In this document: positions 1-64,000 of the stretch, piece after piece | How the letters are laid out: each line of letters begins with the position of its first letter | Numbering within the stretch: position 1 is the first letter of the stretch | IMG/VR virus record: IMGVR_UViG_3300045988_130225 | Span: 1-64,000 of that record | Strand: one strand, 5' to 3' | Origin: a virus | DNA: 64,000 nt | Program-made: the position numbers and the translations under genes | Notes under the pieces: generated by a model | The model's database searches: none | What the model was told of the DNA's origin: nothing | Seen by the model: the letters and a program-made list of their open reading frames with translations, nothing else

Positions 1-2
1 TG

Positions 3-68
3 GTAGAAGTCTACGAAAACCAAGTAGCAAAACATAAAATATTAAGAAAGGAAAAGCTACTTAGATGA
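3..68 (+). CDS. 3' end (22 codons, ...KHKILRKEKLLR*) of a CDS entering from upstream of the window; possibly the C-terminus of a second TnpB-like gene
   Basis: Frame 3 is open from the window edge to TGA at 66-68. The next 134 nt are homologous to the sequence at and after the 3' end of the tnpB at 60096-61289. Confidence 0.3.
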   Translation, partial: VEVYENQVAKHKILRKEKLLR

Positions 69-69
69 A

Positions 70-240
70 ATCTGTATCTAATCAAATATAAGAATTTACA
101 GATATGTACCGATGGCTAAGTCGGGAATTAACGACTGTGGAGTGTACAAGAACCTGTGAGTAGCGTATTACTTGTAATCGCCAAAGCATACACAATGAAG
201 CAGTAACTATAAATCGTGAGATTATAGCAAATCATCTAGC
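70..240 (+). ncRNA. TnpB right-end / omega-RNA-like scaffold, diverged copy 2
   Basis: Positions 70-203 align by eye with the minus strand of 59976-60108 (shared blocks ATCTGTATC, ATATGTAC, TGGAG, CAAGAAC-TGTGAGTAG, AAAGCATAC, TGAAGYAG). A hairpin CTATAA/TTATAG follows at 207-227. Confidence 0.45.
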
Positions 241-283
241 ATATGCACATTTGTATATGTTTTTAGTAGCAGATAACTAAACT

Positions 284-1294
284 ATGAAGAATGTAAGACA
301 GACAACTAACACAGGACTTTTAATTGGTACTCTTTCTGAAAAGAATACAGAGATTAAGCAGATTGAATTAACAAAAGACGATAACACCAAGTTTAAGTGC
401 AATGCTGTACAGGGAAATATTGTAGTTTCTACTGTAAACGGTGATTTTAATTTAAGAGTTAATTGTCCAGAGTGTAAGAAAGATGGTACAAAGACCAAGC
501 TGTATGCAAATTTTGAAACACTTCATAACAGCTATGTATCTGCTGTAGAAGCCGCAAAAGATAAATCACTTACACCAAGTATTATTGGTGCTACCGTAGG
601 ACTTAGCTGTTGGGATAGATATAACCAGAATAGTGGTAAAATGGTATCTTCACCACAGATTAGATTAAGAGTTGTAAATAGAGAAAATTCAGATGCAGAA
701 TCTCAGACAGATTTTTCACTTGAAGGTGTTATTCGTTCTATTAAACCAGAAACGACAATCCCTAAGAGCGATACAGAAGAAGCAGAAGAAACAGGTAGAT
801 TACTTGTAGAATTTATTACAATTAATTTTAACAGCGAAGCAGAGCCTTATAGTTTAATTGTTCCAGAAGATTTAGCAGAAGCATTTGTAAATGGTTGGAC
901 TGATGATGATGGAACAGTAGTAAACGGTTATGCTGTAGGCGATACTTGCTGTTTAGGTGTTGAACTTGTTATGCGTCATGTAGGTGGCGAAAAGAAGAAA
1001 TCTGCGGGATTTGGCAGAAAAGCAAAGGTAGCAGAGGGATTTGATGTATTAGAACTGGTTGTAATTGGTGGTGAGCCTGCTTATACAGATGATACCGAGG
1101 ACGAAAAGAAAAAGCCTTTCACACCAGAAGTAATGAAAGAACTTATGAATGAGCGTAAGATGAAACTTGAAAAGATTGAAAAGGACGCAAAAGAAAATAA
1201 AGACAGTGGTTCTTCTCAGAAATCAAGTGGCAAAGGTCTTGGTGGACGTAAGCCAAATGTGAACATGGCTGATATGGGTGACGCTCCTTTCTAA
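284..1294 (+). CDS. Early protein of unknown family with an SSB-like acidic C-terminal tip (...ADMGDAPF)
   Basis: 336-aa ORF. Its Gly/Ser/Lys-rich linker followed by D-A-P-F resembles the bacterial SSB tip DDDIPF. It lies next to recombination and replication genes. Confidence 0.55.
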   Translation: MKNVRQTTNTGLLIGTLSEKNTEIKQIELTKDDNTKFKCNAVQGNIVVSTVNGDFNLRVNCPECKKDGTKTKLYANFETLHNSYVSAVEAAKDKSLTPSIIGATVGLSCWDRYNQNSGKMVSSPQIRLRVVNRENSDAESQTDFSLEGVIRSIKPETTIPKSDTEEAEETGRLLVEFITINFNSEAEPYSLIVPEDLAEAFVNGWTDDDGTVVNGYAVGDTCCLGVELVMRHVGGEKKKSAGFGRKAKVAEGFDVLELVVIGGEPAYTDDTEDEKKKPFTPEVMKELMNERKMKLEKIEKDAKENKDSGSSQKSSGKGLGGRKPNVNMADMGDAPF

Positions 1295-1323
1295 AAATAA
1301 GTAGTTATGAGTTAGTATAAAGT

Positions 1324-1348
1324 GGTTACAAGCGGTTAGGATAGGTTA
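1324..1348. repeat. Three GGTTA half-sites phased exactly 10 bp apart
   Basis: GGTTA occurs at 1324, 1334 and 1344. All three sit inside the loop/5' arm of an 11-bp inverted repeat, TACAAGCGGTT (1327-1337) / AACCGCTTGTA (1378-1388). Confidence 0.5.
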
Positions 1349-1407
1349 GATGATAAATTGGTAATCTAAAAAATTCAAACCGCTTGTACTAATTTAAGAC
1401 GAGAATT

Positions 1408-1611
1408 ATGAATAAAAATGAAATGACAACAAACGAAGTAATAAAATTACTTCTTAATAAAGAGATAGAAATTGATAATAAAATTATAAATACTGTTTCA
1501 GAATTGTTGCGTTTAGGTTATGAATCAGATCGAGGGAAACAGTATGTAAAGGATTTGAGAGGTTCTATAGAGTATACATTGGAAGATATTGAAAGAATTT
1601 TAAACAAATAA
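1408..1611 (+). CDS. Hypothetical protein (67 aa)
   Basis: ORF in the co-directional early gene array. Confidence 0.65.
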   Translation: MNKNEMTTNEVIKLLLNKEIEIDNKIINTVSELLRLGYESDRGKQYVKDLRGSIEYTLEDIERILNK

Positions 1612-1639
1612 AATGATTTTATATGGAGGAATTTAAACA

Positions 1640-2674
1640 ATGGCAGACGAAAAGAAAAGAAACAACCCACTTTTAGACCTTGAAATTGAAGAAATGGTAG
1701 GAGGTTTAGCTGGTCAAAAAGCATTAGTTTATGGGTCAAATTCATTGGGGAAGAGCTACCAAGCAATGCATTGTGAAAGACCTTTACTTTTAATGACTGA
1801 GAGTGGTGGTAATGGTCTTAAAGGATATAAAATGCCTATCAACTCTTGGGTTGAGTTTGTAACCAATGTTGGTTATCTTACAGCACCACAGACTAGCGAA
1901 GCTATGCACAAGAAGTTTTTTACTATTGTTATTGATACTACAGAAAATCTTGTTGACCTTTGTGAACAGTCTGTATGCAAAGAGTTTGGCGTAAGAGATT
2001 TAAGTGAAATTGAAGGAAAATCTAATGGTTATAAGATTGCCAGACGTAAGTTTGCGGTTCAGATTAATAAACTTACATCACAAGGATATTTTATTATTTT
2101 CATTGCTCACGAAGAAGTTGACGAAAACCATGTTGATGAATTAACAGGTGAAACTACAACTTTTGTTCAGCCTAAAGGTTCTGGAAACGTTAAATCTTCT
2201 ATGCGTATGATTAGAGATATTTGTGATTTTACAATTTATCTTAAATCAAATGGTATCGACCCAGAAACAAATGAAACAATAATGTCTACTGGTATTTGTA
2301 AGCAGACTTCTCATGTATTCGCTAGAAGTAGATATGCTATGCAAGCATTTATTGACCCATTTACAGCAAAGAACATGTGTGATGCAATGGAAAAAGCTAT
2401 TAAGAAATCTGCTGAGAATGAAAATGTAGGTCTTACTACATTTAAACCTTATGAAAATGTAACAACTAAAGAGGAATGGTTAGCTTTAATTCAGCCATAT
2501 GTACAGAAACTTTGGAAAACTTATCCAGAGTATATTAATCAAGTTGTTGCTGACCAGTTAGGAAAGGGTAGGAAGATTAGTTCTGCTACAGATGATGAAC
2601 TTGCTTGTCTTGAAAGTATTTATAATAATTTTGTAGACTTCTGTTGTGATAGAGGAATTGTTGTAGAGGTGTAA
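1640..2674 (+). CDS. Sak4-like / AAA_24-type recombination ATPase
   Basis: Walker A-like YGSNSLGKS and Walker B-like TIVIDT. Size and position match phage Sak4-type proteins. Confidence 0.65.
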   Translation: MADEKKRNNPLLDLEIEEMVGGLAGQKALVYGSNSLGKSYQAMHCERPLLLMTESGGNGLKGYKMPINSWVEFVTNVGYLTAPQTSEAMHKKFFTIVIDTTENLVDLCEQSVCKEFGVRDLSEIEGKSNGYKIARRKFAVQINKLTSQGYFIIFIAHEEVDENHVDELTGETTTFVQPKGSGNVKSSMRMIRDICDFTIYLKSNGIDPETNETIMSTGICKQTSHVFARSRYAMQAFIDPFTAKNMCDAMEKAIKKSAENENVGLTTFKPYENVTTKEEWLALIQPYVQKLWKTYPEYINQVVADQLGKGRKISSATDDELACLESIYNNFVDFCCDRGIVVEV

Positions 2675-2675
2675 A

Positions 2676-2987
2676 ATGCCATTTCAATCTAAAAAGAAAT
2701 CCAGATACAAACAAGTAAAAATAAGTAGAGAAACTTTTATTAATCAGTATATAATGAGCATGAATACTGGGTTTAAATACATTGCTGTACTGATTAGGAA
2801 TGATGAAGAAATAAAGCCGGACATTCATATTATTATGAATGAAAACCAAGAAGAAAGATTCAAAAGCTATCTGGACGATTATGATAGCAACTTAAGAGAA
2901 AAGAGAAACAAAGCTAATCGGATTGTCGGTATTACGGCTTTTGATGAATTTAACGAAAATATCATTTCTCCGTCAATGTTAAGATAA
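2676..2987 (+). CDS. Hypothetical protein (103 aa)
   Basis: ORF preceded by the GAGGTG Shine-Dalgarno; starts 2 nt after the previous stop. Confidence 0.65.
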   Translation: MPFQSKKKSRYKQVKISRETFINQYIMSMNTGFKYIAVLIRNDEEIKPDIHIIMNENQEERFKSYLDDYDSNLREKRNKANRIVGITAFDEFNENIISPSMLR

Positions 2988-2998
2988 TAAAATTTATA

Positions 2999-3040
2999 AT
3001 GAAACTCTTTGCTTTAATCGGTAAAGAGTTTCATTTTTTG
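2999..3040 (+). terminator. Rho-independent terminator
   Basis: Stem ATGAAACTCTTT (2999-3010) / AAAGAGTTTCAT (3023-3034) followed by a TTTTTT run. Confidence 0.75.
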
Positions 3041-3042
3041 TA

Positions 3043-3071
3043 TTGACAAATCATATAATTTGTGATAGAAT
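3043..3071 (+). promoter_or_regulatory. Sigma-A-type promoter, extended -10
   Basis: TTGACA, 17-nt spacer, TAGAAT, with TGn directly upstream of the -10. Confidence 0.75.
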
Positions 3072-3096
3072 TTATATATATTGAAAGGGAAATAAT

Positions 3097-3747
3097 ATGG
3101 AAGAAAAAATTAAAAAAGGCGATACAAAAGTAAAATGTAGATACTGTAAAAATAGTATTTATAAGAGCAAAAGTTTTATAAGCCCAAATAAACCAAGAAT
3201 GTATTATTGTAATGAAGAGTGTTATAATAACGCAATAAAGGAATTATCGGCAAAAAAAACGAATAGTAATAATGCTGATAAGACAGCTACTTGCCGTTGT
3301 TGTGGTAAAAAGATACAAAAAGATAAAGCTTTTATGACAAAACAAGGTTACTATTATTGTTCGGAAAATGAATATAATAATAAATATGTTGGTAGCGAAG
3401 CATATTTTGAAGAAACATTTCTTGATTATATCTACTTTGATATGAGCAATAAACAATGTGATTTTCCTTTATTACAAAGGCAAGCACCATTGATACATGA
3501 TAAGTTTGGATATAAGTGGACTGGTATGATAATGACATTGAAATTCTTCCATGAAACTTTAAAACTAGATTGGAATAATGAATGGGGATTAGGACAAATT
3601 TTTCCAAAATATTATATACAAGCTAGAGATTTTTGGAATCAACAAAGAAAAATCAAAGAGATTACAGATGAAATTGAAGAAGATGAAACGATATTTATTG
3701 AACGAAAGAAAAAAGAAACAAATATTCCTAAATGGGAGGAATTGTAA
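3097..3747 (+). CDS. Zinc-ribbon repeat protein directly upstream of the helicase (possible helicase loader or replication organiser)
   Basis: Two CxxC...YYC(N/S)E(E/N) repeats (CRYCKNS...YYCNEECYN; CRCCGKK...YYCSENEYN). Its stop abuts the helicase start. Confidence 0.6.
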   Translation: MEEKIKKGDTKVKCRYCKNSIYKSKSFISPNKPRMYYCNEECYNNAIKELSAKKTNSNNADKTATCRCCGKKIQKDKAFMTKQGYYYCSENEYNNKYVGSEAYFEETFLDYIYFDMSNKQCDFPLLQRQAPLIHDKFGYKWTGMIMTLKFFHETLKLDWNNEWGLGQIFPKYYIQARDFWNQQRKIKEITDEIEEDETIFIERKKKETNIPKWEEL

Positions 3748-5253
3748 ATGTTATATTCAGCGTCAGACGCTTCAATGTGTTTAGGGGTATTATTACAAAA
3801 TCCCTCTTTAACAGTCAGTAAGAAATTTCCTATTAATTCAGATGATTTTAAGCCTATTTTATTCCATGAGATTTTATATAAATCTATATCATGGTTATTT
3901 AAAAATGGTGCAGAACAAATAGACGAAATTGTTTTGGATAAATTTTTACAGAATTATCCAGAACAGTTAGAGGTTTGTACAGATAACAATTATCTTGAAT
4001 TTATAGCAACTATTAAGAAATTAGTTAATATAGATAATTATGAACTGCATTATAATATTATTAGAAAATATAGTTTGCTTAGAAAAGCTAAAGAATTAGG
4101 TATTGACATTACAGAGTTTTATGACGAAACTAAACCAGAAGAAACAGAAGTAGAAAAGTTCAATCGTTTTTCTATGCAAGAAATTCTTAATAAGATTGAG
4201 GGTAAAATGACCACTCTTAGAATGGAATTTAATACAGAATTATGTAGAGAAACATTAAGAGCAGGCGAAAAATGGGAAGATACTTTAAACGGTTTTGAAA
4301 GTGAACCTGTTATTGGTGCTATACTTCAAAGTAAATATTTAACTACTTTATACAGAGGTTGGCAAAGAGGACATTTATTATTAAGGTCTGGTTCATCTGG
4401 ACAAGGAAAGACAACAACTTCCATTGGTGATTTATGTAATGTATGTGCTAATCGTTATTGGGATTTTGACGAAGAAAAATATGTAGATAATCCTTATAAA
4501 TCTGGTGATGGATTTATGATTAACACAGAAATGGATTTATCAACTGAGATTCAACCTAAGTTTATCTCTTGGATAAGTGGTGTTCCATATCATAAAATCC
4601 TTGACGGAAAATATAACAAATTTGAAAAAGAACGTTTGGTTGAAGCAGGAAAAATTCTTTATGAAAGTCATATTGAACTATTCGACCAACCAGATTTTAC
4701 AGCTACAAAATTAAAAGAAATATATCGTCAATGTCATTTATGGGGAGCGAGTTATTGCTTTTTCGATTACATTTGGGACAACTCAGAGTTTGGAACTGAA
4801 TATAAGCAAATGACAAGTATTCCAATTCGAGAAGATAAGGTTCTTTTCCAGATTGCAACTACGCTTAAAAGTTTATCTGAGGAATTTAATATAGGTACTT
4901 GTACTGGCACTCAGTTAAATGGTAATGAGCAAGTCAACGAACTTTTAGATGAAAGATGTATTTATGGTTCTAAACAAATTAAGACTAAACTAGATAACGG
5001 TGCTATATTATCTTTTCTTAGACCTAAAGAATTGGAACTTGTAGATACATTAATCAATCGGAAGGGGTTCGGAAGTAAAAAAAGACCTACTCATATTCTT
5101 CATAATTTTAAAACAAGATTTTCACGTTATGGGCAGAACATTAAAGCATGGGTTAATGTAGATATGGGAACTGGCAGAATAAGTGATTGTTTTTGCACAG
5201 ACCAATATAATCAGCCGATTAACGTGGATAAGACAGATATAAAACTAGGATAG
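3748..5253 (+). CDS. DnaB-like replicative DNA helicase
   Basis: 501 aa with Walker A GSSGQGKTT in the C-terminal RecA-like half and a DnaB-N-like N-terminus. Confidence 0.8.
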   Translation: MLYSASDASMCLGVLLQNPSLTVSKKFPINSDDFKPILFHEILYKSISWLFKNGAEQIDEIVLDKFLQNYPEQLEVCTDNNYLEFIATIKKLVNIDNYELHYNIIRKYSLLRKAKELGIDITEFYDETKPEETEVEKFNRFSMQEILNKIEGKMTTLRMEFNTELCRETLRAGEKWEDTLNGFESEPVIGAILQSKYLTTLYRGWQRGHLLLRSGSSGQGKTTTSIGDLCNVCANRYWDFDEEKYVDNPYKSGDGFMINTEMDLSTEIQPKFISWISGVPYHKILDGKYNKFEKERLVEAGKILYESHIELFDQPDFTATKLKEIYRQCHLWGASYCFFDYIWDNSEFGTEYKQMTSIPIREDKVLFQIATTLKSLSEEFNIGTCTGTQLNGNEQVNELLDERCIYGSKQIKTKLDNGAILSFLRPKELELVDTLINRKGFGSKKRPTHILHNFKTRFSRYGQNIKAWVNVDMGTGRISDCFCTDQYNQPINVDKTDIKLG

Positions 5254-5394
5254 GGGTTAGTAACATATGGTAACAGACGTTCTAAGACTTGTAGGCATAC
5301 AAGTAATCAAGTTAAATCTGAAAGCAGTCCGTAGTTGGGTATGCTTTTTAGAAAAATTATATAATAAGATTAAATAAACAAGGAGGAAACGCAA

Positions 5395-5907
5395 ATGGCA
5401 GTAACAGGAACTTTAAGGGAAATCACAGGAGAAATGATGCAGTTAATGATTATGCTTGAAGATGAGCCAGATTCAGATGTATTGAAAGATACATTAGAGG
5501 GCTTGTCTGGGGAATTAGATACCAAAGCAGAAAATTATGTGTACGTCATCAAAGAGTATGAGGGTCAGATTGAGAATATCAAGAAAGAGATTGATAGATT
5601 GACTGCAAGAAAGAAAACAGCAGAAAACGCTATCGAAAGACTTAAAAATGCATTATTATATGCTATGCAGACCACAAATACTAAAAAGTGCGGTGGTAAT
5701 TTGTATACTATCTCAGTAAGAAATAATGCACCACAGTTAGGACAATTAGACGAAAGCCGTATTCCAGAAAAGTATTTCAATGTAGTAACAGAAAAGAAAC
5801 TGGATAAAAAAACTTTGTTAGCTGATGTAAAGGTTGCAGAAAAAGAGGGAAAACATATTGATGGTGTTGACGGTTTAAGAATTAGTCAGTCACTTTCAAT
5901 TAAATAA
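5395..5907 (+). CDS. Siphovirus Gp157-like protein
   Basis: 170-aa coiled-coil protein that resembles the Gp157 family from memory. AGGAGG Shine-Dalgarno upstream. Confidence 0.45.
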   Translation: MAVTGTLREITGEMMQLMIMLEDEPDSDVLKDTLEGLSGELDTKAENYVYVIKEYEGQIENIKKEIDRLTARKKTAENAIERLKNALLYAMQTTNTKKCGGNLYTISVRNNAPQLGQLDESRIPEKYFNVVTEKKLDKKTLLADVKVAEKEGKHIDGVDGLRISQSLSIK

Positions 5908-5930
5908 TTTATATAAAGGAGAATAAAAAA

Positions 5931-6227
5931 ATGATTCATGTAATTGACGGTTTTTATATTTTAGTAAACGCTTATCAGTATATCGCACAGGAAGATAGTG
6001 GTGCAAAATTATCATCTAAAGGTAAAGAATACATCAAATGGAATGTACTTGGTTATTATTCTTCTATTGATAAAGCCGTAGAAAGAATTATCACAGAACT
6101 GATTAATAGAAGGATGAAAAAGAAAACTTATGAATTGGCTGATTATATTGCTGATTATAAAGCTGAAACGTTAAGATTAAAGAAACTGATTAAAAATTCA
6201 ATGAAAGAAGTAAGCAATGAAAAGTAA
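5931..6227 (+). CDS. Hypothetical protein (98 aa)
   Basis: ORF with an AAGGAG Shine-Dalgarno. Confidence 0.65.
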   Translation: MIHVIDGFYILVNAYQYIAQEDSGAKLSSKGKEYIKWNVLGYYSSIDKAVERIITELINRRMKKKTYELADYIADYKAETLRLKKLIKNSMKEVSNEK

Positions 6228-6245
6228 AGGTAAAGACGGTCAAAC

Positions 6246-7373
6246 ATGGGTATTGACGCAAAACGCTTAACTAAACAGTTAACTATAGATGATTATAGAA
6301 AAGTTGCTGTATCATTAGGTGCTACAGTGATTCACGAAAATGACAGAGAAATATTATTTACTTCTATATGCCATGAGAGAAATCCAGATGGTAAAAAGAA
6401 TAAACTTTATTTCTATAAAGATAAAAAGATATTTCTTTGTTATATATGTGACATTTCTTACTCTGTTTATAGTTTAGTTCAGAAAAGAAAAAAACTTCTG
6501 GGAGAGGAATATACTTTCCCAGAAGCATTACAATATGTTTGTGATGTTTGTAACATTCCATATGATGATATACAAAGGATTCATAAGAAAAGTACAAAAG
6601 TATATAATTGGGAAGATGATTTAAGTAGATATATTCGTATAAAAAACGGAGATTCACTCACACAAACTTATGATAAAGCTATCTTAGATTTTTTCCCAAA
6701 AATATATCACACTTCTTTTCTTAATGATGGTATAAGTATTCAGACTATGGAAATGTTTGGAATAAGATTTTATCCATATGCTCAACAAATAGTGATTCCT
6801 GTTTTTGATGAGAATGGAGAACTGGTTGGATTACATGGTAGAAATCTCAATCCAGAGTTAGTAGAAACGGGGTACAAGTATCTTCCAGTTAAACTTATAG
6901 AGAACAACGCAGAATATAGGTTTAACGCTTCTACTGTCTTGTACGGATTAAACTGGACAAAAGCAAATATAGAAAACACCAAAGAAGCTATTTTATTTGA
7001 AGCACCAAAGAGTGTAATGCAAATGGAAGATATATTAACAATCAATAATACTGTTGGTATGTTTGGAATGAATTTGCAAAACGCTAAAAGAAATAAACTT
7101 ATCCAATTAGGTGTTGAAAAAATTGGAATTGCTTTAGATAAACAATATCATACGGTATACGATGATAATGGTGAACTTACGGAAGAATACGTTAAATGGA
7201 AAGCAAAAGTAAATAAAATCATTGATAAGTTTAAAGGTTTTGTAAAAGAGATTTATGTTATCTATGACGATAATGATAAAGAACCTTTGTTAAGCTATAA
7301 AGATTCTCCTTCTGATAAAGGCAAGGAAGTATGGGAAAAGTTATATGAAAAAAGAGAAATTGTTGAACAGTAA
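6246..7373 (+). CDS. DNA primase (zinc finger + TOPRIM)
   Basis: N-terminal CH...CxxC zinc motif (CHERNPDG...LCYIC), then TOPRIM-like FEAPKS and acidic IALDKQ / YDDND motifs. Confidence 0.75.
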   Translation: MGIDAKRLTKQLTIDDYRKVAVSLGATVIHENDREILFTSICHERNPDGKKNKLYFYKDKKIFLCYICDISYSVYSLVQKRKKLLGEEYTFPEALQYVCDVCNIPYDDIQRIHKKSTKVYNWEDDLSRYIRIKNGDSLTQTYDKAILDFFPKIYHTSFLNDGISIQTMEMFGIRFYPYAQQIVIPVFDENGELVGLHGRNLNPELVETGYKYLPVKLIENNAEYRFNASTVLYGLNWTKANIENTKEAILFEAPKSVMQMEDILTINNTVGMFGMNLQNAKRNKLIQLGVEKIGIALDKQYHTVYDDNGELTEEYVKWKAKVNKIIDKFKGFVKEIYVIYDDNDKEPLLSYKDSPSDKGKEVWEKLYEKREIVEQ

Positions 7374-7518
7374 AAAAGAATCATATAATTGGTTAAGATT
7401 TTTTGGTGAATTAATATTGGTTATTTTAATTTCACCGATTTTAATTATATTAACTATTGTATTTGTTATTGTAGAATGGTTAATAAAATTATATGAAAAA
7501 TATTTCAAAAAGCATTGA
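7345..7518 (+). CDS. Possible small membrane protein (57 aa), below the ORF-track cutoff
   Basis: An ATG at 7345 overlaps the primase 3' end. The product has a hydrophobic core (LILVILISPILIILTIVFVIV). Confidence 0.3.
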   Translation: MKKEKLLNSKKESYNWLRFFGELILVILISPILIILTIVFVIVEWLIKLYEKYFKKH

Positions 7519-7543
7519 CATATCGTACAAAATATGTTATGAT
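7515..7543 (+). promoter_or_regulatory. Sigma-A-type promoter, extended -10
   Basis: TTGACA, 17-nt spacer, TATGAT with TGT upstream. Confidence 0.7.
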
Positions 7544-7581
7544 AAATCTATCAAATTAATAACGAAAGGAAAATATAAACA

Positions 7582-8406
7582 ATGGCAGAGAATACAACTG
7601 AATTAAAAGAAGTAGAGTTAGAACTTAACAAGGTGGTTTTAACAGGAACTATCACAGAGGATTTTACTTATCATCATTCTACTAAAGGGGCGAATATTTA
7701 CAAGAGTTTTATTTCTGTAAAAAGAGATAGCGGTACTGATGATGTACTTCCTATTCTAGCTTCTGAAAAAGTCCTTAAAGAAGCGTTTTCACTTACTGAG
7801 GAAAAATCCTATGGTTCACAGAATTATACAGTCTGCATTGAAGGAATCATGGCTTCTTATAATGAACATGTTGAGAACGGTAAGAGTAAGTTAATCTTAT
7901 TTGTTAAGCCAAATAACATCTTAATTGTTGCCGATAATACAAAACCAAGTAACAACATTGAACTTACTGGTTATGTTGTAAAGGATGTGACTGTAAGAAA
8001 AACACCTGGTCTTAAAGACGAAAAAGGTATTTGGGTTAAACAGGAAAGAACCATTGCTGACGTTATGTTAGGTGTTAATATCAATACAAATAAGCGTAGC
8101 GTATCTTATTACATTCCTTGTATCTTTTGGGGTAAAGCCGCTTCTGCTATTGGTAAATTAGGAATTGGTACACAGGTTAATATTCGTGGACGAGTTCAGA
8201 GTAGAAAGTACAATAAGCGATATGATAACGGTAATGTTGAAGAAAAGGTTGCTTATGAGGTTTCTGTAGCCGATGCAATGTTAGTTAGCAAAAACGGTGA
8301 AGTAAGCAATTTAGTAAAAGTTGAACCAAAGAAACCTGCAAAAGAAAAACGTAATAAAGTCACAGTAAAAACTAGACATAATCCAAATGGATTCAACTTA
8401 GATTAA
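7582..8406 (+). CDS. ssb: Single-stranded DNA-binding protein with tandem OB folds
   Basis: Two SSB-like OB segments (VVLTGTITED...; IELTGYVVKD...IFWGKAA...VNIRGRVQSRKY...YEV). Confidence 0.75.
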   Translation: MAENTTELKEVELELNKVVLTGTITEDFTYHHSTKGANIYKSFISVKRDSGTDDVLPILASEKVLKEAFSLTEEKSYGSQNYTVCIEGIMASYNEHVENGKSKLILFVKPNNILIVADNTKPSNNIELTGYVVKDVTVRKTPGLKDEKGIWVKQERTIADVMLGVNINTNKRSVSYYIPCIFWGKAASAIGKLGIGTQVNIRGRVQSRKYNKRYDNGNVEEKVAYEVSVADAMLVSKNGEVSNLVKVEPKKPAKEKRNKVTVKTRHNPNGFNLD

Positions 8407-8420
8407 TTCAGAAAAAAAGT

Positions 8421-8452
8421 AAAAGCACTCTTATATAAGGGTGCTTTTATTA
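8421..8452 (+). terminator. Rho-independent terminator
   Basis: Stem AAAGCAC (8422-8428) / GTGCTTT (8441-8447) followed by a T-rich tail. Confidence 0.6.
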
Positions 8453-8467
8453 GTATAAGGAGTATAT

Positions 8468-10183
8468 ATGCAAGTAAAAGAAATTTTGCCTAATATTGAT
8501 TTATCAAGATGGGAAGAACAATATTTAGAAGCGTTTGGTATTAAAGATGTTGAAGAATATTTGTATCCTACTTACAAATACGTAGAACGCCCAGAACGAT
8601 ATGATAATATGGAAGAGGGAAAAGAATTATTACACAAAATATTAAGCAATCAGACTAACCATATAGGAATCGTACAAGACTGTGATTGTGACGGTTTGTT
8701 TTCTGCTGTTATGATGTATAATTTTCTTAAAAACGATTTAAAAGTTAAGAATCCTATTTTCATATATTTTCATTCAGATAAAAAACATGGCATTACAGAA
8801 AATGTGCAAAACTGGGTATTATATAATGAAATTAATTTGTTAATCGTGCCAGATGCAGGTAGCAATGACTATCAAGCACAAGAAGATTTGAATTTCCTTA
8901 ATACCCATATACTAATATTAGACCATCACAAGATTGTTCCATATAAAAGGGAATATATTAGTAATTATGAAACAGTGGTGATTAGTAATCAGCAAGGTTG
9001 GGTAAAGAATAAATGCCTTAGTGGTACTGGTGTTGTGAATAAATTTATTAAATATTATTGTAATAATACTCAAAGTTGTAAAACAAGTGTAAGTGCAAAA
9101 TATGTAGACTTGGTAGCATTTAGTTTAGTGTCTGATAATTGCAATATGCTTTCACAAGAGAATAGAGATTTTCTAATGGTAGGCACTTCTATAGCAAATA
9201 TGCAGAATGAATTTTTAGCTTATCTGAATGAAAATTTAAACTATACTAATGAAGTTACTTGGAAGTCGATAGGATTTATGATATGTCCTTATCTTAACGC
9301 AGTATGTAGGAGTGACAACCAACAATTGAAAGCTGAATTGTTTTTCTGTTTTACTGATAGTCATTCAGAAATGTTTGAAAGCGTACTAGCCAAAATTAAA
9401 GACCAGAAAGCTATACAGGATAAGATTGTCGCTGAAACGGTTAAAGACGGCTGTAGCATGGTTCTACGCACTGATAACGTACCGTTGTTAGGTATCAAGT
9501 ATCTTGAAAACGTGGAACAGTACCCTTACACTGGTTTGATTGCCAATAAACTGAAAGATGAAACTCCGATTGTATTTGCTACACATGAAAGTAATGGTTG
9601 TGTAACTGGTTCTTGCCGGTCTGATTATGAAATCCTTGAACTATGTCAAGATAGTGGGTTATTTGAAATTGCACAAGGACACGATAAAGCCTTTGGAATT
9701 GAATATAAAAAAGAAAATGAAGAAAAGATTTATAAATATATTCAAGATAAATTTACTAATGAAAAGATAGAATTACCGTCAATTCCAGTTGTAAAAAGTT
9801 ATGATTTGGAAAAAGATAATTTGCCAAAATGTTTGTTTGGGTTTGCAGACCAATGGGAATGTATTTGGAATAATGATTTAATTAAACCAGTTTTTGCCAT
9901 TGATTTTAAGTTGAATGTTTCTGATGTAGAGGTAATTGGAAAAGACAAAAAGACGCTACGGTTTAGTAAAGATGGGGTAACATTCATTAAGTTTAAAGAG
10001 AGTGAGAACTGGTTAGATGATATGTCAGAACGGCTTGTACTGGCTTCTACTATTTGCAACCTATCTATAAATTATTGGAATGGTCGGAAATATTATCAAG
10101 TCATTATTGAAGAATGGGAAATTAAGGAAATTCCACAAGAAGTAAAAAAAACTAAAGCGATTTTATGGGACGATGTATGGTAA
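8468..10183 (+). CDS. DHH-family RecJ-like phosphoesterase/exonuclease
   Basis: DHH motifs DCDCDG, VPDAGSND and LDHHK are present. Confidence 0.7.
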   Translation: MQVKEILPNIDLSRWEEQYLEAFGIKDVEEYLYPTYKYVERPERYDNMEEGKELLHKILSNQTNHIGIVQDCDCDGLFSAVMMYNFLKNDLKVKNPIFIYFHSDKKHGITENVQNWVLYNEINLLIVPDAGSNDYQAQEDLNFLNTHILILDHHKIVPYKREYISNYETVVISNQQGWVKNKCLSGTGVVNKFIKYYCNNTQSCKTSVSAKYVDLVAFSLVSDNCNMLSQENRDFLMVGTSIANMQNEFLAYLNENLNYTNEVTWKSIGFMICPYLNAVCRSDNQQLKAELFFCFTDSHSEMFESVLAKIKDQKAIQDKIVAETVKDGCSMVLRTDNVPLLGIKYLENVEQYPYTGLIANKLKDETPIVFATHESNGCVTGSCRSDYEILELCQDSGLFEIAQGHDKAFGIEYKKENEEKIYKYIQDKFTNEKIELPSIPVVKSYDLEKDNLPKCLFGFADQWECIWNNDLIKPVFAIDFKLNVSDVEVIGKDKKTLRFSKDGVTFIKFKESENWLDDMSERLVLASTICNLSINYWNGRKYYQVIIEEWEIKEIPQEVKKTKAILWDDVW

Positions 10184-10189
10184 AATGTA

Positions 10190-10218
10190 TTGATTTTATA
10201 TAAATTCTATGATATAAT
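10190..10218 (+). promoter_or_regulatory. Sigma-A-type promoter, extended -10
   Basis: TTGATT, 17-nt spacer, TATAAT with TGA upstream. Confidence 0.65.
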
Positions 10219-10240
10219 AGAGAATATGAAAGGAGAAATT

Positions 10241-10672
10241 ATGGAAAAATTTAAAGACAAAACTTATGTTGTAGTTTGTAGTGATTTTGAAAAAGCTAGA
10301 AACGCCATGAGAAAAGAAATGTATAAGCATTATCAAAGAGATAGTGACGAACCAAGTATTACCAGAGAAATTAAAAGTACAATGATTAATGGTAGTAAAA
10401 TCAAAGAAACTTGCAGAGGGAATTTAAGATTAATGGAAAATGTTGATAAAAATTATCTTTTTGGATATATTTATTCCAGATTAAATCCTTTTGAAAGTAT
10501 TAAGATTTCATGGCTGAATATTGGTGAATTTAAGAATCCGTCAAAAGGTAATTTTGGATTTTATGATGATGTTGTAAAAATTATTATTGTAGGTAATGAC
10601 GGTTTATCGTTTTATCTTGATAATTTAAAGAAAAGTTTTGGTGCAGACGTAGAAATTGAAATTGTGATGTAA
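10241..10672 (+). CDS. Hypothetical protein (143 aa)
   Basis: I moved the start to the ATG at 10241, which follows AAAGGAGAA. The track's upstream start lies inside the promoter. Confidence 0.65.
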   Translation: MEKFKDKTYVVVCSDFEKARNAMRKEMYKHYQRDSDEPSITREIKSTMINGSKIKETCRGNLRLMENVDKNYLFGYIYSRLNPFESIKISWLNIGEFKNPSKGNFGFYDDVVKIIIVGNDGLSFYLDNLKKSFGADVEIEIVM

Positions 10673-10686
10673 AAGGAGAGAATGTT

Positions 10687-11082
10687 ATGATTAATGATGT
10701 AACTTATGAACTGATTAGAATTGTAAAGAAAATTGATTTAAACAATAATCTGTTTGAGAGAACGGAAGAAAGCAACATTAGTAAAATTGTAAATAAGGAT
10801 ATTGAGAATGTTATTAAAGAAATGGTGGAAACTGATAGCCAGTTCAGATTTAAGAAAAGCATTTTCGATAGACAATACAAAATGAGTGTTGATTATTCAA
10901 AATGTGGTGAAGTGGTTATTAAACCTAAAGAAGGGTTGGGGTTGGTAACTATTATGGAGATTGATGAATTTTTAGAGGTGCTGAGTTTTAGGATTTATAA
11001 AGGGATTGAGAAAGCAAAAGAAGAGCATGAAAATTGGAAGTTATGGAAAATGAATAAGGTGAAGTTAGAGAAATATATTTAA
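10687..11082 (+). CDS. Hypothetical protein (131 aa)
   Basis: ORF with an AGGAGAG Shine-Dalgarno. Confidence 0.65.
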   Translation: MINDVTYELIRIVKKIDLNNNLFERTEESNISKIVNKDIENVIKEMVETDSQFRFKKSIFDRQYKMSVDYSKCGEVVIKPKEGLGLVTIMEIDEFLEVLSFRIYKGIEKAKEEHENWKLWKMNKVKLEKYI

Positions 11083-11104
11083 GTTGTACTAAAGGAGAAT
11101 TAAT

Positions 11105-14100
11105 ATGATTGATACTTATACTACTTTGCATTGCCATTCAGAAATAAGTTCGGCTGTATTAAGATTTGCTGATGCTATATGTCATATTAAAGATAGTATG
11201 GAATGGTGTTATGAAAATAATCTTAGAGGTTATGCCATTACTGACCATCAAAGCTGTAGCGGATATGTCACTCTTGAACAGAGTTACAATGCTTTAAATG
11301 TCGAAAGACCATTTCAGCATATCTTTGGTAATGAATGTTATTTAATTTCACAAGACGAAGATAATTTAAGATTCTCAGAAAATCAACGTCCTTATTATTG
11401 GCATTATTTAGTAAATGTACTTGACCCAGAGGGTTTAAAGCAGATGTATGAATTATCTGCTAGAGCATGGCTACGGAGTTATACTTATAAAGGTTTACTC
11501 CGTAGACCTAATTTCTATTCAGATTTTGAAGAAGTAGTAGGAAATAACCCCGGACATTTAGTTGTTTCAACAGCTTGTGTTTCTGGATATTTACCACATT
11601 GTATCTTAACAGATGATATGGTAAACGGTGATAAATTTATTAAATGGAATCAGCAAGTATTTGGCAAAGATAATTTTTATCTTGAATGTCAGCCTTGTTA
11701 TTCTGATAATGAAGAACAGATAAAAGTAAATAAAGCGTTATGGAAAATTCACGAAGAAAAAAATATTCCTATTATTGTTACTACTGACGCTCATTATCAA
11801 AGACCAGAAGATAGATTTATTCATACTACGTTTTTAAAAAGTAAAGACGGCGGTGATAGTAGAGAACCAGAAAAATTTTATAAAACTACTTATTTATTTA
11901 CACCACAAGAATTAAGAGAAAGATTATACGATAGTGGTTTTAACGATAATCAGATTGATATAATGTTTCAGACCACTAATGAAATCGCAAATAAAGTACA
12001 ACCTATTATCATTAAGAAAACTACCAGAGTACCAAGCTTACCTAGTTTACCAGATTTTGAGATTAAGCATAAATATAAAGAATATTACGAAAAATACGAA
12101 TATATAAAATATTATGCTAATTCAGACGATATAAAAGAACGCCATTATTATTACGAAATAGAAAAAGGCTTGATTAAGTTATTTGATAAACACCCAGAAT
12201 ATGATTTAGAGAAATATTTGGCAAGAGCAAATATTGAAATGAAGCAAGTCTATGAATTAAGCGAAATATTCAAAGGTAGAATGTCTGATTATTTTACTGT
12301 TGTACAGAAAGTAATTGATTTAATTTGGACTGAGGGTGATAGTTATGTAGGGATTGGCAGAGGTAGCGCAGGAGCGTGGCTTACAAACTATTTACTTGGT
12401 GTTACTGGAATAGACCCTGTGCCAGATAACATAAAGGATTTCTATAGATGGTGGAGATTTTGTAGCACTTCTCGCTCCTCTTCGCTGATGGACATTGATA
12501 TAGATATTCAAAGCTTTAAAAAAGAAAAAGTTATAAAAGCTATAAAGAATTACTTTGGCGAAAGAAGAGTTTGTCAATGTGTAACATGGGGAACATTATC
12601 TTCTAAGACAGCTTTTGAACGAGCAGGTAAAGGTTTAGGTATTCCAGAAGAGCAAATTTCTTACATTAAGGCACTCATACCTGTTAAGAGGGGGTTTATA
12701 TATTCTATAGATGATTGTTTAAACGGCAACAAGAAAAAAGAAAGAGAAAAAGTTCCAGAATTTATAAAAGAAGTAAATAAATATCCAGAACTACTTAGAG
12801 TTGCGAAAGCTTTTGAGGGAATGATAGTTTCTTCGGGAACTCACGCAGGTGCTGTAAATATTCTTAAAGGTGATTTTACTGAAACTGGTTCATTAATGGT
12901 TTCTACAAACGGAAGTATAGTAAGTCAATATGATTTACACCAAGCAGAATACGCCGGTGATTTAAAATTTGATTTACTTTCTATTGATTGTCTTGAACTT
13001 TTAAGAGCGGAAATGGATAGTCTTTTAGAACATGGCTATATTAAATGGCAAGGTAATTTAAGAAATACTTATAACTATTATCTTGGATATGAACAATTAG
13101 ATAAAACTAATAAATCAATGTGGAATGAATTACCTAAAATGTTAAAAGCTTTTCAGTTTGATAGTATGGCAGGTAATCAAGCTTTAAAAAAAATTAATCC
13201 ACAAAATTTAACTGAATTAACATTAGCAAATGGTTTAATGAGATTGCAGACCGCTGAAACAGAACAGCCTATGGATAGATATGTTCGTTATAAAAATGAT
13301 ATTAATGAATGGTATAAGGATATGACTGCTTATGGTTTAAACAAAGAAGAGCAATCTATATTAAATGAATATTTATTTCCTTATTGTGGAATGTGTATTT
13401 CTCAAACTACAGTAATGTCTTTACTTATGGACAAAAGGATTTGTGGGTTTAATTTAAAAGAAGCTGACCTCGCCAGAAGAAGTATAGCCAAAAAATCAGC
13501 AGAAGCTTTAGCTAGGACAGAAACTAATTTATATGAAAAAGGTAAGGAAATTGGTAATAGAAAAGTATTTTTAGACTATATTTGGTTAGTACAAATTGCT
13601 ATGTCTTGGAGCTATAGTTTTGATTTTTCTCATAGTTTTTCGTACAGTTCTGAGTGTTTACAAGAAATGAACCTTTATACAAAATATCCGAAAGTATTTT
13701 GGAATTGTGCTGTAGTAACAACACAAGCACAGTCAGAAGATGAAAGAGAACGTGCTTCTAAGACAAAAAACTATAGCAAAATTGCTCAATCCATTTACAA
13801 AGCGAAAGAAAATGATGTATTAGTTGATACACCAGATATTAATAAGTCCGAACTATCTTTTACTCCTTTAGTAGAAGAGGATAAAATTTTATTTGGACTT
13901 GGTGGTGTAACTAAAATCAATCGTGATGTTTATTCAGATATTTTATCTGGTAGACCATACAATTCATTTAAGGAATTTTATGATTATCATAAAACTCATA
14001 AATTCCCTACAAATGAAGTTGATGAAAGCGGTAATGTAATTTATCGTAATTCATCAGTAACAAGAAGTATTATGATTGTATTAATCAAGTCTGGGTGTTT

Positions 14101-15088
14101 CAATTATTACTCTACAGATAGGGTATCAATGATTAAATGGTTGGTAACTTGGGAGTTTCCTGCTAAGACGGAACTTTCTACGTCTAATCTTCCCAAAGCC
14201 TTAGAATTAGGTTGTACTTTCTCGCCTACTCTTGTAAAAACTTACAAATTTAGAAAATATGTATTAAGTCCACAATTTTTTTATAAGAAGAATGATAATT
14301 TTAAATCCAAAAAAGATTATATACTAGAACCTAAGTTTGCAAGACCTTACTTTGAAGAAAAATATATTGATAAACTTACAGAGGAAAAAGATTACTATTA
14401 TGAAAATGATATGCTTATTGTAGTAGATAAATCTTTAGACAAAGTATTAAAACCAGAACTTGAAGCGTTATCAAAAGAAATGAATAACGAGAATATTATA
14501 AAGGAATTTAATAAGAAAAATTGGCAGAATGAATATCTCAATCTTGTTAAAACCGAAAATCAAGAAATGTGGTATTTTGATACTGTATCTTATTTTCCAG
14601 AAAAACATGTGTTATGGGGAATCGATAAAAACTTTTATAATATTCAAGATTACAAAGATTTACCGCAAGAGCCACAGTTTATTGAAAAATCTGATAAGTC
14701 TGGTAAACGTACTTGGCGAATTTATGATTTATCTAAAATAGCAGGGTGTGTTTTATCACGTCAAGATGATAAACATTATCTTAATGTTTTAACAACTGAC
14801 GGAAAAGTTGTTATCGTTAGATTTAACGCAGGACAATATGCTTATTATAAACGTGATATTGCAGAAACAGATGAATACGAAGCGGACAAATCTTGGTTAT
14901 CAAGAGGAAGTATATTGATTATCAGCGGCTATCGTAGAGGTGAGGACGAATTTGTAGCAAAAAAATATCGTAACTCTATTTATCGTCACAGTGTAATCAA
15001 AGTAACCAACATTAATCCAGACCGTAGTTTAGATTTACAGTTTGATCGTATTGATAAATTGGACGAAGGAGATGATAATAATGCCTAA
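11105..15088 (+). CDS. dnaE: DNA polymerase III alpha subunit (DnaE-type) with N-terminal PHP domain
   Basis: PHP motif LHCHSEIS and the Pol III alpha signature GIGRGSAGAWLTNYLLGVTGIDP; 1327 aa. Confidence 0.9.
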   Translation: MIDTYTTLHCHSEISSAVLRFADAICHIKDSMEWCYENNLRGYAITDHQSCSGYVTLEQSYNALNVERPFQHIFGNECYLISQDEDNLRFSENQRPYYWHYLVNVLDPEGLKQMYELSARAWLRSYTYKGLLRRPNFYSDFEEVVGNNPGHLVVSTACVSGYLPHCILTDDMVNGDKFIKWNQQVFGKDNFYLECQPCYSDNEEQIKVNKALWKIHEEKNIPIIVTTDAHYQRPEDRFIHTTFLKSKDGGDSREPEKFYKTTYLFTPQELRERLYDSGFNDNQIDIMFQTTNEIANKVQPIIIKKTTRVPSLPSLPDFEIKHKYKEYYEKYEYIKYYANSDDIKERHYYYEIEKGLIKLFDKHPEYDLEKYLARANIEMKQVYELSEIFKGRMSDYFTVVQKVIDLIWTEGDSYVGIGRGSAGAWLTNYLLGVTGIDPVPDNIKDFYRWWRFCSTSRSSSLMDIDIDIQSFKKEKVIKAIKNYFGERRVCQCVTWGTLSSKTAFERAGKGLGIPEEQISYIKALIPVKRGFIYSIDDCLNGNKKKEREKVPEFIKEVNKYPELLRVAKAFEGMIVSSGTHAGAVNILKGDFTETGSLMVSTNGSIVSQYDLHQAEYAGDLKFDLLSIDCLELLRAEMDSLLEHGYIKWQGNLRNTYNYYLGYEQLDKTNKSMWNELPKMLKAFQFDSMAGNQALKKINPQNLTELTLANGLMRLQTAETEQPMDRYVRYKNDINEWYKDMTAYGLNKEEQSILNEYLFPYCGMCISQTTVMSLLMDKRICGFNLKEADLARRSIAKKSAEALARTETNLYEKGKEIGNRKVFLDYIWLVQIAMSWSYSFDFSHSFSYSSECLQEMNLYTKYPKVFWNCAVVTTQAQSEDERERASKTKNYSKIAQSIYKAKENDVLVDTPDINKSELSFTPLVEEDKILFGLGGVTKINRDVYSDILSGRPYNSFKEFYDYHKTHKFPTNEVDESGNVIYRNSSVTRSIMIVLIKSGCFNYYSTDRVSMIKWLVTWEFPAKTELSTSNLPKALELGCTFSPTLVKTYKFRKYVLSPQFFYKKNDNFKSKKDYILEPKFARPYFEEKYIDKLTEEKDYYYENDMLIVVDKSLDKVLKPELEALSKEMNNENIIKEFNKKNWQNEYLNLVKTENQEMWYFDTVSYFPEKHVLWGIDKNFYNIQDYKDLPQEPQFIEKSDKSGKRTWRIYDLSKIAGCVLSRQDDKHYLNVLTTDGKVVIVRFNAGQYAYYKRDIAETDEYEADKSWLSRGSILIISGYRRGEDEFVAKKYRNSIYRHSVIKVTNINPDRSLDLQFDRIDKLDEGDDNNA

Positions 15089-15323
15089 TCCAGTAGGTAG
15101 ACCACCAATCTATCCAAAAGAAAATTGTTCAGATTGTGACCATTGTATCTATGATAAAAACCATAAATTAGATACTTGTATATTTACATTTAATTTCTTT
15201 GAAGCAAGAAAAACCCCTAGATGTGAAAACTTTACTAATGAATATGGTAATCCATATCGCAAGAAAAAGGTTGTTAAGACCACAAAGAAATTAAGAAAAA
15301 TCAAAAGAAAAAGAGAGATTTAA
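15081..15323 (+). CDS. Small Cys-containing protein with a strongly basic tail (80 aa)
   Basis: The ATG at 15081 follows AAGGAG and overlaps the dnaE stop. The C-terminus reads KKKVVKTTKKLRKIKRKREI. Confidence 0.55.
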   Translation: MPNPVGRPPIYPKENCSDCDHCIYDKNHKLDTCIFTFNFFEARKTPRCENFTNEYGNPYRKKKVVKTTKKLRKIKRKREI

Positions 15324-15340
15324 TTCTCTCTTTTCTTTAT
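15309..15340 (+). terminator. Rho-independent terminator
   Basis: AGAGAGA / TCTCTCT stem followed by a T-rich tail. Confidence 0.6.
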
Positions 15341-15346
15341 ATCCTA

Positions 15347-15375
15347 TTGACAAAATGCTTGAATTATGCTATAAT
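15347..15375 (+). promoter_or_regulatory. Sigma-A-type promoter, extended -10
   Basis: TTGACA, 17-nt spacer, TATAAT with TGC upstream. Confidence 0.75.
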
Positions 15376-15425
15376 TTTCCTAGAGTTGAGATAATATTAT
15401 CAAATTTAAGTAAGGAGAAAACATT

Positions 15426-17786
15426 ATGGAGAATATCATTAAAAATGTCAAATGTAAAATTGTTAGACAAATTTACGCTTCTAATAATTTCCGTACATTT
15501 GGTTGTATTTTAACAGATAACAAAGACGAAGATAAAATTGTATTAAACAAATATGGTAATTTTACTATTTCTGGTGATTTACCTTTCCTTAATGAAGGTG
15601 AAGAATATACTTTAGACCTTAAAGAAACTACTCACCCTAGATTTGGTGTTCAATACACAGTAGATAAAGTTGCTGACTATGAAATGATGAGTGACTTAGA
15701 CTATATGCCAGTTGAACAGTCTAAGGAAATTCTTACAAAATTCACCACAGAAAAACAAGCTGATACATTACTTTCGGTTTATCCTAATTTCATTTCCATG
15801 ATTATCAATGGTAAAGCAAATGAGATTGATTTATCTAAATTGAAAAACATTAAAGAATACCGTATGAATTGTTATATTAGAGAAATCAATACACGTTTCA
15901 AATACTACTATATACTAGCCAATAACAAGCAGTACAAGCTGACTATTAAGGATTGTCAAGAATTAGATAACCTTTATGGTACTGTAGAGCATGTAGATGA
16001 AAATATTCAGAAATACCCTTATAAAGTATTTATGGACAATTTACATAGGAGTTTCCCAACGGTGGATAAAATGCTTATGGAGATTCGCCCAGAATTAAAA
16101 GAAACAAATGATAGAATTGAACACTTGGCACTACACATTCTCAATCTTAACGAAGAAGATAATAATACCTATATGGACGCAAATACAATGGCTATGTATT
16201 GTGCTGAAATTGATAAAGATTGTATCAAGCATATTAAGGATATTTGCGTTAATAGTCCACTTATTTGGTATGATGATGAAAGCAAACGTATTGCAAAAGC
16301 AGAAACATATATAGCTGAAAGTAATATTGCTAATTTCGTTTTAGATAAGATTAAAAATAATAAAGAGTTAGATTTGCCTTGGGAAAGATATAAAAAGATT
16401 AAAGATGGTGAATTGACGGAAGAACAGAGTGAATTACTACATCAGTTTTGCAAAAAGTCAATAGTAATGCTTACTGGTTCAGGAGGCACAGGCAAATCTT
16501 CCTGTGTAATGGCATTGCTTTCCATGTTAGACGATAACGGAATTTCATATACTCTTCTCGCTCCGACTGGTCGCAGTTCTAAGAGATTAGCTGAACAAAC
16601 TAATAAAATGGCTTATACAATTCACAAAAGATGTTTAACTAATGAGATAGATTCTGATGTAATCATAGGAGATGAAATTAGCATGTGGGGGCTAGAACAT
16701 TATAATATGGTAATAAAAGCATGTACAAACCCTAAAGTACGTTTGGTTCTTTTAGGCGATGAACATCAGCTACCGTCTATTGCTTTAGGTAATGTTATGA
16801 ATGATTTTATTAAAGCTGATATTATTCCTAATATTAAACTTACCAAAGTATTTCGTTACGGGCAAGGTGGCTTATCAGCAGTAGCAAAAGATATTTACGA
16901 TAAAAAACTTTACACAACACAGCTTAACCCAGATAAACTTATCAATACTCTTGGTGCTAACAAAGACTACACTTTAATCAAAGCTGATGGTACACCAGAA
17001 CAGATTGTAGATGTTTATGTAGAGAAAATCAACAAAGGTATTAAACCTATTGATATTGCTGTTATTACCCCATGGAATGTTAAAGAACTTGGCACTTACA
17101 ATCTTAACAATATGATACAATCGGCTATCAATCCATCTAAAGCGAATGAACGTAGTGTTACAAGGCAGTACAGTAAAGTAACAATCACTTTTAGAAAAGG
17201 TGATATAGTAATGAATACCAAGAACAATTACTCCGTTCCTACTTATGAGGGCTATAAAGAAATGTTAGACGAGGGTAATAACGATACTACACTTATCACG
17301 AAAACGATTGCTGTATTTAACGGCGATATTGGAAAAGTCCTTGAAATCGACCAGTTTAACAATATTATCATTCAGTTCAATGAAGATATGGTAGTATTTG
17401 ATTATTCTTTGGCTCAGAATCTTGTGCTTGGATATTGTGGAACTATTCATAAATATCAAGGTTCGCAGTGTCCACATATTATCTTACTTACGGAAACTTG
17501 CCATGAAAAGAGTTATAATAACAATTTGCTTTATACTGGTGTTTCAAGAGCAAGTAAAGAAGTAACTCATATTGCTGATATTGGGCTTGTTAATCGTTGT
17601 ATACCTATTGATGGAAACGAAAATAGACAGACACAGTTGAAAGACCTTTTACTTGACGGTTACAAGAAAATTTCAGAGGATTACAACTCAGTAACAGACA
17701 GTACAGACGTTTCTGATACGGAAGATGAAGAAGATTACGAAGATGAAGATGATAGCTTAGATTTAGATTTTGATGATTGGGATTAA
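15426..17786 (+). CDS. RecD-like SF1 DNA helicase with an acidic C-terminal tail
   Basis: Walker A GSGGTGKSS, Walker B GDEISMW, LLGDEHQLPS and TIHKYQGSQ. The tail is rich in D and E. Confidence 0.85.
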   Translation: MENIIKNVKCKIVRQIYASNNFRTFGCILTDNKDEDKIVLNKYGNFTISGDLPFLNEGEEYTLDLKETTHPRFGVQYTVDKVADYEMMSDLDYMPVEQSKEILTKFTTEKQADTLLSVYPNFISMIINGKANEIDLSKLKNIKEYRMNCYIREINTRFKYYYILANNKQYKLTIKDCQELDNLYGTVEHVDENIQKYPYKVFMDNLHRSFPTVDKMLMEIRPELKETNDRIEHLALHILNLNEEDNNTYMDANTMAMYCAEIDKDCIKHIKDICVNSPLIWYDDESKRIAKAETYIAESNIANFVLDKIKNNKELDLPWERYKKIKDGELTEEQSELLHQFCKKSIVMLTGSGGTGKSSCVMALLSMLDDNGISYTLLAPTGRSSKRLAEQTNKMAYTIHKRCLTNEIDSDVIIGDEISMWGLEHYNMVIKACTNPKVRLVLLGDEHQLPSIALGNVMNDFIKADIIPNIKLTKVFRYGQGGLSAVAKDIYDKKLYTTQLNPDKLINTLGANKDYTLIKADGTPEQIVDVYVEKINKGIKPIDIAVITPWNVKELGTYNLNNMIQSAINPSKANERSVTRQYSKVTITFRKGDIVMNTKNNYSVPTYEGYKEMLDEGNNDTTLITKTIAVFNGDIGKVLEIDQFNNIIIQFNEDMVVFDYSLAQNLVLGYCGTIHKYQGSQCPHIILLTETCHEKSYNNNLLYTGVSRASKEVTHIADIGLVNRCIPIDGNENRQTQLKDLLLDGYKKISEDYNSVTDSTDVSDTEDEEDYEDEDDSLDLDFDDWD

Positions 17787-17805
17787 ATTGAAAGGAAGTG
17801 ATAAT

Positions 17806-18135
17806 ATGTTTGAAAGGTCATATGCTATTACTATTAAAGATAAACAAGGTAAAATTTATTACCTTACAGAAGAAATGACTTCTAATATTTGGTCAAGAAA
17901 AGACGGAAGTAAAAAAAGTAGTAACGAATATAATTATTTCTTTAGAAAAAGAACAGAAGATGTATGTTTACACAATGTTAAACTTTTTTCAACAAAACAG
18001 ATTGCTAAAGATTTTTGGAACGAAAAATTTGAAAACAATGAAAATGTTTGGAACCAGATTTACAGTTGCTATGATACAAACACACTTGCTGTTTGTAAAA
18101 TCGTCCTTGTTAGAAAGGTTAAAGAACTGTTATGA
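17806..18135 (+). CDS. Hypothetical protein (109 aa)
   Basis: Start moved to the ATG at 17806, which follows GAAAGGAAG. Confidence 0.6.
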   Translation: MFERSYAITIKDKQGKIYYLTEEMTSNIWSRKDGSKKSSNEYNYFFRKRTEDVCLHNVKLFSTKQIAKDFWNEKFENNENVWNQIYSCYDTNTLAVCKIVLVRKVKELL

Positions 18136-18437
18136 AATATTATATTAAAACATTCTGTGATATTTATGAAGATGAACAAAAACCCCTTACGCTAGTTTGG
18201 TGTAAGGGGGAATATTACGAAGTATATAGTGAAAGTGATAACTATATATACTGTGATAACGAATATTTAAGAAAACTCAATCAAGATAACTTGTCTTTAA
18301 ATAATTATATAGCAAAAGCGTGGTTAAATATTAAAGGCATTGCAAAAGTTAAAGGCAGATTACCATTAAATTTCATTAAACTTTCAGAGGAAGAAGTTAG
18401 TGCAGAAAAGGAGAAAAGTAATGTTAGAGAGAATTAA
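18132..18437 (+). CDS. Hypothetical protein (101 aa)
   Basis: ATGA overlap with the upstream stop suggests translational coupling. Confidence 0.6.
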   Translation: MKYYIKTFCDIYEDEQKPLTLVWCKGEYYEVYSESDNYIYCDNEYLRKLNQDNLSLNNYIAKAWLNIKGIAKVKGRLPLNFIKLSEEEVSAEKEKSNVREN

Positions 18438-18897
18438 AAATTGGATAATCAAAGTATGGGATAAGCGTAAGGACAATTTAGAGCCAGAAGAATATAATTT
18501 ATCACATGATAAATTTGCAAAACTTATATTTAATGATATACTTACAATAATACCATCACTTATGCAGTCGGAATATAATACTATTTCAGTTAATTTTTGC
18601 AATATAAAAAAAGAAAGGCTTATTATTCAAGTATTTTGTAATATTTACAGAAATAGCAAAAATTCTAAATTTCAAAGAGAACGTTGTAATAGAAAAGATT
18701 ATTATTGGCATTTTGATTTATATATTGATAAAAACAACTTCGGTAGTAGTTATCAACAATTAGTTACTGCTAGAAATATTTTAAAAAGTCTTATTAAAGA
18801 AGAACCGCATTATTCACAAGACGAGATAAGTAATTTAATGGAAAAAGCTAGGGAGTTAGATAGAGAGAATATCGAAGAAGATGTAGATAACTCTTGA
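18421..18897 (+). CDS. Hypothetical protein (158 aa)
   Basis: Start moved to the ATG at 18421, which follows AAAGGAGAA. Confidence 0.6.
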   Translation: MLERIKNWIIKVWDKRKDNLEPEEYNLSHDKFAKLIFNDILTIIPSLMQSEYNTISVNFCNIKKERLIIQVFCNIYRNSKNSKFQRERCNRKDYYWHFDLYIDKNNFGSSYQQLVTARNILKSLIKEEPHYSQDEISNLMEKARELDRENIEEDVDNS

Positions 18898-18923
18898 CAA
18901 CTCAACATATAGTATGCTATAAT
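18894..18923 (+). promoter_or_regulatory. Sigma-A-type promoter, extended -10, for the nrd operon
   Basis: TTGACA, 18-nt spacer, TATAAT with TGC upstream. Confidence 0.7.
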
Positions 18924-18925
18924 AA

Positions 18926-18975
18926 AAACGTGCCTAAATCTAGTGGTTTTATTTAAAATCCGATTAGGCACGTTT
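18926..18975 (+). promoter_or_regulatory. Leader stem-loop at the predicted 5' end of the nrd transcript
   Basis: 12-bp stem AAACGTGCCTAA (18926-18937) / TTAGGCACGTTT (18964-18975) with a 26-nt loop, followed by TAGTTTTG. Confidence 0.5.
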
Positions 18976-19112
18976 TAGTTTTGTGGTAACACTTAGTACA
19001 AGCGTTCCAGATTCACAAATGATAAAGTTATCGTATAAGTAGATTAAATAGGAGTTAGCATGGTTGTAATGCTTGATAACCTATTGCAAAAATAGAAAGT
19101 GAGGAAAAAATA

Positions 19113-19319
19113 ATGAAAATAACTTTGTACACAACTCATTGTCCTAGATGTATGGTTTTAGAAAAAAAACTAAATGCAAAAAACATTGATTATGTAGAAA
19201 ACACAAATGTAGATTTAATGATTGACAAAGGTATAATGGCTGTGCCAGTTCTTGAAGTAGAAGAAAAACGATTAAACTTTAAAGAAGCTAATGAATGGCT
19301 TAACAATTATAATAAATAA
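19113..19319 (+). CDS. nrdH: NrdH/glutaredoxin-like small redoxin
   Basis: 68 aa with a CPRC active-site motif at residues 10-13. It lies directly upstream of nrdD. Confidence 0.7.
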   Translation: MKITLYTTHCPRCMVLEKKLNAKNIDYVENTNVDLMIDKGIMAVPVLEVEEKRLNFKEANEWLNNYNK

Positions 19320-19337
19320 AAAAAGAGGTAAAAAAGA

Positions 19338-21269
19338 ATGAATATTAATATCAAACTTAATAAGAATTTTACAACTCAATATAATAAACTTCAAGAAGAA
19401 TTTGGTATAGATATAGCCAAAATCAACGGATTTGACGATAATCAACTTAGCCATACAAATTTTATTGATAATTTTATCGACCAATCTACAGTAGCAGATG
19501 CAAGTATTGATGGAAATAGTAATGTATCTCATAAAGACATTGTTACTCTTGAAAAAGAAATGCCAAAACCCCATGAAAAATTACTTGCTTTTAATAAAAT
19601 TTATTATGAACTACAAAAAAAATATGGATTTCAAACAGCTAATGAATGGTTACGTGCTGAATGGATTGGACAGTTATATATGCATGATGCTAATACAACT
19701 ACGTTCAAACACTATTGTTTCGCTTACGATTTAAAGGATTTAGCTGAAAAAGGTCTATATTTTATTGAGGGAAGAAACGCAAAACCTGCAAAACATTTAA
19801 TCACTTTCGTAGACTTTGTAAAAGAATTTATTAGTTATGCTTGCAATCGTAGTTCTGGTGCAGTTGGTTTACCTAACTTAATCCCTTATATGTATTATTT
19901 CTGGAAGAAAGATGTAGACAACAACTATATTCTTCGAGATAAAGAATATTATGCAAAACAAGCGTTCCAAAGATTTATCTATGCTGTAAATCAACCTTAT
20001 CTTCGTGATGGCTCTCAATCAGCTTTTACTAATACCTCTGTATTTGACAGACCTTATTTTGAAGCATTGTTTGGTGGTTCTGAATTTCCAGATGGAACTT
20101 TTATGATAGATTATGAAGAAGAAATTATTGAGTTCCAAAAATGGTATATGGAAACAATGGCAGAAATCAGACATGATAATATGTTCACATTTCCTGTATC
20201 TACAATCAGCTTACTTAGACAAAACGGTGAATTTGTAGATAAAGAATTTGCTGAATGGGGTATTAAACATAATATGGAATGGTCTGACAGTAATTTATTT
20301 GTTGATACTTCTGTAAATTCTTTAAGTAATTGTTGTAGATTAAAGAGTAATATCAAAGAGTTAGGTTATTTTAATAGTGTGGGAGGCACAGCTTTAAAAG
20401 TAGGTTCAGTCAAAGTGTCTACTGTAAATCTTGCTAGAATTGCTCTTGATACAAGTACAGAATATGAATATTTGAAAGAATTAGAAAAAAGAGTAGTTAT
20501 CAATTTAAAAGCATTGGATTGTGTAAGACATATTATTAAAAGAAATGTAGAAAAAGGTTTGTTACCTAATTTTAGTCATGGATTAGTTGACTTCCCTCAT
20601 CTTTACAATACTATTGGATTCATTGGAATTTATGAAACAATGAAAAAGTTTGGTTATACTAAGTTAGATGAATTTGGAAATACTTATTATACACATCAAG
20701 CATCTGAATTTGGCAAAAAGATTTTTGAAGTTATGAGAAAAACTGCTGATAATTTCATTAAACAATATAACTGTGATTACCAGATTAACACAGAACAAAT
20801 TCCCGGAGAATCAGCGGCGGCTAAACTTATGAAGAAAGATAAATTTTTCTATCCAGAAGCTAATATTTATGACTTACCTCTTTATGGCAATCAATTTATT
20901 CCTTTAGGTATTAAAACTACTGGGCAAGAACGTGTAAGAATTGCATCTGAATTTGATGGATATTGTTCTGGTGGTTCTATTCTTCACTACAATATTGATG
21001 CACCATTTGATTCTTTTGATAAAGCATGGAAGATGGTTAATTATATTGCAGACCAAGGTGTTACTTACTTTGCTTTTAATACAAAAATTCAAGCATGTAA
21101 ACACAACCACGCTTTTTATGGAAAAATTTGTCCTGTTTGTGGTGAACCAGTAGATACAGAATTTACCCGTATTGTTGGATTTTATACACCAGTTAAATCA
21201 TATTCACAAGAACGTAAAGAAGAATTTAAAATGAGAAAATGGGAGAACGATAAGAATTTGGGAGAATAA
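19338..21269 (+). CDS. nrdD: Anaerobic (class III) ribonucleoside-triphosphate reductase
   Basis: NCCRLKS active-site loop, C-terminal Zn ribbon CKHNH...CPVCG and glycyl-radical motif RIVGFYTPV. Confidence 0.92.
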   Translation: MNINIKLNKNFTTQYNKLQEEFGIDIAKINGFDDNQLSHTNFIDNFIDQSTVADASIDGNSNVSHKDIVTLEKEMPKPHEKLLAFNKIYYELQKKYGFQTANEWLRAEWIGQLYMHDANTTTFKHYCFAYDLKDLAEKGLYFIEGRNAKPAKHLITFVDFVKEFISYACNRSSGAVGLPNLIPYMYYFWKKDVDNNYILRDKEYYAKQAFQRFIYAVNQPYLRDGSQSAFTNTSVFDRPYFEALFGGSEFPDGTFMIDYEEEIIEFQKWYMETMAEIRHDNMFTFPVSTISLLRQNGEFVDKEFAEWGIKHNMEWSDSNLFVDTSVNSLSNCCRLKSNIKELGYFNSVGGTALKVGSVKVSTVNLARIALDTSTEYEYLKELEKRVVINLKALDCVRHIIKRNVEKGLLPNFSHGLVDFPHLYNTIGFIGIYETMKKFGYTKLDEFGNTYYTHQASEFGKKIFEVMRKTADNFIKQYNCDYQINTEQIPGESAAAKLMKKDKFFYPEANIYDLPLYGNQFIPLGIKTTGQERVRIASEFDGYCSGGSILHYNIDAPFDSFDKAWKMVNYIADQGVTYFAFNTKIQACKHNHAFYGKICPVCGEPVDTEFTRIVGFYTPVKSYSQERKEEFKMRKWENDKNLGE

Positions 21270-21271
21270 TA

Positions 21272-21733
21272 ATGAAAATCAAAGGTATTATTTCAGAAGA
21301 TTTTGTAAATTATAAAAAATCTGCTATGACTATTATGTTTCCGTATTGCACTTTTAAGTGTGGTACGGACTATTGCCAAAACAGTTCTTTAGTACGTGAG
21401 CCTAATATTGAAATCTCTGTGGAAGATTTAATACAAAAATATATTAACAATCCAATTACGGAATCAGTAGTAATGCAAGGACTTGAACCTTTTGATTCTT
21501 GGCAAGAAATGTATGAATTTATTTCTAAATTAAGGTTGTGTTGTGATGACGATATTATAATTTATACTGGTTATAATAAGGATGAAATTTTAGATAAGGT
21601 TAATATTTTAAAGAAATTTAAAAATATTATAATTAAGTTTGGTAGATATATTCCTAATCAAAAATCACATTATGATACTATATTGGAAATTAATTTAGCA
21701 AGTGATAACCAATACGCAGAAAGGATATGTTAA
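21272..21733 (+). CDS. nrdG: Class III RNR activating protein (radical SAM, short form)
   Basis: 153 aa, directly after nrdD, with the N-terminal Cys cluster YCTFKCGTDYCQN. Confidence 0.7.
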   Translation: MKIKGIISEDFVNYKKSAMTIMFPYCTFKCGTDYCQNSSLVREPNIEISVEDLIQKYINNPITESVVMQGLEPFDSWQEMYEFISKLRLCCDDDIIIYTGYNKDEILDKVNILKKFKNIIIKFGRYIPNQKSHYDTILEINLASDNQYAERIC

Positions 21734-21913
21734 ATGATTAAGTTAAATGAAGATAAAGAACTTGTAGATTCTATTAGAAAAAAACTTAAAGAAAATAATT
21801 ATTTTTGCCCGTGTAGGCTCGTGAAAAACGAAGATACAAAATGTATGTGCAAAGAGTTTCGTGAGCAAACCGAAGGTGAATGTCATTGTGGTCTTTATGT
21901 TAAAGTAAAGTAA
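21734..21913 (+). CDS. Ferredoxin:thioredoxin-reductase catalytic-subunit-like small protein (59 aa), below the ORF-track cutoff
   Basis: My own translation gives MIKLNEDKELVDSIRKKLKENNYFCPCRLVKNEDTKCMCKEFREQTEGECHCGLYVKVK. It carries a CPC / CxC / CHC triad, and its ATG abuts the nrdG stop. Confidence 0.5.
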   Translation: MIKLNEDKELVDSIRKKLKENNYFCPCRLVKNEDTKCMCKEFREQTEGECHCGLYVKVK

Positions 21914-22044
21914 CAAACCCTCTCAACTCACACCCTAACACTTTATCAACCAGAGTAGTCAAATGTCTGTTACCATAGTTCTACTGGTTAGTAACCATAT
22001 CAGAATAAAGTTTAAATTCACAATTTCAACAATTATATAAAACA

Positions 22045-22071
22045 AACCCTCCGACTTATTGCCGGAGGGTT
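22045..22071. terminator. Bidirectional terminator between convergent operons
   Basis: Stem AACCCTCCG (22045-22053) / CGGAGGGTT (22063-22071) with T-rich sequence flanking it on both strands. Confidence 0.7.
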
Positions 22072-22076
22072 ATTTA

Positions 22077-22286
22077 TTACTTTGTAATCGGTAATTTTAA
22101 TTCCTTTTGTTTTTCTTTAATTCTTAAAGGAATATATAATTTATTATATTGTTTTTTACATAAATCACAATTTCCAAAACTATGACCCCAACACCAATTA
22201 CAATATTTCTCAAATTGATTTTTAAGAGATTGTGAATTTTCTATATTAACGTATCCCTGCAATATTATTTCAGTATAAAAACTCAA
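22077..22286 (-). CDS. Hypothetical Cys-rich protein (69 aa, TTG start)
   Basis: ORF with a GAGGTG Shine-Dalgarno; contains CNWCW...CDLC. Confidence 0.55.
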   Translation of the reverse strand: MSFYTEIILQGYVNIENSQSLKNQFEKYCNWCWGHSFGNCDLCKKQYNKLYIPLRIKEKQKELKLPITK

Positions 22287-22303
22287 TTACGCACCTCATT
22301 TAA

Positions 22304-22474
22304 TCAATCATCAAGTTCCCAAACGTCATAAGAACAATTCTTATCCTTGTGTTCTTCACAATACTTCTTAACGTTTTCTTTATTTCTAAACACTTTTTCA
22401 ATTACTTGCATTGCTTCTCCTGCAATATTTTCAGTACCATAAACCACATAGATTTCTTTCTCTAAAATATCCAT
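22304..22474 (-). CDS. Hypothetical small protein (56 aa), below the ORF-track cutoff
   Basis: My own translation gives MDILEKEIYVVYGTENIAGEAMQVIEKVFRNKENVKKYCEEHKDKNCSYDVWELDD. Confidence 0.4.
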   Translation of the reverse strand: MDILEKEIYVVYGTENIAGEAMQVIEKVFRNKENVKKYCEEHKDKNCSYDVWELDD

Positions 22475-22608
22475 ATTATTTATTACCTGCTTTCTTTTTT
22501 TATTTTTATTATACTGTTTTTTTCTAAATTTTCAATCAGAATACTAAACACACTAATTATATCAAGTCCCATAACCAAACTCCTTATACTCTTTGTTACT
22601 AATCTCTA

Positions 22609-23181
22609 TCATGTATTAAAATTATATTCTTCTTTAGGTAAAAGACATTTAATACTTTTTCTATCAACTATACTAATATTTTTGTTTTCTTTATTATAAA
22701 CAGCAATATTCTTTTCATTTATATCGATTATAATTCCATAAATATTAATATTTACGAAATTATTATTGATTACATTGCCATCAAAAATACAAACATATTC
22801 TTCATCATTTTTAATTGGATATTTTAAGCAATCATTTACATACACTATATTATCCTCATTTTTATTTACAATTTTAACGTTTTCTGGTAACATATTATTT
22901 TTCTCCTTTTCTTCTATATTATCTTTAACTTCCCAAATTCTATTAGAATTTTCACCAGTATACACTCCATCAAAAGTATAATAAACTGGTAACATTCCTC
23001 TTTTTTCTGCTATAAAACGCCTACAAATCTTATAGTATTTGCAAATAATATTACATTTATTGTTTGGTACTTTACTACAATACTCACACAATTCTTTTTC
23101 TGTAATTTCCATTTTATTCTCTCCTTTTTTAATTCCTGTCATTAATTCTACATTTATAGGTTTAGTTTTTTCAACTTTCAT
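22609..23181 (-). CDS. Hypothetical protein (190 aa)
   Basis: ORF in the minus-strand accessory cluster. Confidence 0.65.
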   Translation of the reverse strand: MKVEKTKPINVELMTGIKKGENKMEITEKELCEYCSKVPNNKCNIICKYYKICRRFIAEKRGMLPVYYTFDGVYTGENSNRIWEVKDNIEEKEKNNMLPENVKIVNKNEDNIVYVNDCLKYPIKNDEEYVCIFDGNVINNNFVNINIYGIIIDINEKNIAVYNKENKNISIVDRKSIKCLLPKEEYNFNT

Positions 23182-23261
23182 TTTATTTCTCCTTTAATAT
23201 ATTTTTACGAGTATTGTTAAATCAAGTTTTTTAAAAATTACTTTTATTATCTCCTTTTCTA

Positions 23262-23840
23262 TTATTTAATAAATAACTTACGATTCATATTAGGATATTT
23301 CATTTTTACAATAGCACCACTTTTCTTAGCACTTTCACTAAAAATTTTATGGCACTTATCACATACTGTACTTTTACTATCTTTATCTAAAGGTGTGCCA
23401 CAAGTATAGCACAAATGATTTTCTAATCTATATTGTCTATTTTTAGTTGGGTCTTTTAATTCGGCGTTCTTTAAATTATGTCTTTCCCTATCTTTAGTAA
23501 GGCAAATGCCACAACGTACTCTATTGTTCATAGCTTTTCTTTTACCACATTCTACGCATAAACCTTTTTCTTTTCTTTCTAATTTAACCTTTCTCTTTTG
23601 TTCTAAATCTTTATCACGATATTTTAGTTTAAACTCTTTATATTCTTCCTCCGACATTGATTCTTTTCTTTTCTGTCTATATTCATATGCTTTTACTTTA
23701 CATAATAAACACATTCGTTCATCACCATAAGTACGTTCTTTAAAACAACATGTACATAAATGGTGTTCTAAAGCAAATTTTCTACTATCTTTGCCCCATT
23801 GCCTACAATATTGAAGTCTTTTTTCTTTATCTTTATACAT
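23262..23840 (-). CDS. Protein with three zinc-ribbon repeats (192 aa)
   Basis: Three (H/G)LCxxC...CxxC units separated by basic K/R/E-rich linkers. Confidence 0.7.
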   Translation of the reverse strand: MYKDKEKRLQYCRQWGKDSRKFALEHHLCTCCFKERTYGDERMCLLCKVKAYEYRQKRKESMSEEEYKEFKLKYRDKDLEQKRKVKLERKEKGLCVECGKRKAMNNRVRCGICLTKDRERHNLKNAELKDPTKNRQYRLENHLCYTCGTPLDKDSKSTVCDKCHKIFSESAKKSGAIVKMKYPNMNRKLFIK

Positions 23841-23886
23841 TCTTCGCTCTTTCTTCTTTGATTGATATATTGTTTTTTATATAATA

Positions 23887-23915
23887 ATATTAACACTTTT
23901 CATATAAAAAGTCAA
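23887..23915 (-). promoter_or_regulatory. Sigma-A-type promoter (divergent pair, leftward)
   Basis: Minus strand reads TTGACT, 17-nt spacer, TAATAT with TGT upstream. Confidence 0.65.
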
Positions 23916-23950
23916 TAAGATATTAATGGATTTTATTAATAAAAACACTA

Positions 23951-23979
23951 TTGACTTTCGCATAAAATAGTGATAAACT
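23951..23979 (+). promoter_or_regulatory. Sigma-A-type promoter (divergent pair, rightward)
   Basis: TTGACT, 17-nt spacer, TAAACT with TGA upstream. Confidence 0.6.
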
Positions 23980-24024
23980 TTTAATATCACAGTAAATATT
24001 AATAAAGAAAGGAAATAAATTTAT

Positions 24025-24741
24025 ATGAAATATGTAGGTTCTAAAGCAAGATTAGTAAAATATATTGCTCCGATTATTCAGTCTTATATTGACGAAAATA
24101 ATATAAAAAAATACTGGCAACCATTTGTAGGAGGGGCAAATCTTATAACGCATATTAAATGTAAAGAACGATTTGGTTCTGATATTAACCCATATTTTAT
24201 CGCACTTCTTAAACAAACGCAAATTGACGTTTCTATATTTCCTCAAACCGTTTCAGAAGCCGAGTACAAAGCAGTACAAACAAGTAAAAACGATTATCCA
24301 GACTGGTATGTGGGGATTGTTGGGTTTGGTTCATTTGGTGGTAAATTTTTTGGTGGATACCCAAGAGGATTTAAAAACGATGGTATAACACCAAGAGATT
24401 TATTTAATGAACATTACAGAGCATTAATAAAACAAGCACCTTTACTTAAAGATATTCATTTATCTTGTTGTGATTTTAGAGAAACTAAACCAATAGAAAA
24501 CTTTGTTATTTATTGTGACATACCTTATCAAAACACTACAAAATATTCTAATAAAGACCCTTTTCCTTATGACGAATTTTATAAATGGTGTTTGGAACAT
24601 GCTAAAAATAATATAGTTTTAGTTAGCGAGTATTCTATGCCTAAAGATTTTACATGTATTTGGGAAAAAGAAGTTAATACTATGTTAGATAGTAAAGGAA
24701 ACGGCAAACCCAGAACAGAGAAATTATTTATTGTAAAATAA
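24025..24741 (+). CDS. dam: Dam-family (D12 class) N6-adenine DNA methyltransferase
   Basis: N-terminal MKYVGSKARL and catalytic DIPY (a DPPY variant). Confidence 0.85.
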   Translation: MKYVGSKARLVKYIAPIIQSYIDENNIKKYWQPFVGGANLITHIKCKERFGSDINPYFIALLKQTQIDVSIFPQTVSEAEYKAVQTSKNDYPDWYVGIVGFGSFGGKFFGGYPRGFKNDGITPRDLFNEHYRALIKQAPLLKDIHLSCCDFRETKPIENFVIYCDIPYQNTTKYSNKDPFPYDEFYKWCLEHAKNNIVLVSEYSMPKDFTCIWEKEVNTMLDSKGNGKPRTEKLFIVK

Positions 24742-24763
24742 AAGAGAGGATATTTCCTCTCTT
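24742..24763. terminator. Bidirectional terminator between the convergent methyltransferase genes
   Basis: Stem AAGAGAGGA / TCCTCTCTT with a 4-nt loop, flanked by an A-run on one side and a T-run on the other. Confidence 0.7.
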
Positions 24764-24766
24764 TTA

Positions 24767-25288
24767 TTATTTTTTATCAATTTCTTTAAACATAATTTTC
24801 TTTGGTAACATATTATGACAAATATAAACAGAACTAAAAGGTAGATTTAAACTTGGTTTTTGTTCGTTATAATCTTTAAAATAAGCAACTCTTTTATTGA
24901 AATACATTATTTCAAATTCATTATCTCTAAACATTTCAAAACGTTTTTTGCTTTCAAATAAACCTACAATTCCTAATAACATAGCAAAAGGAATATCAAA
25001 TTTAAACAATCTTTCAAGAACTTCTGTTTTCAAACTATAAGGTGGATTTGAAATAATATATTTTGTATTTTCTGGAACTTCTATTTCAAAAAAGTTCTGA
25101 CCATTTAATAAACTAGAATATACAACCTCATTTGTTTTACTTAATTCTTTTACAAATAAAGATTGCTCAGTATCAAAAGGACACCATACCTTCACTGAAG
25201 GCGGAATAAATTCTAATATTGGTTTAATAGCATATAAAGGTGTGTAAAATTCATCATTGTGGCTATTTGCAACTTTATCTAATTTCAT
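24767..25288 (-). CDS. Second N6-adenine DNA methyltransferase (NPPY type)
   Basis: DEFYTP and ISNPPYS motifs. Confidence 0.75.
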   Translation of the reverse strand: MKLDKVANSHNDEFYTPLYAIKPILEFIPPSVKVWCPFDTEQSLFVKELSKTNEVVYSSLLNGQNFFEIEVPENTKYIISNPPYSLKTEVLERLFKFDIPFAMLLGIVGLFESKKRFEMFRDNEFEIMYFNKRVAYFKDYNEQKPSLNLPFSSVYICHNMLPKKIMFKEIDKK

Positions 25289-25339
25289 TTTTTAAATCTC
25301 CTTTTAATTTATTATATTTATATATAAATAGCGATACTA

Positions 25340-25651
25340 TTAAGCACCACCACCATATAAATTTCTATTATTTATTTTTCTATATTCCCAACCAGAATCA
25401 ACATTATATATTAACTTATCTAAACAACAATTATACTGTGGCTTTAATATATCATAAGAAATATTATTGCACCAATCTAATTCAAAATCTCTAATATCAG
25501 CATAAGTAGTTGTTTTCTCTTCAAACCAATTTACTTTTTCTTTTTCTAATATTTTATCAAATTCTTTAATTATTTTTTCAAAATATTTTATAATATCTGA
25601 TTCTTCAAAATATTTTACAATAAATTCTCTACCTGCTGAGTTATCTTTCAT
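25340..25651 (-). CDS. Hypothetical protein (103 aa)
   Basis: ORF whose ATG overlaps the upstream stop (ATGA). Confidence 0.65.
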   Translation of the reverse strand: MKDNSAGREFIVKYFEESDIIKYFEKIIKEFDKILEKEKVNWFEEKTTTYADIRDFELDWCNNISYDILKPQYNCCLDKLIYNVDSGWEYRKINNRNLYGGGA

Positions 25652-25827
25652 ATAATTTTTCTCCTTTTATTTTTATTGATATTTCTTGATTTTTTCATAG
25701 TTTTTCCATAATCAATTATTCTTTTTATATTATTGGTATATTTAGGTTTATTTGTATTATATATCACACCAATATCCCCTAAACTTAATACCACCACTTT
25801 ACTATAATTTTCTGTACCAGTTTTCAT
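25648..25827 (-). CDS. Hypothetical small basic protein (59 aa), below the ORF-track cutoff
   Basis: My own translation gives MKTGTENYSKVVVLSLGDIGVIYNTNKPKYTNNIKRIIDYGKTMKKSRNINKNKRRKII. Shine-Dalgarno is AAAGGCGGTGA, and the stop makes an ATGA overlap with the next gene. Confidence 0.5.
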   Translation of the reverse strand: MKTGTENYSKVVVLSLGDIGVIYNTNKPKYTNNIKRIIDYGKTMKKSRNINKNKRRKII

Positions 25828-25853
25828 ATGCTCACCGCCTTTCTTATATAGAA

Positions 25854-25882
25854 ATTATACAACACTTCCTATATAAAATCAA
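25854..25882 (-). promoter_or_regulatory. Sigma-A-type promoter
   Basis: Minus strand reads TTGATT, 17-nt spacer, TATAAT. Confidence 0.65.
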
Positions 25883-25959
25883 TAGTAATTTCACTTTAAA
25901 TAGTCTGAATATTTAATAATTTTCATATAAAAGTCTAACACATAATTTTATAAATTTCA

Positions 25960-25988
25960 TTGACTTTTCCTATGAAATGTATTATGAT
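25960..25988 (+). promoter_or_regulatory. Sigma-A-type promoter
   Basis: TTGACT, 17-nt spacer, TATGAT. Confidence 0.65.
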
Positions 25989-26031
25989 TAACATATCAAA
26001 GCAATACAAAATAAATCAAAGGAGATTAGAT

Positions 26032-26739
26032 ATGAAAAGAAATGAATTAAAATTCAAAAAGAATGATGTTGTTGTTCTTGAAAAATTACCTGATTTATTT
26101 AGGAAATTAGAAATATGTGGTATTTATCATCCAGAAAGAATATTAAACTCAAAAGGTAAAATCATTGGTATAGACATAGAAGATGAAGATTTACCTTATT
26201 GTGTTTGTTTTGACAACGAAAAAGAAAAATGTTATTATTTACCAGAGTATTTACTTGAATTAGTCACCACAGAGAAAAACGTAACAAACAATACAGATAG
26301 CGAAACAATCAAAATCAAATACCATGAACCTATCACACCTCTTGAAAATATCAACGGTGCAAATTCAGATTGGATTGATTTAAGATGTGCTGAACCTAAT
26401 GGAGTTGACTTGAAAACTGGTGAATTTAAACTTATTTCTCTTGGTGTAAGTATGAAACTTCCAGATGGCTATGAAGCACATATTGTTCCAAGAAGTAGCA
26501 CGTTTAAGACTTGGGGATTATTACAGACAAACCCACATGCTGTTATCGACAATAGTTATTGTTCAGATACAGATGTGTGGAAATATCCAGTATACGCAAC
26601 CAGAGATACACATATCGACTTTAATGACCGTATTTGTCAGTTCCGTATTGTAAAAAAACAGCCTACTATTATTTTTGAAAAAGTAGACCATTTAGACGGA
26701 AAATCAAGAGGTGGTTTTGGTAGTAGCGGAATTAAGTAA
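26032..26739 (+). CDS. dut: Trimeric-type dUTPase with an N-terminal extension of about 90 aa
   Basis: Motifs IVPRSS, VIDNSY and C-terminal RGGFGSSG. Start moved to the ATG at 26032, after GGAG; the track's start lies inside the promoter. Confidence 0.85.
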   Translation: MKRNELKFKKNDVVVLEKLPDLFRKLEICGIYHPERILNSKGKIIGIDIEDEDLPYCVCFDNEKEKCYYLPEYLLELVTTEKNVTNNTDSETIKIKYHEPITPLENINGANSDWIDLRCAEPNGVDLKTGEFKLISLGVSMKLPDGYEAHIVPRSSTFKTWGLLQTNPHAVIDNSYCSDTDVWKYPVYATRDTHIDFNDRICQFRIVKKQPTIIFEKVDHLDGKSRGGFGSSGIK

Positions 26740-26762
26740 ATTTTATAAAAAGGAGAACAACA

Positions 26763-26924
26763 ATGAAAAAAATTTTTACTTATCTTAATTTAATTGTTTT
26801 CATTATCTTATTGATAATGGTTAATATAGCTATATGGGCAGAAAAAATAGATTATGCAATTCTTTATTCAATTTGGTTCTTAATTGAATTTGTTTTATTA
26901 ATTTTATTGACAAATAAAAAATAA
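26763..26924 (+). CDS. Small two-TM membrane protein (53 aa), below the ORF-track cutoff
   Basis: AAGGAGAA Shine-Dalgarno. My own translation gives MKKIFTYLNLIVFIILLIMVNIAIWAEKIDYAILYSIWFLIEFVLLILLTNKK. Confidence 0.5.
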   Translation: MKKIFTYLNLIVFIILLIMVNIAIWAEKIDYAILYSIWFLIEFVLLILLTNKK

Positions 26925-26938
26925 AGGAGAAAAACATT

Positions 26939-27493
26939 ATGACACTTTTAGAAACAATCAAGAAAGCAGAAGAAAAACAGAAAACTTTAGATGCTTGTGG
27001 TAAAGTTTATATTCGTAGAAAAAGTTGGGAAAATTTAATTGACCCAGTTAGCTTTAGATGGTTTTATGGTGAGCCGCTTTTTAAAAAAACTGATATTAGT
27101 TATACTCCTAGTAAAGAAAGTTTATTAAGCAATGACTGGGAATTATTTACACGTTATTATTATTCAGAAACAAAAGAAAAAGAGCCTAAACCAGAAACTA
27201 CAACTATTTCAAAAGAAAACATTACAAATTCTATTGAGCAGATTATGCTTGTTAAAGGACTCCTCAAAGAAACACTTAAAAACGCAGATTTGATTGTAAA
27301 AGTCTTTCAAACTCGATATGGCATTAATTTTAATGACTTTGTGAAAAAACCAGAACTTATTACAGATAACGAAACAAGATTTTTATACTTGTTCACTAAA
27401 CTTACAATGGAATGTATTGAGAATGTAGGGGGCTGTTTAAATAAAGTTATTGCAGAACTCGGTAATCCAGAAGTAGACGAAAAAACCGAATAG
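26939..27493 (+). CDS. Hypothetical protein (184 aa)
   Basis: ORF with an AAGGAGAA Shine-Dalgarno. Confidence 0.65.
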   Translation: MTLLETIKKAEEKQKTLDACGKVYIRRKSWENLIDPVSFRWFYGEPLFKKTDISYTPSKESLLSNDWELFTRYYYSETKEKEPKPETTTISKENITNSIEQIMLVKGLLKETLKNADLIVKVFQTRYGINFNDFVKKPELITDNETRFLYLFTKLTMECIENVGGCLNKVIAELGNPEVDEKTE

Positions 27494-27505
27494 ATACGAA
27501 TAAGT

Positions 27506-27536
27506 AAAGAGGGGCTAACACCCCTCTTTTATTTTG
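27506..27536 (+). terminator. Rho-independent terminator
   Basis: Stem AAAGAGGGG / CCCCTCTTT with a 6-nt loop and a T-rich tail. Confidence 0.75.
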
Positions 27537-27626
27537 TTAATCAAGTTATCGTTTTTAATGTCGTAATCTTCCTAACTCTTTGTTACTAACTGATACCATG
27601 TAATTTAATTATGACATTCCGTATAA

Positions 27627-27652
27627 TAAAAAAAGGGCTGTTTAAGCCCTCT
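27627..27652 (-). terminator. Rho-independent terminator ending the lysis/late operon
   Basis: Minus strand has the AGGGCT / AGCCCT stem followed by TTTTTTT. Confidence 0.65.
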
Positions 27653-27659
27653 TAATAAT

Positions 27660-27848
27660 TTAACAAAATTTAAAAATTAGTACAAGTAAAACAATCATTA
27701 TTAATATAATTCCTATTATAGATAACAAAGCCTGTGGTTCATTTAAACCAAGGTCTACTATAAAAGCAATAAATATTACAATTAAGAAAAATATAAGTAT
27801 CACTGCCACTGCTAAGAGCATTAAACCAACGATTGATAACATACTCAA
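27660..27848 (-). CDS. Small two-TM protein, holin/antiholin candidate
   Basis: 62 aa, almost entirely hydrophobic, located downstream of the lysin. Confidence 0.5.
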   Translation of the reverse strand: MSMLSIVGLMLLAVAVILIFFLIVIFIAFIVDLGLNEPQALLSIIGIILIMIVLLVLIFKFC

Positions 27849-27915
27849 AAGTTATTTCTCCTTTAAACCTTTATTTATTGAACCTCACACCACTAAAGTA
27901 ACGAGTGTTCTCGCC

Positions 27916-28107
27916 TTATTTAATAAAAACAGCTATAAGCATTGTCACCGTAGCAAATACTGATAAATAAGTAACAGCCTTTGCAAGTATAACAGCATAG
28001 TCATAATTACGTTTAGAAGAATTAATCATAAATATAATTACAAGTAAAATAAATGCAAATATTAAACTTAAAATAGAAATTGCCGATAAAATAGAAGCTG
28101 TACTCAT
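27916..28107 (-). CDS. Small two-TM protein, holin candidate
   Basis: 63 aa with two hydrophobic segments, directly downstream of the lysin. Confidence 0.5.
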   Translation of the reverse strand: MSTASILSAISILSLIFAFILLVIIFMINSSKRNYDYAVILAKAVTYLSVFATVTMLIAVFIK

Positions 28108-28134
28108 ATTTTTATTTTCCTTTCGCTTTTTATC

Positions 28135-29055
28135 TTAATCTTCTTTATTAGTAAGTCCACTAAATTTAAGACTTCCATCATCACTTGCGCTAAATTTAAT
28201 ATTAACGTCTGATACCATAGCACCGTTTTCATCAAGATAATACCAACTACCATTATCTTCTAACAGTCCTTTTCTCATAGCACCAGTATCATCTAAATAA
28301 TACCATTTATCATGGTACTTATACCAAGTATTAGTTAAACATGCCCCTGCACCATCAAAATAATACCAATTATCTTTATATTCAAGCCACTGATTAGAAA
28401 TCATACCACCATCACCAGACAAATAGTACCACTTTCCATCTTCATAAAACCACTGACTTGTGATTAATTTCCCCTCACCGTCCATAACATACCAACGGTT
28501 ATTATCATTAACCCATGAGTTCACTACAATAATTCCATTTCTATAATATCTCCATGAGCCGTTTACCTTAAAGAAACCGTTTTTATATTCAGTAACGGTA
28601 TTATCATATATAATATCTTTAATCTTAAATGCTTTTTTCCATGGTGTCGAATTTAAGTTACTCTGGATAACCCCGTAATTGATACCTTTTGCTTCGATTA
28701 CATGGTTACGGTCAAGTACAATGCCGATATGACCTTGTTTCCACACTGCGTAACCCAGTTTATCATCTGTTAATTTAGACGGTGGGATTTTGCTGTTACC
28801 AGTCTGTTCAAACTGTCCAGAACCACGAATGATACCAGTATACCATGAAATTAGTCCAGAACAGTCAACAGCTTCTTCACCTACCCATTGTAAAGCCTTA
28901 TTAATATAAGCTTGTGTGTAAATATTTGGATATTGCCTAGCCCATGAATAAATCTTAGTCTTAGTAAGAATCTCACCTTTAGCACCATAAACATAATGAA
29001 CGCCTATTTTACTTTTGGCAAATTCCACTAAACCTTTTGCTGTTTTATTAGCCAT
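28135..29055 (-). CDS. Endolysin: NlpC/P60 endopeptidase plus CW_binding_1 (choline-binding-type) repeats
   Basis: Catalytic AVDCSGLISW and GHIGIV. The C-terminus carries repeated W(Y)YYxxxxGxMxxxxW units. Confidence 0.9.
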   Translation of the reverse strand: MANKTAKGLVEFAKSKIGVHYVYGAKGEILTKTKIYSWARQYPNIYTQAYINKALQWVGEEAVDCSGLISWYTGIIRGSGQFEQTGNSKIPPSKLTDDKLGYAVWKQGHIGIVLDRNHVIEAKGINYGVIQSNLNSTPWKKAFKIKDIIYDNTVTEYKNGFFKVNGSWRYYRNGIIVVNSWVNDNNRWYVMDGEGKLITSQWFYEDGKWYYLSGDGGMISNQWLEYKDNWYYFDGAGACLTNTWYKYHDKWYYLDDTGAMRKGLLEDNGSWYYLDENGAMVSDVNIKFSASDDGSLKFSGLTNKED

Positions 29056-29079
29056 TATTCTACTTTCCTTTCATATAAT

Positions 29080-29136
29080 TTTAGAAAGCTATATGCTTCT
29101 ACTTACGATAATAGCACATAGCTTTCTAAAAGTCAA
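29080..29136 (-). promoter_or_regulatory. Sigma-A-type promoter embedded in a 17-bp inverted repeat, upstream of the lysin
   Basis: Minus strand reads TTGACT (29131-29136), 17-nt spacer, TATTAT (29108-29113). The spacer itself (29114-29130) is one arm of the inverted repeat; the other arm is 29080-29096 (one mismatch). Confidence 0.6.
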
Positions 29137-29153
29137 TAGATACACTTATATTT

Positions 29154-30815
29154 TTACTGATTTTTTATCCACACAAGTCTTACTTTACAGTTACAAGTCT
29201 TATCGTCACCTTGGGATTTAAGATAAATCAAAGCATTGTAAGTACCATCTGGTGTAATATCCAAAGAGCAATGACCTACAAATGGGTTAGTATCATCAAT
29301 AACCAAAGTAGCAGATATTGGAGTATAACCACTTTGCATTGCTAAATCGTAACTATACCATTGTTCCTCGCCACTTGCGATTGTCAATTCATAAGCAACA
29401 TCTGTATATTTAATAATAGAATTTACAGTATTTGCAACTTGATTTTCGTCAAAAGTCATTTTCCAAGCGTTCAAACTTTCAACGTCATGTTGGCATCTTT
29501 CAAAAGAATCCGCTAATGTTTTAAACTGGTTATAATTTACTGCGTCATTTTTCTGTTGTCCTGCCCTAATACCTCTTAAAATTACATCTTGGTTTGTATC
29601 ACCAGTATGAACACCAGTAATAACCTTTACATATTCTGGAATTTCTGTATCAGTATTAATAGAAGCTTGTGAAGTTTCTCTGATAAAATACGTGTTATTT
29701 GCACTATCATTAATTCCACCATAAATCTCTACAGCAGAAGTATTGATTAATTTATACTGTTTCATATCTAAATCTTTAGTAGGAATAAAATCAGTGGGTA
29801 AATGAGTTTCAAAATATTTTTTATTAACAGCGTCAGTATTTTGAACAGGGGTATCTACACCTCTAACAATAACTGGATTGCCGTTTTTATCTGTTAAATC
29901 CAATATACCACTTGCTTCATCACCGTTTACAGTAAGATTAATACACATATTGGCGTTATCAGCTTTTTGAATAGTGACTTGATTTTCTGTAACAGAATTT
30001 ACAATATCATCAACATATTTCTTATTAACAGCCATATTATCACCAGTAGGTTCAGCAATACCATCAATTTGAACTGGTGCAAGTGTTCCATCTTGAACAC
30101 CTTTAGGATAAGTACCAACCAGTAAATGATATTCCTCACCAGTCATAGCAGAAGTTATAAAAGGAACTAATCTACCGTCTGTTAATGATACTGGGTCAGC
30201 AAAATAAAATCTGTCCCCACTATCCATTACCATGGAATTTTTAAACACATAAGCCAAATCATTTTGACCTAAAACAAATTCTTCTTGACCACTGTCCAAA
30301 ACTGGACTATGCTCAATCCCATATTCTTTTATATTATCAGCATATTTCTTATTTACAGTATCATTATCGTTTGTTGGTGTATCAATTCCCCTAAGTTTAA
30401 TATCTTTCTTTGTCTTAGGATTAGATAATTCAACAGTAGTTCCGTTATCAATTTCACTTGTAATTTCGTGAGGAATGATACCAACATATCCAGTTTCACC
30501 TAATGTCAATTCACTTGCGTTTTCAACTTGATAACCAGACATATTTATAGCACCTTGCATAGTACCACCAGATAAAGGCAAGTAATCACCAGTAGCAGTC
30601 ATTCCACCACCCGTTGTAACAGAAGTAGCAGAACTTATCTTTTTCCATACGCCATTTTCTTTATCCCAACGGTACTCTTGCATATTGTGATCTATTTCAT
30701 AAAACACACTACCGTTAGGGATTGTATCATCAGTAGGTTTAATGTCTGTGGAAATACCATAAAATTCAGTATAGGAAAGTCCGTTAGCACCACCAACTTT
30801 ATTTACTGTTCTCAT
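29154..30815 (-). CDS. Tail fibre / receptor-binding protein B
   Basis: Its N-terminal ~60 aa are a paralog of fibre A. It contains repeated (N/D)D(T/A)VNKKY(A/V/F) motifs and sits just upstream of the lysis genes. Confidence 0.75.
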   Translation of the reverse strand: MRTVNKVGGANGLSYTEFYGISTDIKPTDDTIPNGSVFYEIDHNMQEYRWDKENGVWKKISSATSVTTGGGMTATGDYLPLSGGTMQGAINMSGYQVENASELTLGETGYVGIIPHEITSEIDNGTTVELSNPKTKKDIKLRGIDTPTNDNDTVNKKYADNIKEYGIEHSPVLDSGQEEFVLGQNDLAYVFKNSMVMDSGDRFYFADPVSLTDGRLVPFITSAMTGEEYHLLVGTYPKGVQDGTLAPVQIDGIAEPTGDNMAVNKKYVDDIVNSVTENQVTIQKADNANMCINLTVNGDEASGILDLTDKNGNPVIVRGVDTPVQNTDAVNKKYFETHLPTDFIPTKDLDMKQYKLINTSAVEIYGGINDSANNTYFIRETSQASINTDTEIPEYVKVITGVHTGDTNQDVILRGIRAGQQKNDAVNYNQFKTLADSFERCQHDVESLNAWKMTFDENQVANTVNSIIKYTDVAYELTIASGEEQWYSYDLAMQSGYTPISATLVIDDTNPFVGHCSLDITPDGTYNALIYLKSQGDDKTCNCKVRLVWIKNQ

Positions 30816-30858
30816 TATAAATCTCCTTTCAAAAAATAGAATTAATATATGTAGGCAT

Positions 30859-30888
30859 GAAAAAAGAGAGGGCTAATAGTCCTCTCTA
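30859..30888 (-). terminator. Rho-independent terminator
   Basis: Minus strand has the AGAGAGG / CCTCTCT stem followed by TTTTT. Confidence 0.6.
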
Positions 30889-30898
30889 AAGTAAAATT

Positions 30899-30965
30899 TC
30901 CTCGCCAATTTCCTCTTTATCCAAAATCCTTATCCGAAGAACTAGACACATGAGTTACTGTAGCC
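30899..30965 (-). pseudogene. Decayed fragment of the 3' part of a 33519..34079-like gene
   Basis: 30899-30922 and 30945-30965 match 33621-33645 and 33655-33675 nearly base for base. The fragment's reading frame is broken by a ~13-nt internal duplication and a stop. Confidence 0.55.
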
Positions 30966-30969
30966 ACAT

Positions 30970-31209
30970 TTAACTAACTGTTTCGGCATCCTCGGTAGGC
31001 TCGTTTGTTTTGCTGTCTTTTGCATCCAGCGCATCATAATACGCCTGTGCCAGGGCTTCAACCTCGGCAATGTCGTATTCAGTCAGCAATCCACTGTCCA
31101 GATGACTGTAAGCCTTGTCAAGCCAATAAGCCACATCTCTGCCTGCGGCAATTTCGCGCTTGATACTGCGCAATGTCAAGTCGTGCCGTGCTTTACTTTT
31201 GATAGCCAT
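30970..31209 (-). CDS. Hypothetical acidic 79-aa protein in the GC-rich patch (possible fibre chaperone or accessory protein)
   Basis: ORF immediately downstream of fibre A that shares its atypical high G+C. Confidence 0.6.
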   Translation of the reverse strand: MAIKSKARHDLTLRSIKREIAAGRDVAYWLDKAYSHLDSGLLTEYDIAEVEALAQAYYDALDAKDSKTNEPTEDAETVS

Positions 31210-31223
31210 AATGTATACCTCCT

Positions 31224-33074
31224 TTAGGTGGTAGTCATGGATGCAATGGCATCCTCAAACTTTTTGATTACAATATTCACATCACGCTGATATTCCAGCT
31301 TAACCCCTGCGCCATCGCTCGCTTGCACCACGGTGTCGGGTGCGTAAGCGGTTAGGGCTTTGTAGGCAGCAATTTCAGCAGGGGTGAGCGGAGTTTCGAT
31401 GGGGGTAGCGAGCAGTGCAATTAACGTCATTGGCGTTTGTTGTAAATACTGCTGTAACTCGTTCACAGAAGTGATGTTTTCGATGTTAATGTATAACCGC
31501 GTATCCACTATTGTGAACACATTAATCTGAGTGTGTGTACTCCCTTGTGCGCCAAGTGGCAAAGCAGAGCATAAAGCACTAGATGTTAACGTCCCGGTAT
31601 CGGCACTTAAAGTATCACCGATAATATTATGAAAACGTACCAATCCCAGCGCTACTTGTTCCATTACAAAGCCATCAGAACTGTAAAACTTATAGACGCC
31701 CACCCTCTGCACCTTCACCCCTCTCTCCAAGTCCACCTCGTCACACACCCACTGCTGTCCCTGCGGGTCAGTGTAGTTGCCGCCAGAGGTGACAGGGATG
31801 CCTGGTAAGCCGTTGGGGGTGGGTAGGGTGATGAGTCGTTCACGGTAAGGGGAGTAGGTAGTGGCGGTTGTGCCGAGTTCGAGCTGGATCTTTACGCCAG
31901 TGATGTTATATGTTTGTCCTTTAGTGACTACGAAAACAACACGATTTACCATATCAGACATTTTATTGGCAGTGTTTTGCGAAAGAACAGCTTTCCATGT
32001 TTGTGATACAAGTTTCACGAGTGGAAATGTGATGCTCGACGATAAAATCACCACGCCGGATATAATAAATGGTGAAATTTCTAACGCGGCGTAACCATTT
32101 TCAGTTGCCGTTCCAGAAATTGATATTAACCCATTTTTTGCAGTAATCGTTACACCCCTATTAGTACCTGACCCGTCTGAGATATACAGCAAGTTTTTTC
32201 CCGTCACCTTCACCGTCACACTCCCACCGTCACCTGCACTCACGATAGGCACAGGATTATCAGGGCTGGGTGTTCCGTCCTGCGTACTCTTTCCGTATAC
32301 ATTCAGGCCGCACAGTGGGGCAGCAAAAGCGTCATTACAGCTTACCGGGTTGCCTGTCTCGCTTCCAACAAGCACATTCTGGCGCTTCTGCAACGCAGTA
32401 GTATCTTCATTTAGCTGATTAGTCTTATCATCTAATTCTGTCTTAATATCATCAGCATATTTCTTAGTTACAACGTCAGTATCGTTTACAGGAGTGCTAA
32501 CGCCAGTAATAGTGCTTTTGCCATTAAATTTGACAACGCCTGTAACTGGATTGTCCTCTGTGGTTCCTGTCAAAGGTATATAATTATTACCCAGATAACG
32601 TAAATTAACCACATCGGTATCGGACAATGGGTCAGCAACGCCTGTAATTACATATTGTTTACTGGTATCATCAGAGTTAGAAAACTCTATAGCTTCATAA
32701 GAAAATGGCTCTCTTGTTTCTGGATTTGTTGTTTCAAGATGTACTAAATTTAATGCTACAGTATATTCACCAGTTTCATCTTTTAAAGTAATAGACTTAG
32801 CGTTAAGCAATGAATTACCATTCATGTTAATGTCACCAGTCATAATACCACCTGATAACGGTAAGTAATCATCACTTGGAGCAGTACCACCTCTAGTTAT
32901 TGGATACCAAATTTTGTTTTCTTTATCAAAACGGTATTCTTGCATGTTATTATCAACTTCATAAAAAGCACTACCGTTAGGAACATCTTCTGTTGGTTTT
33001 ACATCTGTGGTATTGCCGTAAAATTCTGTAAAAATTGTGCCGTTAGCACCACCAACTTTGTTTACTGTTCTCAT
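31224..33074 (-). CDS. Tail fibre / receptor-binding protein A (chimeric: AT-rich N-terminal third, GC-rich C-terminal two thirds)
   Basis: N-terminus MRTVNKVGGANG...TEFYG...NMQEYR.DKEN is shared with fibre B. DTDVV(N/T)(L/K)(R/K)Y motifs are present. Confidence 0.75.
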   Translation of the reverse strand: MRTVNKVGGANGTIFTEFYGNTTDVKPTEDVPNGSAFYEVDNNMQEYRFDKENKIWYPITRGGTAPSDDYLPLSGGIMTGDINMNGNSLLNAKSITLKDETGEYTVALNLVHLETTNPETREPFSYEAIEFSNSDDTSKQYVITGVADPLSDTDVVNLRYLGNNYIPLTGTTEDNPVTGVVKFNGKSTITGVSTPVNDTDVVTKKYADDIKTELDDKTNQLNEDTTALQKRQNVLVGSETGNPVSCNDAFAAPLCGLNVYGKSTQDGTPSPDNPVPIVSAGDGGSVTVKVTGKNLLYISDGSGTNRGVTITAKNGLISISGTATENGYAALEISPFIISGVVILSSSITFPLVKLVSQTWKAVLSQNTANKMSDMVNRVVFVVTKGQTYNITGVKIQLELGTTATTYSPYRERLITLPTPNGLPGIPVTSGGNYTDPQGQQWVCDEVDLERGVKVQRVGVYKFYSSDGFVMEQVALGLVRFHNIIGDTLSADTGTLTSSALCSALPLGAQGSTHTQINVFTIVDTRLYINIENITSVNELQQYLQQTPMTLIALLATPIETPLTPAEIAAYKALTAYAPDTVVQASDGAGVKLEYQRDVNIVIKKFEDAIASMTTT

Positions 33075-33101
33075 TTACGAACCCCTTTCTAATTTATGAT
33101 A

Positions 33102-33135
33102 ACAAAAAGAGAGGAACTATTATTAATTCCTCTCC
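33102..33135 (-). terminator. Rho-independent terminator
   Basis: Minus strand has the GAGAGGAA / TTCCTCTC stem followed by TTTTT. Confidence 0.7.
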
Positions 33136-33158
33136 ATTGTAATATATTTATTTAATTA

Positions 33159-33338
33159 TCAATCCTTAACAGGTCTTTGGGTCTGAGGTCTTACACGTTC
33201 ATCTGTTTTACCAGTTGCAGGGCCAGTTGTTACATAGGTTGTATCCTGTGCGCCCTTTGGTCTTTTAGTCTGTGCTAAATCATTTGCCATCTGTTCCTTG
33301 GTTCTATGGTCTGCATGCTTTCCAGTTGCTACTGCCAT
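33159..33338 (-). CDS. Small hydrophilic, probably disordered protein (59 aa); a moron-like unit
   Basis: The ATG at 33338 follows AAAGGAGG. Product: MAVATGKHADHRTKEQMANDLAQTKRPKGAQDTTYVTTGPATGKTDERVRPQTQRPVKD. The unit has its own promoter and terminator. Confidence 0.6.
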   Translation of the reverse strand: MAVATGKHADHRTKEQMANDLAQTKRPKGAQDTTYVTTGPATGKTDERVRPQTQRPVKD

Positions 33339-33473
33339 AATAATTACCTCCTTTAAGGTTAATATACAGAAATACATAATTTTTAAAATAGTTTTAGAAC
33401 AATTTTTATAGCACTTTATTTTTCATTTAAAACAGTAAGTCTGTAAACTTTCTATATGAATTGTTCTTTATTT

Positions 33474-33502
33474 ATAATACTACTTGTCACCTTATTTGTC
33501 AA
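33474..33502 (-). promoter_or_regulatory. Sigma-A-type promoter
   Basis: Minus strand reads TTGACA, 17-nt spacer, TATTAT. Confidence 0.7.
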
Positions 33503-33518
33503 GCGAATTTTAATCACT

Positions 33519-34079
33519 TTATGATAATTTTATCCATTTACTTGTAGTTGGAATTTCATCTTCAACACTTGTCAACATAATTCCATTATCATCATTCTCA
33601 AATGAATTAGTAACAGCCGTTTCCTCACCAATTTCCTCTTTATCCTTAGAATTGGACACATGAGTTACTACAGCCTTGTATAACTCACCGTACTCGTTAG
33701 TAACCCTATCTCCCTCTTTATATTCAACGCCCTCAGTCCATACTGGATAGAGTTCTGGAACTTCTACGGCTTGTTCGTCTGTGAAATTCTGTGCTGATAA
33801 TTTAGCTGTTTTATAAAGGGTCTTATTAATTTGTTGTAAAGTCGCAACTTGCTGTTCTTGTGTTGGAACGTAAGCAATTTCATTATCTTCTAAGTCATAA
33901 AACTTGCCGTTTTTATATTTGCAACCTATAAAACAAGGGTATTGTAAACAGTCTACTGCGATAGCTTCATTGCCGTAAGTACCTCTTGCAATCTGATTAG
34001 CAAGTTCATAATTGTCGCATACAATAATATTCTGTACAGTTTCCTCATGTACAATAGCAAAAACTTGATGTACAATCAT
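33519..34079 (-). CDS. Hypothetical tail-module protein with one CBM5/12-like segment
   Basis: 186 aa containing W..GVEYKEGDRVTNEYGELYKAV. Confidence 0.6.
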   Translation of the reverse strand: MIVHQVFAIVHEETVQNIIVCDNYELANQIARGTYGNEAIAVDCLQYPCFIGCKYKNGKFYDLEDNEIAYVPTQEQQVATLQQINKTLYKTAKLSAQNFTDEQAVEVPELYPVWTEGVEYKEGDRVTNEYGELYKAVVTHVSNSKDKEEIGEETAVTNSFENDDNGIMLTSVEDEIPTTSKWIKLS

Positions 34080-34104
34080 ATCATTTCTATCCTTTCATTC
34101 TATA

Positions 34105-34350
34105 TTAATAAGCGAAAATACTATTCACTGTTAAAGTGCCAGTTTGTTGGGCTTGTGGATTAGTGGTATAAAAAGTTGTACCAGTTAATACTTGATTTAC
34201 ATTGGCGTTACCAGTTAATTCAAGAGTTCCAATTTGTTCATCATCAGAACCTAAACCAAGAAAGATATAACCTTTCATAACTTCTGATTTGGTTGCAGTC
34301 AATTCAGAAGTATCAACGCCACCAGATATAAAATTATTAATTATAGCCAT
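34105..34350 (-). CDS. 81-aa stand-alone paralog of the N-terminal domain of the glycine-rich protein
   Basis: Shares (V/N)(M/L)KGY.F.G..SDD.Q.GTLELTGNA......G.TFY.T with residues 1-75 of 34366..35703. Confidence 0.6.
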   Translation of the reverse strand: MAIINNFISGGVDTSELTATKSEVMKGYIFLGLGSDDEQIGTLELTGNANVNQVLTGTTFYTTNPQAQQTGTLTVNSIFAY

Positions 34351-34365
34351 ATGATACTCCTTTCT

Positions 34366-35703
34366 TTATTTGAAACGGATAAGGATAATTCCAGAACCAC
34401 CAGTACCACCGTCCCTACCACTATAAGCATAGCCACCACCGCCACCACCTGCTCCACCACCAGTATTAGCAGAACCATTGCCGCCCGCACTAGCAAAAAT
34501 GTAATCTGGTTCACTAGAAGAACCTCCACTTCTATAGGTACCATTACCACCATGACCGCCACCTATAGAACCACCAGAGCCACCCCAGTTACCCGGTGTT
34601 AAAGCACCTAATCCTTGTCCACCAGAACCACCACCGCCAGAATAAACAGTACCAGAACTTTCACCAAATGGGCGAGTTGTTGTTCCTTGACCTAATCCTT
34701 GACTATTTGTGACACCAGGACTATTACCACCATTGCCACCATTACTACCGCCATTATTTCCATAAGTATATCCATACGCTGAACCACCTACTCCACCGCC
34801 ACTACCGCCACAACTAGCACGATAATATGGTGAAGTAGTTTCACCGTCACCGCCATATCCACCAGAAGCAGTACATAATGTAGTTCCGCTTCTTGTTACA
34901 GAAGTAGTGCCACCAGTACCCCCATTAGCGCCGCCACCGCCACCAATAGAGCATACTAAAGTTTGTCCAGAAGATACACTAACATTAGAAGCAGTTTTAG
35001 TGTAGCCACCACCGCCACCACCGCCACCATAAGTTGAATTTCTATCTCGACTTTCTCCATGCCCACCACCGCCACCACCACCAACACAAAATATATCAAC
35101 TTGACTATATCCACTTGGTACAGTTACATTTGTACTACTTGTAATCGTCTGTGTATATGTACTACCACTTACAATATTACCTTGTATTGGTGTTCCTATC
35201 AATTCCCCATTACTTGTCACACAATAACTATACACACTTATGTAATACCTAGTTCCAAGATTAGGAAACCCCAAAGTAACACTACTTCTACCACCACTTG
35301 TAGTATTATTTCCAGTACCTTTATAAATCTGAGTACCACCAGTCCCAGGATTTCCACTTGTGCTATATTTAACATATACACCACTATAAGGTCTACCAGT
35401 AGTTTGTATAGGGTTAGACCAAGTAACAGTAATATTTCTACCACTAGAAACAGCTAAGTTTAAATTACTTACATTACCAACTTCCATTGTGCCAGTAACC
35501 TTAATTTTAGCGTCTGTATTATAAAACGTAGCACCTTTGATAACATGACTTTCTATAGCGTTTCCAGTCAGTTCCAATGTGCCAGTTTGTATATCGTCAC
35601 TATCTTTTCCTACGAATGTATATCCTTTTAATACATTATTTGGTTCAGCAGTTGCAATATCAGAACTACCACCACCAGTAGGAAATCTATTCATAATTGA
35701 CAT
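34366..35703 (-). CDS. Glycine-rich tail/fibre-associated protein
   Basis: 445 aa: an N-terminal domain, an FN3-like segment (NITVTWSNP...YVKYS), then long poly-Gly/GGxGG tracts. Confidence 0.75.
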   Translation of the reverse strand: MSIMNRFPTGGGSSDIATAEPNNVLKGYTFVGKDSDDIQTGTLELTGNAIESHVIKGATFYNTDAKIKVTGTMEVGNVSNLNLAVSSGRNITVTWSNPIQTTGRPYSGVYVKYSTSGNPGTGGTQIYKGTGNNTTSGGRSSVTLGFPNLGTRYYISVYSYCVTSNGELIGTPIQGNIVSGSTYTQTITSSTNVTVPSGYSQVDIFCVGGGGGGGHGESRDRNSTYGGGGGGGGYTKTASNVSVSSGQTLVCSIGGGGGANGGTGGTTSVTRSGTTLCTASGGYGGDGETTSPYYRASCGGSGGGVGGSAYGYTYGNNGGSNGGNGGNSPGVTNSQGLGQGTTTRPFGESSGTVYSGGGGSGGQGLGALTPGNWGGSGGSIGGGHGGNGTYRSGGSSSEPDYIFASAGGNGSANTGGGAGGGGGGYAYSGRDGGTGGSGIILIRFK

Positions 35704-35730
35704 AAAATCACCTCTTTTTGTTAATAAAAC

Positions 35731-36096
35731 TTATCCAATAATCAGCACTTGGATGGGTAAATCTTCCGTTGGCTTATTCTTATAAGCTGTAAGAGTAATC
35801 TGATTTTCTGCTTGTGCTGTACACTGAATGATACATTTCATGGATAGTTTAATTTGGTCTAAGGTTGCATTTGAAGCTAAACCAACCTCAATATTATTCT
35901 CAGCCGTAACACCATTTACTGTTAAAGTTAATGTATATGGTGCATTATCACCTTGCCAATCTGCACTAGGAGCATTTACTTGCACACTTACAGATTTAAA
36001 AGCACCATTTTCTACATTTTTTATTTTAGTCTGAGGATATAATTGGTCATATCCAGTATCAGTTTTTACATTCATTTCTATGTTATAACTTGCCAT
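35731..36096 (-). CDS. Hypothetical tail-module protein (121 aa)
   Basis: Start moved to the ATG at 36096 (MASYNIEMN...), just downstream of the upstream gene's stop. Confidence 0.6.
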   Translation of the reverse strand: MASYNIEMNVKTDTGYDQLYPQTKIKNVENGAFKSVSVQVNAPSADWQGDNAPYTLTLTVNGVTAENNIEVGLASNATLDQIKLSMKCIIQCTAQAENQITLTAYKNKPTEDLPIQVLIIG

Positions 36097-36116
36097 ATTT
36101 TCACCAACTTTCTTTA

Positions 36117-36806
36117 TTAAACTTCGATAGATAAAATTTTCCACCATTGACCACCAACTTCTAATTGTTCGTCAGTTGGTTCTGTTTCAGATACAATAAC
36201 TCTTGCTTTTGGAAACTTCATAAATACCTGCCATGTGCTAGGTGTGGTATCTGGTTGAACATTTGTATTCGCTTTTAAAGCAATATACATTACATTTTCA
36301 TAAGTAACAACGTCATTAATAGCATAATTTACTGTTTTATCCCAAACATCTTTTAACTGAACGTCAATACTTGTCGCACCAACCTCACCTTTTAAGCCAA
36401 TCAACACCCAGTATTCCATATCAGTAGGCAGATTTCCAGTTGATTGTTTTAAACACATATAAACTTGTTTGTCATAAACAACAAAGTTATACATTTCATA
36501 TTGTATATCAGCTTGATATTCTTTCTTATTTATGTAATTATTAAGCATTGTCTGAAATAATTGTTCATCTTCTGCAAGTTTAACCTCTACTGCATTGTAA
36601 TATAAATTCTGTAAATATTCAAGAGCCGTATGAATCATATTGAAACATATTGGCATAACCGTTTCAGAATCAATGTCATCATTGTTCATAATTAACGCTA
36701 ATGCTTGACTAAAATAACCCTCTCTAAAATATTGAGAAAACTGTTGCATTAAGTTTCTATTACTTAATGATAAGTCTTGCCAACGTCTGACTTCAAAACT
36801 TGCCAT
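36117..36806 (-). CDS. Tail/baseplate protein with a C-terminal CBM5/12-like repeat
   Basis: WDKTVNYAINDVVTYENVMYIALKANTNVQPDTTPSTW. Confidence 0.65.
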   Translation of the reverse strand: MASFEVRRWQDLSLSNRNLMQQFSQYFREGYFSQALALIMNNDDIDSETVMPICFNMIHTALEYLQNLYYNAVEVKLAEDEQLFQTMLNNYINKKEYQADIQYEMYNFVVYDKQVYMCLKQSTGNLPTDMEYWVLIGLKGEVGATSIDVQLKDVWDKTVNYAINDVVTYENVMYIALKANTNVQPDTTPSTWQVFMKFPKARVIVSETEPTDEQLEVGGQWWKILSIEV

Positions 36807-36820
36807 ATTTTTTTCCTTTC

Positions 36821-37552
36821 TTAGTTCACAATTCTAAACCATAAATCACCAGTTTCTTGTTGACTTGGCGTTCCCCCTTGTACTGGAATTTCTCTAGGTC
36901 TAACAGAACCAATATTAACCCAGTATTGCGAACCCTCAAAAGGTGCTTGGTTATTATTAGCTTCAATACAAGCCCACACATAGTTACCGTATGTTACTAC
37001 GTTCTGTGTGGTGTAATGTACTGTACTATCCCATTCTCCTAAGAAAGACAATCCCTCACCAGAATCACCTTTTTCACCACGAATAGAAAGCACTCGCCAA
37101 TAAGTTGTATTTGTGGGATCTGTTCCCAAAGGTGGATTAGTAACAGCAATATACACATAATTTACACCGTTATAGGTGTATGTTACAAAGTTATTCTTAG
37201 AATAGGTTATAGTAGGGTTATATATTCCCTTATAGCCAAATAAATTGATGATATTCTGCCATTTAATTTGCTTGCCCTCTACATAAGGTTGCACATCAGT
37301 TTTATAAAAATTTTCCAACGCTTCACAAGTATTGATAATCGTATTTAATTTTTGAGCATTGATAATCTTTTGATTACCGTTTGGAATTTGTGCAAATATA
37401 TTTTGTGCGGTTTCATAATCATTAGACTGAATAGCTGTCTGATATTGCTGAATTAATTGTGCGTCAGAAGCCGTAATATCCAAAAAAGTTGTAAATGTTT
37501 GTACTTGATTAGGAAAAGTCGTACTCGGAAATTGAGGGTAACGTTCACTCAT
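36821..37552 (-). CDS. Tail/baseplate protein with two CBM5/12-like repeats
   Basis: YSKNNFVTYTYNGVNYVYIAV...YW and WDSTVHYTTQNVVTYGNYVWACIEAN...YW. Confidence 0.65.
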   Translation of the reverse strand: MSERYPQFPSTTFPNQVQTFTTFLDITASDAQLIQQYQTAIQSNDYETAQNIFAQIPNGNQKIINAQKLNTIINTCEALENFYKTDVQPYVEGKQIKWQNIINLFGYKGIYNPTITYSKNNFVTYTYNGVNYVYIAVTNPPLGTDPTNTTYWRVLSIRGEKGDSGEGLSFLGEWDSTVHYTTQNVVTYGNYVWACIEANNNQAPFEGSQYWVNIGSVRPREIPVQGGTPSQQETGDLWFRIVN

Positions 37553-37586
37553 AAATCACACTTCCTTTCTATGTAATCTAAATATT

Positions 37587-37615
37587 ATTATATATTATTC
37601 TTTATTTTATTACAA
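37587..37615 (-). promoter_or_regulatory. Sigma-A-type promoter restarting the baseplate/fibre operon
   Basis: Minus strand reads TTGTAA, 17-nt spacer, TATAAT, immediately after the terminator. Confidence 0.55.
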
Positions 37616-37650
37616 CAAAAAAGAGTGAATCTATTAAGAAACACTCTTTC
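37613..37650 (-). terminator. Rho-independent terminator of the non-coding unit
   Basis: Minus strand has the AAAGAGTG / CACTCTTT stem (37620-37627 / 37642-37649) followed by TTTTTTG. Confidence 0.7.
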
Positions 37651-37995
37651 TTGCTACCAAAAACGTATTACAGGAGGTTTAATGAAAATAAGAAAAATAT
37701 GCTTAGTTCTTTTTTCCAAGCATTATGTCACCATTCACCTTTTATCTCTCGCACATAAAAGGGTTCAGCTTTTTGTGACTAACTACCTATCTAATCATAG
37801 GTTAGTTTGAATTGTCACCATCACAGGCTTTTTTCAACTTTAGCTGAATTAATTTCATTATCACTATGGCAAGTAAATGATAATGAAAATCCAGTTAAGA
37901 AAAGGAACGTTGTGGATTTTTCGCACATGGATACGAACAACAATGTATACAATTTATAAGGAGAACATATATCTTTTATTTCCTTTCCTTAACTT
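37620..37995 (-). ncRNA. Candidate structured non-coding RNA (~380 nt)
   Basis: It lies between its own promoter (38002-38030) and terminator. No minus-strand ORF reaches 60 aa, and it contains at least five internal perfect 5-9-bp hairpins. Confidence 0.5.
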
Positions 37996-38001
37996 AATTA
38001 T

Positions 38002-38030
38002 ATCTTACCATACTTTACGCCTTGTGTCAA
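38002..38030 (-). promoter_or_regulatory. Sigma-A-type promoter, extended -10, for the non-coding unit
   Basis: Minus strand reads TTGACA (38025-38030), 17-nt spacer, TAAGAT (38002-38007) with TGG upstream. Confidence 0.7.
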
Positions 38031-38057
38031 TAGTTATTTTGAAATATTTCCACTTAT

Positions 38058-39470
38058 TTAGAAACTTTCGTATTCTGGATAATAAGCAATCATACTTATA
38101 TTCATTGAACCACTTTCTTGCATATCAGCACTAAAACTTTTTACAAGATACTGTTTTGGAACTGTAGAATCTTTAGGTGTGTATGAAACAACTATATTTA
38201 CGTCAAGCCACCATATAGGGACACATGTCAAACTTACACTGTCATTCATTCTGGTTCGTAAATATAATTCATATTTAGCACGTTGTCTTGCTAAATCATT
38301 AGTATATATATTATCATATTCACCCCCAGACAAAGGAATTGCTATCTCACCTATTGTACCCCCTACATAATAAGGGCTTTGTGGATTATCGTCTTTAGCT
38401 TCACCGTATATCTGTTGATAGCCTAGGTATATAAACTTACCATTCTGGTATCTGGCAACGTAATACTGGTTGTTACGGTCTAGTACCGCCGCTGTTCCGT
38501 CCTCATTAACCAAAGGTAATGCGCTGTTATCATTCACTTTAATATAAGGACTTGCAACTGCTGTAGTAGCCGTCCAACCTACTGTGAAACTTGTATCTGC
38601 ATCAAAAGTTGTTGGATAATCTGCAATAGTAAGAGTATAAGTATTTCCACTCTGAGTTATATTACTTGGATAATATGTTGGGTCGATTGATTTTCCAAAT
38701 ACTCTTACTACATTTTTAACGCTTTCAAAATCAGACGTAATACTTTCTGATGTTACAATATTATCCCATACATCGTCATCCAATAAAGACGGTTCATTAT
38801 GTCCACTTGGAATCTTTTGATACCTAAATACTCCGTTTACATCAAAGAAAATTTCCATAGTTGCATCTACATCTCTTAATTGAGAAAGTAATGAATAAAC
38901 ACTATCACCAACGTCTACTTGTATATCATAAGGTAAAGCATATGGCAATTCTTCAAGGACATATTTAGTTACTCCTACTAACTTTAACACACTAATCATA
39001 GCGTTTCTTACGTTACTACCTTGTGGAATCGTTGTTGGCATATCTGAAATATAACCATTTCTTGTACCATTCAGTCTTGCCATAAGGTCAAGTCCCTCAA
39101 ATGATAATGAATTAGTAGAAGCGTCATAATTCCATGTAGGGGTATTGATAAGATAAATACCTAAATTTACCCATTCCCAGTCTTTTGCAAGTATATCATA
39201 TTCACCTATATAAATCTGAACATATCTATCCAACCATATTCTTCCACCAGATTTTATCTCAAAATCAGCGGTATCTTTCAGTGCTAAAGTAATACTACAT
39301 GAACGCCTTTGGTCATTGTTACTATCACAATTTATATTACCACTGATAACATAACCCTGTATTTCATTTACGGTCTGATACTCATAATTGAGCAGATTTA
39401 TCTTTATTTGACGTTCTCTCATTCGTTGTTTTGCGATATTGTATAAATTTTGCGTTATATTTAATGGCAT
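38058..39470 (-). CDS. Tail/baseplate structural protein (470 aa), function unassigned
   Basis: Large ORF in the post-tape-measure array. Confidence 0.65.
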   Translation of the reverse strand: MPLNITQNLYNIAKQRMRERQIKINLLNYEYQTVNEIQGYVISGNINCDSNNDQRRSCSITLALKDTADFEIKSGGRIWLDRYVQIYIGEYDILAKDWEWVNLGIYLINTPTWNYDASTNSLSFEGLDLMARLNGTRNGYISDMPTTIPQGSNVRNAMISVLKLVGVTKYVLEELPYALPYDIQVDVGDSVYSLLSQLRDVDATMEIFFDVNGVFRYQKIPSGHNEPSLLDDDVWDNIVTSESITSDFESVKNVVRVFGKSIDPTYYPSNITQSGNTYTLTIADYPTTFDADTSFTVGWTATTAVASPYIKVNDNSALPLVNEDGTAAVLDRNNQYYVARYQNGKFIYLGYQQIYGEAKDDNPQSPYYVGGTIGEIAIPLSGGEYDNIYTNDLARQRAKYELYLRTRMNDSVSLTCVPIWWLDVNIVVSYTPKDSTVPKQYLVKSFSADMQESGSMNISMIAYYPEYESF

Positions 39471-39483
39471 AATTTATCCTCCC

Positions 39484-40416
39484 TTACGTTCCAGTAGTAG
39501 AAACTCCACTTACTACTGGTTCTACTAATCCAAATTCCATAAGGTCTTTTTCGTTATTTGCGTCACCAACCTCAACGTAATCAAAGGAAATATCTACCTT
39601 TCCCATACCCCAGTTGTTGTCATATGTAATGTTTGGTTCTGAACTTGGATAAACCAAATGTATCGAGTTATTCCAATCCTTTATGATTTTTGCTTTATTA
39701 TTTGTGATATAATTCAATATTTCTTCTGTTAATTTATTGATTTCGTATCTATTCATTATCCTATTCTTTTCATAATCCAAAGGTAGGACAGTAAAACTGA
39801 TACTATTGCTGTAATAATTCGTCTTAGCATTAGCAACAATTACTGGATATTTACTACCATAAGGCTCAAATACACCTATCTTCTTAACACGTTTACCAGT
39901 ACCATATGCTACCCCAGCGTAGAATTTATATATACTATCCTTTTCACAAATGAATACGCCCTTGAATTGAGAAGTGATACTATTGGTAATATAATCGCCC
40001 TCAGCACCGTTCAATATAGGAACTAAAGCATATTCATAATCTGTATTATTAGCGGCTATATAATCATTAAAAGCAAAGTTTAAATCTTCAAATGCTTTTA
40101 CTGTAACTGTCTTTAAAGTAACCCAGTTAAATGTACCTTTAATTCTACGTTTTACTTTAATAGCGGTCAAATATTGCAGTAAGAAATCTACATTACCGCC
40201 ATTGATATTACCGTCAAAATTAGCAACAATAATATCAAGATAAGCCCATTCAGTATTTTTAATAGGTGAATAATCACTAGTTACATTACTAGTTAAATGA
40301 AAATGGTCAAAGATACCGTTCTGAACTTGAACTGTTGTTACATTATTTACACTGGTAGGTGCAATATCTAGGCTGTTACCGTCTTGTACGAAATTGTACC
40401 CTAAGAAAGAAAACAT
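39484..40416 (-). CDS. Tail/baseplate structural protein (310 aa), function unassigned
   Basis: ORF in the post-tape-measure array. Confidence 0.65.
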   Translation of the reverse strand: MFSFLGYNFVQDGNSLDIAPTSVNNVTTVQVQNGIFDHFHLTSNVTSDYSPIKNTEWAYLDIIVANFDGNINGGNVDFLLQYLTAIKVKRRIKGTFNWVTLKTVTVKAFEDLNFAFNDYIAANNTDYEYALVPILNGAEGDYITNSITSQFKGVFICEKDSIYKFYAGVAYGTGKRVKKIGVFEPYGSKYPVIVANAKTNYYSNSISFTVLPLDYEKNRIMNRYEINKLTEEILNYITNNKAKIIKDWNNSIHLVYPSSEPNITYDNNWGMGKVDISFDYVEVGDANNEKDLMEFGLVEPVVSGVSTTGT

Positions 40417-40452
40417 ATTATCCTCTCACCTACTTTCTATTTGTTGTTATTA

Positions 40453-41577
40453 TTAATTTGTTGCAGTAGGAATTACGCTACCTAAATTTATCAAAGAAAT
40501 ATTATAAACATTTCCTATTCTTCTCACCCATAAAGTAAGATAATCTGTATTTTGTGGTAATGGAATATATTGAGAATATCTATAATAAACATCTTCTGCA
40601 ATACCACTGTCCACAGTCATATCTACATAGGCTTTAAGTTCTGTTTCGTTTCTATAATATCCGTTCCTATAAGTAAACGTAATCTTTTGACCTTGTGAAT
40701 TAGTAAAAAATGAGATTGGTGTGTCTACGTTCATATCTCTAAACCACCATTGAGCCGTAAAATCTCCGTTTAATTGGAAACCACTTGTCCACTTTGTCCA
40801 GTAACCGTCTGGTCTTAAATCAATTTCTTTACCGTCTACATTAGTAATATATATTGGTTCTTCTGGATTGCTTGAACCCTCAATAATACTAACAATACTT
40901 TCACCAGTGATATAACCATTAGTGCAATCATTAGTCAAACCAAGAATACCAAACACAGTTGGACTGGAATATGTAACAGTGATTAATATTTCACCAGTTG
41001 TTACATAAGTTCCATAAATAGTATAACCCTTGATTTCAATGTAATAAGTTGCTTTATCATCTAATCCAGTCAATAAATAAGTTTGAGTTACTGGTGGTTT
41101 AATACTCTGACCACCATAAATCTCACCACTGTTATTAATTTCAACATGGTTAGAATTATATAGAATCACATTATAATAGTTTAATAATTCACCCTCAATC
41201 TGATTATATGTAAACTCAAATAAAAAACTTGAAGAATTGATAATATTATTTGCGGGTAAATTGGTAAACTCTATTGTAGGTTGAGTATAGCACCAAAACT
41301 GTATAGGGTCACTTGGACTACTTACTTCGCCTTGTGCGTCATAAGTAGTTACATAAGCGTTATAATATGTACCATTAGTTAATGTATTAGGTGGAACAGT
41401 ATGCTCAAACTTAAATGAGTCCACAGACTGTTGGTATACAACTTGGTTTGTGGTGTTGTTACGAATTGTTAATTGGTTCTTTACAACTTGATTACCACCT
41501 GTTGAATAGAATGTAAATGTTGACTTTTGAGAAGCGTCAAATGCATTTATTGAATATAATATCGGTTTAGTTACCAT
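40453..41577 (-). CDS. Tail/baseplate structural protein (374 aa) with beta-rich FN3-like repeats
   Basis: ORF in the post-tape-measure array with repeated beta-strand-like segments. Confidence 0.6.
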   Translation of the reverse strand: MVTKPILYSINAFDASQKSTFTFYSTGGNQVVKNQLTIRNNTTNQVVYQQSVDSFKFEHTVPPNTLTNGTYYNAYVTTYDAQGEVSSPSDPIQFWCYTQPTIEFTNLPANNIINSSSFLFEFTYNQIEGELLNYYNVILYNSNHVEINNSGEIYGGQSIKPPVTQTYLLTGLDDKATYYIEIKGYTIYGTYVTTGEILITVTYSSPTVFGILGLTNDCTNGYITGESIVSIIEGSSNPEEPIYITNVDGKEIDLRPDGYWTKWTSGFQLNGDFTAQWWFRDMNVDTPISFFTNSQGQKITFTYRNGYYRNETELKAYVDMTVDSGIAEDVYYRYSQYIPLPQNTDYLTLWVRRIGNVYNISLINLGSVIPTATN

Positions 41578-41597
41578 AAAATTTAATCACCTACTTT

Positions 41598-42452
41598 TTA
41601 AGATGTTCTTTGCCAAATATAACAACAAAGATATGGCTGTACAGTTGAAATAGTTTGTGTTGTTAATGTTACATCTCCGTGTGTATGTCCTTGTTCTCCA
41701 CCTGCACCTAATGTAGTTGTAATAGTACCTTTACTCCAATCATTAAACCAACCACCGTTGTTATGAATTTGAAAACCATTATTAGCCGAAATTGGAGAAA
41801 ACTCATTAGGCGCCGCAGAGTCATGTTTTACTGCTATAATACTTGTATTGCTATCCATACCATGTTGATGGTTTGGAATTTCATTTATTGTTAATACATG
41901 ATTTTGCGTTGTGTGTGCGTGAGTATAATCATTACTATACACACCGCCCAGTTTTCCTGCTTGATTAAAGCTATCTTGATTAGTGTCAACGCCTACTAAA
42001 GTTCTTCCTTGTCCTATTAACAACCAACTTCCACCAAAAAAAGTTGAAGGATTAGTAGCAACCAAAGAAAGATAAATTGAACCAACAGGATAAACATCTA
42101 AAGCACTAATACCACCAGATTTGCTACTTCCACCACCGCTTATATACATATTACTTGCTTGATTTTGTGGGTATGTGACTTTTACAATATCATTTATCTT
42201 AAAGTTTGCGACAGAGTAACTAGGAACTCTGCTATATTCTTTATTATCTATAACAACATTATATGTACCATCAGAATTTAAACTTTTAATCAAACCAGTT
42301 TTAGTAATATCTCTAGGTGCTTTATTAACTTCCTGCTTTGCAATAATTCTCATAGCTTCAAGTATTTCTTTATTTATATCCCATGTTTTAGCATCAAGGC
42401 TACTATTCCCTCGCTTAACATCGGTTCCTTTATTGTTGTATAAATTTTGCAT
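41598..42452 (-). CDS. Tail protein with a phage tail-collar-like domain
   Basis: VYPVGSIYLS......FFGGSWLLIGQGRTLVG, then His-rich HTTQNH / NHQH / GHTHG segments. Confidence 0.65.
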   Translation of the reverse strand: MQNLYNNKGTDVKRGNSSLDAKTWDINKEILEAMRIIAKQEVNKAPRDITKTGLIKSLNSDGTYNVVIDNKEYSRVPSYSVANFKINDIVKVTYPQNQASNMYISGGGSSKSGGISALDVYPVGSIYLSLVATNPSTFFGGSWLLIGQGRTLVGVDTNQDSFNQAGKLGGVYSNDYTHAHTTQNHVLTINEIPNHQHGMDSNTSIIAVKHDSAAPNEFSPISANNGFQIHNNGGWFNDWSKGTITTTLGAGGEQGHTHGDVTLTTQTISTVQPYLCCYIWQRTS

Positions 42453-42509
42453 AATTCAATTCACTTCCTTTACCAAAACAAACAAAATCTTTATAGTAAA
42501 AGGAGAGAA

Positions 42510-45500
42510 TTAATCTCTCCTTCCACCCATCTGTAATGCTCTGTTTTTTAAATTCTTTAATTCGTCAATAAATGATTGTGCGTTGGTAACATTTGGTAAT
42601 GTAAGATTTTCAAAAGCGTAGTTATAAATAGGTGCAGACTGTCCACCCATTTTTCCTACAATACTGTTTAACCATTGTGTAGGTGAGAATTTACCAAGTT
42701 GCATAAGATTCTCAGTCAAATGATTAGGAATAATACCGTCACCCTCATTAGACCTTGAACCAAGAACTCTTAATTCTCGACCTTTTTCACCAACCATAGA
42801 TAAACCATAACCTTTTGTTGTACCGTTTGCATAAGCCCCCGGGCCATGTGAAGTATCATCTTCATACCAGTTATCACCACCAGACCCATGAGAATATTCA
42901 GGTTCTTTATCAGTCCAATGTTCTTCTGGGTCAAGTTCGTCACCAAATTCTTCATCATCATCATCATCGTAACTTTTATATCTTGTCTTAAGTGTACTCA
43001 TTATTTCATTATATCTATCTACATAATCTTGAAGATTACCAAGACGTTTCTCCCAGTTTTCACCCTCTAAACTAATGCCTAATACTTGTTCAGCAAGAAG
43101 TTTATTCTGTTCAGTTGTATAATTATCTGTAACATTTCCCCATTCATCTTTATACTTTTGCCAATACTTTATCTGTTCTTCAACTGAATTAATTGTAGCG
43201 TCACGAATATCTTCTAATCGTTTTATCTCTTTCTTGGTGTCTTGCTCTTTCTTATATTGTGTAAGAGCAGTTTTAGCTTCGTCTACAGCAGATTGGTCTG
43301 TTTCGTAAACAAAACCTTGTCCCTCTCTATATATTCTTACTTTCTTTTGTTGTGCTTTTGCTAAAGCATCTAACTTTTCTTGTAGTTCAATTTCGTCATT
43401 TGTTGCATCGTTCTTTTCGTTTATTTTGTCAATCTCAGCATCGTACTGGTCTTGAATAGCTTGTTTTCTTTCGTTAAGTGCATCAATTTCTTTTTGCGCT
43501 AATGAAGCAACATAACTAAACGCTGTTTCCAGATTAGATTGTTGTTCCTCATACCAAGCCTTTTCTTCCTCCCACTCTTCTTTACGTGCTTTCTTACGCT
43601 TTTCTGCTTCTTGCTCTGCTTTTCTTGTATTTTCTTCTTCAAGTTTATTACGTCCAGAATAAATCTCTTCTTCAATTTTCCAACGTTGCTCTGCGTATTT
43701 TTCTTCATTACTATAGAACTCTTTCATTAATTCTTCAAGTTCGTCATAGTATTCCTGTTCAGAAATCATATCCATAGCAAGTTGATGTTTTAAGAGGTTA
43801 TAACGCTCAGTATAAGCCGCATCATGGGCTTTTGTCATACCGTCTAAGGCTTTCTCATGATACTTGTTATATTCATCCTCATACCCCTCTTTATCTTTGT
43901 AGTATTTATTTGTAAGTTCTTCAAGCTGTTCATAATACCATTTATCTGTAGCGGCATTATCTTTCATTGAAGCCTTTTGTTTATCTAAAGTAGCAAGTTC
44001 TTTTTCAAATGCTTCTTTATATGCTTTAGCGTCTGCTTTTGCTTGTTTTTCTGCATCTGAGGTTGAGGATTTCTTAGAACCACCGCCACCTTTACCAGAT
44101 TTGCCACCAGATGTAGACGGTTTAAACTGTAATCCTTTTCTCAATTCCTCTAAAAGTTTTTGATTTTGTTGATTACGGTAAGCTTGAACTTGTGCGTCAA
44201 ATCCTTCTGAGTAAGATTGAACACCAACACCGCTACTGCCTGTTCTAGCTTTTGGTGCGGCACCAGATACAGCATCTAAACTAGAAGCAAATTGTAAAAT
44301 TCCTTGCGCTCCTTGTGCAAATTGGTTACCTGTTGTTATAGCCGTATTACCAATCGTTGTTAAATAAGGATTTGCTTGTGAACTTGCTGTTCCCACTTGT
44401 TGAATAGAAGTTCCTAAATTATCAGAACCTTGTTTCCCTATTTCTGCGTTTGTGCCAACTTTTTGCTCACTTTCACTAAAAGTATCTAATCCTTGTGAAC
44501 TAGAAATAGCAGAAATCCCACTTTCAGTAAAGCTTTGTGCCATTGACATTAAAGAAGCATCGTTAACAACTAATTGACCATTTACCATTTGTAAAGAATT
44601 AAGATATTCTGGGTTTAAAGATAATAAATCAGCCATTGTATCTATTGTAACACTACCAGTTTTATTGTATTCGTCTGCTACTTCATGTAAAGTATCATAA
44701 GCGTCTTGAACACCTTTTAATTCTGATGTAAGACTTTTAATAGCTTCTTCAAATTCTTCTGTTTGAGAAGCGGCTTCACCTGCATCTTCACCATATTGAT
44801 TTACGCCATCAGCGGCTTCTTTTGCTTTATCACCATTATCTTGTAATTCAATTCCTAATGCTTTTGCAAAATCTGGAAATTGCGTAGCAACAACTTCATC
44901 TAATGCTTCTTTAAATAACGGAATCTGCGAATTATTTTTAAGCAACGCATTGTATACACTTTCAAAAGAACTAAGACTATCATATTGAGTATTTATAAAA
45001 GATTGCGTCTTTTTATCAACATCAACCGTTGCATCAGCGGCTTCTCTTGTAAGTGTAGCAGTTTTATTATATTTATCCTCTAATTCAACAAGAGTATTAC
45101 TTAAGAACGCTAAAGTTTGCTGATGTAATTTTGTTTGATTATCTTCTTGTTGCATTGCGGTAATAGTAGTGTTTAAATCCGCTATTAATTCTTTATAACC
45201 ACCTGCCGCTTCATAAACGCCTTCACCCAAACTCTTTGTATATTTATTATAAAACGCCTTAAAAGATTCACTGGATTCAGTATCAGAGGTAAATTTCAAA
45301 GGAATATAAAACGAAGTTCTATTTAACATATCCTGTGTTGCTTTTTGCGCTTTCTGAATTTCAGCTTGATTTCTGTTCAAAAAATCTTGTGATTTTTCAG
45401 CATTTTCTTTACTAAGTAAATCTAAACCTTCTGCTCTTGTTCCGTTCAAATTTGATAGTGCTTCTTCTTCAACACCATAAGCCTTAGCAAGTTTGGAAAT

Positions 45501-47174
45501 TGTAGATTTCAATTTCTGCTTATCTTCATCTTCGTTGCTTGCGGCATCTTTAGCATTAATATATTCAAGTCTTAAATTATAAAGATTTTTTCTTTCATCT
45601 TCAAAACTACTACCTGCTTGTTCTGCGGCTCTTCTTGCGTTTTCTTGTTGAGTATTATAATAACCATAAGCGGCTACAAGTCCAGTAACAACAAGTGATA
45701 CTGCACCTAAACTTGCAGTTAATAAACTACCTGCACCTGCCATAGCCGTAAATCCTTGTGCTAAAGAACCTGTAGCGGCATAAGCATAATCAAATTTAGC
45801 AATCATGTCTAAAACATTTGTAGATATTTTTGCTATCATTTCTGGTACTTTATGTCCATTAAGAGTAATAAAAGCACCTGTAATAGCAGTAAGTACAGTG
45901 GGCATACCGCCTAAATCATTAATAAGTTTTAATACTTGCGTACCAAATTCTACAAGGCGTTTTACACTATCTGAAGAAATACCCTCAGTCCAAAACTTTT
46001 CTAATTCAGATGTGAACTGAGATACTTTACCTTGAATAGAATCAAGATAACGTGCGTTTTCTTTAAGTGCTGAACCTTGGGAGTCTAAAGCTATTTTATA
46101 AGCTTCTGTAGCCGAATTAAGGTTTAGCATAACCGAGTTAAATACAGAAAATTGGTTCTTACCTGCCAACGCCAAACCCAGTGATTGCTTTTCAGCTTGT
46201 GACATATCATCCCAACTGGATTTTAAATCTTGAAAAACTTGATATGTACTTTTCATTTCTCCTGTAGATTTATCAAATAAATCTATGGATTTTGTCACAC
46301 CTTGTACTTTAAAACTTAATTCACCTGCTTCATTAGCGGCTTTTGCTATATTGTTTCCTATTGTAGTTAATCCCCTTGCAACCTGTGCGCTTCTTCCTGT
46401 AAGTATTTCTGTACCTGAGGTGATTAACGCTATAGATTGCTCAAAATCGTTGCCTAATACGGAAAGACCTGCACCTGCTACAGTAAGACCTTTTGCTAAA
46501 TCATTAGTTCCAACAGCCATGTTATTAGCAACCTCATTAGTGACATCTATGATATGTTGAGCATCTTCCGCTGTCATATTAAATGCTTTCATCTGAGAGT
46601 TCACAAAACTTGCACTATCTCCTGCTGAAATTGCAGTATCCGCAATATTCTGGAACATAGTTGCTACTTTTCCTAATTGTAAACTTTCTTGGTCTGAATA
46701 ACCCATTTTCTTGAACTGAGTTCCTGCTTCTATAAATTCAGTAGCACTTTTTCCTACTTCAAGACCCATTTCTCTTGCTGTGCTTACAAAACTTTTCATT
46801 CCCTCGTCTGTTAAATCAGACACTTTCTTATATTCAGTAACAGCCGCATCTAATTCCCTAACAGCATCTACACCTTCCATTAACGATTGTCTTAACTCAT
46901 TAATAACAAGTGTTACACCACCAAACTTAGACACCTTAGTAAATATATCACCAATACTTTGAGAAGTTTTTTCTGCACTTGTAGATGTATCATCAAATCC
47001 AACTTTTAATCCTTTAAGTCCACTTAACGCATCGTTAAGTTTACTTGTATCAACATCAATGCCAACTTTCATAGTTGCATATTTTTGACTTATCTTATCT
47101 AATTGTGCTTGAATATTTTTTGCGTCCAATACTGCGTTTACAAGTATTTGAAAATCTCTACTATTCAATGCCAT
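42510..47174 (-). CDS. Tail tape measure protein
   Basis: 1554 aa with long coiled-coil K/E-rich stretches, hydrophobic segments and a GGKSGKGGGGSKK linker. Position fits the tail operon. Confidence 0.9.
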   Translation of the reverse strand: MALNSRDFQILVNAVLDAKNIQAQLDKISQKYATMKVGIDVDTSKLNDALSGLKGLKVGFDDTSTSAEKTSQSIGDIFTKVSKFGGVTLVINELRQSLMEGVDAVRELDAAVTEYKKVSDLTDEGMKSFVSTAREMGLEVGKSATEFIEAGTQFKKMGYSDQESLQLGKVATMFQNIADTAISAGDSASFVNSQMKAFNMTAEDAQHIIDVTNEVANNMAVGTNDLAKGLTVAGAGLSVLGNDFEQSIALITSGTEILTGRSAQVARGLTTIGNNIAKAANEAGELSFKVQGVTKSIDLFDKSTGEMKSTYQVFQDLKSSWDDMSQAEKQSLGLALAGKNQFSVFNSVMLNLNSATEAYKIALDSQGSALKENARYLDSIQGKVSQFTSELEKFWTEGISSDSVKRLVEFGTQVLKLINDLGGMPTVLTAITGAFITLNGHKVPEMIAKISTNVLDMIAKFDYAYAATGSLAQGFTAMAGAGSLLTASLGAVSLVVTGLVAAYGYYNTQQENARRAAEQAGSSFEDERKNLYNLRLEYINAKDAASNEDEDKQKLKSTISKLAKAYGVEEEALSNLNGTRAEGLDLLSKENAEKSQDFLNRNQAEIQKAQKATQDMLNRTSFYIPLKFTSDTESSESFKAFYNKYTKSLGEGVYEAAGGYKELIADLNTTITAMQQEDNQTKLHQQTLAFLSNTLVELEDKYNKTATLTREAADATVDVDKKTQSFINTQYDSLSSFESVYNALLKNNSQIPLFKEALDEVVATQFPDFAKALGIELQDNGDKAKEAADGVNQYGEDAGEAASQTEEFEEAIKSLTSELKGVQDAYDTLHEVADEYNKTGSVTIDTMADLLSLNPEYLNSLQMVNGQLVVNDASLMSMAQSFTESGISAISSSQGLDTFSESEQKVGTNAEIGKQGSDNLGTSIQQVGTASSQANPYLTTIGNTAITTGNQFAQGAQGILQFASSLDAVSGAAPKARTGSSGVGVQSYSEGFDAQVQAYRNQQNQKLLEELRKGLQFKPSTSGGKSGKGGGGSKKSSTSDAEKQAKADAKAYKEAFEKELATLDKQKASMKDNAATDKWYYEQLEELTNKYYKDKEGYEDEYNKYHEKALDGMTKAHDAAYTERYNLLKHQLAMDMISEQEYYDELEELMKEFYSNEEKYAEQRWKIEEEIYSGRNKLEEENTRKAEQEAEKRKKARKEEWEEEKAWYEEQQSNLETAFSYVASLAQKEIDALNERKQAIQDQYDAEIDKINEKNDATNDEIELQEKLDALAKAQQKKVRIYREGQGFVYETDQSAVDEAKTALTQYKKEQDTKKEIKRLEDIRDATINSVEEQIKYWQKYKDEWGNVTDNYTTEQNKLLAEQVLGISLEGENWEKRLGNLQDYVDRYNEIMSTLKTRYKSYDDDDDEEFGDELDPEEHWTDKEPEYSHGSGGDNWYEDDTSHGPGAYANGTTKGYGLSMVGEKGRELRVLGSRSNEGDGIIPNHLTENLMQLGKFSPTQWLNSIVGKMGGQSAPIYNYAFENLTLPNVTNAQSFIDELKNLKNRALQMGGRRD

Positions 47175-47177
47175 TAT

Positions 47178-47762
47178 TTACATGCACCTACCTTTCTTGG
47201 CGTTTATATTTGGCTTCTTACCAAATCCCTTACTTATTTCAGTAGGTTTAATCTGTGACCATGCTATTCCAATAGCATCTCCAATATCATCATCATTTTT
47301 CACGCTTTTAGGTTTATCTAAATCATAAAACAATTCCAACCCAAAAATATGATTGACTTTTTCTATAGTTTTCCATTTCATTACTGGGCGTTTAGTTCCA
47401 TCTCTAGTACCATCATAAACACCCAAATCACTACGCCATTTACTAGGCATAAGAAATTCTATTTTTACATTATGTACTGCACAAACACCTAATACAATTC
47501 CTTGTAACACTGATAATTGTTTTACTGTTTGTACATTATTACCACATTCACCACTTAAAATTGTATCTTCACAATAAATAAAAAATGGGGAATAAGTGTC
47601 CAATAGCGTGGATAACTCATTCCCCATATATATACAACGTTCTCTCCAAGCTATCTCTTGCTTCTGTTTCCAAACGCCAAATTTAATCAATTTACCATTT
47701 TTAAAAACTGAATATCCAGAACTTTTCGTTGACATATCCAGTCCAATTACAACATTTTCCAT
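47178..47762 (-). CDS. RuvC-like Holliday-junction resolvase
   Basis: VIGLDMSTKSSGYSVF (Asp 1), YCEDT (Glu) and DDDIGDAIGIAWS (Asp 3/4). Confidence 0.8.
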   Translation of the reverse strand: MENVVIGLDMSTKSSGYSVFKNGKLIKFGVWKQKQEIAWRERCIYMGNELSTLLDTYSPFFIYCEDTILSGECGNNVQTVKQLSVLQGIVLGVCAVHNVKIEFLMPSKWRSDLGVYDGTRDGTKRPVMKWKTIEKVNHIFGLELFYDLDKPKSVKNDDDIGDAIGIAWSQIKPTEISKGFGKKPNINAKKGRCM

Positions 47763-47782
47763 ATAATCCTCTTTTCCAAATT

Positions 47783-48292
47783 TTACCAGAAAGAGGATAT
47801 ATTTTTGCCTCTTCCTACACTTCTACACTGTATTCCTTGTTTTTGCATACCCTCAATGAACCATTTCTTTAATTCGCCTTTGTTCAACTGTTCAATTAGT
47901 GGTGTCCAAGCATCTCTTGGTTTGCACCACCAACCGTATCCAAACAAATCACCACCAAGACCTTGATATATAATTCCAGTTAATTCATCTCTTACATCAC
48001 CATAAGTAGTATATAAACTACCATGCTGAAACATTTCTGGATTATAAGACATAAAAGTAGGGTCTTGAGATAAAATCCCAGACCCACCTTTGCTTGTTTT
48101 TTGTGAATTTGTTTGCCAACTTTCCAGAAACTCATATGTTCTTTCATACTCTTCTGGCATATGTGTATATACAATCTGATTGATTAATTCTTTGTATTTT
48201 ATAATCATTTGTTGCATTACATATTCAACAGCTTTAAAAACTGGTTCATTGTACAAGGAATAAAACTCAGCTACATTTTTAGCATAAGCCAT
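47783..48292 (-). CDS. Hypothetical protein (169 aa)
   Basis: ORF in the tail operon. Confidence 0.6.
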   Translation of the reverse strand: MAYAKNVAEFYSLYNEPVFKAVEYVMQQMIIKYKELINQIVYTHMPEEYERTYEFLESWQTNSQKTSKGGSGILSQDPTFMSYNPEMFQHGSLYTTYGDVRDELTGIIYQGLGGDLFGYGWWCKPRDAWTPLIEQLNKGELKKWFIEGMQKQGIQCRSVGRGKNISSFW

Positions 48293-48301
48293 TTTACTTT
48301 A

Positions 48302-48751
48302 TCACTTCTTTCCAAACGCTTCAACCAACTTTTTACTGTCTGCTAACATATCCTCAATCTGCTTATTATTAGGCATTTTCTTAGCATATTTATCTAAAGT
48401 CTTATTCAACTGTTCTAAAAATTTATTTACATTAGTTCTGATTGATAATTCATCTTCTACATAATCGTCAATTTCACTAACGTTAAACACATCAAAATTC
48501 ACAGTTTCAATAATTCCAGATTTAACAAGCATATCATAATCTTTAGCAATTTCCTCTGGAATATCAGTCATTAACTTAACAAGCATTGTATTTTTAATAA
48601 CATTTCTCTCAACAGCATTTGAACACTTTAACATATTATTTCCAATAAGTTCAACCTGTTCTGGTGTTAAATAGTGTTTTACTGTATATTTTTCACCTTT
48701 TTTGTCCTCGGTATAAGGAATTGTTATCACTTTTTCTTCTAAATTAATCAT
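48302..48751 (-). CDS. Hypothetical acidic protein (149 aa), tail-assembly chaperone candidate by position only
   Basis: Start moved to the ATG at 48751 (MINLEEK...), which follows GAAAGGAA. Confidence 0.45.
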   Translation of the reverse strand: MINLEEKVITIPYTEDKKGEKYTVKHYLTPEQVELIGNNMLKCSNAVERNVIKNTMLVKLMTDIPEEIAKDYDMLVKSGIIETVNFDVFNVSEIDDYVEDELSIRTNVNKFLEQLNKTLDKYAKKMPNNKQIEDMLADSKKLVEAFGKK

Positions 48752-48878
48752 TTTATTCCATTCCTTTCGTTTTATTCCATAATCTATGTACAAGGGTGTA
48801 ACGAAACGTGACACCCTTTCAAAAAGTTTACCCTACCAATTTATCATACAATCCATTCAAGCCAATGTCGCCCTATTT

Positions 48879-49148
48879 TTACTTATCAGTAACCACTTTC
48901 TTTGCAACTTGGTCTACCCATGTAGAAGCCATTCCAGACACAATACCAATAGCAACAGCCGTCATAATATCGTCAGCAGGAAAATCAACCATATATCTAT
49001 AACCTAAAACACCTGCAATTCCACCAATCAATCCAACAATCGGCAAAATTTTATTATTATCTAACTTAGTATAATTTTTAACAAACTGTCCTGCAAGATA
49101 AGCAATAACTACAATTACAGGTACACTTACAATTCCGAAATCTGGCAT
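48879..49148 (-). CDS. Holin-like three-TM protein (89 aa)
   Basis: Three hydrophobic segments and a charged C-terminus (QVAKKVVTDK). The layout recalls Hol118-type class I holins (recalled from memory). Confidence 0.5.
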   Translation of the reverse strand: MPDFGIVSVPVIVVIAYLAGQFVKNYTKLDNNKILPIVGLIGGIAGVLGYRYMVDFPADDIMTAVAIGIVSGMASTWVDQVAKKVVTDK

Positions 49149-49163
49149 AATATCAAGTCCTTT

Positions 49164-49544
49164 CTATTTGAATCCGTATTTAGTTGCTAATATATATCCT
49201 ACAAAAGATATTGCAATAATTATTGTGGGAAAATTTTTCTTTATGTATTCCATAATATTAAAATTGGATTCTTCTTTAATTTTATTAAAATCCGTTTTAA
49301 TATCGTTTACTTGAAGTTTAACGTCTGAAACGTCACTTTGTAAAGAAATCATTGTAATTTTAATATCTTGAATAGTTTCATTTAAAGCAGTATTAGTTTT
49401 TACAACTTGTTCTGATAATTGCTGAATAAATTTATGACTTTCTTGAAGTCTGGTAATATCTTGTGTATGTTCATCTACTTTTAACTTAACTTCTCTTAAA
49501 TCCTCTTTAATTTCATGTGCTGTCATATCTTCCACAAATCTCAC
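49164..49544 (-). CDS. Coiled-coil protein with a C-terminal membrane anchor (126 aa)
   Basis: Heptad-like N-terminal 95 aa followed by FPTIIIAISFVGYILATKYGF. Confidence 0.6.
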   Translation of the reverse strand: MRFVEDMTAHEIKEDLREVKLKVDEHTQDITRLQESHKFIQQLSEQVVKTNTALNETIQDIKITMISLQSDVSDVKLQVNDIKTDFNKIKEESNFNIMEYIKKNFPTIIIAISFVGYILATKYGFK

Positions 49545-49602
49545 CTACTTTACCATAAAATACCCTTCTTTCTTTTTTATCCGTCCATTCATTTCATTCC
49601 AA

Positions 49603-49977
49603 TTAATCACCACAAAGGTTAGCAAATACAATACCAGTAATTGCTCTCAAATCAGCCTTATTCAAAGTTCCAATATAGTTCTTAAACCTTGACTTATCCA
49701 CAGCACGAATTTGTTCAGCACAAGCAACGCTATCATCTACAAGAAATTTATTTTTTTCTTTAGATAATGTATAGTGTGTAAGCAAATCTTCTCTTTTAAC
49801 TTTAGAAGTTAAAGGTACTATGATTATGGTAGGGCTATAAAAATTTCCAGTATCATTCTGTAAAATTAATACTGGTCTTACTCCGCCTTGTTCTGAACCT
49901 TGGGTATTCCTTAAATCAGCATAATAAACTTCCCCTCTTTTGAATGTTCTTGCGTTATTGTTTATTGTTGTAAACAT
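49603..49977 (-). CDS. mazF: MazF/PemK (EndoA-like) endoribonuclease toxin
   Basis: RGEVYYADL....GSEQGGVRPVLILQND.GN..SPT.I.VPLTS closely parallels Bacillus EndoA/NdoA. Confidence 0.9.
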   Translation of the reverse strand: MFTTINNNARTFKRGEVYYADLRNTQGSEQGGVRPVLILQNDTGNFYSPTIIIVPLTSKVKREDLLTHYTLSKEKNKFLVDDSVACAEQIRAVDKSRFKNYIGTLNKADLRAITGIVFANLCGD

Positions 49978-50025
49978 ATTCAGTTCTCCTTATGTACTAT
50001 ATTTTTATATAACTTTCATATAATA

Positions 50026-50054
50026 TATATAGCACTTTTTATTTACAAAGTCAA
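50026..50054 (-). promoter_or_regulatory. Sigma-A-type promoter, extended -10, dedicated to mazF
   Basis: Minus strand reads TTGACT (50049-50054), 17-nt spacer, TATATA (50026-50031) with TGC upstream. Confidence 0.7.
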
Positions 50055-50059
50055 TACTT

Positions 50060-50407
50060 TTATTTACCATAACCCTTATTTTTATTAATACCATACCCAT
50101 TTTTTGTCTTATATAAAGTAACATATTTAGGTACAAAATTAAAAGGATTTTTCAATGTAATCACCATATTGTTCTCAACTTCAATATACAATTCGCCTTT
50201 CTTTTCAAAACGAACCCTTGAAGCCTTTTCTGGAACAATATATTCACTTTTTAACCTACAAGTATCTTGACTTGGTAATGGTTTCCAACAATCTGATATA
50301 TTGCACCAACGAACAAAAGGACAAATATTACCATTTTGTCTTTTACATAAAACCCTATTTCTATTATCTATTTTGCCAATATATGAATCTGGACACAAAA
50401 TAATCAC
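50060..50407 (-). CDS. Cys-rich hypothetical protein (~112-115 aa; start uncertain, GTG at 50407 or TTG at 50398)
   Basis: Six Cys in the N-terminal 50 aa (CPDS...CKRQNGNICPFVRWCNISDC...C) and a beta-rich C-terminal half. Confidence 0.6.
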   Translation of the reverse strand: MIILCPDSYIGKIDNRNRVLCKRQNGNICPFVRWCNISDCWKPLPSQDTCRLKSEYIVPEKASRVRFEKKGELYIEVENNMVITLKNPFNFVPKYVTLYKTKNGYGINKNKGYGK

Positions 50408-50426
50408 TTCCTTTACAGCAAAATTT

Positions 50427-50465
50427 AAAATATGTAAAATGCGTAGAGCATATCACCCTACGCAT
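50427..50465 (-). terminator. Rho-independent terminator after the major tail protein gene
   Basis: Minus strand has the ATGCGTAG / CTACGCAT stem (50439-50446 / 50458-50465) followed by a T-rich tail. Confidence 0.7.
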
Positions 50466-50489
50466 ATAGATACAAGCCAGTAACAGAGA

Positions 50490-51536
50490 TTAACCGACAG
50501 TTACGTTAGCATAGCCTTCAACTGCTTGATTCTTAGTAAGAACAGCGTGGATAGTGGTTGTACCAGTTGCTACGCCCTCTACCTCACCAGTTGCGTCATC
50601 TACTTTAGCTGTACCAACAGCACCACTTGTAAAAGTAACAGCAGTTGGGTCTACTAACTTAGGCAGAGCATTTCTGATAAGAGCATAAACCTTAATGGTT
50701 TCTTTCTCAGCTACTTGTAAATCAATATCAGCCGGAGTTAAAGCTAATGCGTAAGCATCATTTTCCCACTGAGCAGTGGACAGAATTTCCTTAATAGTAC
50801 CATAAATAGCTTCGTCACTACAACTAGAGGTTTCAGCAGAAGCCAGAGCAGAACCATTAAGAGGTGTGTTAGCCGCACCAGTCATACTCATAGAAATCTC
50901 CTGTGAACCGTTTAACATTAAACGTGGAATATCAATCTGAACCTCACCGACCTTAGTAGTAGAAGCTTCATTTGGATTAGTGCTACTACCTGCAAACAAA
51001 GTACCAGTCATTACAGCATGTACAGTAGCAGGAATAAAGTTAGCACCTACTGTAAGCACTCTCATGGAATCATTGTTTACTATATACTTAACGCAATAAA
51101 CATCACCAGACATAGCACCTGCGACAGTGATAATCTTGTTGTTGAAAGTACCCTTAGTCCATGTAGAATCATTAGGTTTCTTATACCAACCAATAGTACC
51201 AAAATTACCAAATGCTACAGGAATACCTGCTACAGTAATCTGTCCTGCATCTGTTACAGTAACTTCCTCAACAGTTAAAGCACTGCCACCAATCGCAATA
51301 TCAGAACCAATGTTCTTTGCGATAAATTCAAGACGGAACATTACATCAGTAAGAGTTACGTCCATTGTGGAAGAATGTGCGTATTTACCATACAGTTTTG
51401 CACCTTGTCCACCACGAATATCTTCAAGAGATACATCAAAACTAAAAGTAGAATCTGTTAAAGTTTTTGCAGTAGCAAACAGTTCATCACCTACAAAAAG
51501 GTCAACATTTGCTACACCGGCTAAAAAAGCATCCAT
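50490..51536 (-). CDS. Major tail protein with a C-terminal Ig-like (Big_2-type) domain
   Basis: 348 aa, richer in G+C than its neighbours. The C-terminus reads VTFTSGAVGTAKVD..G.V.GVATGTTTIHAVL. A terminator follows directly. Confidence 0.65.
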   Translation of the reverse strand: MDAFLAGVANVDLFVGDELFATAKTLTDSTFSFDVSLEDIRGGQGAKLYGKYAHSSTMDVTLTDVMFRLEFIAKNIGSDIAIGGSALTVEEVTVTDAGQITVAGIPVAFGNFGTIGWYKKPNDSTWTKGTFNNKIITVAGAMSGDVYCVKYIVNNDSMRVLTVGANFIPATVHAVMTGTLFAGSSTNPNEASTTKVGEVQIDIPRLMLNGSQEISMSMTGAANTPLNGSALASAETSSCSDEAIYGTIKEILSTAQWENDAYALALTPADIDLQVAEKETIKVYALIRNALPKLVDPTAVTFTSGAVGTAKVDDATGEVEGVATGTTTIHAVLTKNQAVEGYANVTVG

Positions 51537-51556
51537 TATATTACTCCTTTCATATT

Positions 51557-52357
51557 TCAGACATTTTTAAATCCTTGTCCAATATTCTTTTTATTTATAA
51601 AAGCATCTGCATATTTACCTTTCTTGTTTTTATACGCAAAATGCTCTATAGGTTTTTTAAACTTTCCACCATTTGCTTCAAAATTCTTGTTTACAATATA
51701 ATCAATTTGTTCAACAACAGCATTAAACAAAGACGTAAAGCTATAAAAAGTCATTTCAAGCAAATCTTTTTTTAACATGCCATTATGTGCTGAAATGATA
51801 GATATTTTTCTTTCTAATGTTATAGGTTCTTTATTCTTATTCACCAAGCTATAATATTCATCAATAGCTTTCTTATAATCTGGGTCTAAATCTCTTTCAT
51901 CTTCATAATCATAAATATTTTGATATTGTATTATCTGTATAATATCCTCAAAATCTTTATAATCTATGATAACTCCATTTATTTCAAGAATAAATTTACC
52001 CTTATCATCAACTTTGATTGTAAGTTGTTCTTCAATTTTATCAAGTCCAAAACACAGTTCTATAATTCTAACAAATTGCCAATATCTTATAGAGTGTTTT
52101 TCAACTTTTCCAAATAATTCTTCGCCTAAAACCATTTGCAAAAGAAATTGTAAATAAGAACTTTGAATAACTTGTATATCATTAATCGCATTTTTATCTA
52201 TTGTTAATACATTGTAACAATTTATAAAATCATTAGCATTTTTTACCGTAACTGGATATAACATTATAACTTGTTTATGTCTTGTAATATAAGGAATAGG
52301 TTCATCCATTTCAATATAACTTTCATAAGGTGCTATATCAAATTTCACTGAACACAC
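51557..52357 (-). CDS. Head-tail joining / neck module protein (266 aa), function unassigned
   Basis: ORF between the capsid and tail genes. Confidence 0.55.
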   Translation of the reverse strand: MCSVKFDIAPYESYIEMDEPIPYITRHKQVIMLYPVTVKNANDFINCYNVLTIDKNAINDIQVIQSSYLQFLLQMVLGEELFGKVEKHSIRYWQFVRIIELCFGLDKIEEQLTIKVDDKGKFILEINGVIIDYKDFEDIIQIIQYQNIYDYEDERDLDPDYKKAIDEYYSLVNKNKEPITLERKISIISAHNGMLKKDLLEMTFYSFTSLFNAVVEQIDYIVNKNFEANGGKFKKPIEHFAYKNKKGKYADAFINKKNIGQGFKNV

Positions 52358-52911
52358 CCACTTCCTACATCACCAATCTGAACAGCCATAAATATACTTG
52401 CACCATTGTAGTTTCTTGTATTATTCAAAGCCGCCCTAGACCTACAATATTGTGATAGTTCTGCGTTAAACTGAAATTGTCCAACACCGTCCATAGCATA
52501 AGAACCATTAAGTGTTTTCATAATCTCAGTTTCCATAACATCAGCCCTATTACAAGGAATACCATTATAGTCCACAATAGCAATTTTATCACCAAATAAA
52601 ACATCAAATTCATATACAACAGTACATAAATAAGGATTTATTGGATAACTGTCATACTTAAAACATTTCAATATGGTTGTTGCATCATATTGCATATTTT
52701 CAACCAAAGGATTTAAAAATATCCTATATTTTTGTTGTTGGTCTTTATTTTTATAAATCATTCCCATTTTTTCTTCAAACGTAAGATTAGGTTTGCTTAA
52801 ACAATCATAAGTACCATACTTAAGAAGTTTAAATATATTTTCATTATTTTGAGCCAATGTCATTATAATTTTATAAGGAACATATGGCAAATTTGCAAAA
52901 TTATTAAACAT
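52345..52911 (-). CDS. Head-tail joining / neck module protein (188 aa), function unassigned
   Basis: ORF overlapping the next gene by 13 nt. Confidence 0.55.
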   Translation of the reverse strand: MFNNFANLPYVPYKIIMTLAQNNENIFKLLKYGTYDCLSKPNLTFEEKMGMIYKNKDQQQKYRIFLNPLVENMQYDATTILKCFKYDSYPINPYLCTVVYEFDVLFGDKIAIVDYNGIPCNRADVMETEIMKTLNGSYAMDGVGQFQFNAELSQYCRSRAALNNTRNYNGASIFMAVQIGDVGSGCVQ

Positions 52912-52927
52912 TTACACATACTCCTTT

Positions 52928-54205
52928 CTAAAACGCAGACACTAGCTTGACTTCTTTTTGTAATGTTAAATCTTCAGCTTCTATTGTTAAAACCAATACA
53001 TCAGACGTAGGTTTTATACAAGTTAAAGCATATGTATTATCTGATTTAGACAAAGTATAATATCCTTGTTTAACACCAGCTGCAGTTACAGTAATATCAA
53101 CATTTTGTTTAATGCCATTAATCATCAACATTGGTTCAAAAATTTGAACATTACCTTGACGTACTTGTGTGAAAACAGGTGTTATAACAATCTCTTTTTT
53201 CTCAGCTACAGTTTCTACCACAGTACATATTGCTTCGTCTTGTACTGTCTTGTACTGACTGGTAGCCACATGAAATTCAATTTTAGACCCCAACTCAACA
53301 TCAGCTGAAATCTGATAATTACCGTTTTCATCTATTGTCGCACTTTCAGACGGTACAGCCCACCATTGCAAAGGAATAGACAACTGCTCGTTGTCCCTCA
53401 TTACAATAGCTTGTAACCTACCGCTACCACCTTGTACCACTTCAAATTCACCATCTTGTATCATAATCGAAAAAGTATGTTCGTAACGATTAGCCACATT
53501 ATTTTCAATATCATCAGACGGTTGAATTTCATCAAGATATAAGTCTATATAAAGAATAGTAGTATCTTGGTCTATATAACTATTCTGCATATAATTATTA
53601 TACCCAGTAATCTTAAAAGGTCTACCGTTAAATATAAACCTTTTATTTTGTTTCCATTTAATTGTTTCCTTGTTTCCTTGCACTATCATTACAACATGAT
53701 TATCTGGGGTAACAATATCTTCCATGTACTTAGGTGAAGGTGATGTAGGTGTATAGTCCAAAATACAAGGTATTGATATAATATCACCAGTATTTTCATC
53801 TACATATTTTGCAAGATTATTACAACGTCTGACAACAACAGCCTCGGAAACACTGTTATAGTTGTCTGTAAATGTTGTAATCCAGAAATTATCGTCAAAT
53901 TGATATAATAATCCTCTAGTATTTCTATCAGAAGAACCATTTTCTTGAATAATATCCTTGAAAATTAACTTTCTGAAATCATCACCATTTTTACGTCCGG
54001 TGCTTGTTTCCTCTATGACATGGTTTATATAAACAGCTATAGGATTAAACTCAAAAGAACCTATTTCAGTTTCTTCACTCACATCATATTGCACAGTGGT
54101 ATTATCCCATTGAGAATCAACTGATGCTTGCATATCGTTTCTATACTTACTGTTAGGGGTCATAGCCAGACCCTCTAGGTAAGCACCATAATAAGTTAAT
54201 GCCAT
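52928..54205 (-). CDS. Structural protein (425 aa), function unassigned
   Basis: ORF in the head-tail region. Confidence 0.55.
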   Translation of the reverse strand: MALTYYGAYLEGLAMTPNSKYRNDMQASVDSQWDNTTVQYDVSEETEIGSFEFNPIAVYINHVIEETSTGRKNGDDFRKLIFKDIIQENGSSDRNTRGLLYQFDDNFWITTFTDNYNSVSEAVVVRRCNNLAKYVDENTGDIISIPCILDYTPTSPSPKYMEDIVTPDNHVVMIVQGNKETIKWKQNKRFIFNGRPFKITGYNNYMQNSYIDQDTTILYIDLYLDEIQPSDDIENNVANRYEHTFSIMIQDGEFEVVQGGSGRLQAIVMRDNEQLSIPLQWWAVPSESATIDENGNYQISADVELGSKIEFHVATSQYKTVQDEAICTVVETVAEKKEIVITPVFTQVRQGNVQIFEPMLMINGIKQNVDITVTAAGVKQGYYTLSKSDNTYALTCIKPTSDVLVLTIEAEDLTLQKEVKLVSAF

Positions 54206-54220
54206 GGCTATGTCCTCCTT

Positions 54221-54457
54221 TTATTTTACTAAATCTATTGCTTGAAAAATAGAAGCCTTTACCATATAATGTGTAGCTTCTGTTCCTAATTTGTTTAAAC
54301 CTCTTATGATAATAATAACTTGTTCGTTTATCTCGTTTTTCTTTACACCGTTTAACCAAACTAATAAGGTTTCTAAATATTTATAATAATCTTCTCTTGA
54401 AGTTTCATAAATACATAAAGCCTTATACAATTTCCCAATAATCAAATTCTTATTCAT
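54221..54457 (-). CDS. Hypothetical protein (78 aa)
   Basis: Its start overlaps the upstream stop by 1 nt. Confidence 0.55.
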   Translation of the reverse strand: MNKNLIIGKLYKALCIYETSREDYYKYLETLLVWLNGVKKNEINEQVIIIIRGLNKLGTEATHYMVKASIFQAIDLVK

Positions 54458-54903
54458 TAAAACACCAACTGCAAATCTTTTATTTTGTCTATATTATCAT
54501 TCTGATAATCCAAACTATCTTGCTTTATCTTTTCTCTCATTCTATCCAGATATTCAGATTTAGCGTCCAGATTATTTGCTTCTGCATAATGTTTAAAGTC
54601 TGTATTAGTAAGGTGTAAATTAAATTGAGTAACATCATTAACATTGGTTTCAAACCAAGTGTATACAAACCAATCTGCTAAAATACTTTGTTCTTTCAAA
54701 GTTAATTCATTAGCAAATTCTCTAGTTTCCACATCATAATCAAGAGGTTGTAAACATTCAACAAATTTAGGTATAGATTTAATTAACATTCCATCAGTAT
54801 ATTTTTGAAAATCATCAGCACTTTTTTCATAAAGTTTATCCAATTTGTAGTCACGAATAATAATTAATGCTAAGTCTTTTATAGAATCAAAGGAAGTAGC
54901 CAT
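54457..54903 (-). CDS. Head-tail connector candidate (148 aa)
   Basis: Assigned from position downstream of the capsid genes. Confidence 0.5.
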   Translation of the reverse strand: MATSFDSIKDLALIIIRDYKLDKLYEKSADDFQKYTDGMLIKSIPKFVECLQPLDYDVETREFANELTLKEQSILADWFVYTWFETNVNDVTQFNLHLTNTDFKHYAEANNLDAKSEYLDRMREKIKQDSLDYQNDNIDKIKDLQLVF

Positions 54904-54927
54904 AGTCTTTCACCTCCTTTTCATTAA

Positions 54928-55590
54928 TTATTCAGCTTCGATTCCAACAAAATCAATTCCAGTAAGTTCACCAAGTTTAACCAGAACATTTGCATCTACA
55001 TCAATTCCTTGTAAACGCTTATTCTTAATCATTTCTACAATGGTTTCTTTCTGACCTCTTGGAGCCATATTATAAAGGTCAATGATTTTATTTGCATCAT
55101 TCTTGAAAATATTCTCAATGACATCTGGTGGTAACATCTTATTATATTCAGACGTTTTTCTTAATTTCTTAACAACTTCTTCGTCAGCGATATAGAAATA
55201 TCCCTCATTAGCAAATCTCTGATTGTGCTGTACAATATCTTTCAAATCACCAAATGGAATATCCATAATCTGTCCAAAATCAGTAAAGGTGTAAATATTT
55301 CCTTGACCTCTACCTTGTGTTGCTAAGTTTAATTCGCCTTGACACATACTTACAACTGGTACTTCAACTTCGAGGTAGTTGTAAAACCTATCGTTACCAG
55401 ACGGTACAGACTGGGCAACTCCTTGTGTCTTAACCTTCCCCTCTAAGTCATTAAGTCTGTTCATAAGTGCTTCAAATTGCTCTGTACTAAGTGTTACCGT
55501 ATTAGCAGATTTTTCTTCTACGTTTTCTGTTACAGTTTCCTCAACAATAGGTGCTGTAGCAGTCTTTTTTGCTGTTTTTGCGGTTGCCAT
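54928..55590 (-). CDS. Hypothetical head-module protein (220 aa)
   Basis: ORF after the capsid terminator with an AGGAA-type Shine-Dalgarno. Confidence 0.55.
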   Translation of the reverse strand: MATAKTAKKTATAPIVEETVTENVEEKSANTVTLSTEQFEALMNRLNDLEGKVKTQGVAQSVPSGNDRFYNYLEVEVPVVSMCQGELNLATQGRGQGNIYTFTDFGQIMDIPFGDLKDIVQHNQRFANEGYFYIADEEVVKKLRKTSEYNKMLPPDVIENIFKNDANKIIDLYNMAPRGQKETIVEMIKNKRLQGIDVDANVLVKLGELTGIDFVGIEAE

Positions 55591-55623
55591 ATCGTTTCAT
55601 TCCTTTCATTCATTTTATTCATT

Positions 55624-55666
55624 AAAAAAGAAATGCCAAGAAAGCATAAAACTTCCTTGGCATTTT
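55624..55666 (-). terminator. Rho-independent terminator after the major capsid gene
   Basis: Stem AAATGCCAAG (55631-55640) / CTTGGCATTT (55656-55665). The minus strand continues with TCTTTTTT. Confidence 0.7.
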
Positions 55667-55697
55667 TATGCTTAAGTCTTAAAAAGACCAATTAAAA

Positions 55698-56807
55698 TTA
55701 GTCAAGTTTAACTAAACCAGCAGTTGAGTTAGTAATAAGTTCACATGCCCAACTCTTATTAATAGTAGTGTTAGATGTAAGATTTGCGTTATCGTAGTAG
55801 TTATTTCCATTGCTGAGTTGAGTACCTTCAATTACCATTTTAACTAACTTATCTGTAGACGGAGATACAACATAAATCTTCTTATCATCAAGTGCCAGAG
55901 AATACTTAGAGTAATCACCAGTAGCGACCTGTGGCAGAACCATAATGTCATAGTCAAAGAAGTTCTTGATAAGCTGAATACTCTGGGAGTTACTATCTGT
56001 TACGATTCTGTAACCATTAGCGGCGTTTGGAATAATCTTAGATAATGCAAGTGCAGTACCTACGATTACAGCCTTATCACCCTGATTATAAGCGGTTACA
56101 GTCTGACACAGACCAAGCAGAGTGTCCTGTGTATAACCAGTCTTAACTAAAGCCGTAGGATAAGTAGCCGCAGTTAAACCTGCGTTCAGTGCATTGTAAG
56201 CGTCCAGAGAGAAAGCAGTTTCCATAGAACGAACAGCGGTTCTTACAAACTCAGCTAAATTCTCCTTGCCTGCTAGAGCCTTATACAGAGAAGCGTAAAC
56301 AGTGATGTTGTGGTTTACTGGATTAAGGGTCTTGTTTGCACTAAACTGTTTCTGACGAATAGTAGTTCTCTGACCATGTGCGCCAGTAGAAACAGTCATT
56401 AACGCTCTTGGCTTAATCTCAAACTGTGCAGAATCACCCCAAGCAACATTACGAACTTCGGTATACACTCCAACAGAACGAATAATGGTTTCTGGTAATA
56501 CTGCCTGAATCAGCATATCAACAACAGCAAAAGCTGCCCACTGCATCATTGGATTAGCAACTAAATGCATAGGCTGAATATCTTCTGGCAGATTACAACC
56601 TGCAAATCTCTGAACTTCACCTAAGAAAGACTTGTTAATCTTATCTTCCTTTTCACTCAGAGAAACAGAATTATCAAAATCACCTAATTCTTTTTTGTTT
56701 ACCTTAGACATGTAATGGAAATAATAATCTCTGAATCTGTCAACAAATTTTAAAGTGTCCTCATTACCGTTAGAGAACTTAATAATGGATAAATCCTTAA
56801 TAGCCAT
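55698..56807 (-). CDS. Major capsid protein candidate
   Basis: 369 aa with visibly higher G+C and a different codon style from its neighbours, followed by a strong terminator. It sits downstream of the scaffold-like gene. Confidence 0.6.
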   Translation of the reverse strand: MAIKDLSIIKFSNGNEDTLKFVDRFRDYYFHYMSKVNKKELGDFDNSVSLSEKEDKINKSFLGEVQRFAGCNLPEDIQPMHLVANPMMQWAAFAVVDMLIQAVLPETIIRSVGVYTEVRNVAWGDSAQFEIKPRALMTVSTGAHGQRTTIRQKQFSANKTLNPVNHNITVYASLYKALAGKENLAEFVRTAVRSMETAFSLDAYNALNAGLTAATYPTALVKTGYTQDTLLGLCQTVTAYNQGDKAVIVGTALALSKIIPNAANGYRIVTDSNSQSIQLIKNFFDYDIMVLPQVATGDYSKYSLALDDKKIYVVSPSTDKLVKMVIEGTQLSNGNNYYDNANLTSNTTINKSWACELITNSTAGLVKLD

Positions 56808-56858
56808 AAGTCTAAAATCCCCTTTCTAATATATACTCAATTATATACCCAATCAAAA

Positions 56859-57407
56859 TTACTGAACTCTTTCAAGAATCCAACCTGCTTCGCTATCAGT
56901 ACCAATAGCAAAAGGCATAGCTTTGCGAATAGCAAATCTTAAACCAGTATAAGCACTTGTAGCTTCTGCAATAGCTTTCCAACCAGTACCTGCGGTATAT
57001 TCTACAAACTTAGCTGTAGCACCAATGGTTGCAGGGTCTTGTGCGCTTGCGAAGAATGGTGTAGAAATTTGCACACAGTCACCAATCTGTACAGAAAATA
57101 CATCAAATTCTACATTCTTAACATTGGTGTAATTTCTTGGGTCAACACTAATACCTTTGTACAGTAAAGTACCATCAGCAAGTACGTTTACTTCTGGAGC
57201 GCAAGCCATCCAATACTGAGCGTGTTTACCTGCATCACCTAAAGGGGTAGCTGTCCATACAAATTCCTTACCTGCTGTTTCACTAAAACCATTTTCAAGA
57301 GTAACTACAGTACCGTTCATAACATCTTCACTACAAATAGCACTACGATTATAAGCGTCTACGTTATCAGCCGCAATTCTGGATAAAACTAAAACTGTAT
57401 TAGCCAT
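56859..57407 (-). CDS. Capsid-associated protein (182 aa; decoration or second capsid component candidate)
   Basis: Composition matches the capsid gene, and it sits between the scaffold-like and capsid genes. Confidence 0.45.
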   Translation of the reverse strand: MANTVLVLSRIAADNVDAYNRSAICSEDVMNGTVVTLENGFSETAGKEFVWTATPLGDAGKHAQYWMACAPEVNVLADGTLLYKGISVDPRNYTNVKNVEFDVFSVQIGDCVQISTPFFASAQDPATIGATAKFVEYTAGTGWKAIAEATSAYTGLRFAIRKAMPFAIGTDSEAGWILERVQ

Positions 57408-57441
57408 ATTCTAATTACCTCACTTTTCTTATTATTTTTTA

Positions 57442-59208
57442 TTAATCAGCCCATAAACCAGTATTTTTATTTGTTTCAACAGGTGAACCCATACGCCATA
57501 ATCCCTGTCTTGATTTATTAGACTTTTTACTTGCTTCAAAAGCTACACTCTTAACCTTGTTCTTCCAACCGTCTAATTCAGACATCTTACAAAGTTTTCC
57601 CTCACACTCAAACTTTTCAAATTCGTCTTTGTCAACAAAATTTTTAACTTCTTCAAGTGTCTTTGCAACTTCCATTTCTACAGATTTCTTTTCTGTATCT
57701 TCTTTGAACTTTCTCAATTCACCAAGTTCTGTATCTTTCTGCATGATAATATTGTCTTTATCCTCTAAATCTTTTGCTAACTTAGCGTTCTTTTCAGCTT
57801 CTTTTTCAAGCATTTCACAATAAGCAGAAGCATCTACATTAGCATCTGTGGAAAGCTTTTTAATGAAATCTACACATTCAGACATAGTAATTGCCTTGTC
57901 CTGTTTTTCTTCCATTTTAGCTTTTTCTTTATTATCTTCATGTTCATCATCATCTGCTTTTTCTTCCATTTTCTGAACTTTATCTTTCTTTACAGTGTTC
58001 CACTTAATATCAGCAGAAACCTTTTTATCGTCTTTACTAACTTTAACATCAGCTTCAACACGATACCTTTCATCACCTTTAGTATAAATAATATGGTCTT
58101 TTTCTACGGAATCAACATAGACATCTTTACCCTCATGGTCTTGAACCTTAGCAATAATATCACCCCATGCTTTTCTTCCTTCAATTTCAAATTTCTGTTC
58201 TTGCATAGTTTTACTTTCCTTTCCTTTACTCTCTTTATTATCGTCATTATCTTCAATATCAAGACTTTTATAAATCTTTTCAATTTTAGACACAACATCA
58301 GTTTCATTTTCAGCTTTAGCGTAACCTAAAGCAGAACTTAAACCATTACGATTATATACTAAAGTATCACCTTTAAACTGCATAACTGGATATTTCAGCT
58401 TATCAGATGGTGCGTCTTTCCAACCATTTTCTACTTTCATGTATACATCTTTAACGAGAGTATCAGCATTAGAAGCATCAATAATTTTCTTATAAAGTTC
58501 AGTTTTATCTACTTCACCCCATGGTGTATCTACCATAGAATCCTTAGATTTATCTACTTTATATGTTTTCTTTTCCATGTTTACCCTCCTTTCTTTTGCG
58601 AATTTCTTTAATTCAGATAAACTATTACTTTTGCAATTTTCGTAAAATTTATTAGCTTTTTCTTCAAACTTTACCAATTTTGCATTTGCTCCGGGACTAC
58701 TTGGATTTATCCTTTTGCCCAGAACAGTTAAACCTACGATACAAAAATTGGAAATCAAATTATTATCAACTTCACCGTTTTCCAATTCTGTGCCTACGGT
58801 CAACATTTCCACTGATACGCTTCTGCGATTATCGTTATATTTAAACATATTATACACATCTTCTGCATAAATCTTAGAAATAACAAAATCACATATTGCT
58901 AAAAGATAGCCGTCTTTATCATATTCAAAGCGAATATCTTGATTTTCAGGTATTCTTCCAGATATGCACTCGTCAACCGTATGACCTTCACCATCTTTTG
59001 TATAAGGATTTACCTTACACACAAGCCATTTACCCTTTATTGTATCAGCACAATTTCTTAATACTTCTTCTGAAATAATTAACCCATGGGTATTAGGTCT
59101 TGTACTCAGAAAAAGTGTAGTTCCATAGGCAAATTCTGGGTCATCATCATCAACAAATTTTTCAATAACATCTACTGAAAAATTTCGTTTAATCTGTTTT
59201 ATTTCCAA
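57442..59208 (-). CDS. Head maturation/scaffolding protein candidate
   Basis: 588 aa: a globular N-terminal ~200 aa, then a long K/E/D-rich coiled-coil region. Confidence 0.45.
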   Translation of the reverse strand: MEIKQIKRNFSVDVIEKFVDDDDPEFAYGTTLFLSTRPNTHGLIISEEVLRNCADTIKGKWLVCKVNPYTKDGEGHTVDECISGRIPENQDIRFEYDKDGYLLAICDFVISKIYAEDVYNMFKYNDNRRSVSVEMLTVGTELENGEVDNNLISNFCIVGLTVLGKRINPSSPGANAKLVKFEEKANKFYENCKSNSLSELKKFAKERRVNMEKKTYKVDKSKDSMVDTPWGEVDKTELYKKIIDASNADTLVKDVYMKVENGWKDAPSDKLKYPVMQFKGDTLVYNRNGLSSALGYAKAENETDVVSKIEKIYKSLDIEDNDDNKESKGKESKTMQEQKFEIEGRKAWGDIIAKVQDHEGKDVYVDSVEKDHIIYTKGDERYRVEADVKVSKDDKKVSADIKWNTVKKDKVQKMEEKADDDEHEDNKEKAKMEEKQDKAITMSECVDFIKKLSTDANVDASAYCEMLEKEAEKNAKLAKDLEDKDNIIMQKDTELGELRKFKEDTEKKSVEMEVAKTLEEVKNFVDKDEFEKFECEGKLCKMSELDGWKNKVKSVAFEASKKSNKSRQGLWRMGSPVETNKNTGLWAD

Positions 59209-59416
59209 TGAACTCCACTCTCCTTTCTTTTAATATTCCATGAGTTTCGCTCAATTTCATATACTTATCTACAAATTTCTTATCAATCTTATAATAAGTT
59301 GCTTCTCTATCCATATACATAGGCATAAGACCATTTTCTTGTAACAACAAATTCTCTTGTGAATTGGTTACTCGCCAATAGTCTGTATCATTTAAAGGTG
59401 TACTACGAAAAATCAT
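59189..59416 (-). CDS. Hypothetical protein (75 aa)
   Basis: Start moved to the ATG at 59416, which follows AAGGGGTG and makes an ATGA overlap with the upstream stop. Confidence 0.55.
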   Translation of the reverse strand: MIFRSTPLNDTDYWRVTNSQENLLLQENGLMPMYMDREATYYKIDKKFVDKYMKLSETHGILKERRVEFIGNKTD

Positions 59417-59919
59417 AATTTCACCCCTTTGATACCCCATTTGCTAATATTAAAATCGAACTTATCAAAATCTGTAGGCATTTGTTGTGCTTTATCATTT
59501 AATGTATTTACTTGTCCCATAATGATATTGTATTTTCTAAATAATCTATACATATCGGAAGTTACGTTTCTATCCCTATGAGCAATAGCAATGTCTACTA
59601 CTTTATTCATAATTTCATAAACTTCGCTAAACTCTTTTAAGACCGTAGAAAACATATCAGATAAATTAGAATAATTTCTATCATCTTTATGGACTTCTGG
59701 GCGAATAGAAGATAAATTATAATTATCTTTAATTTCACTCACAACATCTGCAAGCAAAGGCATAGTATGACTTATGTTAAGATGTACAATTTCTCCTGCG
59801 TTTGGCATAGAAAAATCGTTTAGCATAACAGAAGCTACTCTATCCAAAGTTGCGTTCAAATCAAAAAACGCTCCATACAGCACGTCTAACGCTTCACTTG
59901 TTTCTTCATGTATCAACAA
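59413..59919 (-). CDS. Hypothetical head-module protein (168 aa, TTG start)
   Basis: ORF with GGTGAG 8 nt upstream of the TTG. It lies directly downstream of the tnpB element. Confidence 0.6.
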   Translation of the reverse strand: MLIHEETSEALDVLYGAFFDLNATLDRVASVMLNDFSMPNAGEIVHLNISHTMPLLADVVSEIKDNYNLSSIRPEVHKDDRNYSNLSDMFSTVLKEFSEVYEIMNKVVDIAIAHRDRNVTSDMYRLFRKYNIIMGQVNTLNDKAQQMPTDFDKFDFNISKWGIKGVKL

Positions 59920-59939
59920 ATCAACTCACCGTTACTGAA

Positions 59940-60108
59940 AACTTATAAAAAGTTATAAACTTTTATGTTTCATTCCTACTTCAACGAGTATGCTTTCATA
60001 ATTATTTCTAATATACTACTCACAAGTTCTTGCACTCTCCATAGGCGTAAATTCCGAACTAACGTATTCGTACATATTTATATCAACCTGAAATGCTATG
60101 ATACAGAT
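59940..60108 (-). ncRNA. Predicted omega-RNA (reRNA) scaffold of the TnpB element
   Basis: In this family the omega-RNA spans the 3' end of tnpB through the right end. This stretch is conserved relative to 70-203 and preserves a hairpin through compensatory changes. Confidence 0.5.
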
Positions 60109-61289
60109 TGATTTAAAACATTTTCTCCATATCTTTTAAGATTTAAAGATGCTTGATAATCTCTGTCAATCATATTACCGCAATCACATTTATAAACACG
60201 GTCTGATAATTTTAAATCTTTTTTAATTTTGCCACAACAACTGCATAATTTAGAACTAGGAAAAAACCTATCAGCAACTATTACAGTAATATTATTCCAT
60301 TTACTTTTATATTTAATTTGCCGTCTAAACTCATAAAATCCTTGCTGTTGTATAGCTTTGGATAAATGTTTATTTTTCATCATACCTTTTACATTCAAAT
60401 CTTCAATACAAATAAAACTTGGTTCTCGCTTTATAATTTCAGAAGTTATTTGATGTAAATAATTCTTGCGAATATTTGTTAGTTTATGATTTACTTTTAA
60501 AAGTTTCTTTTCGCTTTTTACAATGTTACTTGTTTTACAATAACTATCTCCTTTCTTGTTTTTTAAATATTCCCTAGAAACAGAACGCTGTAACCTACGT
60601 TTTTTCTTCTCTAACTGTTTTATCTTTTGTGATTTATTTATATTTTGATATTTATAATTATTAGAACAAATAGCTAAATCTTTAATTCCTAAATCAATAC
60701 CAATTCCTTCTTTATTAGGAATATTTACACTATCTGGATATTCTACACCAACTGTAATCCACCAATTTAATCCGTCAAATTTAATTCTAGGATTATAATA
60801 TTTACAATCTGTCGGTATACGATTACGTTCAGCAAGTCGTATCCAGTTTAATTTCTGCTTATTTTTCTTTTTAGATTTTGTAAATCCTTCAACTTTTACA
60901 TGAGTTTCAGAAAATTGAATTTTTACACTATCTTGGTAAAAGGAGGGTGTAGATTTTTTTCTGTTTTTAAATTTAGGAAAGTTTGTCAAGCCTTTAAAAA
61001 ATTTCTTATAAGCATCACAAGCATCTTTAATAGCTTGTTTTGTGACATTGTTAGAAATATCATTTAACCAGACATATTTCTGTGTATGTTTCATTTTTGT
61101 AAATTCTTTTCGCAAATCCGTATCAGATAGAAATTTACCACCATTTTTATAATTTTCTTGTTCTCTTGCTAATGCCCAGTTATAAGCAAATCGAGCAGTG
61201 TAAGCATACTGAAGCAATTTTGTCTTTTGTTTATTGTTTGGAATTAACATTACTCGAATCGTTTTTAACACATTGTTCGCCACCTTCAT
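60096..61289 (-). CDS. tnpB: TnpB RNA-guided nuclease (IS605 OrfB family)
   Basis: GIDLGIKDLA (RuvC-I Asp), CIEDLNVKGM (RuvC-II Glu), Zn finger CSCCG...CDCG and DRDYQAS (RuvC-III Asp). The true start may be the GTG at 61271, which follows AAGGTGG. Confidence 0.9.
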   Translation of the reverse strand: MKVANNVLKTIRVMLIPNNKQKTKLLQYAYTARFAYNWALAREQENYKNGGKFLSDTDLRKEFTKMKHTQKYVWLNDISNNVTKQAIKDACDAYKKFFKGLTNFPKFKNRKKSTPSFYQDSVKIQFSETHVKVEGFTKSKKKNKQKLNWIRLAERNRIPTDCKYYNPRIKFDGLNWWITVGVEYPDSVNIPNKEGIGIDLGIKDLAICSNNYKYQNINKSQKIKQLEKKKRRLQRSVSREYLKNKKGDSYCKTSNIVKSEKKLLKVNHKLTNIRKNYLHQITSEIIKREPSFICIEDLNVKGMMKNKHLSKAIQQQGFYEFRRQIKYKSKWNNITVIVADRFFPSSKLCSCCGKIKKDLKLSDRVYKCDCGNMIDRDYQASLNLKRYGENVLNQSVS

Positions 61290-61430
61290 CTATAAGTTCT
61301 TTTACAAATTTCTTTGCTTTGTCTTATAAAACTTATAAAAATCAACATTCAATTATAACTTTTTATAAGTTTATAATCATTGTTATTCACCTCTTTCAAC
61401 CAGTGTTACTCACTGTTACTAATCAGTACC

Positions 61431-63044
61431 CTATTGATTTCGTGACCGTTCAGCAGAATCAGAAATGGCTTCTTCACTTTGAGGTCTACCAACTTGTCCA
61501 CTACCCCCACTCATGGTATGAATAGACAAAAGTTGTGATAAATTGTCTAAGAAATCACTATTATGTGCTTCTTCCAACATTCTCTCAAAATCCATAGGTT
61601 TATATCCAAAAGCAGACGCATAAGCACTTGAATTAAGTACCATACCCACATCTGCTAATTTCATAATAGCATCTTGCTTCTTTTTACGCCAAAATGGTTG
61701 TGTACATCCATCAAACGTAAACTTAAACTTAAATTGTTTAGTTTTCTGATTAGCATAGAACTCTAAGAAATTGTTAAATTGAGTATATAATTTAGCCACA
61801 ATCTCATAATCAGCAGTAATAGCCGCTTGAAGTTCTTCGTTTGACATTCTATCCGTAGCGTAAATTAAACGGCTTGCAGAACTACCATATCCCACTGTAT
61901 CTTTAGCGGCAGTAGTAGCCATATCTGTGTTTTTATCCTCAAACTGTTTAAATTCAACTTCTTCAAGAGGTAAAGCAATAGAACGAACAATTTTATCTTG
62001 TGTCATAGAGTTTTTCAATCCACTAGCGACAAGTTTCATTAATCGTCCTAATGTACTTGGTTTGACTGCAAACCTATCAGCAACCTCACCAGATTTTGCA
62101 GAATCTTGCATTTTCATCTCACCGTAAAGTATACCAAAAGCACTGGCAATATCTTTATTTTTTTGTAACTTTGCAATCTCTGTGTTATTGAAAACATTCT
62201 TTAAATACGGAGCCATAAAAGGAACACTTGCAAAATTACTTGTGTCAAACTTGAAAGCCCAGAAACCATCATTAGGACTTGTCTGGTGATAAAGAGTAAA
62301 AGTACCATCACGATTACTTAAGCCGTTTGACGGAATATAATCTTTAAAATCTTTACCGTCCCATACTTCTCTAAGGTATTTTTTAAACACAGGAGCATAG
62401 CAATCTATATCTACACCTTGCATACCAATAAAGTACATCATGTCGAAGTCGAATAATAAGCCACTTTCAAAATAACCAGTTAAGATACATCTATCTTGTG
62501 GCAATGTTTGTAGAGCATATTTAGGATTGTTTCTATCCATGTTTGTTCTAAAACTTGTATAGTGTACTTCATGTCTTAAAAGCTGTTTTACAACTTTTTT
62601 AAATTCACCTTTGTAATCAAAATTATCAAGGAATTTATAAATTCTTGCTTTATCAGCTTTATAATTATCAGACTTATAATCTTCTTTCTTAGCGTTTTTA
62701 CAAGTAATTTGCAAATCAAAAGAAAGGAGATTTGTGTAGTATTCAATAGTTCTGTTATAAATCATATCGAATACTTCCATAAACTCACTATAAGCCTGTA
62801 AGTTTGTAGCACCAGTTTTATACTCGCTTAAAGCCTTTATAATATCGTCATATTTTGGAATCTTAGCATTGTTGTTAAGATTAACCAAATTCTGATTACT
62901 TAACCATGGACTATATACTCCAAAACTATCCAATCCATATAAACTCTGAGCAAAACTTACTACATCATAAACCTGTTGTTCTGATAACATAACAGGTTCT
63001 TCTACTTTAGGAGTTAATCTTTGACTATTTTTCGTAGTTCTCAT
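61431..63044 (-). CDS. Portal protein candidate
   Basis: 537 aa, directly downstream of the terminase-like gene and upstream of the head genes. Confidence 0.6.
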   Translation of the reverse strand: MRTTKNSQRLTPKVEEPVMLSEQQVYDVVSFAQSLYGLDSFGVYSPWLSNQNLVNLNNNAKIPKYDDIIKALSEYKTGATNLQAYSEFMEVFDMIYNRTIEYYTNLLSFDLQITCKNAKKEDYKSDNYKADKARIYKFLDNFDYKGEFKKVVKQLLRHEVHYTSFRTNMDRNNPKYALQTLPQDRCILTGYFESGLLFDFDMMYFIGMQGVDIDCYAPVFKKYLREVWDGKDFKDYIPSNGLSNRDGTFTLYHQTSPNDGFWAFKFDTSNFASVPFMAPYLKNVFNNTEIAKLQKNKDIASAFGILYGEMKMQDSAKSGEVADRFAVKPSTLGRLMKLVASGLKNSMTQDKIVRSIALPLEEVEFKQFEDKNTDMATTAAKDTVGYGSSASRLIYATDRMSNEELQAAITADYEIVAKLYTQFNNFLEFYANQKTKQFKFKFTFDGCTQPFWRKKKQDAIMKLADVGMVLNSSAYASAFGYKPMDFERMLEEAHNSDFLDNLSQLLSIHTMSGGSGQVGRPQSEEAISDSAERSRNQ

Positions 63045-63114
63045 CTCCTTTCTTCAAATATTTTTATTTAAAGGCAGTCAAATCATAGCAGTTGATAAGA
63101 CCGCCTATATACAC

Positions 63115-63999
63115 TTAGAACACAAGTTGGTCTAACTCATCTAAATTGGTATCTCTTTGTTCATCTACAGCATACTTATCACCTATTAAGGTTGCAATAT
63201 GGTTTCCGTAACTCAAAGCTACAATTTTATCCTTTGTCGCACTATTTCTGTTAGGTTCTGATAATTTCAAAATACCGTTATTCCATGTTTGAGTTAAACT
63301 AATAGCTTCTGACATCATTAATGCAGTTTGAACATATGGCAACTTAATATTAACTTTTTCCTCAGAACTCATAGTAAGATAATTTACATCTTCTTCAAGT
63401 TCTGTTTCAATCGTTAATTCATCTACCAAAAATTCAATCATTTCATTATCTAGGGCTTTCTTTAAATCAAGCCACATTAAACTATTTCGTTCACTTGTAC
63501 CAACAATAGGTATGATACATGGTATAGCTTCTGCATCAACCGTTTTGCCTTTAAGTTCTTGAATTTTAGCGTCTGGAACTATCTGTAAAGCAGATTCATA
63601 ACAAACTGTAAATCCATGTGGATTCCAATTACTTCGTGATGGGTGTTCAAAAGGTTTAGATAACTCTGTATAATAAAGAGTACCACCGCTTCTTTCGTCC
63701 ATTACGATATAATCTGCTTGGTAATCCCAAAAGAACTCTCTAATCTTTTGTTGAAATCCCTCACTATCACTAGCAGGGTGCGTTCCAATATATTCTACTT
63801 TTCGTCTTGTCTTACCATCTTTCATAATGACAGACATACAACCAATAACACTATTATCGTTATCGTTTGTATTGCTGTTTACAAAAGCATAATCAATGAA
63901 AAGTAAACGTTTTTCAAATTCACCTTTAGGTCTGTTACCTAAATCAGTTGACATAAATATATCCATAGGCGTAGGTGGTTTATAGGCTTTTTTTATCAC
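63115..63999 (-). CDS. Terminase large subunit, C-terminal (nuclease) part; the 5' end lies outside the window
   Basis: The ORF is open to the window edge. It has acidic motifs FIDYAF and IVMDERSGG. Position is upstream of the portal candidate. Confidence 0.55.
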   Translation of the reverse strand: MIKKAYKPPTPMDIFMSTDLGNRPKGEFEKRLLFIDYAFVNSNTNDNDNSVIGCMSVIMKDGKTRRKVEYIGTHPASDSEGFQQKIREFFWDYQADYIVMDERSGGTLYYTELSKPFEHPSRSNWNPHGFTVCYESALQIVPDAKIQELKGKTVDAEAIPCIIPIVGTSERNSLMWLDLKKALDNEMIEFLVDELTIETELEEDVNYLTMSSEEKVNIKLPYVQTALMMSEAISLTQTWNNGILKLSEPNRNSATKDKIVALSYGNHIATLIGDKYAVDEQRDTNLDELDQLVF

Positions 64000-64000
64000 T

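What the first reader, a model, noticed from the sequence alone, without database searches (positions are those of the whole stretch)
1..283. Second, diverged omega-RNA-like right-end copy at the window start, with compensatory hairpin changes
The 215-nt gap before 284..1294 is richer in G+C than its surroundings and has no ORF. Positions 70-203 align colinearly with the minus strand of 59976-60108, which is the 3' end of tnpB plus its downstream scaffold. By eye, roughly two thirds to three quarters of positions are identical; I did not compute this.

One short hairpin is preserved by double compensatory substitutions. It is CGAA-8 nt-TTCG in the tnpB copy (60055-60070) and CCGA-8 nt-TCGG here (109-124). 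That argues for selection on RNA structure.

A terminal hairpin (CTATAA / TTATAG, 207-227) occupies the place of the tnpB copy's subterminal hairpin. The 22 codons entering from the window edge (3..68) may be the end of a second tnpB paralog. Alternatively this could be an orphan guide-RNA module served in trans by the TnpB at 60 kb.
Basis: seen in the sequence. Interest (0 to 1): 0.7.

Follow-up and report, generated by a model that had tools for sequence, protein, structure and literature searches.

The report
Orphan TnpB guide-RNA mini-transposon in phage
The window begins inside a 451-base mobile element with no genes that carries a complete guide RNA for a TnpB nuclease it does not encode, and it belongs to a large family of such elements wedged between the ribosome-binding site and start codon of gut-phage genes.

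Summary
Window 68-206 aligns with the minus strand downstream of tnpB at about 70% identity (score 66; shuffles 21.5±2.8). Both places hit Rfam RAGATH-18 (73.5 and 70.6 bits), the core of the guide RNA (reRNA/omega RNA) of IS607-type TnpB.

No tnpB lies upstream. A contig identical to the window shows that the window starts at base 180 of a 451-bp ORF-less insertion that sister phages lack. The insertion sits exactly between AGGAG (the published TAM, here the Shine-Dalgarno) and the spacer+ATG of the yorF-like gene. The right end is at 272 and the guide is 273-292, not 228-245.

At least 127 copies at about 47 sites share one architecture: IS607-like ends, a ~240-nt covariation-supported RNA domain unknown to Rfam, then a full reRNA scaffold.

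- That scaffold is 80-89% identical to the scaffold of an autonomous IS607 whose TnpB closely matches ISFba1 (PDB 8IAZ, TAM AGGAG).
- The window's own TnpB is only 40-42% identical to the TnpBs that carry this scaffold type. Its reRNA 3' flank is shorter and its TAM appears to be AGAGG.

Most likely this is a non-autonomous mini-transposon whose guide is used in trans by an ISFba1-like TnpB. It is a new variant of a known kind.

The parts
1..67 (+). 3' end of the conserved ~240-nt structured 'left module' of the mini-element (element positions 180-246; the first 179 nt lie upstream of the window, = L001 9539-9717). It holds hairpin CUAC 11-14 / GUAG 24-27 (plus G9-C28), an A-rich linker, and the invariant GAAAGGA at 46-52. 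An alternative pairing is AAGUAGC 22-28 / GCUACUU 56-62.
   Evidence: L001 is identical to the window over 1294 nt. Family alignment A1. Helix 6 shows compensatory changes. nhmmer places window 1-67 at profile positions 172-238 of the left module. No Rfam family matches.
62..68 (+). UAGAUGA, the proposed 5' strand of the reRNA pseudoknot. It is complementary to UCAUCUA at 232-238.
   Evidence: Seven perfect base pairs. AGAUG is nearly invariant among the 77 distinct copies, and the flanking pair shows only partial covariation. This is an inference by analogy with PK2 of the ISFba1 reRNA.
70..103 (+). First stem-loop of the reRNA scaffold (AUCUGUA 70-76 / UACAGAU 97-103).
   Evidence: Helix 7: 3 of 7 pairs are changed on both sides and 99% of cells are paired. 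One copy (L089) carries about 100 extra nt in this loop.
109..124 (+). Hairpin of the 5' flank (CCGA / UCGG).
   Evidence: Invariant within the family (helix 8). Two pairs are compensated relative to the tnpB-linked copy at 60055-60070.
134..206 (+). RAGATH-18 core of the reRNA.
   Evidence: Rfam RF03064, 73.5 bits, full model 1-71.
207..272 (+). 66-nt 3' flank of the reRNA, which is also the transposon right end. It contains a stem-loop at 207-227, the linker UCAUCUA at 232-238, a stem-loop at 239-260, and the tail UUUUUAGUAGCAG that ends at 272.
   Evidence: The right-end boundary comes from filled versus empty sites. Helices 9 and 10 are. It is 80% identical to the 3' flank of the autonomous IS607 in L038. 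The length matches the published 64-nt 3' flank.
273..292 (+). Predicted 20-nt guide ATAACTAAACTATGAAGAAT. This is flanking phage DNA that covers the spacer and the start codon (284-286) of the yorF-like gene.
   Evidence: The empty site in L002, L007 and L008 reads AGGAG|ATAACTAAACTATGAAG. In the published system the guide is the variable sequence next to the 3' flank, with 20 nt optimal.
284..1294 (+). yorF-like gene (336 aa) whose Shine-Dalgarno is separated from its ATG by the insertion.
   Evidence: ORF. Pfam YorF annotation, and the identical protein in both filled and empty contigs.
59929..61389 (-). The tnpB-bearing element used for comparison. tnpB is at 60096-61289 and RAGATH-18 at 59973-60045. 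The 3' flank is about 45 nt and ends ...UUUUCAGUAACGG. A perfect 20-nt inverted repeat lies at 59939-59958 / 61353-61372. The ends are ambiguous by 5 nt (GGTGA).
   Evidence: The empty site in L011-L020 reads GAAAGAGGTGA|GTTGATTTG. The repeat is I1. It is the only TnpB in the window.

Best explanation
Window 1-272 is the right-hand 60% of a 451-bp, ORF-less, non-autonomous derivative of an IS607-type transposon.

The element has four parts:
- an IS607-like left end, TAAGTAACTAAAAA, with stop codons in all three frames;
- a ~240-nt conserved structured RNA domain of unknown role;
- a complete RAGATH-18-type guide-RNA scaffold (reRNA/omega RNA);
- the right end, ...TAGTAGCAG.

It sits in the sense orientation between the AGGAG Shine-Dalgarno and the ATG of the yorF-like gene.

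Proposed mechanism:
- The element is read through from the phage promoter upstream (inferred).
- The scaffold plus the next ~20 nt of phage sequence (273-292) forms a guide RNA.
- That RNA is loaded in trans by an ISFba1-like TnpB, encoded by the host or by another element (inferred).
- The complex cuts copies of the phage genome that lack the insertion, at AGGAG + ATAACTAAACTATGAAGAAT (inferred).
- Recombination with a filled copy then re-installs the element, giving homing and retention (inferred).
- Movement to new sites needs an IS607 serine TnpA in trans (inferred).

Shown here: the anatomy, the precise insertion with no target duplication, the TAM, the family-wide architecture, selection on RNA structure, and the affinity of the scaffold to the ISFba1 lineage. 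The steps marked 'inferred' are not demonstrated.
For: - RNA family and similarity. The similarity to the tnpB-linked copy is significant.
- Insertion. L001 equals the window, and the 451-bp insertion is bounded by filled and empty sites that are otherwise identical.
- Published system. reRNA = 5' flank + 73-nt RAGATH-18 + 64-nt 3' flank + guide, with TAM 5'-AGGAG.
- Copy number. 42 full copies in viral contigs and 120 or more metagenome loci with the same spacing of parts.
- Site preference, among 47 distinct sites. 35 have AGGAG and 42 have an SD-like motif just upstream. 40 have an ORF of at least 60 codons starting 1-14 nt after the right end.
- Structure. 98.6% of cells are paired, 27 of 54 pairs are changed on both sides, 0 of 500 shuffles reach this, and slid controls give at most 6 such pairs.
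- Lineage. The scaffold is 80-89% identical to that of L038, which carries tnpA and tnpB and shares the LE motif TAAGTAACTAA and an RE ending GAGTAGCAG. The L038 TnpB scores 610 bits against ISFba1 TnpB, PDB 8IAZ.
- Transcription. A strong promoter-like site lies upstream of the preceding gene. No promoter or terminator is found inside the element.
- Precedent. ORF-less elements whose omega RNAs must be served in trans are already described for IS200/IS605.
Against: - No ISFba1-like TnpB or IS607 TnpA was found in the 64-kb window or within 979 kb of flanks held around 120 metagenomic copies. The trans partner is therefore hypothetical.
- The preference for AGGAG could reflect TnpA target choice alone, without any TnpB activity.
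- No transcript, binding or cleavage data exist.
- The model gives no role to the conserved left module.
- The model does not explain how genes cut off from their Shine-Dalgarno are still expressed.
Confidence: 0.7

Rival explanations
1. The orphan guide RNA is served in trans by the phage's own TnpB at 60096-61289.
For: Both RNAs belong to the RAGATH-18 class. They share the first stem-loop, the 5'-flank hairpin and the core at about 70% identity, with compensated pairs. It is the only TnpB in the 64-kb window. The same tnpB insertion occurs in related contigs (L017, L021).
Against: - The window's TnpB is 40-42% identical to the TnpBs linked to this scaffold type. It scores 274.7 bits to ISFba1, against 610 bits for the cognate type.
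- Its own reRNA 3' flank is about 45 nt with one predicted stem-loop, instead of 66 nt with two.
- Its insertion site gives TAM AGAGG (ambiguous within GAGGTGA), not AGGAG. For ISFba1, every single TAM substitution abolished cleavage.
- Most mini-element copies lie in contigs where no such tnpB is seen nearby.
Confidence: 0.15
2. The left module makes the element an IStron-like stealth insertion. In this reading the RNA removes itself, or otherwise restores the link between the Shine-Dalgarno and the start codon, while the reRNA part serves TnpB. This would be an ORF-less analogue of IS607 group-B IStrons. It would add to the main explanation rather than replace it.
For: - Position. The element sits in the sense orientation inside transcripts, between SD and ATG, at about 40 of 47 sites. 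It has three-frame stops at its 5' end and a G as its last base.
- Tolerance. The downstream yorF-like protein is identical in filled and empty phages. A cultured phage, Butyrivibrio virus Ceridwen, carries a copy before a 708-aa gene.
- Structure. The left module is a conserved multi-helix RNA with invariant junction nucleotides.
- Precedent. IS607-type IStrons insert after G-rich sites such as AGGG and GGAGG, splice after a G, and have ORF-less variants. In them splicing and omega-RNA folding compete through a shared 3' motif.
- Possible competition here. The linker AUCAUC (233-238) could pair either with UAGAUGA (62-68) or with the left-module GAUGGU, which lies directly 5' of the 3' strand of a long-range helix.
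Against: - There is no Rfam group I hit at E<=10 in six copies. A true IStron intron in a sister phage scores 69.5 bits with the same tool.
- No pyrimidine tract anywhere in the element could pair with AGGAG as an internal guide sequence (by inspection of A1).
- No convincing P4 or P7 pairing was found.
- The candidate P7 strands are invariant, and one strand was part of the search pattern, so the pairing cannot be tested.
Confidence: 0.15
3. It is a dead relic of a decayed IS607 right end and has no present function.
For: No transposase or nuclease gene lies in or next to it.
Against: - At least 127 copies at about 47 sites keep the full architecture at 70-98% identity.
- Compensatory changes occur in most helices of both halves.
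- Closely related phages, with the identical YorF protein and identical junction-flanking sequence, are polymorphic for presence or absence, with scar-free boundaries.
Confidence: 0.04
4. It is the right end of a second tnpB gene that lies just upstream of the window.
For: An open frame enters from the window edge (3..68), and in the tnpB-linked copy the homologous stretch overlaps the end of tnpB.
Against: - L001 (identical over 1294 nt) and L003 show only 179 more nt of ORF-less element, then AGGAG and a 90-aa phage gene.
- tblastn with four TnpBs finds nothing in the 451 bp.
- The frame is not conserved in other copies.
Confidence: 0.01

Closest known systems
reRNA (RAGATH-18-derived omega RNA) of IS607-family TnpB, type ISFba1 (Ren et al. 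2024, PMC11061315; PDB 8IAZ)
   Same: - RAGATH-18 core, conserved 5' and 3' flanks of the published lengths, and the guide directly 3' of the right end.
- TAM AGGAG on the left.
- The scaffold is 80-89% identical to that of an IS607 whose TnpB is a close ISFba1 homologue.
   Different: - There is no tnpB (or tnpA) in the element or nearby.
- The RNA is preceded by a ~240-nt structured domain instead of the tnpB 3' end.
- The context is phage genomes.
PATE-like ORF-less IS200/IS605 elements that carry omega RNAs (Meers et al. 2023, PMC10055086)
   Same: Minimal non-autonomous elements with transposon ends and a guide RNA that must be used by a TnpB, and moved by a TnpA, encoded elsewhere.
   Different: - Those are IS200/IS605 elements: tyrosine HUH TnpA, ssDNA hairpin ends, TTGAT-type TAMs.
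- This one has IS607-type ends and an AGGAG TAM.
- It also carries an extra conserved RNA domain larger than the guide scaffold.
IS607-type (group B) IStrons, including the ORF-less BcISt1 variants (Tourasse et al. 2014, PMC4227781; Zedaveinyte et al. 2023, 10.1101/2023.11.20.567912)
   Same: - A structured RNA at the left, an omega RNA at the right, and IS607-type ends.
- Sense insertion in transcripts after a G-rich, SD-like motif.
- ORF-less derivatives exist.
   Different: - The left RNA is not recognisable as a group I intron: there is no covariance-model hit and no internal guide sequence for AGGAG.
- Splicing is unproven.
The tnpB element in the same window (59929-61389, minus strand)
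   Same: RAGATH-18-class reRNA, insertion with no target duplication after an SD-like purine motif in front of a phage gene, and empty sites in sister phages.
   Different: - It encodes TnpB.
- It has a different TnpB lineage and a shorter 3' flank.
- Its TAM is AGAGG.
- It has 20-nt perfect subterminal inverted repeats and no left module.

Membership tests
Rfam RAGATH-18 (RF03064) | Covariance-model score at or above the gathering score (44.9 bits) over the full model | tested here: met
   73.5 bits, model positions 1-71, window 134-206.
reRNA / omega RNA of IS607-family TnpB | Conserved 5' flank (about 37-50 nt) and 3' flank (about 60-64 nt) around the RAGATH-18 core | tested here: met
   The 5' part at 68-133 and the 66-nt 3' flank at 207-272 are 86% and 80% identical to those of the L038 IS607.
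reRNA / omega RNA of IS607-family TnpB | Encoded directly downstream of an IS607 tnpB gene | tested here: not met
   There is no tnpB in the 451-bp element or in the 10 kb upstream. This holds for the family too.
reRNA / omega RNA of IS607-family TnpB | The scaffold ends at the transposon right end, so the adjacent flanking DNA supplies the guide | tested here: met
   Filled versus empty sites place the right end at 272. The flank differs at each of about 47 sites.
reRNA / omega RNA of IS607-family TnpB | TAM (5'-AGGAG for the ISFba1 group) abuts the left end | tested here: met
   Here the junction reads AAAGGAG|GAAAGA. 35 of 47 sites have AGGAG.
reRNA / omega RNA of IS607-family TnpB | Binds TnpB and directs TAM-dependent dsDNA cleavage | not testable with these tools
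   This needs biochemistry.
IS607-family transposon (autonomous) | Encodes a serine-recombinase TnpA | tested here: not met
   There is no ORF in the element. No TnpA was found by tblastn around 120 copies.
IS607-family transposon (ends and footprint) | No target-site duplication; AT-rich imperfect inverted repeats; ends shared with an autonomous element | tested here: met
   The insertion is scar-free. LE ACTAAAAA pairs with RE TTTTTAGT. L038 shares the LE motif TAAGTAACTAA and an RE ending GAGTAGCAG.
Non-autonomous miniature element (MITE/PATE-like) | Short, ORF-less, and multi-copy at different sites with conserved ends | tested here: met
   434-451 bp, at least 127 copies, about 47 sites.
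IStron (group I intron + IS) | Left part is a group I intron (covariance-model match, P1 with an internal guide sequence for the 5' exon) | tested here: not met
   No Intron_gpI hit at E<=10 in six copies, while the control L014 scores 69.5 bits. No tract complementary to AGGAG is present.
IStron (group I intron + IS) | Self-splices and rejoins the flanking exons | not testable with these tools
   This needs RT-PCR or an in vitro splicing assay.

The most novel reading that the evidence does not exclude
The conserved ~240-nt left domain may be a new kind of functional RNA that lets a guide-RNA-only transposon live inside phage operons. It could act as a self-removing or mRNA-repairing ribozyme, doing the job of the group I intron in IStrons without being one. 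It could instead be a structural bridge or switch that restores translation of the gene cut off from its Shine-Dalgarno. Either way, the element would be a three-function RNA parasite (mobility ends, guide, stealth device) with no protein of its own, spread through gut phages and relying on host TnpB and TnpA.
Probability: 0.15. Interest if true: 0.85.

Novelty: new variant of a known kind. Interest (0 to 1): 0.55.

Why it matters
- RNA-guided transposon systems can shrink to the guide alone. This family is gene-free and abundant, and it appears to depend on nucleases and transposases encoded elsewhere.
- It adds an IS607/RAGATH-18 counterpart to the PATE-type elements known for IS200/IS605.
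- It may account for some of the roughly one third of RAGATH-18 RNAs reported as not adjacent to a TnpB.
- The AGGAG TAM doubles as the Shine-Dalgarno. This family therefore lands between ribosome-binding site and start codon, which raises a concrete question about how the downstream phage genes stay expressed.
- The unexplained, strongly covarying 240-nt RNA domain is a defined candidate for a new RNA function. A cultured phage-host pair (Butyrivibrio virus Ceridwen and B. fibrisolvens DSM 3071) carries a copy, so it can be tested.
- For genome annotation, RAGATH-18 hits without tnpB should be read as right ends of mini-elements, with predictable guides.

Tried and rejected
- tnpB remnant. 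tblastn of four TnpBs against the 451-bp element gave nothing better than chance, and the frame at 3..68 is not conserved.
- Group I intron or other known RNA in the left module. Rfam E-value mode on L001 9450-10050 and on five divergent copies returned only RAGATH-18. The positive control, L014, gave Intron_gpI at 69.5 bits. Phage c-st ISCbt4-a (L070) was tried as a second control, but that copy has no intron region.
- tRNA or tmRNA-like fold. ARAGORN found none.
- Single-sequence folding. The left module has z = -1.4, which is uninformative. The evidence for structure comes from covariation.
- Promoter or terminator inside the element. None was found.
- Left module in another context. Pattern scans of viral contigs and metagenomes, plus an nhmmer profile over all held loci, found it only inside the mini-element, never with tnpB in between.
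- Cognate TnpB on the same viral contigs. The search for related loci with the L038 TnpB returned only two loci. It could not be used for an intersection.
- Wasted scans. The bacterial-genome distribution was therefore not surveyed.
- LE-RE helix (ACUAAAAA/UUUUUAGU) as an RNA pairing. Variants are not compensated, so it is better read as the DNA inverted repeat of IS607 ends.
- First covariation listing. It was too permissive and was replaced by helix-level searches.

Full report
**1. The observation**

- A local alignment of window 1-283 with the reverse complement of 59901-60300 joins window 69-206 to the stretch that runs from the last codons of tnpB (60096-61289, minus strand) into its downstream region. 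It scores 66, against 21.5±2.8 for shuffles.
- Rfam finds exactly two matches above gathering score in the whole window, both RAGATH-18: 134-206(+) at 73.5 bits and 59973-60045(-) at 70.6 bits.
It reads CCGA...TCGG at 109-124 and CGAA...TTCG at 60055-70, and two of its four pairs are changed on both sides.
- The claim of higher G+C is marginal.

**2. What RAGATH-18 is**

- Ren et al. 2024 (PMC11061315) showed that RAGATH-18 is the core of the guide RNA ('reRNA', an omega RNA) of IS607-family TnpB nucleases.
- That RNA consists of a 5' flank of about 37 nt starting about 13 nt after tnpB, the 73-nt motif, a 64-nt 3' flank, then the guide (20 nt optimal).
- The TAM is 5'-AGGAG in 18 of 22 strains, and GAGGG in the other four.
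- The copy linked to tnpB in this window fits that layout.

**3. What lies upstream of the window**

- The exact protein of 284-1294 (Pfam YorF) occurs on many contigs of ~95-105-kb SPbeta-like gut phages.
- L001 is identical to the window over its first 1294 nt. It shows that window position 1 is base 180 of a 451-bp insertion (L001 9539-9989).
- Sister contigs L002 and L004-L008 read ...AAATCAAAGGAG|ATAACTAAACTATGAAG.
- The window, L001, L003, L009, L010 and L022 read ...AAAGGAG|GAAAGATAAGTAACTAA...[451 bp]...TTTTTAGTAGCAG|ATAACTAAACTATG.
- The insertion makes no target duplication. Its boundary is ambiguous by one G.
- It lies right after AGGAG, which is both the published TAM and the Shine-Dalgarno of the yorF-like gene.
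- It has no conserved ORF and no detectable TnpB remnant.
- The right end is therefore window 272. The predicted guide is 273-292 (ATAACTAAACTATGAAGAAT), which covers the ATG at 284.
- In the filled allele the TAM is followed by the left end, so the filled allele is not a target.

**4. A family, not a one-off**

- A pattern from the 5' flank found 45 viral loci. About 38 of them are complete elements, 78-97% identical over the whole 451 bp, including one in the cultured Butyrivibrio virus Ceridwen. Only four have a tnpB upstream, and those share just element positions 282-451.
- A pattern from the left half retrieved the same elements from viral contigs. Almost all have the same spacing of left-end motif, RAGATH-18 and right end, and none has a gene in between.
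- Pooled, there are 127 full copies, 77 of them distinct.
- Among 47 distinct sites with enough flank, 35 have AGGAG just upstream, usually 6 nt before TAAGTAAC, and 42 have an SD-like motif. In 40 of them an ORF of at least 60 codons starts 1-14 nt after the right end.
- The family therefore sits, in the sense orientation, between ribosome-binding site and start codon of phage genes.
- No TnpB of this class and no IS607 TnpA lies within the 979 kb held around the metagenomic copies.

**5. Anatomy and selection**

- On an alignment of 17 diverse copies (A1), a structure of ten helices is 98.6% paired. In it, 27 of 54 pairs are changed on both sides. None of 500 shuffles reaches this, and partners slid by 1-3 columns give at most 6 such pairs.
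- The right half is the reRNA scaffold:
  - a first stem-loop at 70-103;
  - the 5'-flank hairpin at 109-124;
  - RAGATH-18 at 134-206;
  - two stem-loops in the 66-nt 3' flank;
  - a likely pseudoknot, UAGAUGA 62-68 with UCAUCUA 232-238.
- The left half (element positions ~7-246; window 1-67 is its end) has six helices supported by compensatory changes. One is a long-range helix (A1 columns 96-106 with 171-180) that encloses two hairpins.
- The left half also has invariant unpaired stretches: AAAAUCCA, CCAG, RYAGAA, UGAUGGU, GAAAACCAA, GAAAGGA.
- G-U pairs place the RNA on the strand of the phage genes.
- Nothing in Rfam 15 matches the left half. It is not tRNA-like. It was found nowhere outside these elements.
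- An autonomous relative (L038: tnpA, tnpB, same left-end motif TAAGTAACTAA, right end ...GAGTAGCAG) lacks it.

**6. Which nuclease?**

- The scaffold is 86%, 89% and 80% identical (5' part, core, 3' flank) to that of L038. It is 71%, 73% and 70% identical to that of the window's tnpB.
- The L038 TnpB scores 610 bits against ISFba1 TnpB. That is PDB 8IAZ, the protein for which TAM AGGAG and the reRNA structure were determined. The window's TnpB scores 274.7 bits.
- The window's TnpB is 40-42% identical to the TnpBs that carry this scaffold type.
- Empty sites for the tnpB element in L011-L020 read GAAAGAGGTGA|GTTGATT. Aligning its right end (UUUUCAGUAACGG) with the family's (UUUUGAGUAGCAG) gives TAM AGAGG and a 3' flank of about 45 nt with one predicted stem-loop.
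- The copy at the window start therefore belongs to the ISFba1 lineage. It is unlikely to be the natural partner of the TnpB at 60 kb, although cross-use is not excluded.

**7. Mechanism**

- Shown:
  - an intact, structurally constrained guide-RNA scaffold at the right end of a mobile, ORF-less IS607-type element;
  - placement beside the correct TAM;
  - presence/absence polymorphism among sister phages that share the identical YorF protein and junction-flanking sequence.
- Inferred:
  - transcription by read-through from the promoter-like site TTGACA-17-TATTAT upstream of the preceding 90-aa gene, with no promoter or terminator inside the element;
  - loading onto an ISFba1-like TnpB supplied in trans. 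Ren et al. report such TnpBs in 9172 strains, 97.8% of them Firmicutes and 84% of the loci from human gut metagenomes;
  - cleavage of empty alleles and copying by recombination, as shown for IS605 and IS607 TnpB elements;
  - transposition by a TnpA in trans.
- The empty sites of L004-L006 differ from the guide at two positions (ATAATTAAACTATGAAA). For a nuclease reported as mismatch-sensitive, that would make them poor targets. This may be chance.

**8. What stays unexplained**

- The role of the left module is unknown. It is also unknown how genes separated from their Shine-Dalgarno by ~450 nt remain expressed.
- The parallel with IS607-type IStrons is close. Those insert after AGGG or GGAGG, splice after a G, and have ORF-less forms, and their intron and omega RNA compete for a 3' motif.
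- The left module nevertheless fails the tests for a group I intron. There is no model hit, whereas a true IStron in sister phages scores 69.5 bits. There is no guide sequence for AGGAG and no P4 or P7 pairing that I could support.
- I therefore file the element as a non-autonomous IS607-type, guide-RNA-bearing mini-transposon. It is a new variant of the PATE-like kind. I keep 'new RNA device' as the most novel reading not excluded.

**9. Limits**

- The bacterial-genome scan was lost to a mistyped pattern.
- Copies were fetched with exact patterns, so invariance of the pattern positions is circular.
- Covariation counts are not phylogeny-corrected.
- There are no expression data.

Noticed in passing
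window 59929-61389 (minus strand); L011-L020 3904-4000: The tnpB element is itself an insertion with no target duplication, between the 537-aa portal-like gene and the 168-aa gene. The empty site in most sister phages reads GAAAGAGGTGA|GTTGATTTG. It also sits after an SD-like motif in front of a start codon. It has a perfect 20-nt inverted repeat near both ends (59939-59958 / 61353-61372) and no tnpA.
   Followed up: partly
L014 1135-2893 and L015 (homologue of window 61431-63044): In some sister phages the 537-aa gene is split into 201-aa and 336-aa parts. The split is made by an IS605-type IStron: a group I intron (Rfam 69.5 bits, L014 1179-1505) plus a 367-aa TnpB that is about 30% identical to the window's. 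L021 has a similar 370-aa TnpB at another site.
   Followed up: partly
L014: The group I intron in L014 scores 69.5 bits, above its gathering score of 50. It was not reported in the 'gathering' run over eight loci and appeared only in E-value mode on 2 kb. The fast filters can therefore lose true introns.
   Followed up: no
L013, L014, L016, L018 (region homologous to window ~57-63 kb): Sister phages carry LAGLIDADG and GIY-YIG/NUMOD1 homing-endonuclease genes at variable places in the structural module. This phage lineage is a hotspot for selfish elements.
   Followed up: no
L004-L006 empty site, equivalent to window 273-292: These empty alleles read AGGAG|ATAATTAAACTATGAAA. They have two mismatches to the predicted guide, one at guide position 5. 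This could be an escape variant or chance.
   Followed up: no
L027 = Butyrivibrio virus Ceridwen MN882553.2 16809-17250: A cultured phage carries a full copy (78.5% identical) after AAAGGAG and 5 nt before the ATG of a gene annotated as 708 aa. The annotated CDS start (17202) lies inside the element's right end, so the annotation probably overextends the gene.
   Followed up: partly
L029+L051 (IMGVR_UViG_3300001486_000084); L037+L046/L075 (IMGVR_UViG_3300021431_000022): Some phage contigs carry two copies of the mini-element at different sites.
   Followed up: no
L104-type (11 loci) and L087-type (37 loci) copies: A subfamily with left end TATGTAATCAGA sits after AAGAGGG, which resembles the second published TAM, GAGGG. 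The most frequent metagenomic site (L087 type) has no AGGAG next to the left-end motif, and GAGGG lies 29 nt upstream.
   Followed up: no
L089 12827-13370: One copy has about 100 extra nt in the loop of the first reRNA stem-loop (between element positions 264 and 269). The ISFba1 paper reports a loop it also names SL1 as disordered and dispensable. Whether the two stem-loops correspond was not mapped.
   Followed up: no
L183 1420-1492: One copy is followed by a tRNA gene (Rfam 67.1 bits) instead of a protein-coding gene.
   Followed up: no
window 1408-1611: A 67-aa ORF between the yorF-like gene and the AAA_24 gene is present in the window, L003 and L007. It is absent from L001 and most other sister contigs. 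This is another small indel polymorphism.
   Followed up: no
window 11-28 and 22-62: Two mutually exclusive pairings share GUAG 24-27: CUAC 11-14/GUAG 24-27, and AAGUAGC 22-28/GCUACUU 56-62. Both are compatible with the sequence variation in the family. The second would enclose the invariant GAAAGGA in its loop. This may be a conformational switch.
   Followed up: partly

Follow-up and report, generated by a model that had tools for sequence, protein, structure and literature searches.

Two minus-strand tail genes of an uncultured gut phage are separated by 505 bp of non-coding DNA, which very probably contain a phage gene for a small RNA of a new family, though of a familiar sort. The gap (37553..38057, minus strand), here called the cassette, lies in the 64,000-nt window that we analysed, positions 1-64,000 of IMG/VR virus record IMGVR_UViG_3300045988_130225. 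We consider it likely that the RNA unit is real and that selection maintains its structure. Our preferred explanation, to which as a whole we give a probability of about 0.45, is that the baseplate/tail-fibre operon acquired, in the ancestor of a single small clade, a moron-like cassette that forms an independent gene for a non-coding RNA. A promoter at its upstream end (P1) would start a transcript of ~380 nt that is ended by an intrinsic terminator, and a second promoter (P2) would resume transcription for the receptor-binding and tail-fibre genes further downstream, which would otherwise be shut off by the terminator. In trans the RNA would be a base-pairing regulator, its exposed CU-rich motifs occluding the ribosome-binding sites of host or phage mRNAs and its accessory domain adding stability or a protein-binding surface. 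Phages of Gram-positive gut anaerobes have hardly been studied at the level of RNA and have yielded few known non-coding RNAs, and the cassette offers a candidate with comparative support: defined boundaries, about nine covarying helices, and natural short, long and deletion variants.

Insertion and transcription signals

The cassette is preceded on the minus strand by the stop codon of a baseplate gene (38058..39470) and followed directly by the ATG of gene 36821..37552, which encodes a conserved tail protein also present in relatives without the unit. Where the cassette is absent, the same two genes nearly abut: the distance is 11 nt in PMBT24 and in the CB457/CB473 phages such as CB457P2, 12 nt in L115, 18 nt in L014, and 1-20 nt in ~70 other, more distant relatives. 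In the unit-bearing clade the gap measures 243-553 nt, and because the genes are separated by only 1-20 nt in the ~70 relatives, we take it to be a clade-specific insertion; insertion into a late structural operon had been predicted for the window. The flanking protein is 69-100% identical across lineages whose unit boundaries are conserved. Carriers are uncultured gut siphophages of roughly 60-105 kb, relatives of Enterocloster phage PMBT24 with an SPbeta-like tail module.

These properties invite comparison with phage morons of the Hendrix type. As in morons, the cassette is inserted in the tail-gene region, between genes that are adjacent in related phages, and as far as can be read from its letters it brings its own promoter and terminator around its cargo. 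Unlike the protein gene of a moron, often of deviant base composition, the cargo is a non-coding RNA with ~29% G+C against 30-35% in the flanks, which is no deviation. The cassette also differs in bringing a restart promoter, and would be an example of a moron-type cassette whose cargo is an RNA and which, through such a promoter, rewires a tail operon into two units. Because the cultured relative PMBT24 is virulent (PMC11035940), expression from a prophage is no obvious reason for carrying the cassette.

P1 (38002..38049, minus strand) is a predicted sigma-A-type extended -10 promoter, comprising a -35 TTGACA (38030-38025), a 17-nt spacer that ends in the extended -10 TGG, a -10 TAAGAT (38007-38002), and an UP-like AAATATTTCAAAA (38049-38037). 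All homologs retain the -35, the TG and the -10; L113 and L116 have TGATAATAT. P1 shares its class with intergenic promoters at 3043, 7515, 15347 and 18894, in the plus-strand gene block on the far side of the window, and its UP-like 13-mer matches that of the promoter at 7515 exactly. The plus-strand block is probably early; since P1 shares its promoter class, we infer that the RNA is probably made early as well.

The predicted intrinsic terminator (37617..37651, minus strand; AAGAAAGAGUGUUUCUUAAUAGAUUCACUCUUUUUU) contains a hairpin, AAGAAAGAGUG..CACUCUUUUUU, that folds at -19.5 kcal/mol. A simple terminator scan missed it, probably on account of its internal loop. It is kept in every copy of the unit, with a compensatory change from GAGUG/CACUC to GAGCA/UGCUC in L107 and L108, and with U·G and G·U pairs in L113 that are workable on the minus strand only. 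P2 abuts the T-run of the terminator and is a predicted promoter of TTGTAA (37615-37610), a 17-nt spacer and TATAAT (37592-37587), spanning 37587..37615 on the minus strand. Every homolog has it, as TTGYAA or TTACAA followed after 17-18 nt by TATAAT or TATAAA, and the sequence of the spacer varies. In a promoter scan of 36500-39500, P1 and P2 were two of the three matches with the top score, 10/12. The original prediction had described an independent, structured non-coding unit that runs from a promoter to a terminator of its own and has a restart promoter behind it; each of the sequence features that it listed is present at the positions given, including both promoters and five inverted repeats, and at the level of sequence the description is supported, having withstood all the computational refuting checks that came with it.

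Structure and coding potential of the predicted RNA

No ORF of at least 25 aa on either strand is conserved among the nine variants compared, each being frameshifted, truncated or absent in some lineage. On the minus strand the longest ORFs had been put at 17-21 codons, which is too short: one of 43 codons runs from a TTG (37821..37952), 35 codons of it from an internal ATG, and L009 frameshifts this 43-aa ORF. The plus-strand ORFs of the unit, of 85, 61 and 50 codons, are no better conserved. Frameshifts, premature stops and deletions thus affect each candidate in the homologs, in agreement with the non-coding character that had been proposed. ARAGORN found no tRNA or tmRNA.

The predicted RNA occupies 37617..37995 on the minus strand, its 3′ end being the U-run of the terminator and its 5′ end being placed near 37995 by reference to the -10. 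Folding the minus strand of 37610-37995 gives -99 kcal/mol, compared with -71.6±4.9 for shuffled sequences (z = -5.6), whereas the plus strand of the same region reaches a z of only -2.8; short forms of the unit also fold well (z = -3.9 and -5.9). The RNAalifold consensus structure has 88 pairs in 11 helices, and across seven distinct long forms 95% of the cells pair. Fifteen pairs are changed on both sides, compared with 4.6±1.7 in shuffles (0/500) and 1-3 in slid controls, although these covariation statistics rest on few events, in approximately seven independent lineages. Such double-sided changes are present in 9 of the 11 helices. G·U cells outnumber A·C cells (39 versus 8), which places the RNA on the minus strand. 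Helix order is identical in independent MFE folds of five divergent sequences.

All homologs share P1, a covarying 5′ hairpin, a CU-rich CCUCC motif, the terminator with its compensatory changes, and P2. The RNA core common to all lineages, ~135 nt in the shortest, thus comprises the 5′ hairpin, an A/U-rich stretch bearing CCUCC(U), and the terminator. Long forms, that of the window included, add a hairpin HC, a three-way junction and hairpins HE and HF, and carry a second motif, UUCUCCUU, inside the 5′ hairpin. This accessory domain is dispensable, a point against our preferred explanation, and several samples contain a naturally occurring deletion form (L009, L106, L133).

The 5′ hairpin is formed by H1 (37893..37994, minus strand), a 15-bp long-range stem in which AGUUAAGGAAAGGAA (37994-37980) pairs with UUCCUUUUCUUAACU (37907-37893). 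It corresponds to inverted repeat I1, is present in both the MFE and centroid structures, and encloses ~72 nt that include UUCUCCUU (37965-37958) and a conserved GCGAAAAAUCCACA. Its pairing is maintained as GUUAAGGG/CCCUUAAC in L107, CAGUCUAAAGAA/UUCCUUAGACUG in L113 and CAUAAAGAA/UUCUUUAUG in L116, by an A-U to G-C change at its base in L108, and by G·U to A-U and G-C to G·U changes in L009. Hairpin HC (37853..37888, minus strand; UUUCAUUAUCA/UGAUAAUGAAA, loop UUUACUUGCCAUAG) is inverted repeat I4, with 100% complementarity. As helix 4 of the consensus it has three pairs with double changes, and a different stem, UUACUGU/ACAGUAA, stands at its site in L107. Loop sequences are conserved both in HC (CUUGCCA) and in H1 (GCGAAAAAUCCACA).

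The three-way junction (37764..37848, minus strand) is closed by UUCAGCU (37848-37842) with AGCUGAA (37770-37764). Its first arm pairs GUUGAA (37838-37833) with UUCAAAC (37811-37805) and its second CUAACCUAU (37805-37797) with AUAGGUAG (37790-37783). The junction helices, 5 to 8, are all changed on both sides, and L107, for instance, has UAGCC/GGCUA, GGUAA/UUACC and CUAACUUG/CAAGUAG. Hairpin HE (37738..37762, minus strand; CCUUUUAU/AUAAAAGG), which is helix 9, reads UCUUUG/CAAAGA in L107 and CCUUUUU/GAAAAGG in L108. Hairpin HF (37699..37723, minus strand; AUGCUUGG/CUAAGCAU) has compensatory changes in L108 (AUACUUAG/CUAAGUAU) and L107 (AUAUGUUUGG/CUAAACAUAU), which MAFFT partly misaligns. Most of the stems first noticed in the window are accordingly conserved and covarying. 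All are real repeats, but two of them are not kept by the homologs: AAAATCCA/TGGATTTT gives way to the 15-bp stem of 37980-37994 with 37893-37907, and the outer GTGAC/GTCAC, lost in L108, L107 and L114, gives way to the three-way junction.

Anti-Shine-Dalgarno motifs and alternative readings

The position and sequence of the CU-rich motifs raise the question of how the RNA might act. Motif 2 (UUUUCAUUAAACCUCC; 37673..37688, minus strand) has the character of an anti-Shine-Dalgarno sequence, and is the antisense of an AGGAGG-N4-ATGAAAA. A CCUCC, CUCCU or CCACC lies 25-50 nt ahead of the terminator in all seven lineages, and in the predicted folds of L107, L114 and L116 it sits in an apical hairpin loop, so that the RNA has a conserved and accessible seed of the kind expected of a base-pairing small RNA. 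Firmicute base-pairing small RNAs with C-rich anti-Shine-Dalgarno loops, which they use to block ribosome-binding sites, include S. aureus RNAIII and those of the RsaE/RoxS type. The predicted RNA resembles them in its sigma-A promoter, intrinsic terminator and hairpins, and in conserved CU- or C-rich anti-Shine-Dalgarno motifs in loops or single-stranded stretches; it differs in having no sequence or Rfam relationship to them, and in being larger than most, 380 nt with a three-way junction. Taken together, the cassette probably specifies a moron-like, independently transcribed structured small RNA acting through exposed anti-Shine-Dalgarno motifs, although base pairing by these motifs, considered by itself, is a suggestion that we make tentatively. 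If the motifs are seeds, the anti-Shine-Dalgarno loop mode of Firmicute small RNAs would extend to virulent phages.

Within the window, no partner was found for the sequence complementary to translation initiation regions. A role as repressor or antitoxin of the phage mazF gene (49603..49977; Pfam PemK, 2.4e-28), by pairing with its start region, was considered and rejected. The 26-bp duplex of that region with the RNA is striking only against mononucleotide shuffles and loses significance against shuffles that preserve the CUCCU core (18/200, p ~0.09). The duplex is not kept in the L107 phage, whose mazF region (L158) is on the same contig, and the gene also occurs in PMBT24-type phages without the unit. 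A further point against the preferred explanation is that a CUCC motif beside an A/U-rich tract may be no more than antisense of a former gene start.

Two other readings of the unit are each unlikely but deserve serious consideration. The first is a cis-acting operon boundary, in which the terminator and P2 uncouple the receptor-binding from the baseplate genes, the hairpins are 3′-UTR stabilisers and the P1 transcript is a by-product. The terminator and P2 are indeed the most strictly conserved parts of the unit, the central hairpins can be deleted in nature, and further internal sigma-A-like promoters lie on the tail-gene strand at 33502 and 29136. However, P1 is conserved as well as P2 and would not be needed by a boundary, nine helices upstream of the terminator keep their pairing through compensatory changes, and ~70 related phages manage without such a boundary. 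The second, of similar standing, is a protein-binding decoy, sponge or anti-defence RNA that would capture an RNA-binding protein of the host or a defence effector with its junction and array of hairpins. Consistent with this are the length of the RNA, which is great for a base-pairing small RNA, the covarying three-way junction and conserved HC and H1 loop sequences, the promoter class shared with the probably early plus-strand block, and the lack of an mRNA target in the window search and the mazF test. Short and deletion forms that lack the accessory domain argue against it, as does the absence of any likeness to known RNA decoys or CRISPR repeats and of tandem repeats of the ToxI type. A bolder reading, and an improbable one when all its parts are taken jointly, is an early-expressed countermeasure or takeover RNA of a new type with a modular scaffold of three-way junction and hairpins. 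Its two CUCCU motifs, which resemble the 3′ end of 16S rRNA, would mimic the ribosomal anti-Shine-Dalgarno sequence; the RNA would either titrate host mRNAs that bear Shine-Dalgarno sequences or act as a decoy for a defence protein or an RNA-binding protein of the host, and the accessory domain would come and go with changes of host.

The remaining readings are less probable still. An attenuator or riboswitch-type leader, one of the roles first proposed, would make P1 transcripts respond to a signal, ending at the terminator or continuing into the tail-fibre genes. The order of promoter, structured RNA, terminator and genes is the classical layout of a leader, but the near-consensus P2 behind the terminator in every lineage, the lack on inspection of a conserved alternative pairing with the 5′ arm of the terminator and of any evident antiterminator, the deletion of the putative sensor domain in the viable variants L009, L106 and L133, and the absence of an Rfam riboswitch match make it very doubtful.

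A type I toxin-antitoxin or cis-antisense pair, with a plus-strand peptide from the ATG at 37683 and the minus-strand RNA as antitoxin, is equally hard to sustain. SPbeta-type phages carry type I loci, a near-perfect Shine-Dalgarno sequence with ATGAAAA is found on the plus strand in six of the seven lineages, and the antisense overlap with this start region gives a superficial likeness to type I antitoxin RNAs. The ORF behind the AGGAGG-N4-ATG, unlike theirs, is not conserved: it varies from none to 42 aa and shifts frame between lineages. The window has the full 42 aa, a frameshift leaves L011 with 25 aa, L107 and L113 have 13 and 6 aa, L114 has 19 aa in another frame, and L108 lacks the ATG. 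It has no transmembrane-like segment, and the promoter scan found no plus-strand promoter between 37553 and 37683. Finally, a decaying remnant of a protein-coding moron is scarcely credible. In its favour, P1, AAGGAAAGGAAA and an ATG resemble the start of a gene, a 77-nt stretch at P1 matches the promoter and 5′ UTR of the plus-strand gene at 7515 with 70% identity, and the 5′ arm of H1 resembles a Shine-Dalgarno sequence and has a 4-codon ORF behind it. Pairing of 95% of cells, with 15 pairs doubly changed, is however not what neutral decay would preserve, nor is the order of the helices in lineages that are heavily diverged in unit sequence.

Known RNA systems and distribution

In lambda and lambdoid phages, small RNAs such as PreS/LPR1, LPR2, the 6S RNA from PR'-tR' and StxS have been described, which regulate host mRNAs and belong to Hfq-dependent, Gram-negative systems (bioRxiv 10.1101/2024.10.31.621285). 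The predicted RNA shares with them the character of a short non-coding transcript in a phage operon, some of theirs being late, that ends at an intrinsic terminator. The lambda 6S RNA, however, is an antitermination leader that is read through when Q acts, whereas here a second promoter follows the terminator. A Q-type leader was rejected for the cassette: it has no conserved Q-type pause element, and the -10-like repeat just after the -10 of P1 is lost in L107, L108 and L113. The series of promoter, structured RNA, terminator and downstream gene also bears a superficial likeness to the type III toxin-antitoxin locus toxIN, but ToxI consists of tandem repeats of ~36 nt ahead of a toxin gene that is expressed by read-through, and no tandem repeat family was found in 37400-38200, and the downstream gene here is a conserved tail protein with its own promoter.

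Against Rfam 15, with E-value limits of up to 5-10 for 37000-38600 and for six homolog loci, the best matches in 37000-38600 had E-values of at least 1.4, far under the gathering thresholds, and nothing was found in the unit of L006, L011, L107, L108, L113 or L114, which bears out the statement in the original prediction that no RNA family was recognised. No paralog of the unit was found in the window by nhmmer and blastn, save the promoter similarity at 7498-7572. Searches beyond the window recovered the cassette from 11 IMG/VR contigs, one MAG contig and 7 metagenome contigs, and from the divergent lineages L106, L107, L108-L112, L113, L114 and L116. Three variants compared by blastn with 50,697 phage records gave only promoter-like stretches of 46-54 nt, and pattern scans of IMG/VR, GTDB genomes and JGI metagenomes returned this clade only. 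A scan for the short-form motif gave six contigs, in which nhmmer found no copy of the unit.

An origin of the cassette from an IS200/IS605 element, or its identity as an end of such an element, a PATE or a TnpB omega-RNA, was considered and rejected, as the gap scored no better than shuffles against the LE and RE of the element in L018. At gathering thresholds the only Rfam family in the whole window is RAGATH-18, at positions outside the gap, and the gap itself has no RAGATH-18 match. An extra 46 nt in L004, L006, L007 and L011 is the only part that does belong to that IS200/IS605 element.

An inserted unit between two tail genes

The stop codon of the 470-aa baseplate gene (DUF5048; 38058..39470, minus strand) and the start codon (ATG) of a 243-aa tail gene (36821..37552, minus strand) border a non-coding gap of 505 nt (37553-38057, minus strand) with a G+C content of ~29% and no contrast with its flanks; CBM5/12, fn3 and glycine-rich tail-fibre-type genes lie 3′ of the tail gene. 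The two promoters and the terminator of the original prediction can all be read in the minus-strand sequence: P1, ahead of the RNA (TTGACA at 38030-38025, a 17-nt spacer ending in TGG, TAAGAT at 38007-38002); the hairpin AAGAAAGAGUG...CACUCUUUUUU (37617-37651, −19.5 kcal/mol); and the restart promoter P2 (TTGTAA, 17 nt, TATAAT; 37615-37587). A promoter scan of 36500-39500 gave its top score, a 10-of-12 match, to three sites, P1 and P2 among them; the terminator rule of that scan missed the hairpin, probably owing to the hairpin's internal loop.

Comparison with related loci establishes the cassette as an insertion of narrow distribution. The nearest cultured phages, the Enterocloster phages PMBT24 and CB457P/CB473P, match the baseplate gene only (~76% nucleotide identity) and have the baseplate and downstream tail gene 11 nt apart. 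Among the 80 loci of a profile-based IMG/VR scan, every relative with a 35-74% identical baseplate protein has its next gene within about 1-20 nt, the few larger distances being a product of start-codon calling, and the gap is confined to 11 contigs, whose baseplate protein is 97-100% identical. Intermediate lineages, found via relatives of the downstream protein, contain the unit in versions of 352-529 nt (L106, L107, L108-L112 and L114; 85-88% identical) or in a short version (L113, 72% and 243 nt; L116, 69%), and in L115 (65%) the gap is 12 nt. Near-identical or deletion forms occur in a MAG contig (L119, 85.8 kb, labelled 'Bacilli bacterium') and in seven contigs from metagenomes.

A conserved core and a variable accessory domain

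The predicted folding energy of the minus strand over 37610-37995 is −99 kcal/mol versus −71.6±4.9 for dinucleotide shuffles (z = −5.6), and the plus strand gives z = −2.8. Because an alignment of seven long forms contains 39 G·U and U·G cells versus 8 A·C and C·A cells, we assign the structure to the minus-strand transcript. As read from the aligned lineages, the core is the part common to all of them: P1 (−35, TG and −10), the 5′ hairpin, a CU-rich motif located 25-50 nt ahead of the terminator (UUUUCAU-N-CCUCC, CUCCUU or CCACC), the terminator itself and P2, so that promoter and terminator signals are conserved. The terminator stem GAGUG/CACUC becomes GAGCA/UGCUC in L107 and L108, and in L113 it includes U·G and G·U pairs, which the opposite strand would read as mismatches. 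By the same comparison, the 5′ hairpin covaries between lineages, pairing AGUUAAGGAAAGGAA with UUCCUUUUCUUAACU in the window, GUUAAGGG with CCCUUAAC in L107, CAGUCUAAAGAA with UUCCUUAGACUG in L113 and CAUAAAGAA with UUCUUUAUG in L116, with an A-U pair replaced by G-C in L108.

The long forms add ~70 nt to the loop of the 5′ hairpin, including UUCUCCUU and GCGAAAAAUCCACA, as well as the hairpins HC, HE and HF and, between HC and HE, a three-way junction whose closing stem is UUCAGCU/AGCUGAA and whose arms are GUUGAA/UUCAAC and CUAACCUAU/AUAGGUAG. Separate minimum free energy folds of the window, L132, L114, L108 and L107 have an identical helix order, and RNAalifold predicts 88 pairs in 11 helices for the seven distinct long forms. 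On a MAFFT alignment fitted to no structure, 95.0% of cells pair versus 92.2% in shuffles (0/500), and both sides change in 15 pairs versus 4.6±1.7 (0/500), a count that covers only about seven lineages, uses the alignment from which the structure was predicted, and is lowered, not raised, by misalignment in parts of L107 and L108. With the partner shifted by 1-3 columns, only 1-3 doubly changed pairs remain. In the unshifted alignment, 9 of the 11 helices contain at least one such pair. The alignment thus documents conserved RNA pairing on the minus strand. Two stems proposed from the window do not survive in this model: AAAATCCA/TGGATTTT clashes with the 15-bp 5′ long-range stem H1 and is missing in L108, L132 and L009, and the outer GTGAC/GTCAC stem is gone from L108, L107 and L114.

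The accessory domain is dispensable and tolerant of insertion, since natural variants lack or interrupt it. A deletion form (L009, L106, L133) is without the junction, HE and HF and retains P1, H1, HC, the CU-rich motif, terminator and P2; L113 and L116 have the core only (~135 nt; fold z = −3.9 and −5.9); and four contigs carry an additional 46 nt after GUUGAA, a miniature fusion of IS200/IS605 element ends (L006 5640-5685) that occurs inside the RNA unit and also at another site.

The unit contains no conserved ORF across the homologs compared. The longest minus-strand ORF, first put at about 17-21 codons, has 43 codons from TTG (35 from an internal ATG); it is frameshifted in L009, L132 and L114, shortened to 19 aa in L108, and missing in both L107 and L113. 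Plus-strand ORFs in the gap region have 85, 61 and 50 codons. The 85-aa ORF, which overlaps P1 and H1, is disrupted in both L108 and L107. The length of an ORF behind AGGAGG-N4-ATG varies from 42 aa (window) through 25 aa (L011, with one extra A), 19 aa (L114, in a different frame) and 13 aa (L107) to 6 aa (L113), and L108 has no ATG for it. The 36500-39500 scan placed no plus-strand promoter ahead of this small ORF. These broken frames remove a coding reading and, together with the missing plus-strand promoter, a type I toxin. No known RNA family matches the unit, and no curated family includes it. The original prediction of a structured non-coding RNA is upheld by the insertion, conserved signals, minus-strand pairing, and lack of a conserved ORF or known family; that the cassette is a real RNA unit is well supported.

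A candidate mode of action

P1 groups with the intergenic TTGACA/extended −10 promoters found in the plus-strand block, so host sigma-A polymerase probably transcribes the RNA from the onset of infection. Exact copies of the 13-mer AAATATTTCAAAA lie 4-6 nt upstream of the −35 at P1 (38037-38049, minus strand) and at the 7515 promoter (7498-7510, plus strand); the sequence could be a shared UP element or operator.

We tentatively favor occlusion of ribosome-binding sites in trans, at a probability of about one in three, because the core is built like a base-pairing sRNA (5′ stem-loop, A/U-rich single strand with a conserved seed, terminator), the candidate seed CCUCC(U) matches the complement of Shine-Dalgarno sequences, and predicted folds place it in an apical loop in L107 (AACCUCC), L114 and L116 (UCCAC). 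The long forms have a second UUCUCCUU. The predicted terminator would also end baseplate-operon transcripts, with P2 restarting the downstream genes. The main rival models, a cis-acting boundary and a protein decoy, seem to us about equally unlikely.

Within the window, the exact complement of the anti-TIR sequence (CU-rich motif 2, antisense of AGGAGG-N4-ATGAAAA) yielded no partner, and no target could be named among the 72 start regions searched. The best duplex of these, at a mazF/pemK toxin gene (49603..49977; −23.7 kcal/mol, 26 bp), was rejected: it failed a core-preserving shuffle (18/200) and is not conserved in the L107 phage, and mazF is also found in phages without the unit. The product of this minus-strand gene is an endoribonuclease toxin of the PemK/MazF family (Pfam E = 2.4e-28); the gene has its own promoter-like site (TTGACT-17-TGcTATATA) within 49978..50059 and no recognisable adjoining MazE antitoxin. 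The syntenic MazF of PMBT24-type phages is preceded by a 148-aa zinc-ribbon-like ORF, which the window lacks.

In position and predicted transcription the cassette fits the definition of a moron, but its cargo differs in being an RNA and a restart promoter. Acting by trans occlusion, it would work most like Firmicute sRNAs with anti-Shine-Dalgarno loops, and may be likened to the sRNAs encoded by phage lambda (10.1101/2024.10.31.621285). A role linked to lysogeny is not indicated, given that the cultured relative PMBT24, a siphophage, is virulent (PMC11035940).

Further promoters and mobile elements

Near-consensus sigma-A-type promoters also lie within the minus-strand tail/lysis block at 33474-33502, followed by ~130 nt without an obvious gene start, and at 29108-29136, so the late region appears to be split into several host-polymerase transcription units. 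At 18894-18990 (plus strand), the hairpin ACGUGCCUAAAUC.../...GAUUAGGCACGU and a U-run come immediately after a consensus promoter (TTGACA, 18 nt, TG-n-TATAAT), possibly marking a ~55-nt RNA or an attenuator upstream of the 643-aa gene at 19338.

A full IS200/IS605 copy, with TnpA Y1 (E = 1e-37) and TnpB, sits elsewhere in a near-identical phage, 3′ of the TTGAA pentamer that also precedes the 46-nt insert (L018 3143-4849; IMGVR_UViG_3300045988_114361). Empty sites in the window retain TTGAA, consistent with scarless insertion and excision. Derivation of the gap itself from such an element was rejected, as the window gap has no similarity to the element's ends. A 1.56-kb segment (window 27883-29439, L018 4850-6405), containing the 3′ end of a 553-aa gene together with an endolysin gene (NlpC/P60 and choline-binding), is inverted in contig 114361, where inverted IS-end copies flank it and the 553-aa gene is split. 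Two RAGATH-18 RNAs in the window (59973..60045, minus strand; 134..206, plus strand) also exceed the Rfam gathering score, one of them directly downstream of a TnpB (OrfB_IS605) homolog (60126..61271, minus strand); this pair resembles an IS605-type TnpB gene and its guide (omega) RNA in a phage genome.

Follow-up and report, generated by a model that had tools for sequence, protein, structure and literature searches.

We found that the interval between the major tail (tube) protein gene and the tape measure gene of this virus is best explained as belonging to the late (tail) operon of a lineage of SPbeta-like siphophages that infect gut Clostridia, in which it is conserved and inherited vertically. 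Here, "the window" denotes the whole stretch of 64,000 nucleotides that was analyzed. Within the interval, a block of genes that includes mazF is flanked by hairpins and by the exact MazF hexamer, which suggests that this "toxin" is used on the phage's own messages. The overall best explanation, to which we assign a probability of about 0.45, is a domesticated MazF that would cut the late transcript of its own phage and thereby limit itself. The genes concerned are the following:

50490..51536, minus strand: YomU-type major tail (tube) protein whose C-terminal domain is Big_2, anchoring the module on its upstream side (Big_2 and PHROG virion/tail matches)
50060..50398, minus strand: 112-aa Cys-rich protein starting at TTG 50398 (GTG 50407 in the ORF list)
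49603..49977, minus strand: MazF/PemK endoribonuclease, 124 aa (PF02452, E 2.4e-28; PHROG 1936, E 1.3e-28)
49164..49535, minus strand: 123-aa coiled-coil protein, membrane-anchored at its C-terminus, when read from GTG 49535 (generic coiled-coil matches)
48879..49148, minus strand: holin of the Hol44 family (holin superfamily V), 89 aa (PF16079, E 1.2e-14; PHROG 1129)
48302..48751, minus strand: 149-aa acidic helical protein, a conserved backbone gene (homologues lie directly 3' of mazF where the holin pair is absent)
47783..48292, minus strand: 169-aa conserved backbone gene (its L024 homologue matches YomN weakly)
47178..47762, minus strand: RuvC-like resolvase, directly upstream of the tape measure gene (PHROG 827/159; NCBIfam RuvC, 5e-7)
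42510..47174, minus strand: tape measure protein, the downstream anchor of the module

A first-pass annotation of this DNA had placed four minus-strand ORFs between the tube gene and the 149-aa gene, and the ORF list agrees. Profile searches and sequence features confirmed the four identities (MazF, holin-like, coiled-coil membrane protein, and Cys-rich protein): the PF02452 and PF16079 scores exceed the gathering scores, the PHROG 1936 match covers residues 7–115 of MazF, and PHROG 1129 is annotated as holin. The Cys-rich protein likely starts at TTG 50398 (MCPDSY..., as in all homologues) and the coiled-coil protein at GTG 49535 instead of the annotated 49544, its homologues being 120–123 aa long. 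Membership among SPbeta-like phages is indicated by matches to PF27173, PF27256, and PF27197 on homologous loci, in which a YomU-type tube gene has YomW and YomX neighbours. The tube protein of the window shares 65–68% identity with those of Enterocloster phages, and tube homologues in relatives match PF27173 (YomU_Tube). The 149-aa protein probably has a role in tail assembly, and the position of the RuvC-like gene is kept in distant relatives.

The four genes had been regarded as unrelated to each other and interposed into the tail operon as an accessory or mobile cassette, a claim that the relatives contradict. Relatives were found only through protein search, with a 12-sequence alignment as the query of the locus search; near-identical DNA had no match among GenBank phages. 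All four genes occupy the same position in 19 of the 19 close loci and in L020 and L021, and none of these loci represented an empty site, in which the tube gene would directly abut the homologue of 48302..48751. The Cys-rich protein and MazF were both present, after a YomU-type tube gene, in every locus with enough sequence, including relatives whose tube protein is only 35–43% identical. The order tube, Cys-rich, MazF, 149-aa, 169-aa, RuvC, and tape measure was also kept in distant lineages (L024, L026, L031, L033, L036, L039, L040, L041, and L044), and the coiled-coil and holin pair was found in some clades only. We are highly confident that the block consists of two modules with a conserved architecture, one made of the Cys-rich protein and MazF and the other of the coiled-coil protein and the holin.

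Genes of the block had dN/dS values of about 0.06–0.39, indicating purifying selection (mazF, 0.11–0.32; holin, 0–0.06), and dS values comparable to those of the flanking genes. The GC content of the region (0.29–0.35) was like that of its surroundings, with no compositional anomaly. The first-pass annotation had also suggested an exclusion or abortive-infection cassette; however, the one PADLOC defence-system model matched at E ≤ 0.01 was DruC (0.006), through a chance coiled-coil similarity. It is thus very improbable that the block is a recently acquired four-gene mobile unit bounded by GTTAC-N3-CTTGTA and serving exclusion or abortive infection: although it has its own promoter and flanking hairpins, it is present in all close relatives, has co-diverged with them and with its neighbours, and falls into two halves that differ in phylogenetic depth. 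The repeats that were thought to bracket it point the same way, as described below. The view that the layout resembles neither a canonical mazEF operon nor a holin–endolysin cassette was upheld.

The noncoding elements of the interval are as follows:

50471..50484, minus strand: repeat copy 1 (minus-strand sequence GTTACTGGCTTGTA), which forms one degenerate half of a short palindrome
50439..50465, minus strand: stem-loop 3' of the tube gene with an 11-bp stem and a 5-nt loop (−17.1 kcal/mol, z −2.5)
50431..50436, minus strand: TACATA (UACAUA in RNA), 2 nt 3' of the tube hairpin, a candidate MazF site in the Cys-rich/mazF leader
50026..50054, minus strand: sigma-A-type promoter-like site before mazF, predicted from sequence
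49991..49996, minus strand: TACATA immediately 5' of the mazF Shine–Dalgarno (SD) sequence (TACATAAGGAG), a candidate autoregulatory cut site
48792..48818, minus strand: stem-loop 3' of the holin gene (fold about −14 kcal/mol)
48785..48790, minus strand: TACATA in the 149-aa gene leader, on the 3' side of the second hairpin at a distance of 1 nt

Both 14-mers of the annotated GTTAC-N3-CTTGTA repeat lie exactly at 50471–50484 and 48789–48802, and the motif is overrepresented in the window, GTTACNNNCTTGTA occurring in three exact copies and in seven with up to one mismatch against 1.3 expected. Nevertheless, it is not a meaningful bracket. Copy 1 was not kept even among relatives that are 97–99% identical: most close relatives have GTTACTGGTTTGTA in its place, clade B has yet another sequence, and L020 lacks it, so that the repeats are missing from homologous junctions. 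The palindrome of which it forms half, GTTAC-N6-GTAAC, was seen in L021 and L014. The hairpin that was said to contain copy 2 does exist (48792–48818), but copy 2 is its 3' arm and not a separate repeat. The hairpin after the tail gene is likewise real, and its counterparts in relatives had folding energies of −21 to −23 kcal/mol (z −3.3 to −4.8). A hairpin was found at the tube junction in all lineages compared (n = 15), although the stem sequences are unrelated.

The true brackets of the block are these hairpins together with TACATA. At the tube junction, the hairpin was followed by TACATA 0–6 nt later in 13 of the 15 lineages, with a chance probability per spacer of 0.03–0.11, and at the junction between the holin and 149-aa genes the same combination was present in six of the six lineages examined. 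The TACATA of the mazF leader was kept in clade A and clade B (TACATAAATAAGGAG). An unrelated Clostridium phage that carries mazF has a hairpin-TACATAGAAAGGAG directly 3' of this gene. TACATA was also considered as a −10 box or a sigma-K-type promoter element and rejected because an SD begins 4–5 nt downstream in several lineages and abuts the motif in the mazF leader.

This hexamer is the published MazF site of Bacillota: the MazF enzymes of Bacillus subtilis, Listeria monocytogenes, and Staphylococcus aureus cut strictly at U^ACAUA (bioRxiv 10.64898/2026.08.06.743204). The closest solved structures to the window MazF were S. aureus MazF (E 1.6e-26) and B. subtilis EndoA (matches from 1e-26 to 1e-22), with GSEQGGVRPV and EQIR-DK-R blocks common to all three, and the GGVRP and PLTSK motifs (catalytic Arg and Thr) were kept in all phage copies. 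The phage MazF is probably an active endoribonuclease specific for UACAUA, judging by its similarity to S. aureus MazF, with about half of the aligned residues identical. That the hairpin-UACAUA elements are its cis-targets is possible, at odds somewhat below even. L020 and L024 lack TACATA at the tube junction and part of the hexamer is paired in several minimum-energy folds, both of which argue against cis-targets.

The distribution of the hexamer over the genomes was strand-specific. TACATA occurred at a ratio of 5:13 between 50-nt leaders and coding sequences in the window and at 8:8 in phage PMBT24, compared with 1:39 and 3:81, respectively, for its reverse complement and 0–5 versus 15–96 for one-base variants. 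In the late region of PMBT24, six TACATA were intergenic and two were coding, where intergenic bases make up 6.1% (p 2e-6); the leader enrichment in the window was modest (p 3e-3). Codon shuffling of PMBT24 ORFs gave 2 observed sense TACATA versus 14.1 expected in late genes and 4 versus 13.1 in early/middle genes, none of 300 shuffles reaching counts this low, and the antisense hexamer was not depleted, indicating a depletion in ORFs that is confined to the sense strand. In the window, early genes held 1 against 7.0 expected, whereas late ORFs were not depleted (13 observed, 11.6 expected). The depletion signal was clear only with the hexamer and in PMBT24; the pentamer UACAU, also tried, was not depleted in late genes of the window and reached only z −2.5 in early genes. 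SPbeta, which has YonO and no phage mazF, showed no leader enrichment and an excess of TACATA in ORFs. No TACATA enrichment was found in Faecalibacterium phage Lagaffe, which carries mazF.

SPbeta late genes are transcribed by YonO as one operon (PMC5467207). A YonO homologue is encoded by PMBT24 (ORF 9612–12107, E 3.4e-35) and by clade-A contigs; the gene was read from these relatives and is located outside the 64-kb window. Under the domesticated-MazF reading, a YonO-type polymerase would produce a giant late transcript, which MazF would cut at single-stranded UACAUA sites. The upstream tube mRNA would then retain its protective 3' hairpin, and the downstream RNA, including the mazF message, would be left with an unprotected 5' end. 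Such cutting would punctuate the operon and give rise to differential expression, and through the site in the mazF leader MazF would be held in check by negative feedback, with no need for a canonical MazE. Host mRNAs bearing UACAUA would be cleaved by this enzyme as well. In its most complete form, in which a domesticated MazF serves as an RNA processor across the lineage, hairpin-UACAUA punctuation sets the ratio of tube to downstream products, MazF feeds back on itself, and the Cys-rich partner, which possibly binds RNA, replaces the antitoxin, the proposal seems doubtful.

A different account leaves the phage transcript uncut: MazF would act on the host only, as a shutoff or takeover nuclease, phage ORFs would avoid UACAUA, and hairpin-TACATA would be unrelated, representing, for example, signals of a YonO-type polymerase (pause, termination, and re-initiation) or sites of other host RNases. 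We judge this rather unlikely, although MazF possibly has a host-takeover role. YonO homologues are as lineage-wide as mazF, and the promoter and terminator signals of YonO are not known (PMC5467207); PHROGs classes phage MazF-like proteins as host takeover, and the depletion of TACATA in early genes of the window also fits a host-directed nuclease. A promoter-like site could allow early expression of mazF, and the private promoter that had been proposed for this gene was borne out as a predicted sigma-A-like site, with a −35 TTGACT (50054–50049), a 17-nt spacer, TGc, and a −10 TATATA (50031–50026). It was kept in four sub-clades, with copies in L005, L012, L020, PMBT24, and L014, and matched the consensus TTGACT-17-TATAAT in PMBT24. 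On the other hand, the conserved hexamer agrees with the published MazF site at all six bases, SPbeta has YonO yet lacks such punctuation, a phage with mazF but without YonO has the same hairpin-TACATA-SD arrangement, and the SD spacing described above speaks against a −10 box. It could also be that host MazF, and not phage MazF, acts on the hairpin-TACATA sites.

The Cys-rich protein belongs to a new, previously undescribed family with 152 cluster representatives. No Pfam, PHROG, NCBIfam, or PADLOC match was obtained for the window protein, and 80 family members likewise had no Pfam, NCBIfam, or PHROG match. Across 80 homologues, C5, C21, C29, and C50 were invariant and C35 nearly so. The AF2 model (pLDDT 88.5) combines an N-terminal module of 4–5 Cys with a small C-terminal beta-barrel. 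A fold search with this model gave no significant match; OB, cold-shock, and IF1-like folds came up weakly at a probability of about 0.6, and the BFVD search returned only uncharacterized phage proteins.

In the loci examined, the family occurred only with mazF and was its obligate upstream partner, and the gene was missing in 29 cellular MazF relatives. The two genes were 1–44 nt apart or overlapped by 8–11 nt in 10 lineages, and they were coupled or overlapping in L021, L031, L032, L036, and L039–L041; the promoter-like site was missing where they were coupled (L021, L031, and L032). Tentatively, the Cys-rich protein modulates MazF: with its metal-binding-type N-terminus and small beta-barrel, it may be a dedicated modulator, either an inhibitor or an RNA-binding cofactor. 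It may bind MazF, a possibility raised by genetic linkage; a promoter-like site separates both genes in the window, which counts against a partnership. YosL, a known phage MazF inhibitor, was considered as a relative and dismissed, having no similarity to the Cys-rich protein or any ORF of the window.

Linkage of this kind could also mean that MazF belongs to a self-contained toxin–antitoxin pair, in which the Cys-rich protein would be a non-canonical antitoxin, for conflict (exclusion of other phages, countering or mimicking host MazEF, or addiction) with no processing of phage RNA. The arrangement resembles type II operons in that the Cys-rich gene is invariably upstream of mazF, in many cases with an overlap or a gap of 1–7 nt, and small, unrelated MazF binders, AimX and YosL, occur in SPbeta-family phages (PMC10769878). 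We nonetheless consider such a pair unlikely. MazE/PemI-type antitoxins (AbrB/SpoVT or RHH domains) were not found upstream of mazF, where the Cys-rich gene lies, and this protein has neither a fold match nor similarity to YosL. In the window clade, the promoter-like site separates the two genes, as it also does in clade B. Toxin–antitoxin cassettes do not typically have a fixed place behind the tube gene, as this pair does in a family of virulent phages, and the conserved UACAUA sites would be left unexplained. In clade B, an extra zinc-ribbon gene, x148 (148 aa), occupies the antitoxin position, which counts against our main reading. This gene was considered as a candidate for the missing antitoxin; a search of the whole window turned up no homologue of it, and its zinc-ribbon matches were weak. 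A possible intron in x148 of L013 had no Rfam match.

The proposed role can be compared with those of known systems. Chromosomal MazEF (NdoA/EndoA–MazE) of Bacillota shares the toxin fold and family and the RNA-binding and catalytic blocks with the window MazF; however, the phage unit has a Cys-rich gene upstream in place of MazE, is fixed inside the tail operon, and has cognate sites at conserved positions in its own transcript. The "MazF-like growth inhibitor" genes of phages such as Lactobacillus phage Maenad and Psychrobacillus phage Perkons are phage-borne solo homologues in the same PHROG 1936, but they lie among early or DNA-metabolism genes and have no Cys-rich partner. Phage-borne MazF genes are common, with matches in 100 phage records of one collection, and our literature search found no assigned function or cis-sites for those of the PHROG 1936 type. 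T4 RegB is a phage endoribonuclease that cuts early messages at GGAG motifs in intercistronic or ribosome-binding regions and thereby reshapes expression. The working principle proposed here is the same, but RegB belongs to an unrelated protein family, recognizes another motif, and acts early, so that the likeness is one of analogy only. The life cycle of SPbeta and phi3T is likewise tied to a UACAUA-specific MazF through non-canonical phage binders (AimX, YosL, and phi3T_93; PMC10769878), but that MazF is the host's, which the phage proteins inhibit or release, whereas the window phage carries its own. In SPbeta, neither a Cys-family gene nor mazF was found, and hairpin-TACATA punctuation was likewise absent.

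If the domesticated-MazF reading holds, it would give phage-borne mazF genes, which are widespread, their first assigned function, and would be a naturally occurring example of a toxin–antitoxin nuclease whose cognate sites are built into the operon architecture of its owner. An enzyme, its published 6-nt site, and conserved cis-positions all within one operon make for a concrete, testable role, and the lineage has a cultivable member, PMBT24, on Enterocloster bolteae. The reading offers a way in which the very long late transcripts of the YonO type might be broken into parts, and it builds on recent studies of SPbeta-family phages by which host MazF is sensed or manipulated. A new protein family that is strictly linked to phage mazF and has no Pfam or PHROG entry is a further outcome.

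The second module probably serves lysis. The coiled-coil protein, which carries a hydrophobic anchor (TIIIAISFVGYILAT) at its C-terminus and whose coiled-coil matches all fell below threshold, has homologues restricted to this phage group and had no specific match in XhlA, PADLOC, or NCBIfam searches. Between mazF and the gene for this protein lies a 15-aa micro-ORF, the frame of which was not kept among relatives whose sequences were read by eye. The holin is 81% identical to that of PMBT24 (ORF55), the sole holin annotated in that genome, in which the lysin is ORF77 (PMC11035940). The corresponding candidate in the window is:

28135..29055, minus strand: candidate endolysin with NlpC/P60 and choline-binding repeats, about 20 kb from the holin

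Holin and endolysin genes are therefore not adjacent in either phage. The coiled-coil tail-anchored protein and the Hol44 holin probably form a lineage-specific lysis pair in the late operon, unlinked from the endolysin; counting against this, two small double-TM ORFs beside the endolysin could be the main holins. In the XhlA–XhlB–XlyA lysis module of PBSX, the gene directly upstream of the holin gene likewise codes for a small coiled-coil protein associated with the membrane. The likeness to the window pair is one of layout only, with the endolysin 20 kb off and no XhlA match: a Pfam scan of the window protein and two homologues up to E = 1, in which HMMER filters lose most matches above about 0.1, returned only generic coiled-coil families. 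In L039, L041, and L044, a homologue of the coiled-coil protein precedes a different, weakly Holin_LLH-like protein.

The four minus-strand genes between the tube gene and the gene at 48302-48751 form a conserved module in which a phage MazF is joined by a new partner family and its predicted cognate site stands at operon junctions. The first-pass annotation had called this layout non-canonical, which holds; its gene identities were right, and the hairpins, the promoter before mazF and the two 14-mers (GTTAC-N3-CTTGTA) are real, the 14-mers lying exactly where it had placed them.

Features of the block, in order of transcription
50490-51536, minus strand: tube gene, upstream boundary of the four block ORFs
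50439-50465, minus strand: first hairpin; folding agrees with the first-pass description
50436-50431, minus strand: TACATA after the first hairpin (sequence)
50060-50407, minus strand: ORF of the Cys-rich protein; no family match
50054-50026, minus strand: sigma-A-like promoter before mazF (TTGACT, 17-nt spacer, TGc-TATATA)
49996-49991, minus strand: TACATA abutting the mazF Shine-Dalgarno, kept in clades A and B
49603-49977, minus strand: MazF/PemK endoribonuclease (PF02452, E 2.4e-28; PHROG 1936, E 1.3e-28)
49164-49544, minus strand: ORF of the coiled-coil protein; generic coiled-coil matches only, short hydrophobic anchor at its end
48879-49148, minus strand: Hol44-family holin (PF16079, E 1.2e-14)
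48792-48818, minus strand: second hairpin; folding likewise agrees
48790-48785, minus strand: TACATA after the second hairpin (sequence)
48302-48751, minus strand: gene for a 149-aa protein, downstream boundary of the four block ORFs

The nearest solved relatives of the MazF are S. aureus MazF (E 1.6e-26) and B. subtilis EndoA, and the blocks GSEQGGVRPV and EQIR-DK-R are common to all three. Because homologues of the coiled-coil protein are 120-123 aa long, its gene probably starts at GTG 49535; likewise, the Cys-rich gene probably starts at TTG 50398, since MCPDSY opens all homologues. The Cys-rich protein had no match in Pfam, PHROGs, NCBIfam or PADLOC. The promoter before mazF was found again in four sub-clades, and its version in the cultured Enterocloster bolteae phage PMBT24 is the consensus TTGACT-17-TATAAT.

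The block had been proposed to be an accessory cassette inserted between tail genes, which is largely refuted by homologues in the same place and order, matching dS and normal GC. The nearest cultured relatives, the virulent ~100-kb E. bolteae phages PMBT24 and CB457P1/CB473P (tube identity to the window 65-68%), have a homologue of each of the four genes, at the same site and in the same order (amino-acid identities 51, 53, 38-41 and 81%), and the genes are likewise in place in 17 IMG/VR contigs and the intermediate metagenomic contigs L020 and L021. Pairwise dN/dS was 0.06-0.39 for the four genes, their dS was comparable to that of neighbouring structural genes except over the holin and RuvC genes, where a local exchange has taken place between window and L020, and no GC anomaly was found in the block region. 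Nor are the 14-mers meaningful brackets, as had been suggested. Copy 1 differs by one base in most 97-99% identical relatives, is more changed in clade B (the clade with an extra gene, x148, the window belonging to clade A), is missing in L020, and in two other relatives (L021 and L014) is half of a small palindrome, GTTAC-N6-GTAAC; copy 2 is the 3' arm of the second hairpin. Conserved position and unconserved repeats are most of what the first-pass annotation had named as evidence against a cassette, the remaining item being a structural role of the four proteins. The original observation is thus partly confirmed and its interpretation partly supported.

The holin (48879-49148) and the RuvC-like Holliday-junction resolvase gene (47178-47762, minus strand) are near-identical between the window and L020 (dS 0.03-0.06, against 0.74 for the tube gene), which indicates recent recombination inside the module and a mosaic history. 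The RuvC-like gene lies within the tail module, directly upstream of the tape-measure gene, and keeps this position even in the distant loci L024, L026, L036 and L039. A MazF 97% identical to that of the window, together with tube and Cys-rich genes, is carried by an 85.8-kb contig (L075, CAAGHO010000049.1) binned as MAG 'Bacilli bacterium HGM10839', and is most likely this phage, wrongly assigned to a bacterial genome during binning.

Two modules of unequal age make up the block. The backbone order (tube, Cys-rich, MazF, 149-aa, 169-aa with a weak YomN match, RuvC-like, tape measure) is kept down to 35-43% tube identity, and the pair of coiled-coil protein and holin is confined to the window/Enterocloster group. 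The distant loci L039, L041 and L044 have a coiled-coil homologue followed by a different protein, which has a single TM segment at its N-terminus and a weak Holin_LLH match (E 0.003). In the window, the two proteins are probably a late-expressed lysis pair. Their endolysin candidate, with NlpC/P60 and choline-binding repeats, is found 20 kb from the holin at 28135-29055 (minus strand), and the same separation exists in PMBT24. Two minus-strand ORFs of 62-63 aa (27660-27848 and 27916-28107), with two strongly hydrophobic segments each, follow this candidate and may encode additional, alternative or principal holins. The spacer before it (29056-29153, minus strand) contains a sigma-A-like promoter, TTGACT-17-TATTAT with TG, overlapping a long inverted repeat, agaaagctatgtgc...gcatatagctttct, that could be an operator or attenuator.

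Used as the query of a profile search, the Cys-rich protein gathered a family of 152 cluster representatives (100-190 aa), in which four Cys are invariant, a fifth is nearly so, and the C-terminal half is conserved (VRFEKxGxLYIE...NPFDxVP). None of 80 members had a Pfam or PHROG family match. A confident AlphaFold model from a deep alignment (pLDDT 88.5) has Cys-rich beta-hairpins and a small beta-barrel; Foldseek returned nothing significant in PDB, with weak OB, cold-shock and IF1-like similarity, and only uncharacterised phage proteins in BFVD. All loci with sufficient sequence show the Cys-rich gene after a YomU-type tube gene, with a PemK/MazF gene as its companion.

Arrangement of the Cys-rich gene and mazF
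Adjacent or overlapping (1-44 nt apart, or 8-11-nt overlap): L021, L024, L031, L032, L033, L036, L039, L040, L041, L044
One gene between: clade B, L026
Several kb apart: L023

The association is one-way, as cellular mazF occurs without the Cys-rich gene (a Cys-rich neighbour in 0 of 29 cellular MazF relatives). SPbeta has neither gene, and mazF of other phage groups lies in early regions. Judged from gene arrangement (strict linkage to mazF and frequent overlap with it), the Cys-rich protein may modulate MazF, as an inhibitor or an RNA-binding cofactor. The intervening clade-B gene, x148, encodes 148 aa with a C-terminal zinc ribbon; in L013 (IMGVR_UViG_3300045988_144793, about 8560-8930) it is interrupted by a ~370-bp insert with no long ORF and no Rfam match.

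We aligned the spacer between the tube and Cys-rich genes across clades and then widened the comparison to 15 distinct lineages. A hairpin stands at a constant place with wholly different stems, and TACATA follows 0-6 nt after it in 13 of the 15 (chance per spacer 0.03-0.11). Hairpin and TACATA also precede the 149-aa gene in 6/6 lineages. PMBT24 has hairpin sites of this kind at 28359, 30447, 36573 and 16988, besides a site ahead of mazF. Of five TACATA sites in leader regions on the window's late strand, three are in the block (50436-50431, 48790-48785 and 49996-49991). TACATA is unlikely to be a promoter -10 box, as in several lineages only 4-5 nt lie between it and the start of the ribosome-binding site. 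The motif, found before any literature match, is the published hexamer of Bacillota MazF: according to a preprint, the enzymes from S. aureus, L. monocytogenes and B. subtilis cut strictly at the six bases U^ACAUA (bioRxiv 10.64898/2026.08.06.743204, with reference to Guler 2024 and Taggart 2025). The phage MazF is likely to share this specificity.

The PMBT24 late region, in which intergenic sequence makes up 6.1% of bases, has 6 intergenic and 2 coding TACATA (Fisher p 2e-6). Among hexamers ordered by intergenic enrichment, TACATA comes eighth there, those ranking higher being Shine-Dalgarno-like or A-rich runs. Leaders (50 nt upstream of start codons) were also compared with coding sequence, and sense-strand counts in ORFs with 300 synonymous-codon shuffles.

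Hexamer counts, leader : CDS
TACATA: window 5 : 13; PMBT24 8 : 8
TATGTA (reverse complement): window 1 : 39; PMBT24 3 : 81
TACAAA (one-base variant): window 1 : 59; PMBT24 5 : 96
TACTTA (one-base variant): window 0 : 35; PMBT24 0 : 42

TACATA in ORFs, observed and expected
PMBT24 late genes: 2, 14.1 (0/300 shuffles as low)
PMBT24 early/middle genes: 4, 13.1 (0/300 as low)
Window early genes: 1, 7.0 (0/300 as low)
Window late genes: 13, 11.6 (not depleted)
SPbeta, all genes: 109, 52.9 (enriched, z +8.7)

The antisense hexamer is not depleted in PMBT24 (38 vs 29; 37 vs 30); therefore, selection acts on RNA, not DNA. The unrelated mazF-carrying Clostridium phage NatCom_42228 has a hairpin-TACATAGAAAGGAG just after mazF and a 12.6-fold leader enrichment; Faecalibacterium phage Lagaffe has no leader enrichment of TACATA. 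In NatCom_42228 (about 30876) and locus L059 (about 16130), both mazF-carrying temperate Clostridia phages unrelated to the window, a hairpin and then TACATAGAA(A/G)GGAG occur shortly downstream of mazF, and a related sequence, TACATAGAAAGGAAG, is at window 37575.

The undepleted late genes of the window (13 vs 11.6) and the two lineages lacking TACATA at the tube junction weigh against a reader encoded by the phage mazF, and the motif could be read by host MazF or by a YonO-type polymerase. A YonO homologue is encoded directly upstream of the structural genes in PMBT24 (E 3.4e-35), and contigs with the window-type block encode one too, but SPbeta, with YonO and no phage mazF, showed neither leader enrichment (ratio 1.0) nor a link between motif and hairpin. 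SPbeta ORFs (L030, L034, L035) contain sense TACATA at about twice the shuffle prediction, the opposite of PMBT24; this stands out in view of the reported restraint of SPbeta-family phages by host MazF (PMC10769878). The PMBT24 gene (9612-12107), a single-chain RNA polymerase of YonO type, is annotated 'RNA-dependent RNA polymerase'; in some clade-A contigs (L066-L074) the match spans 3.1-3.6 kb rather than 2.5-2.8 kb, which suggests insertions within the gene.

With the phage MazF as the reader, we propose that one very long late transcript would need internal punctuation, and that MazF would cut single-stranded UACAUA just 3' of hairpins. The tube message would keep a protective 3' hairpin, and the downstream RNA would be left with an exposed 5' end. 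The first of these sites lies, in each lineage, within the leader of the unit formed by the Cys-rich gene and mazF; the window clade, which would have acquired an internal promoter, has a second site before mazF. By cutting there, MazF would limit its own synthesis through negative feedback, which may be why a mazF without MazE is tolerated and under purifying selection. Host mRNAs with UACAUA would also be hit. The role of phage-borne MazF can thereby be taken to direct experiment on a cultivable phage.

Other short words are also depleted in these genomes. GATC-containing pentamers are nearly absent from ORFs (window 0-3 observed vs 17-45 expected; PMBT24 all 0), and TCAGG/CCTGA in the window and GCTGC/GCAGC and GAGCT in PMBT24 are strongly depleted, which looks like restriction-site avoidance.
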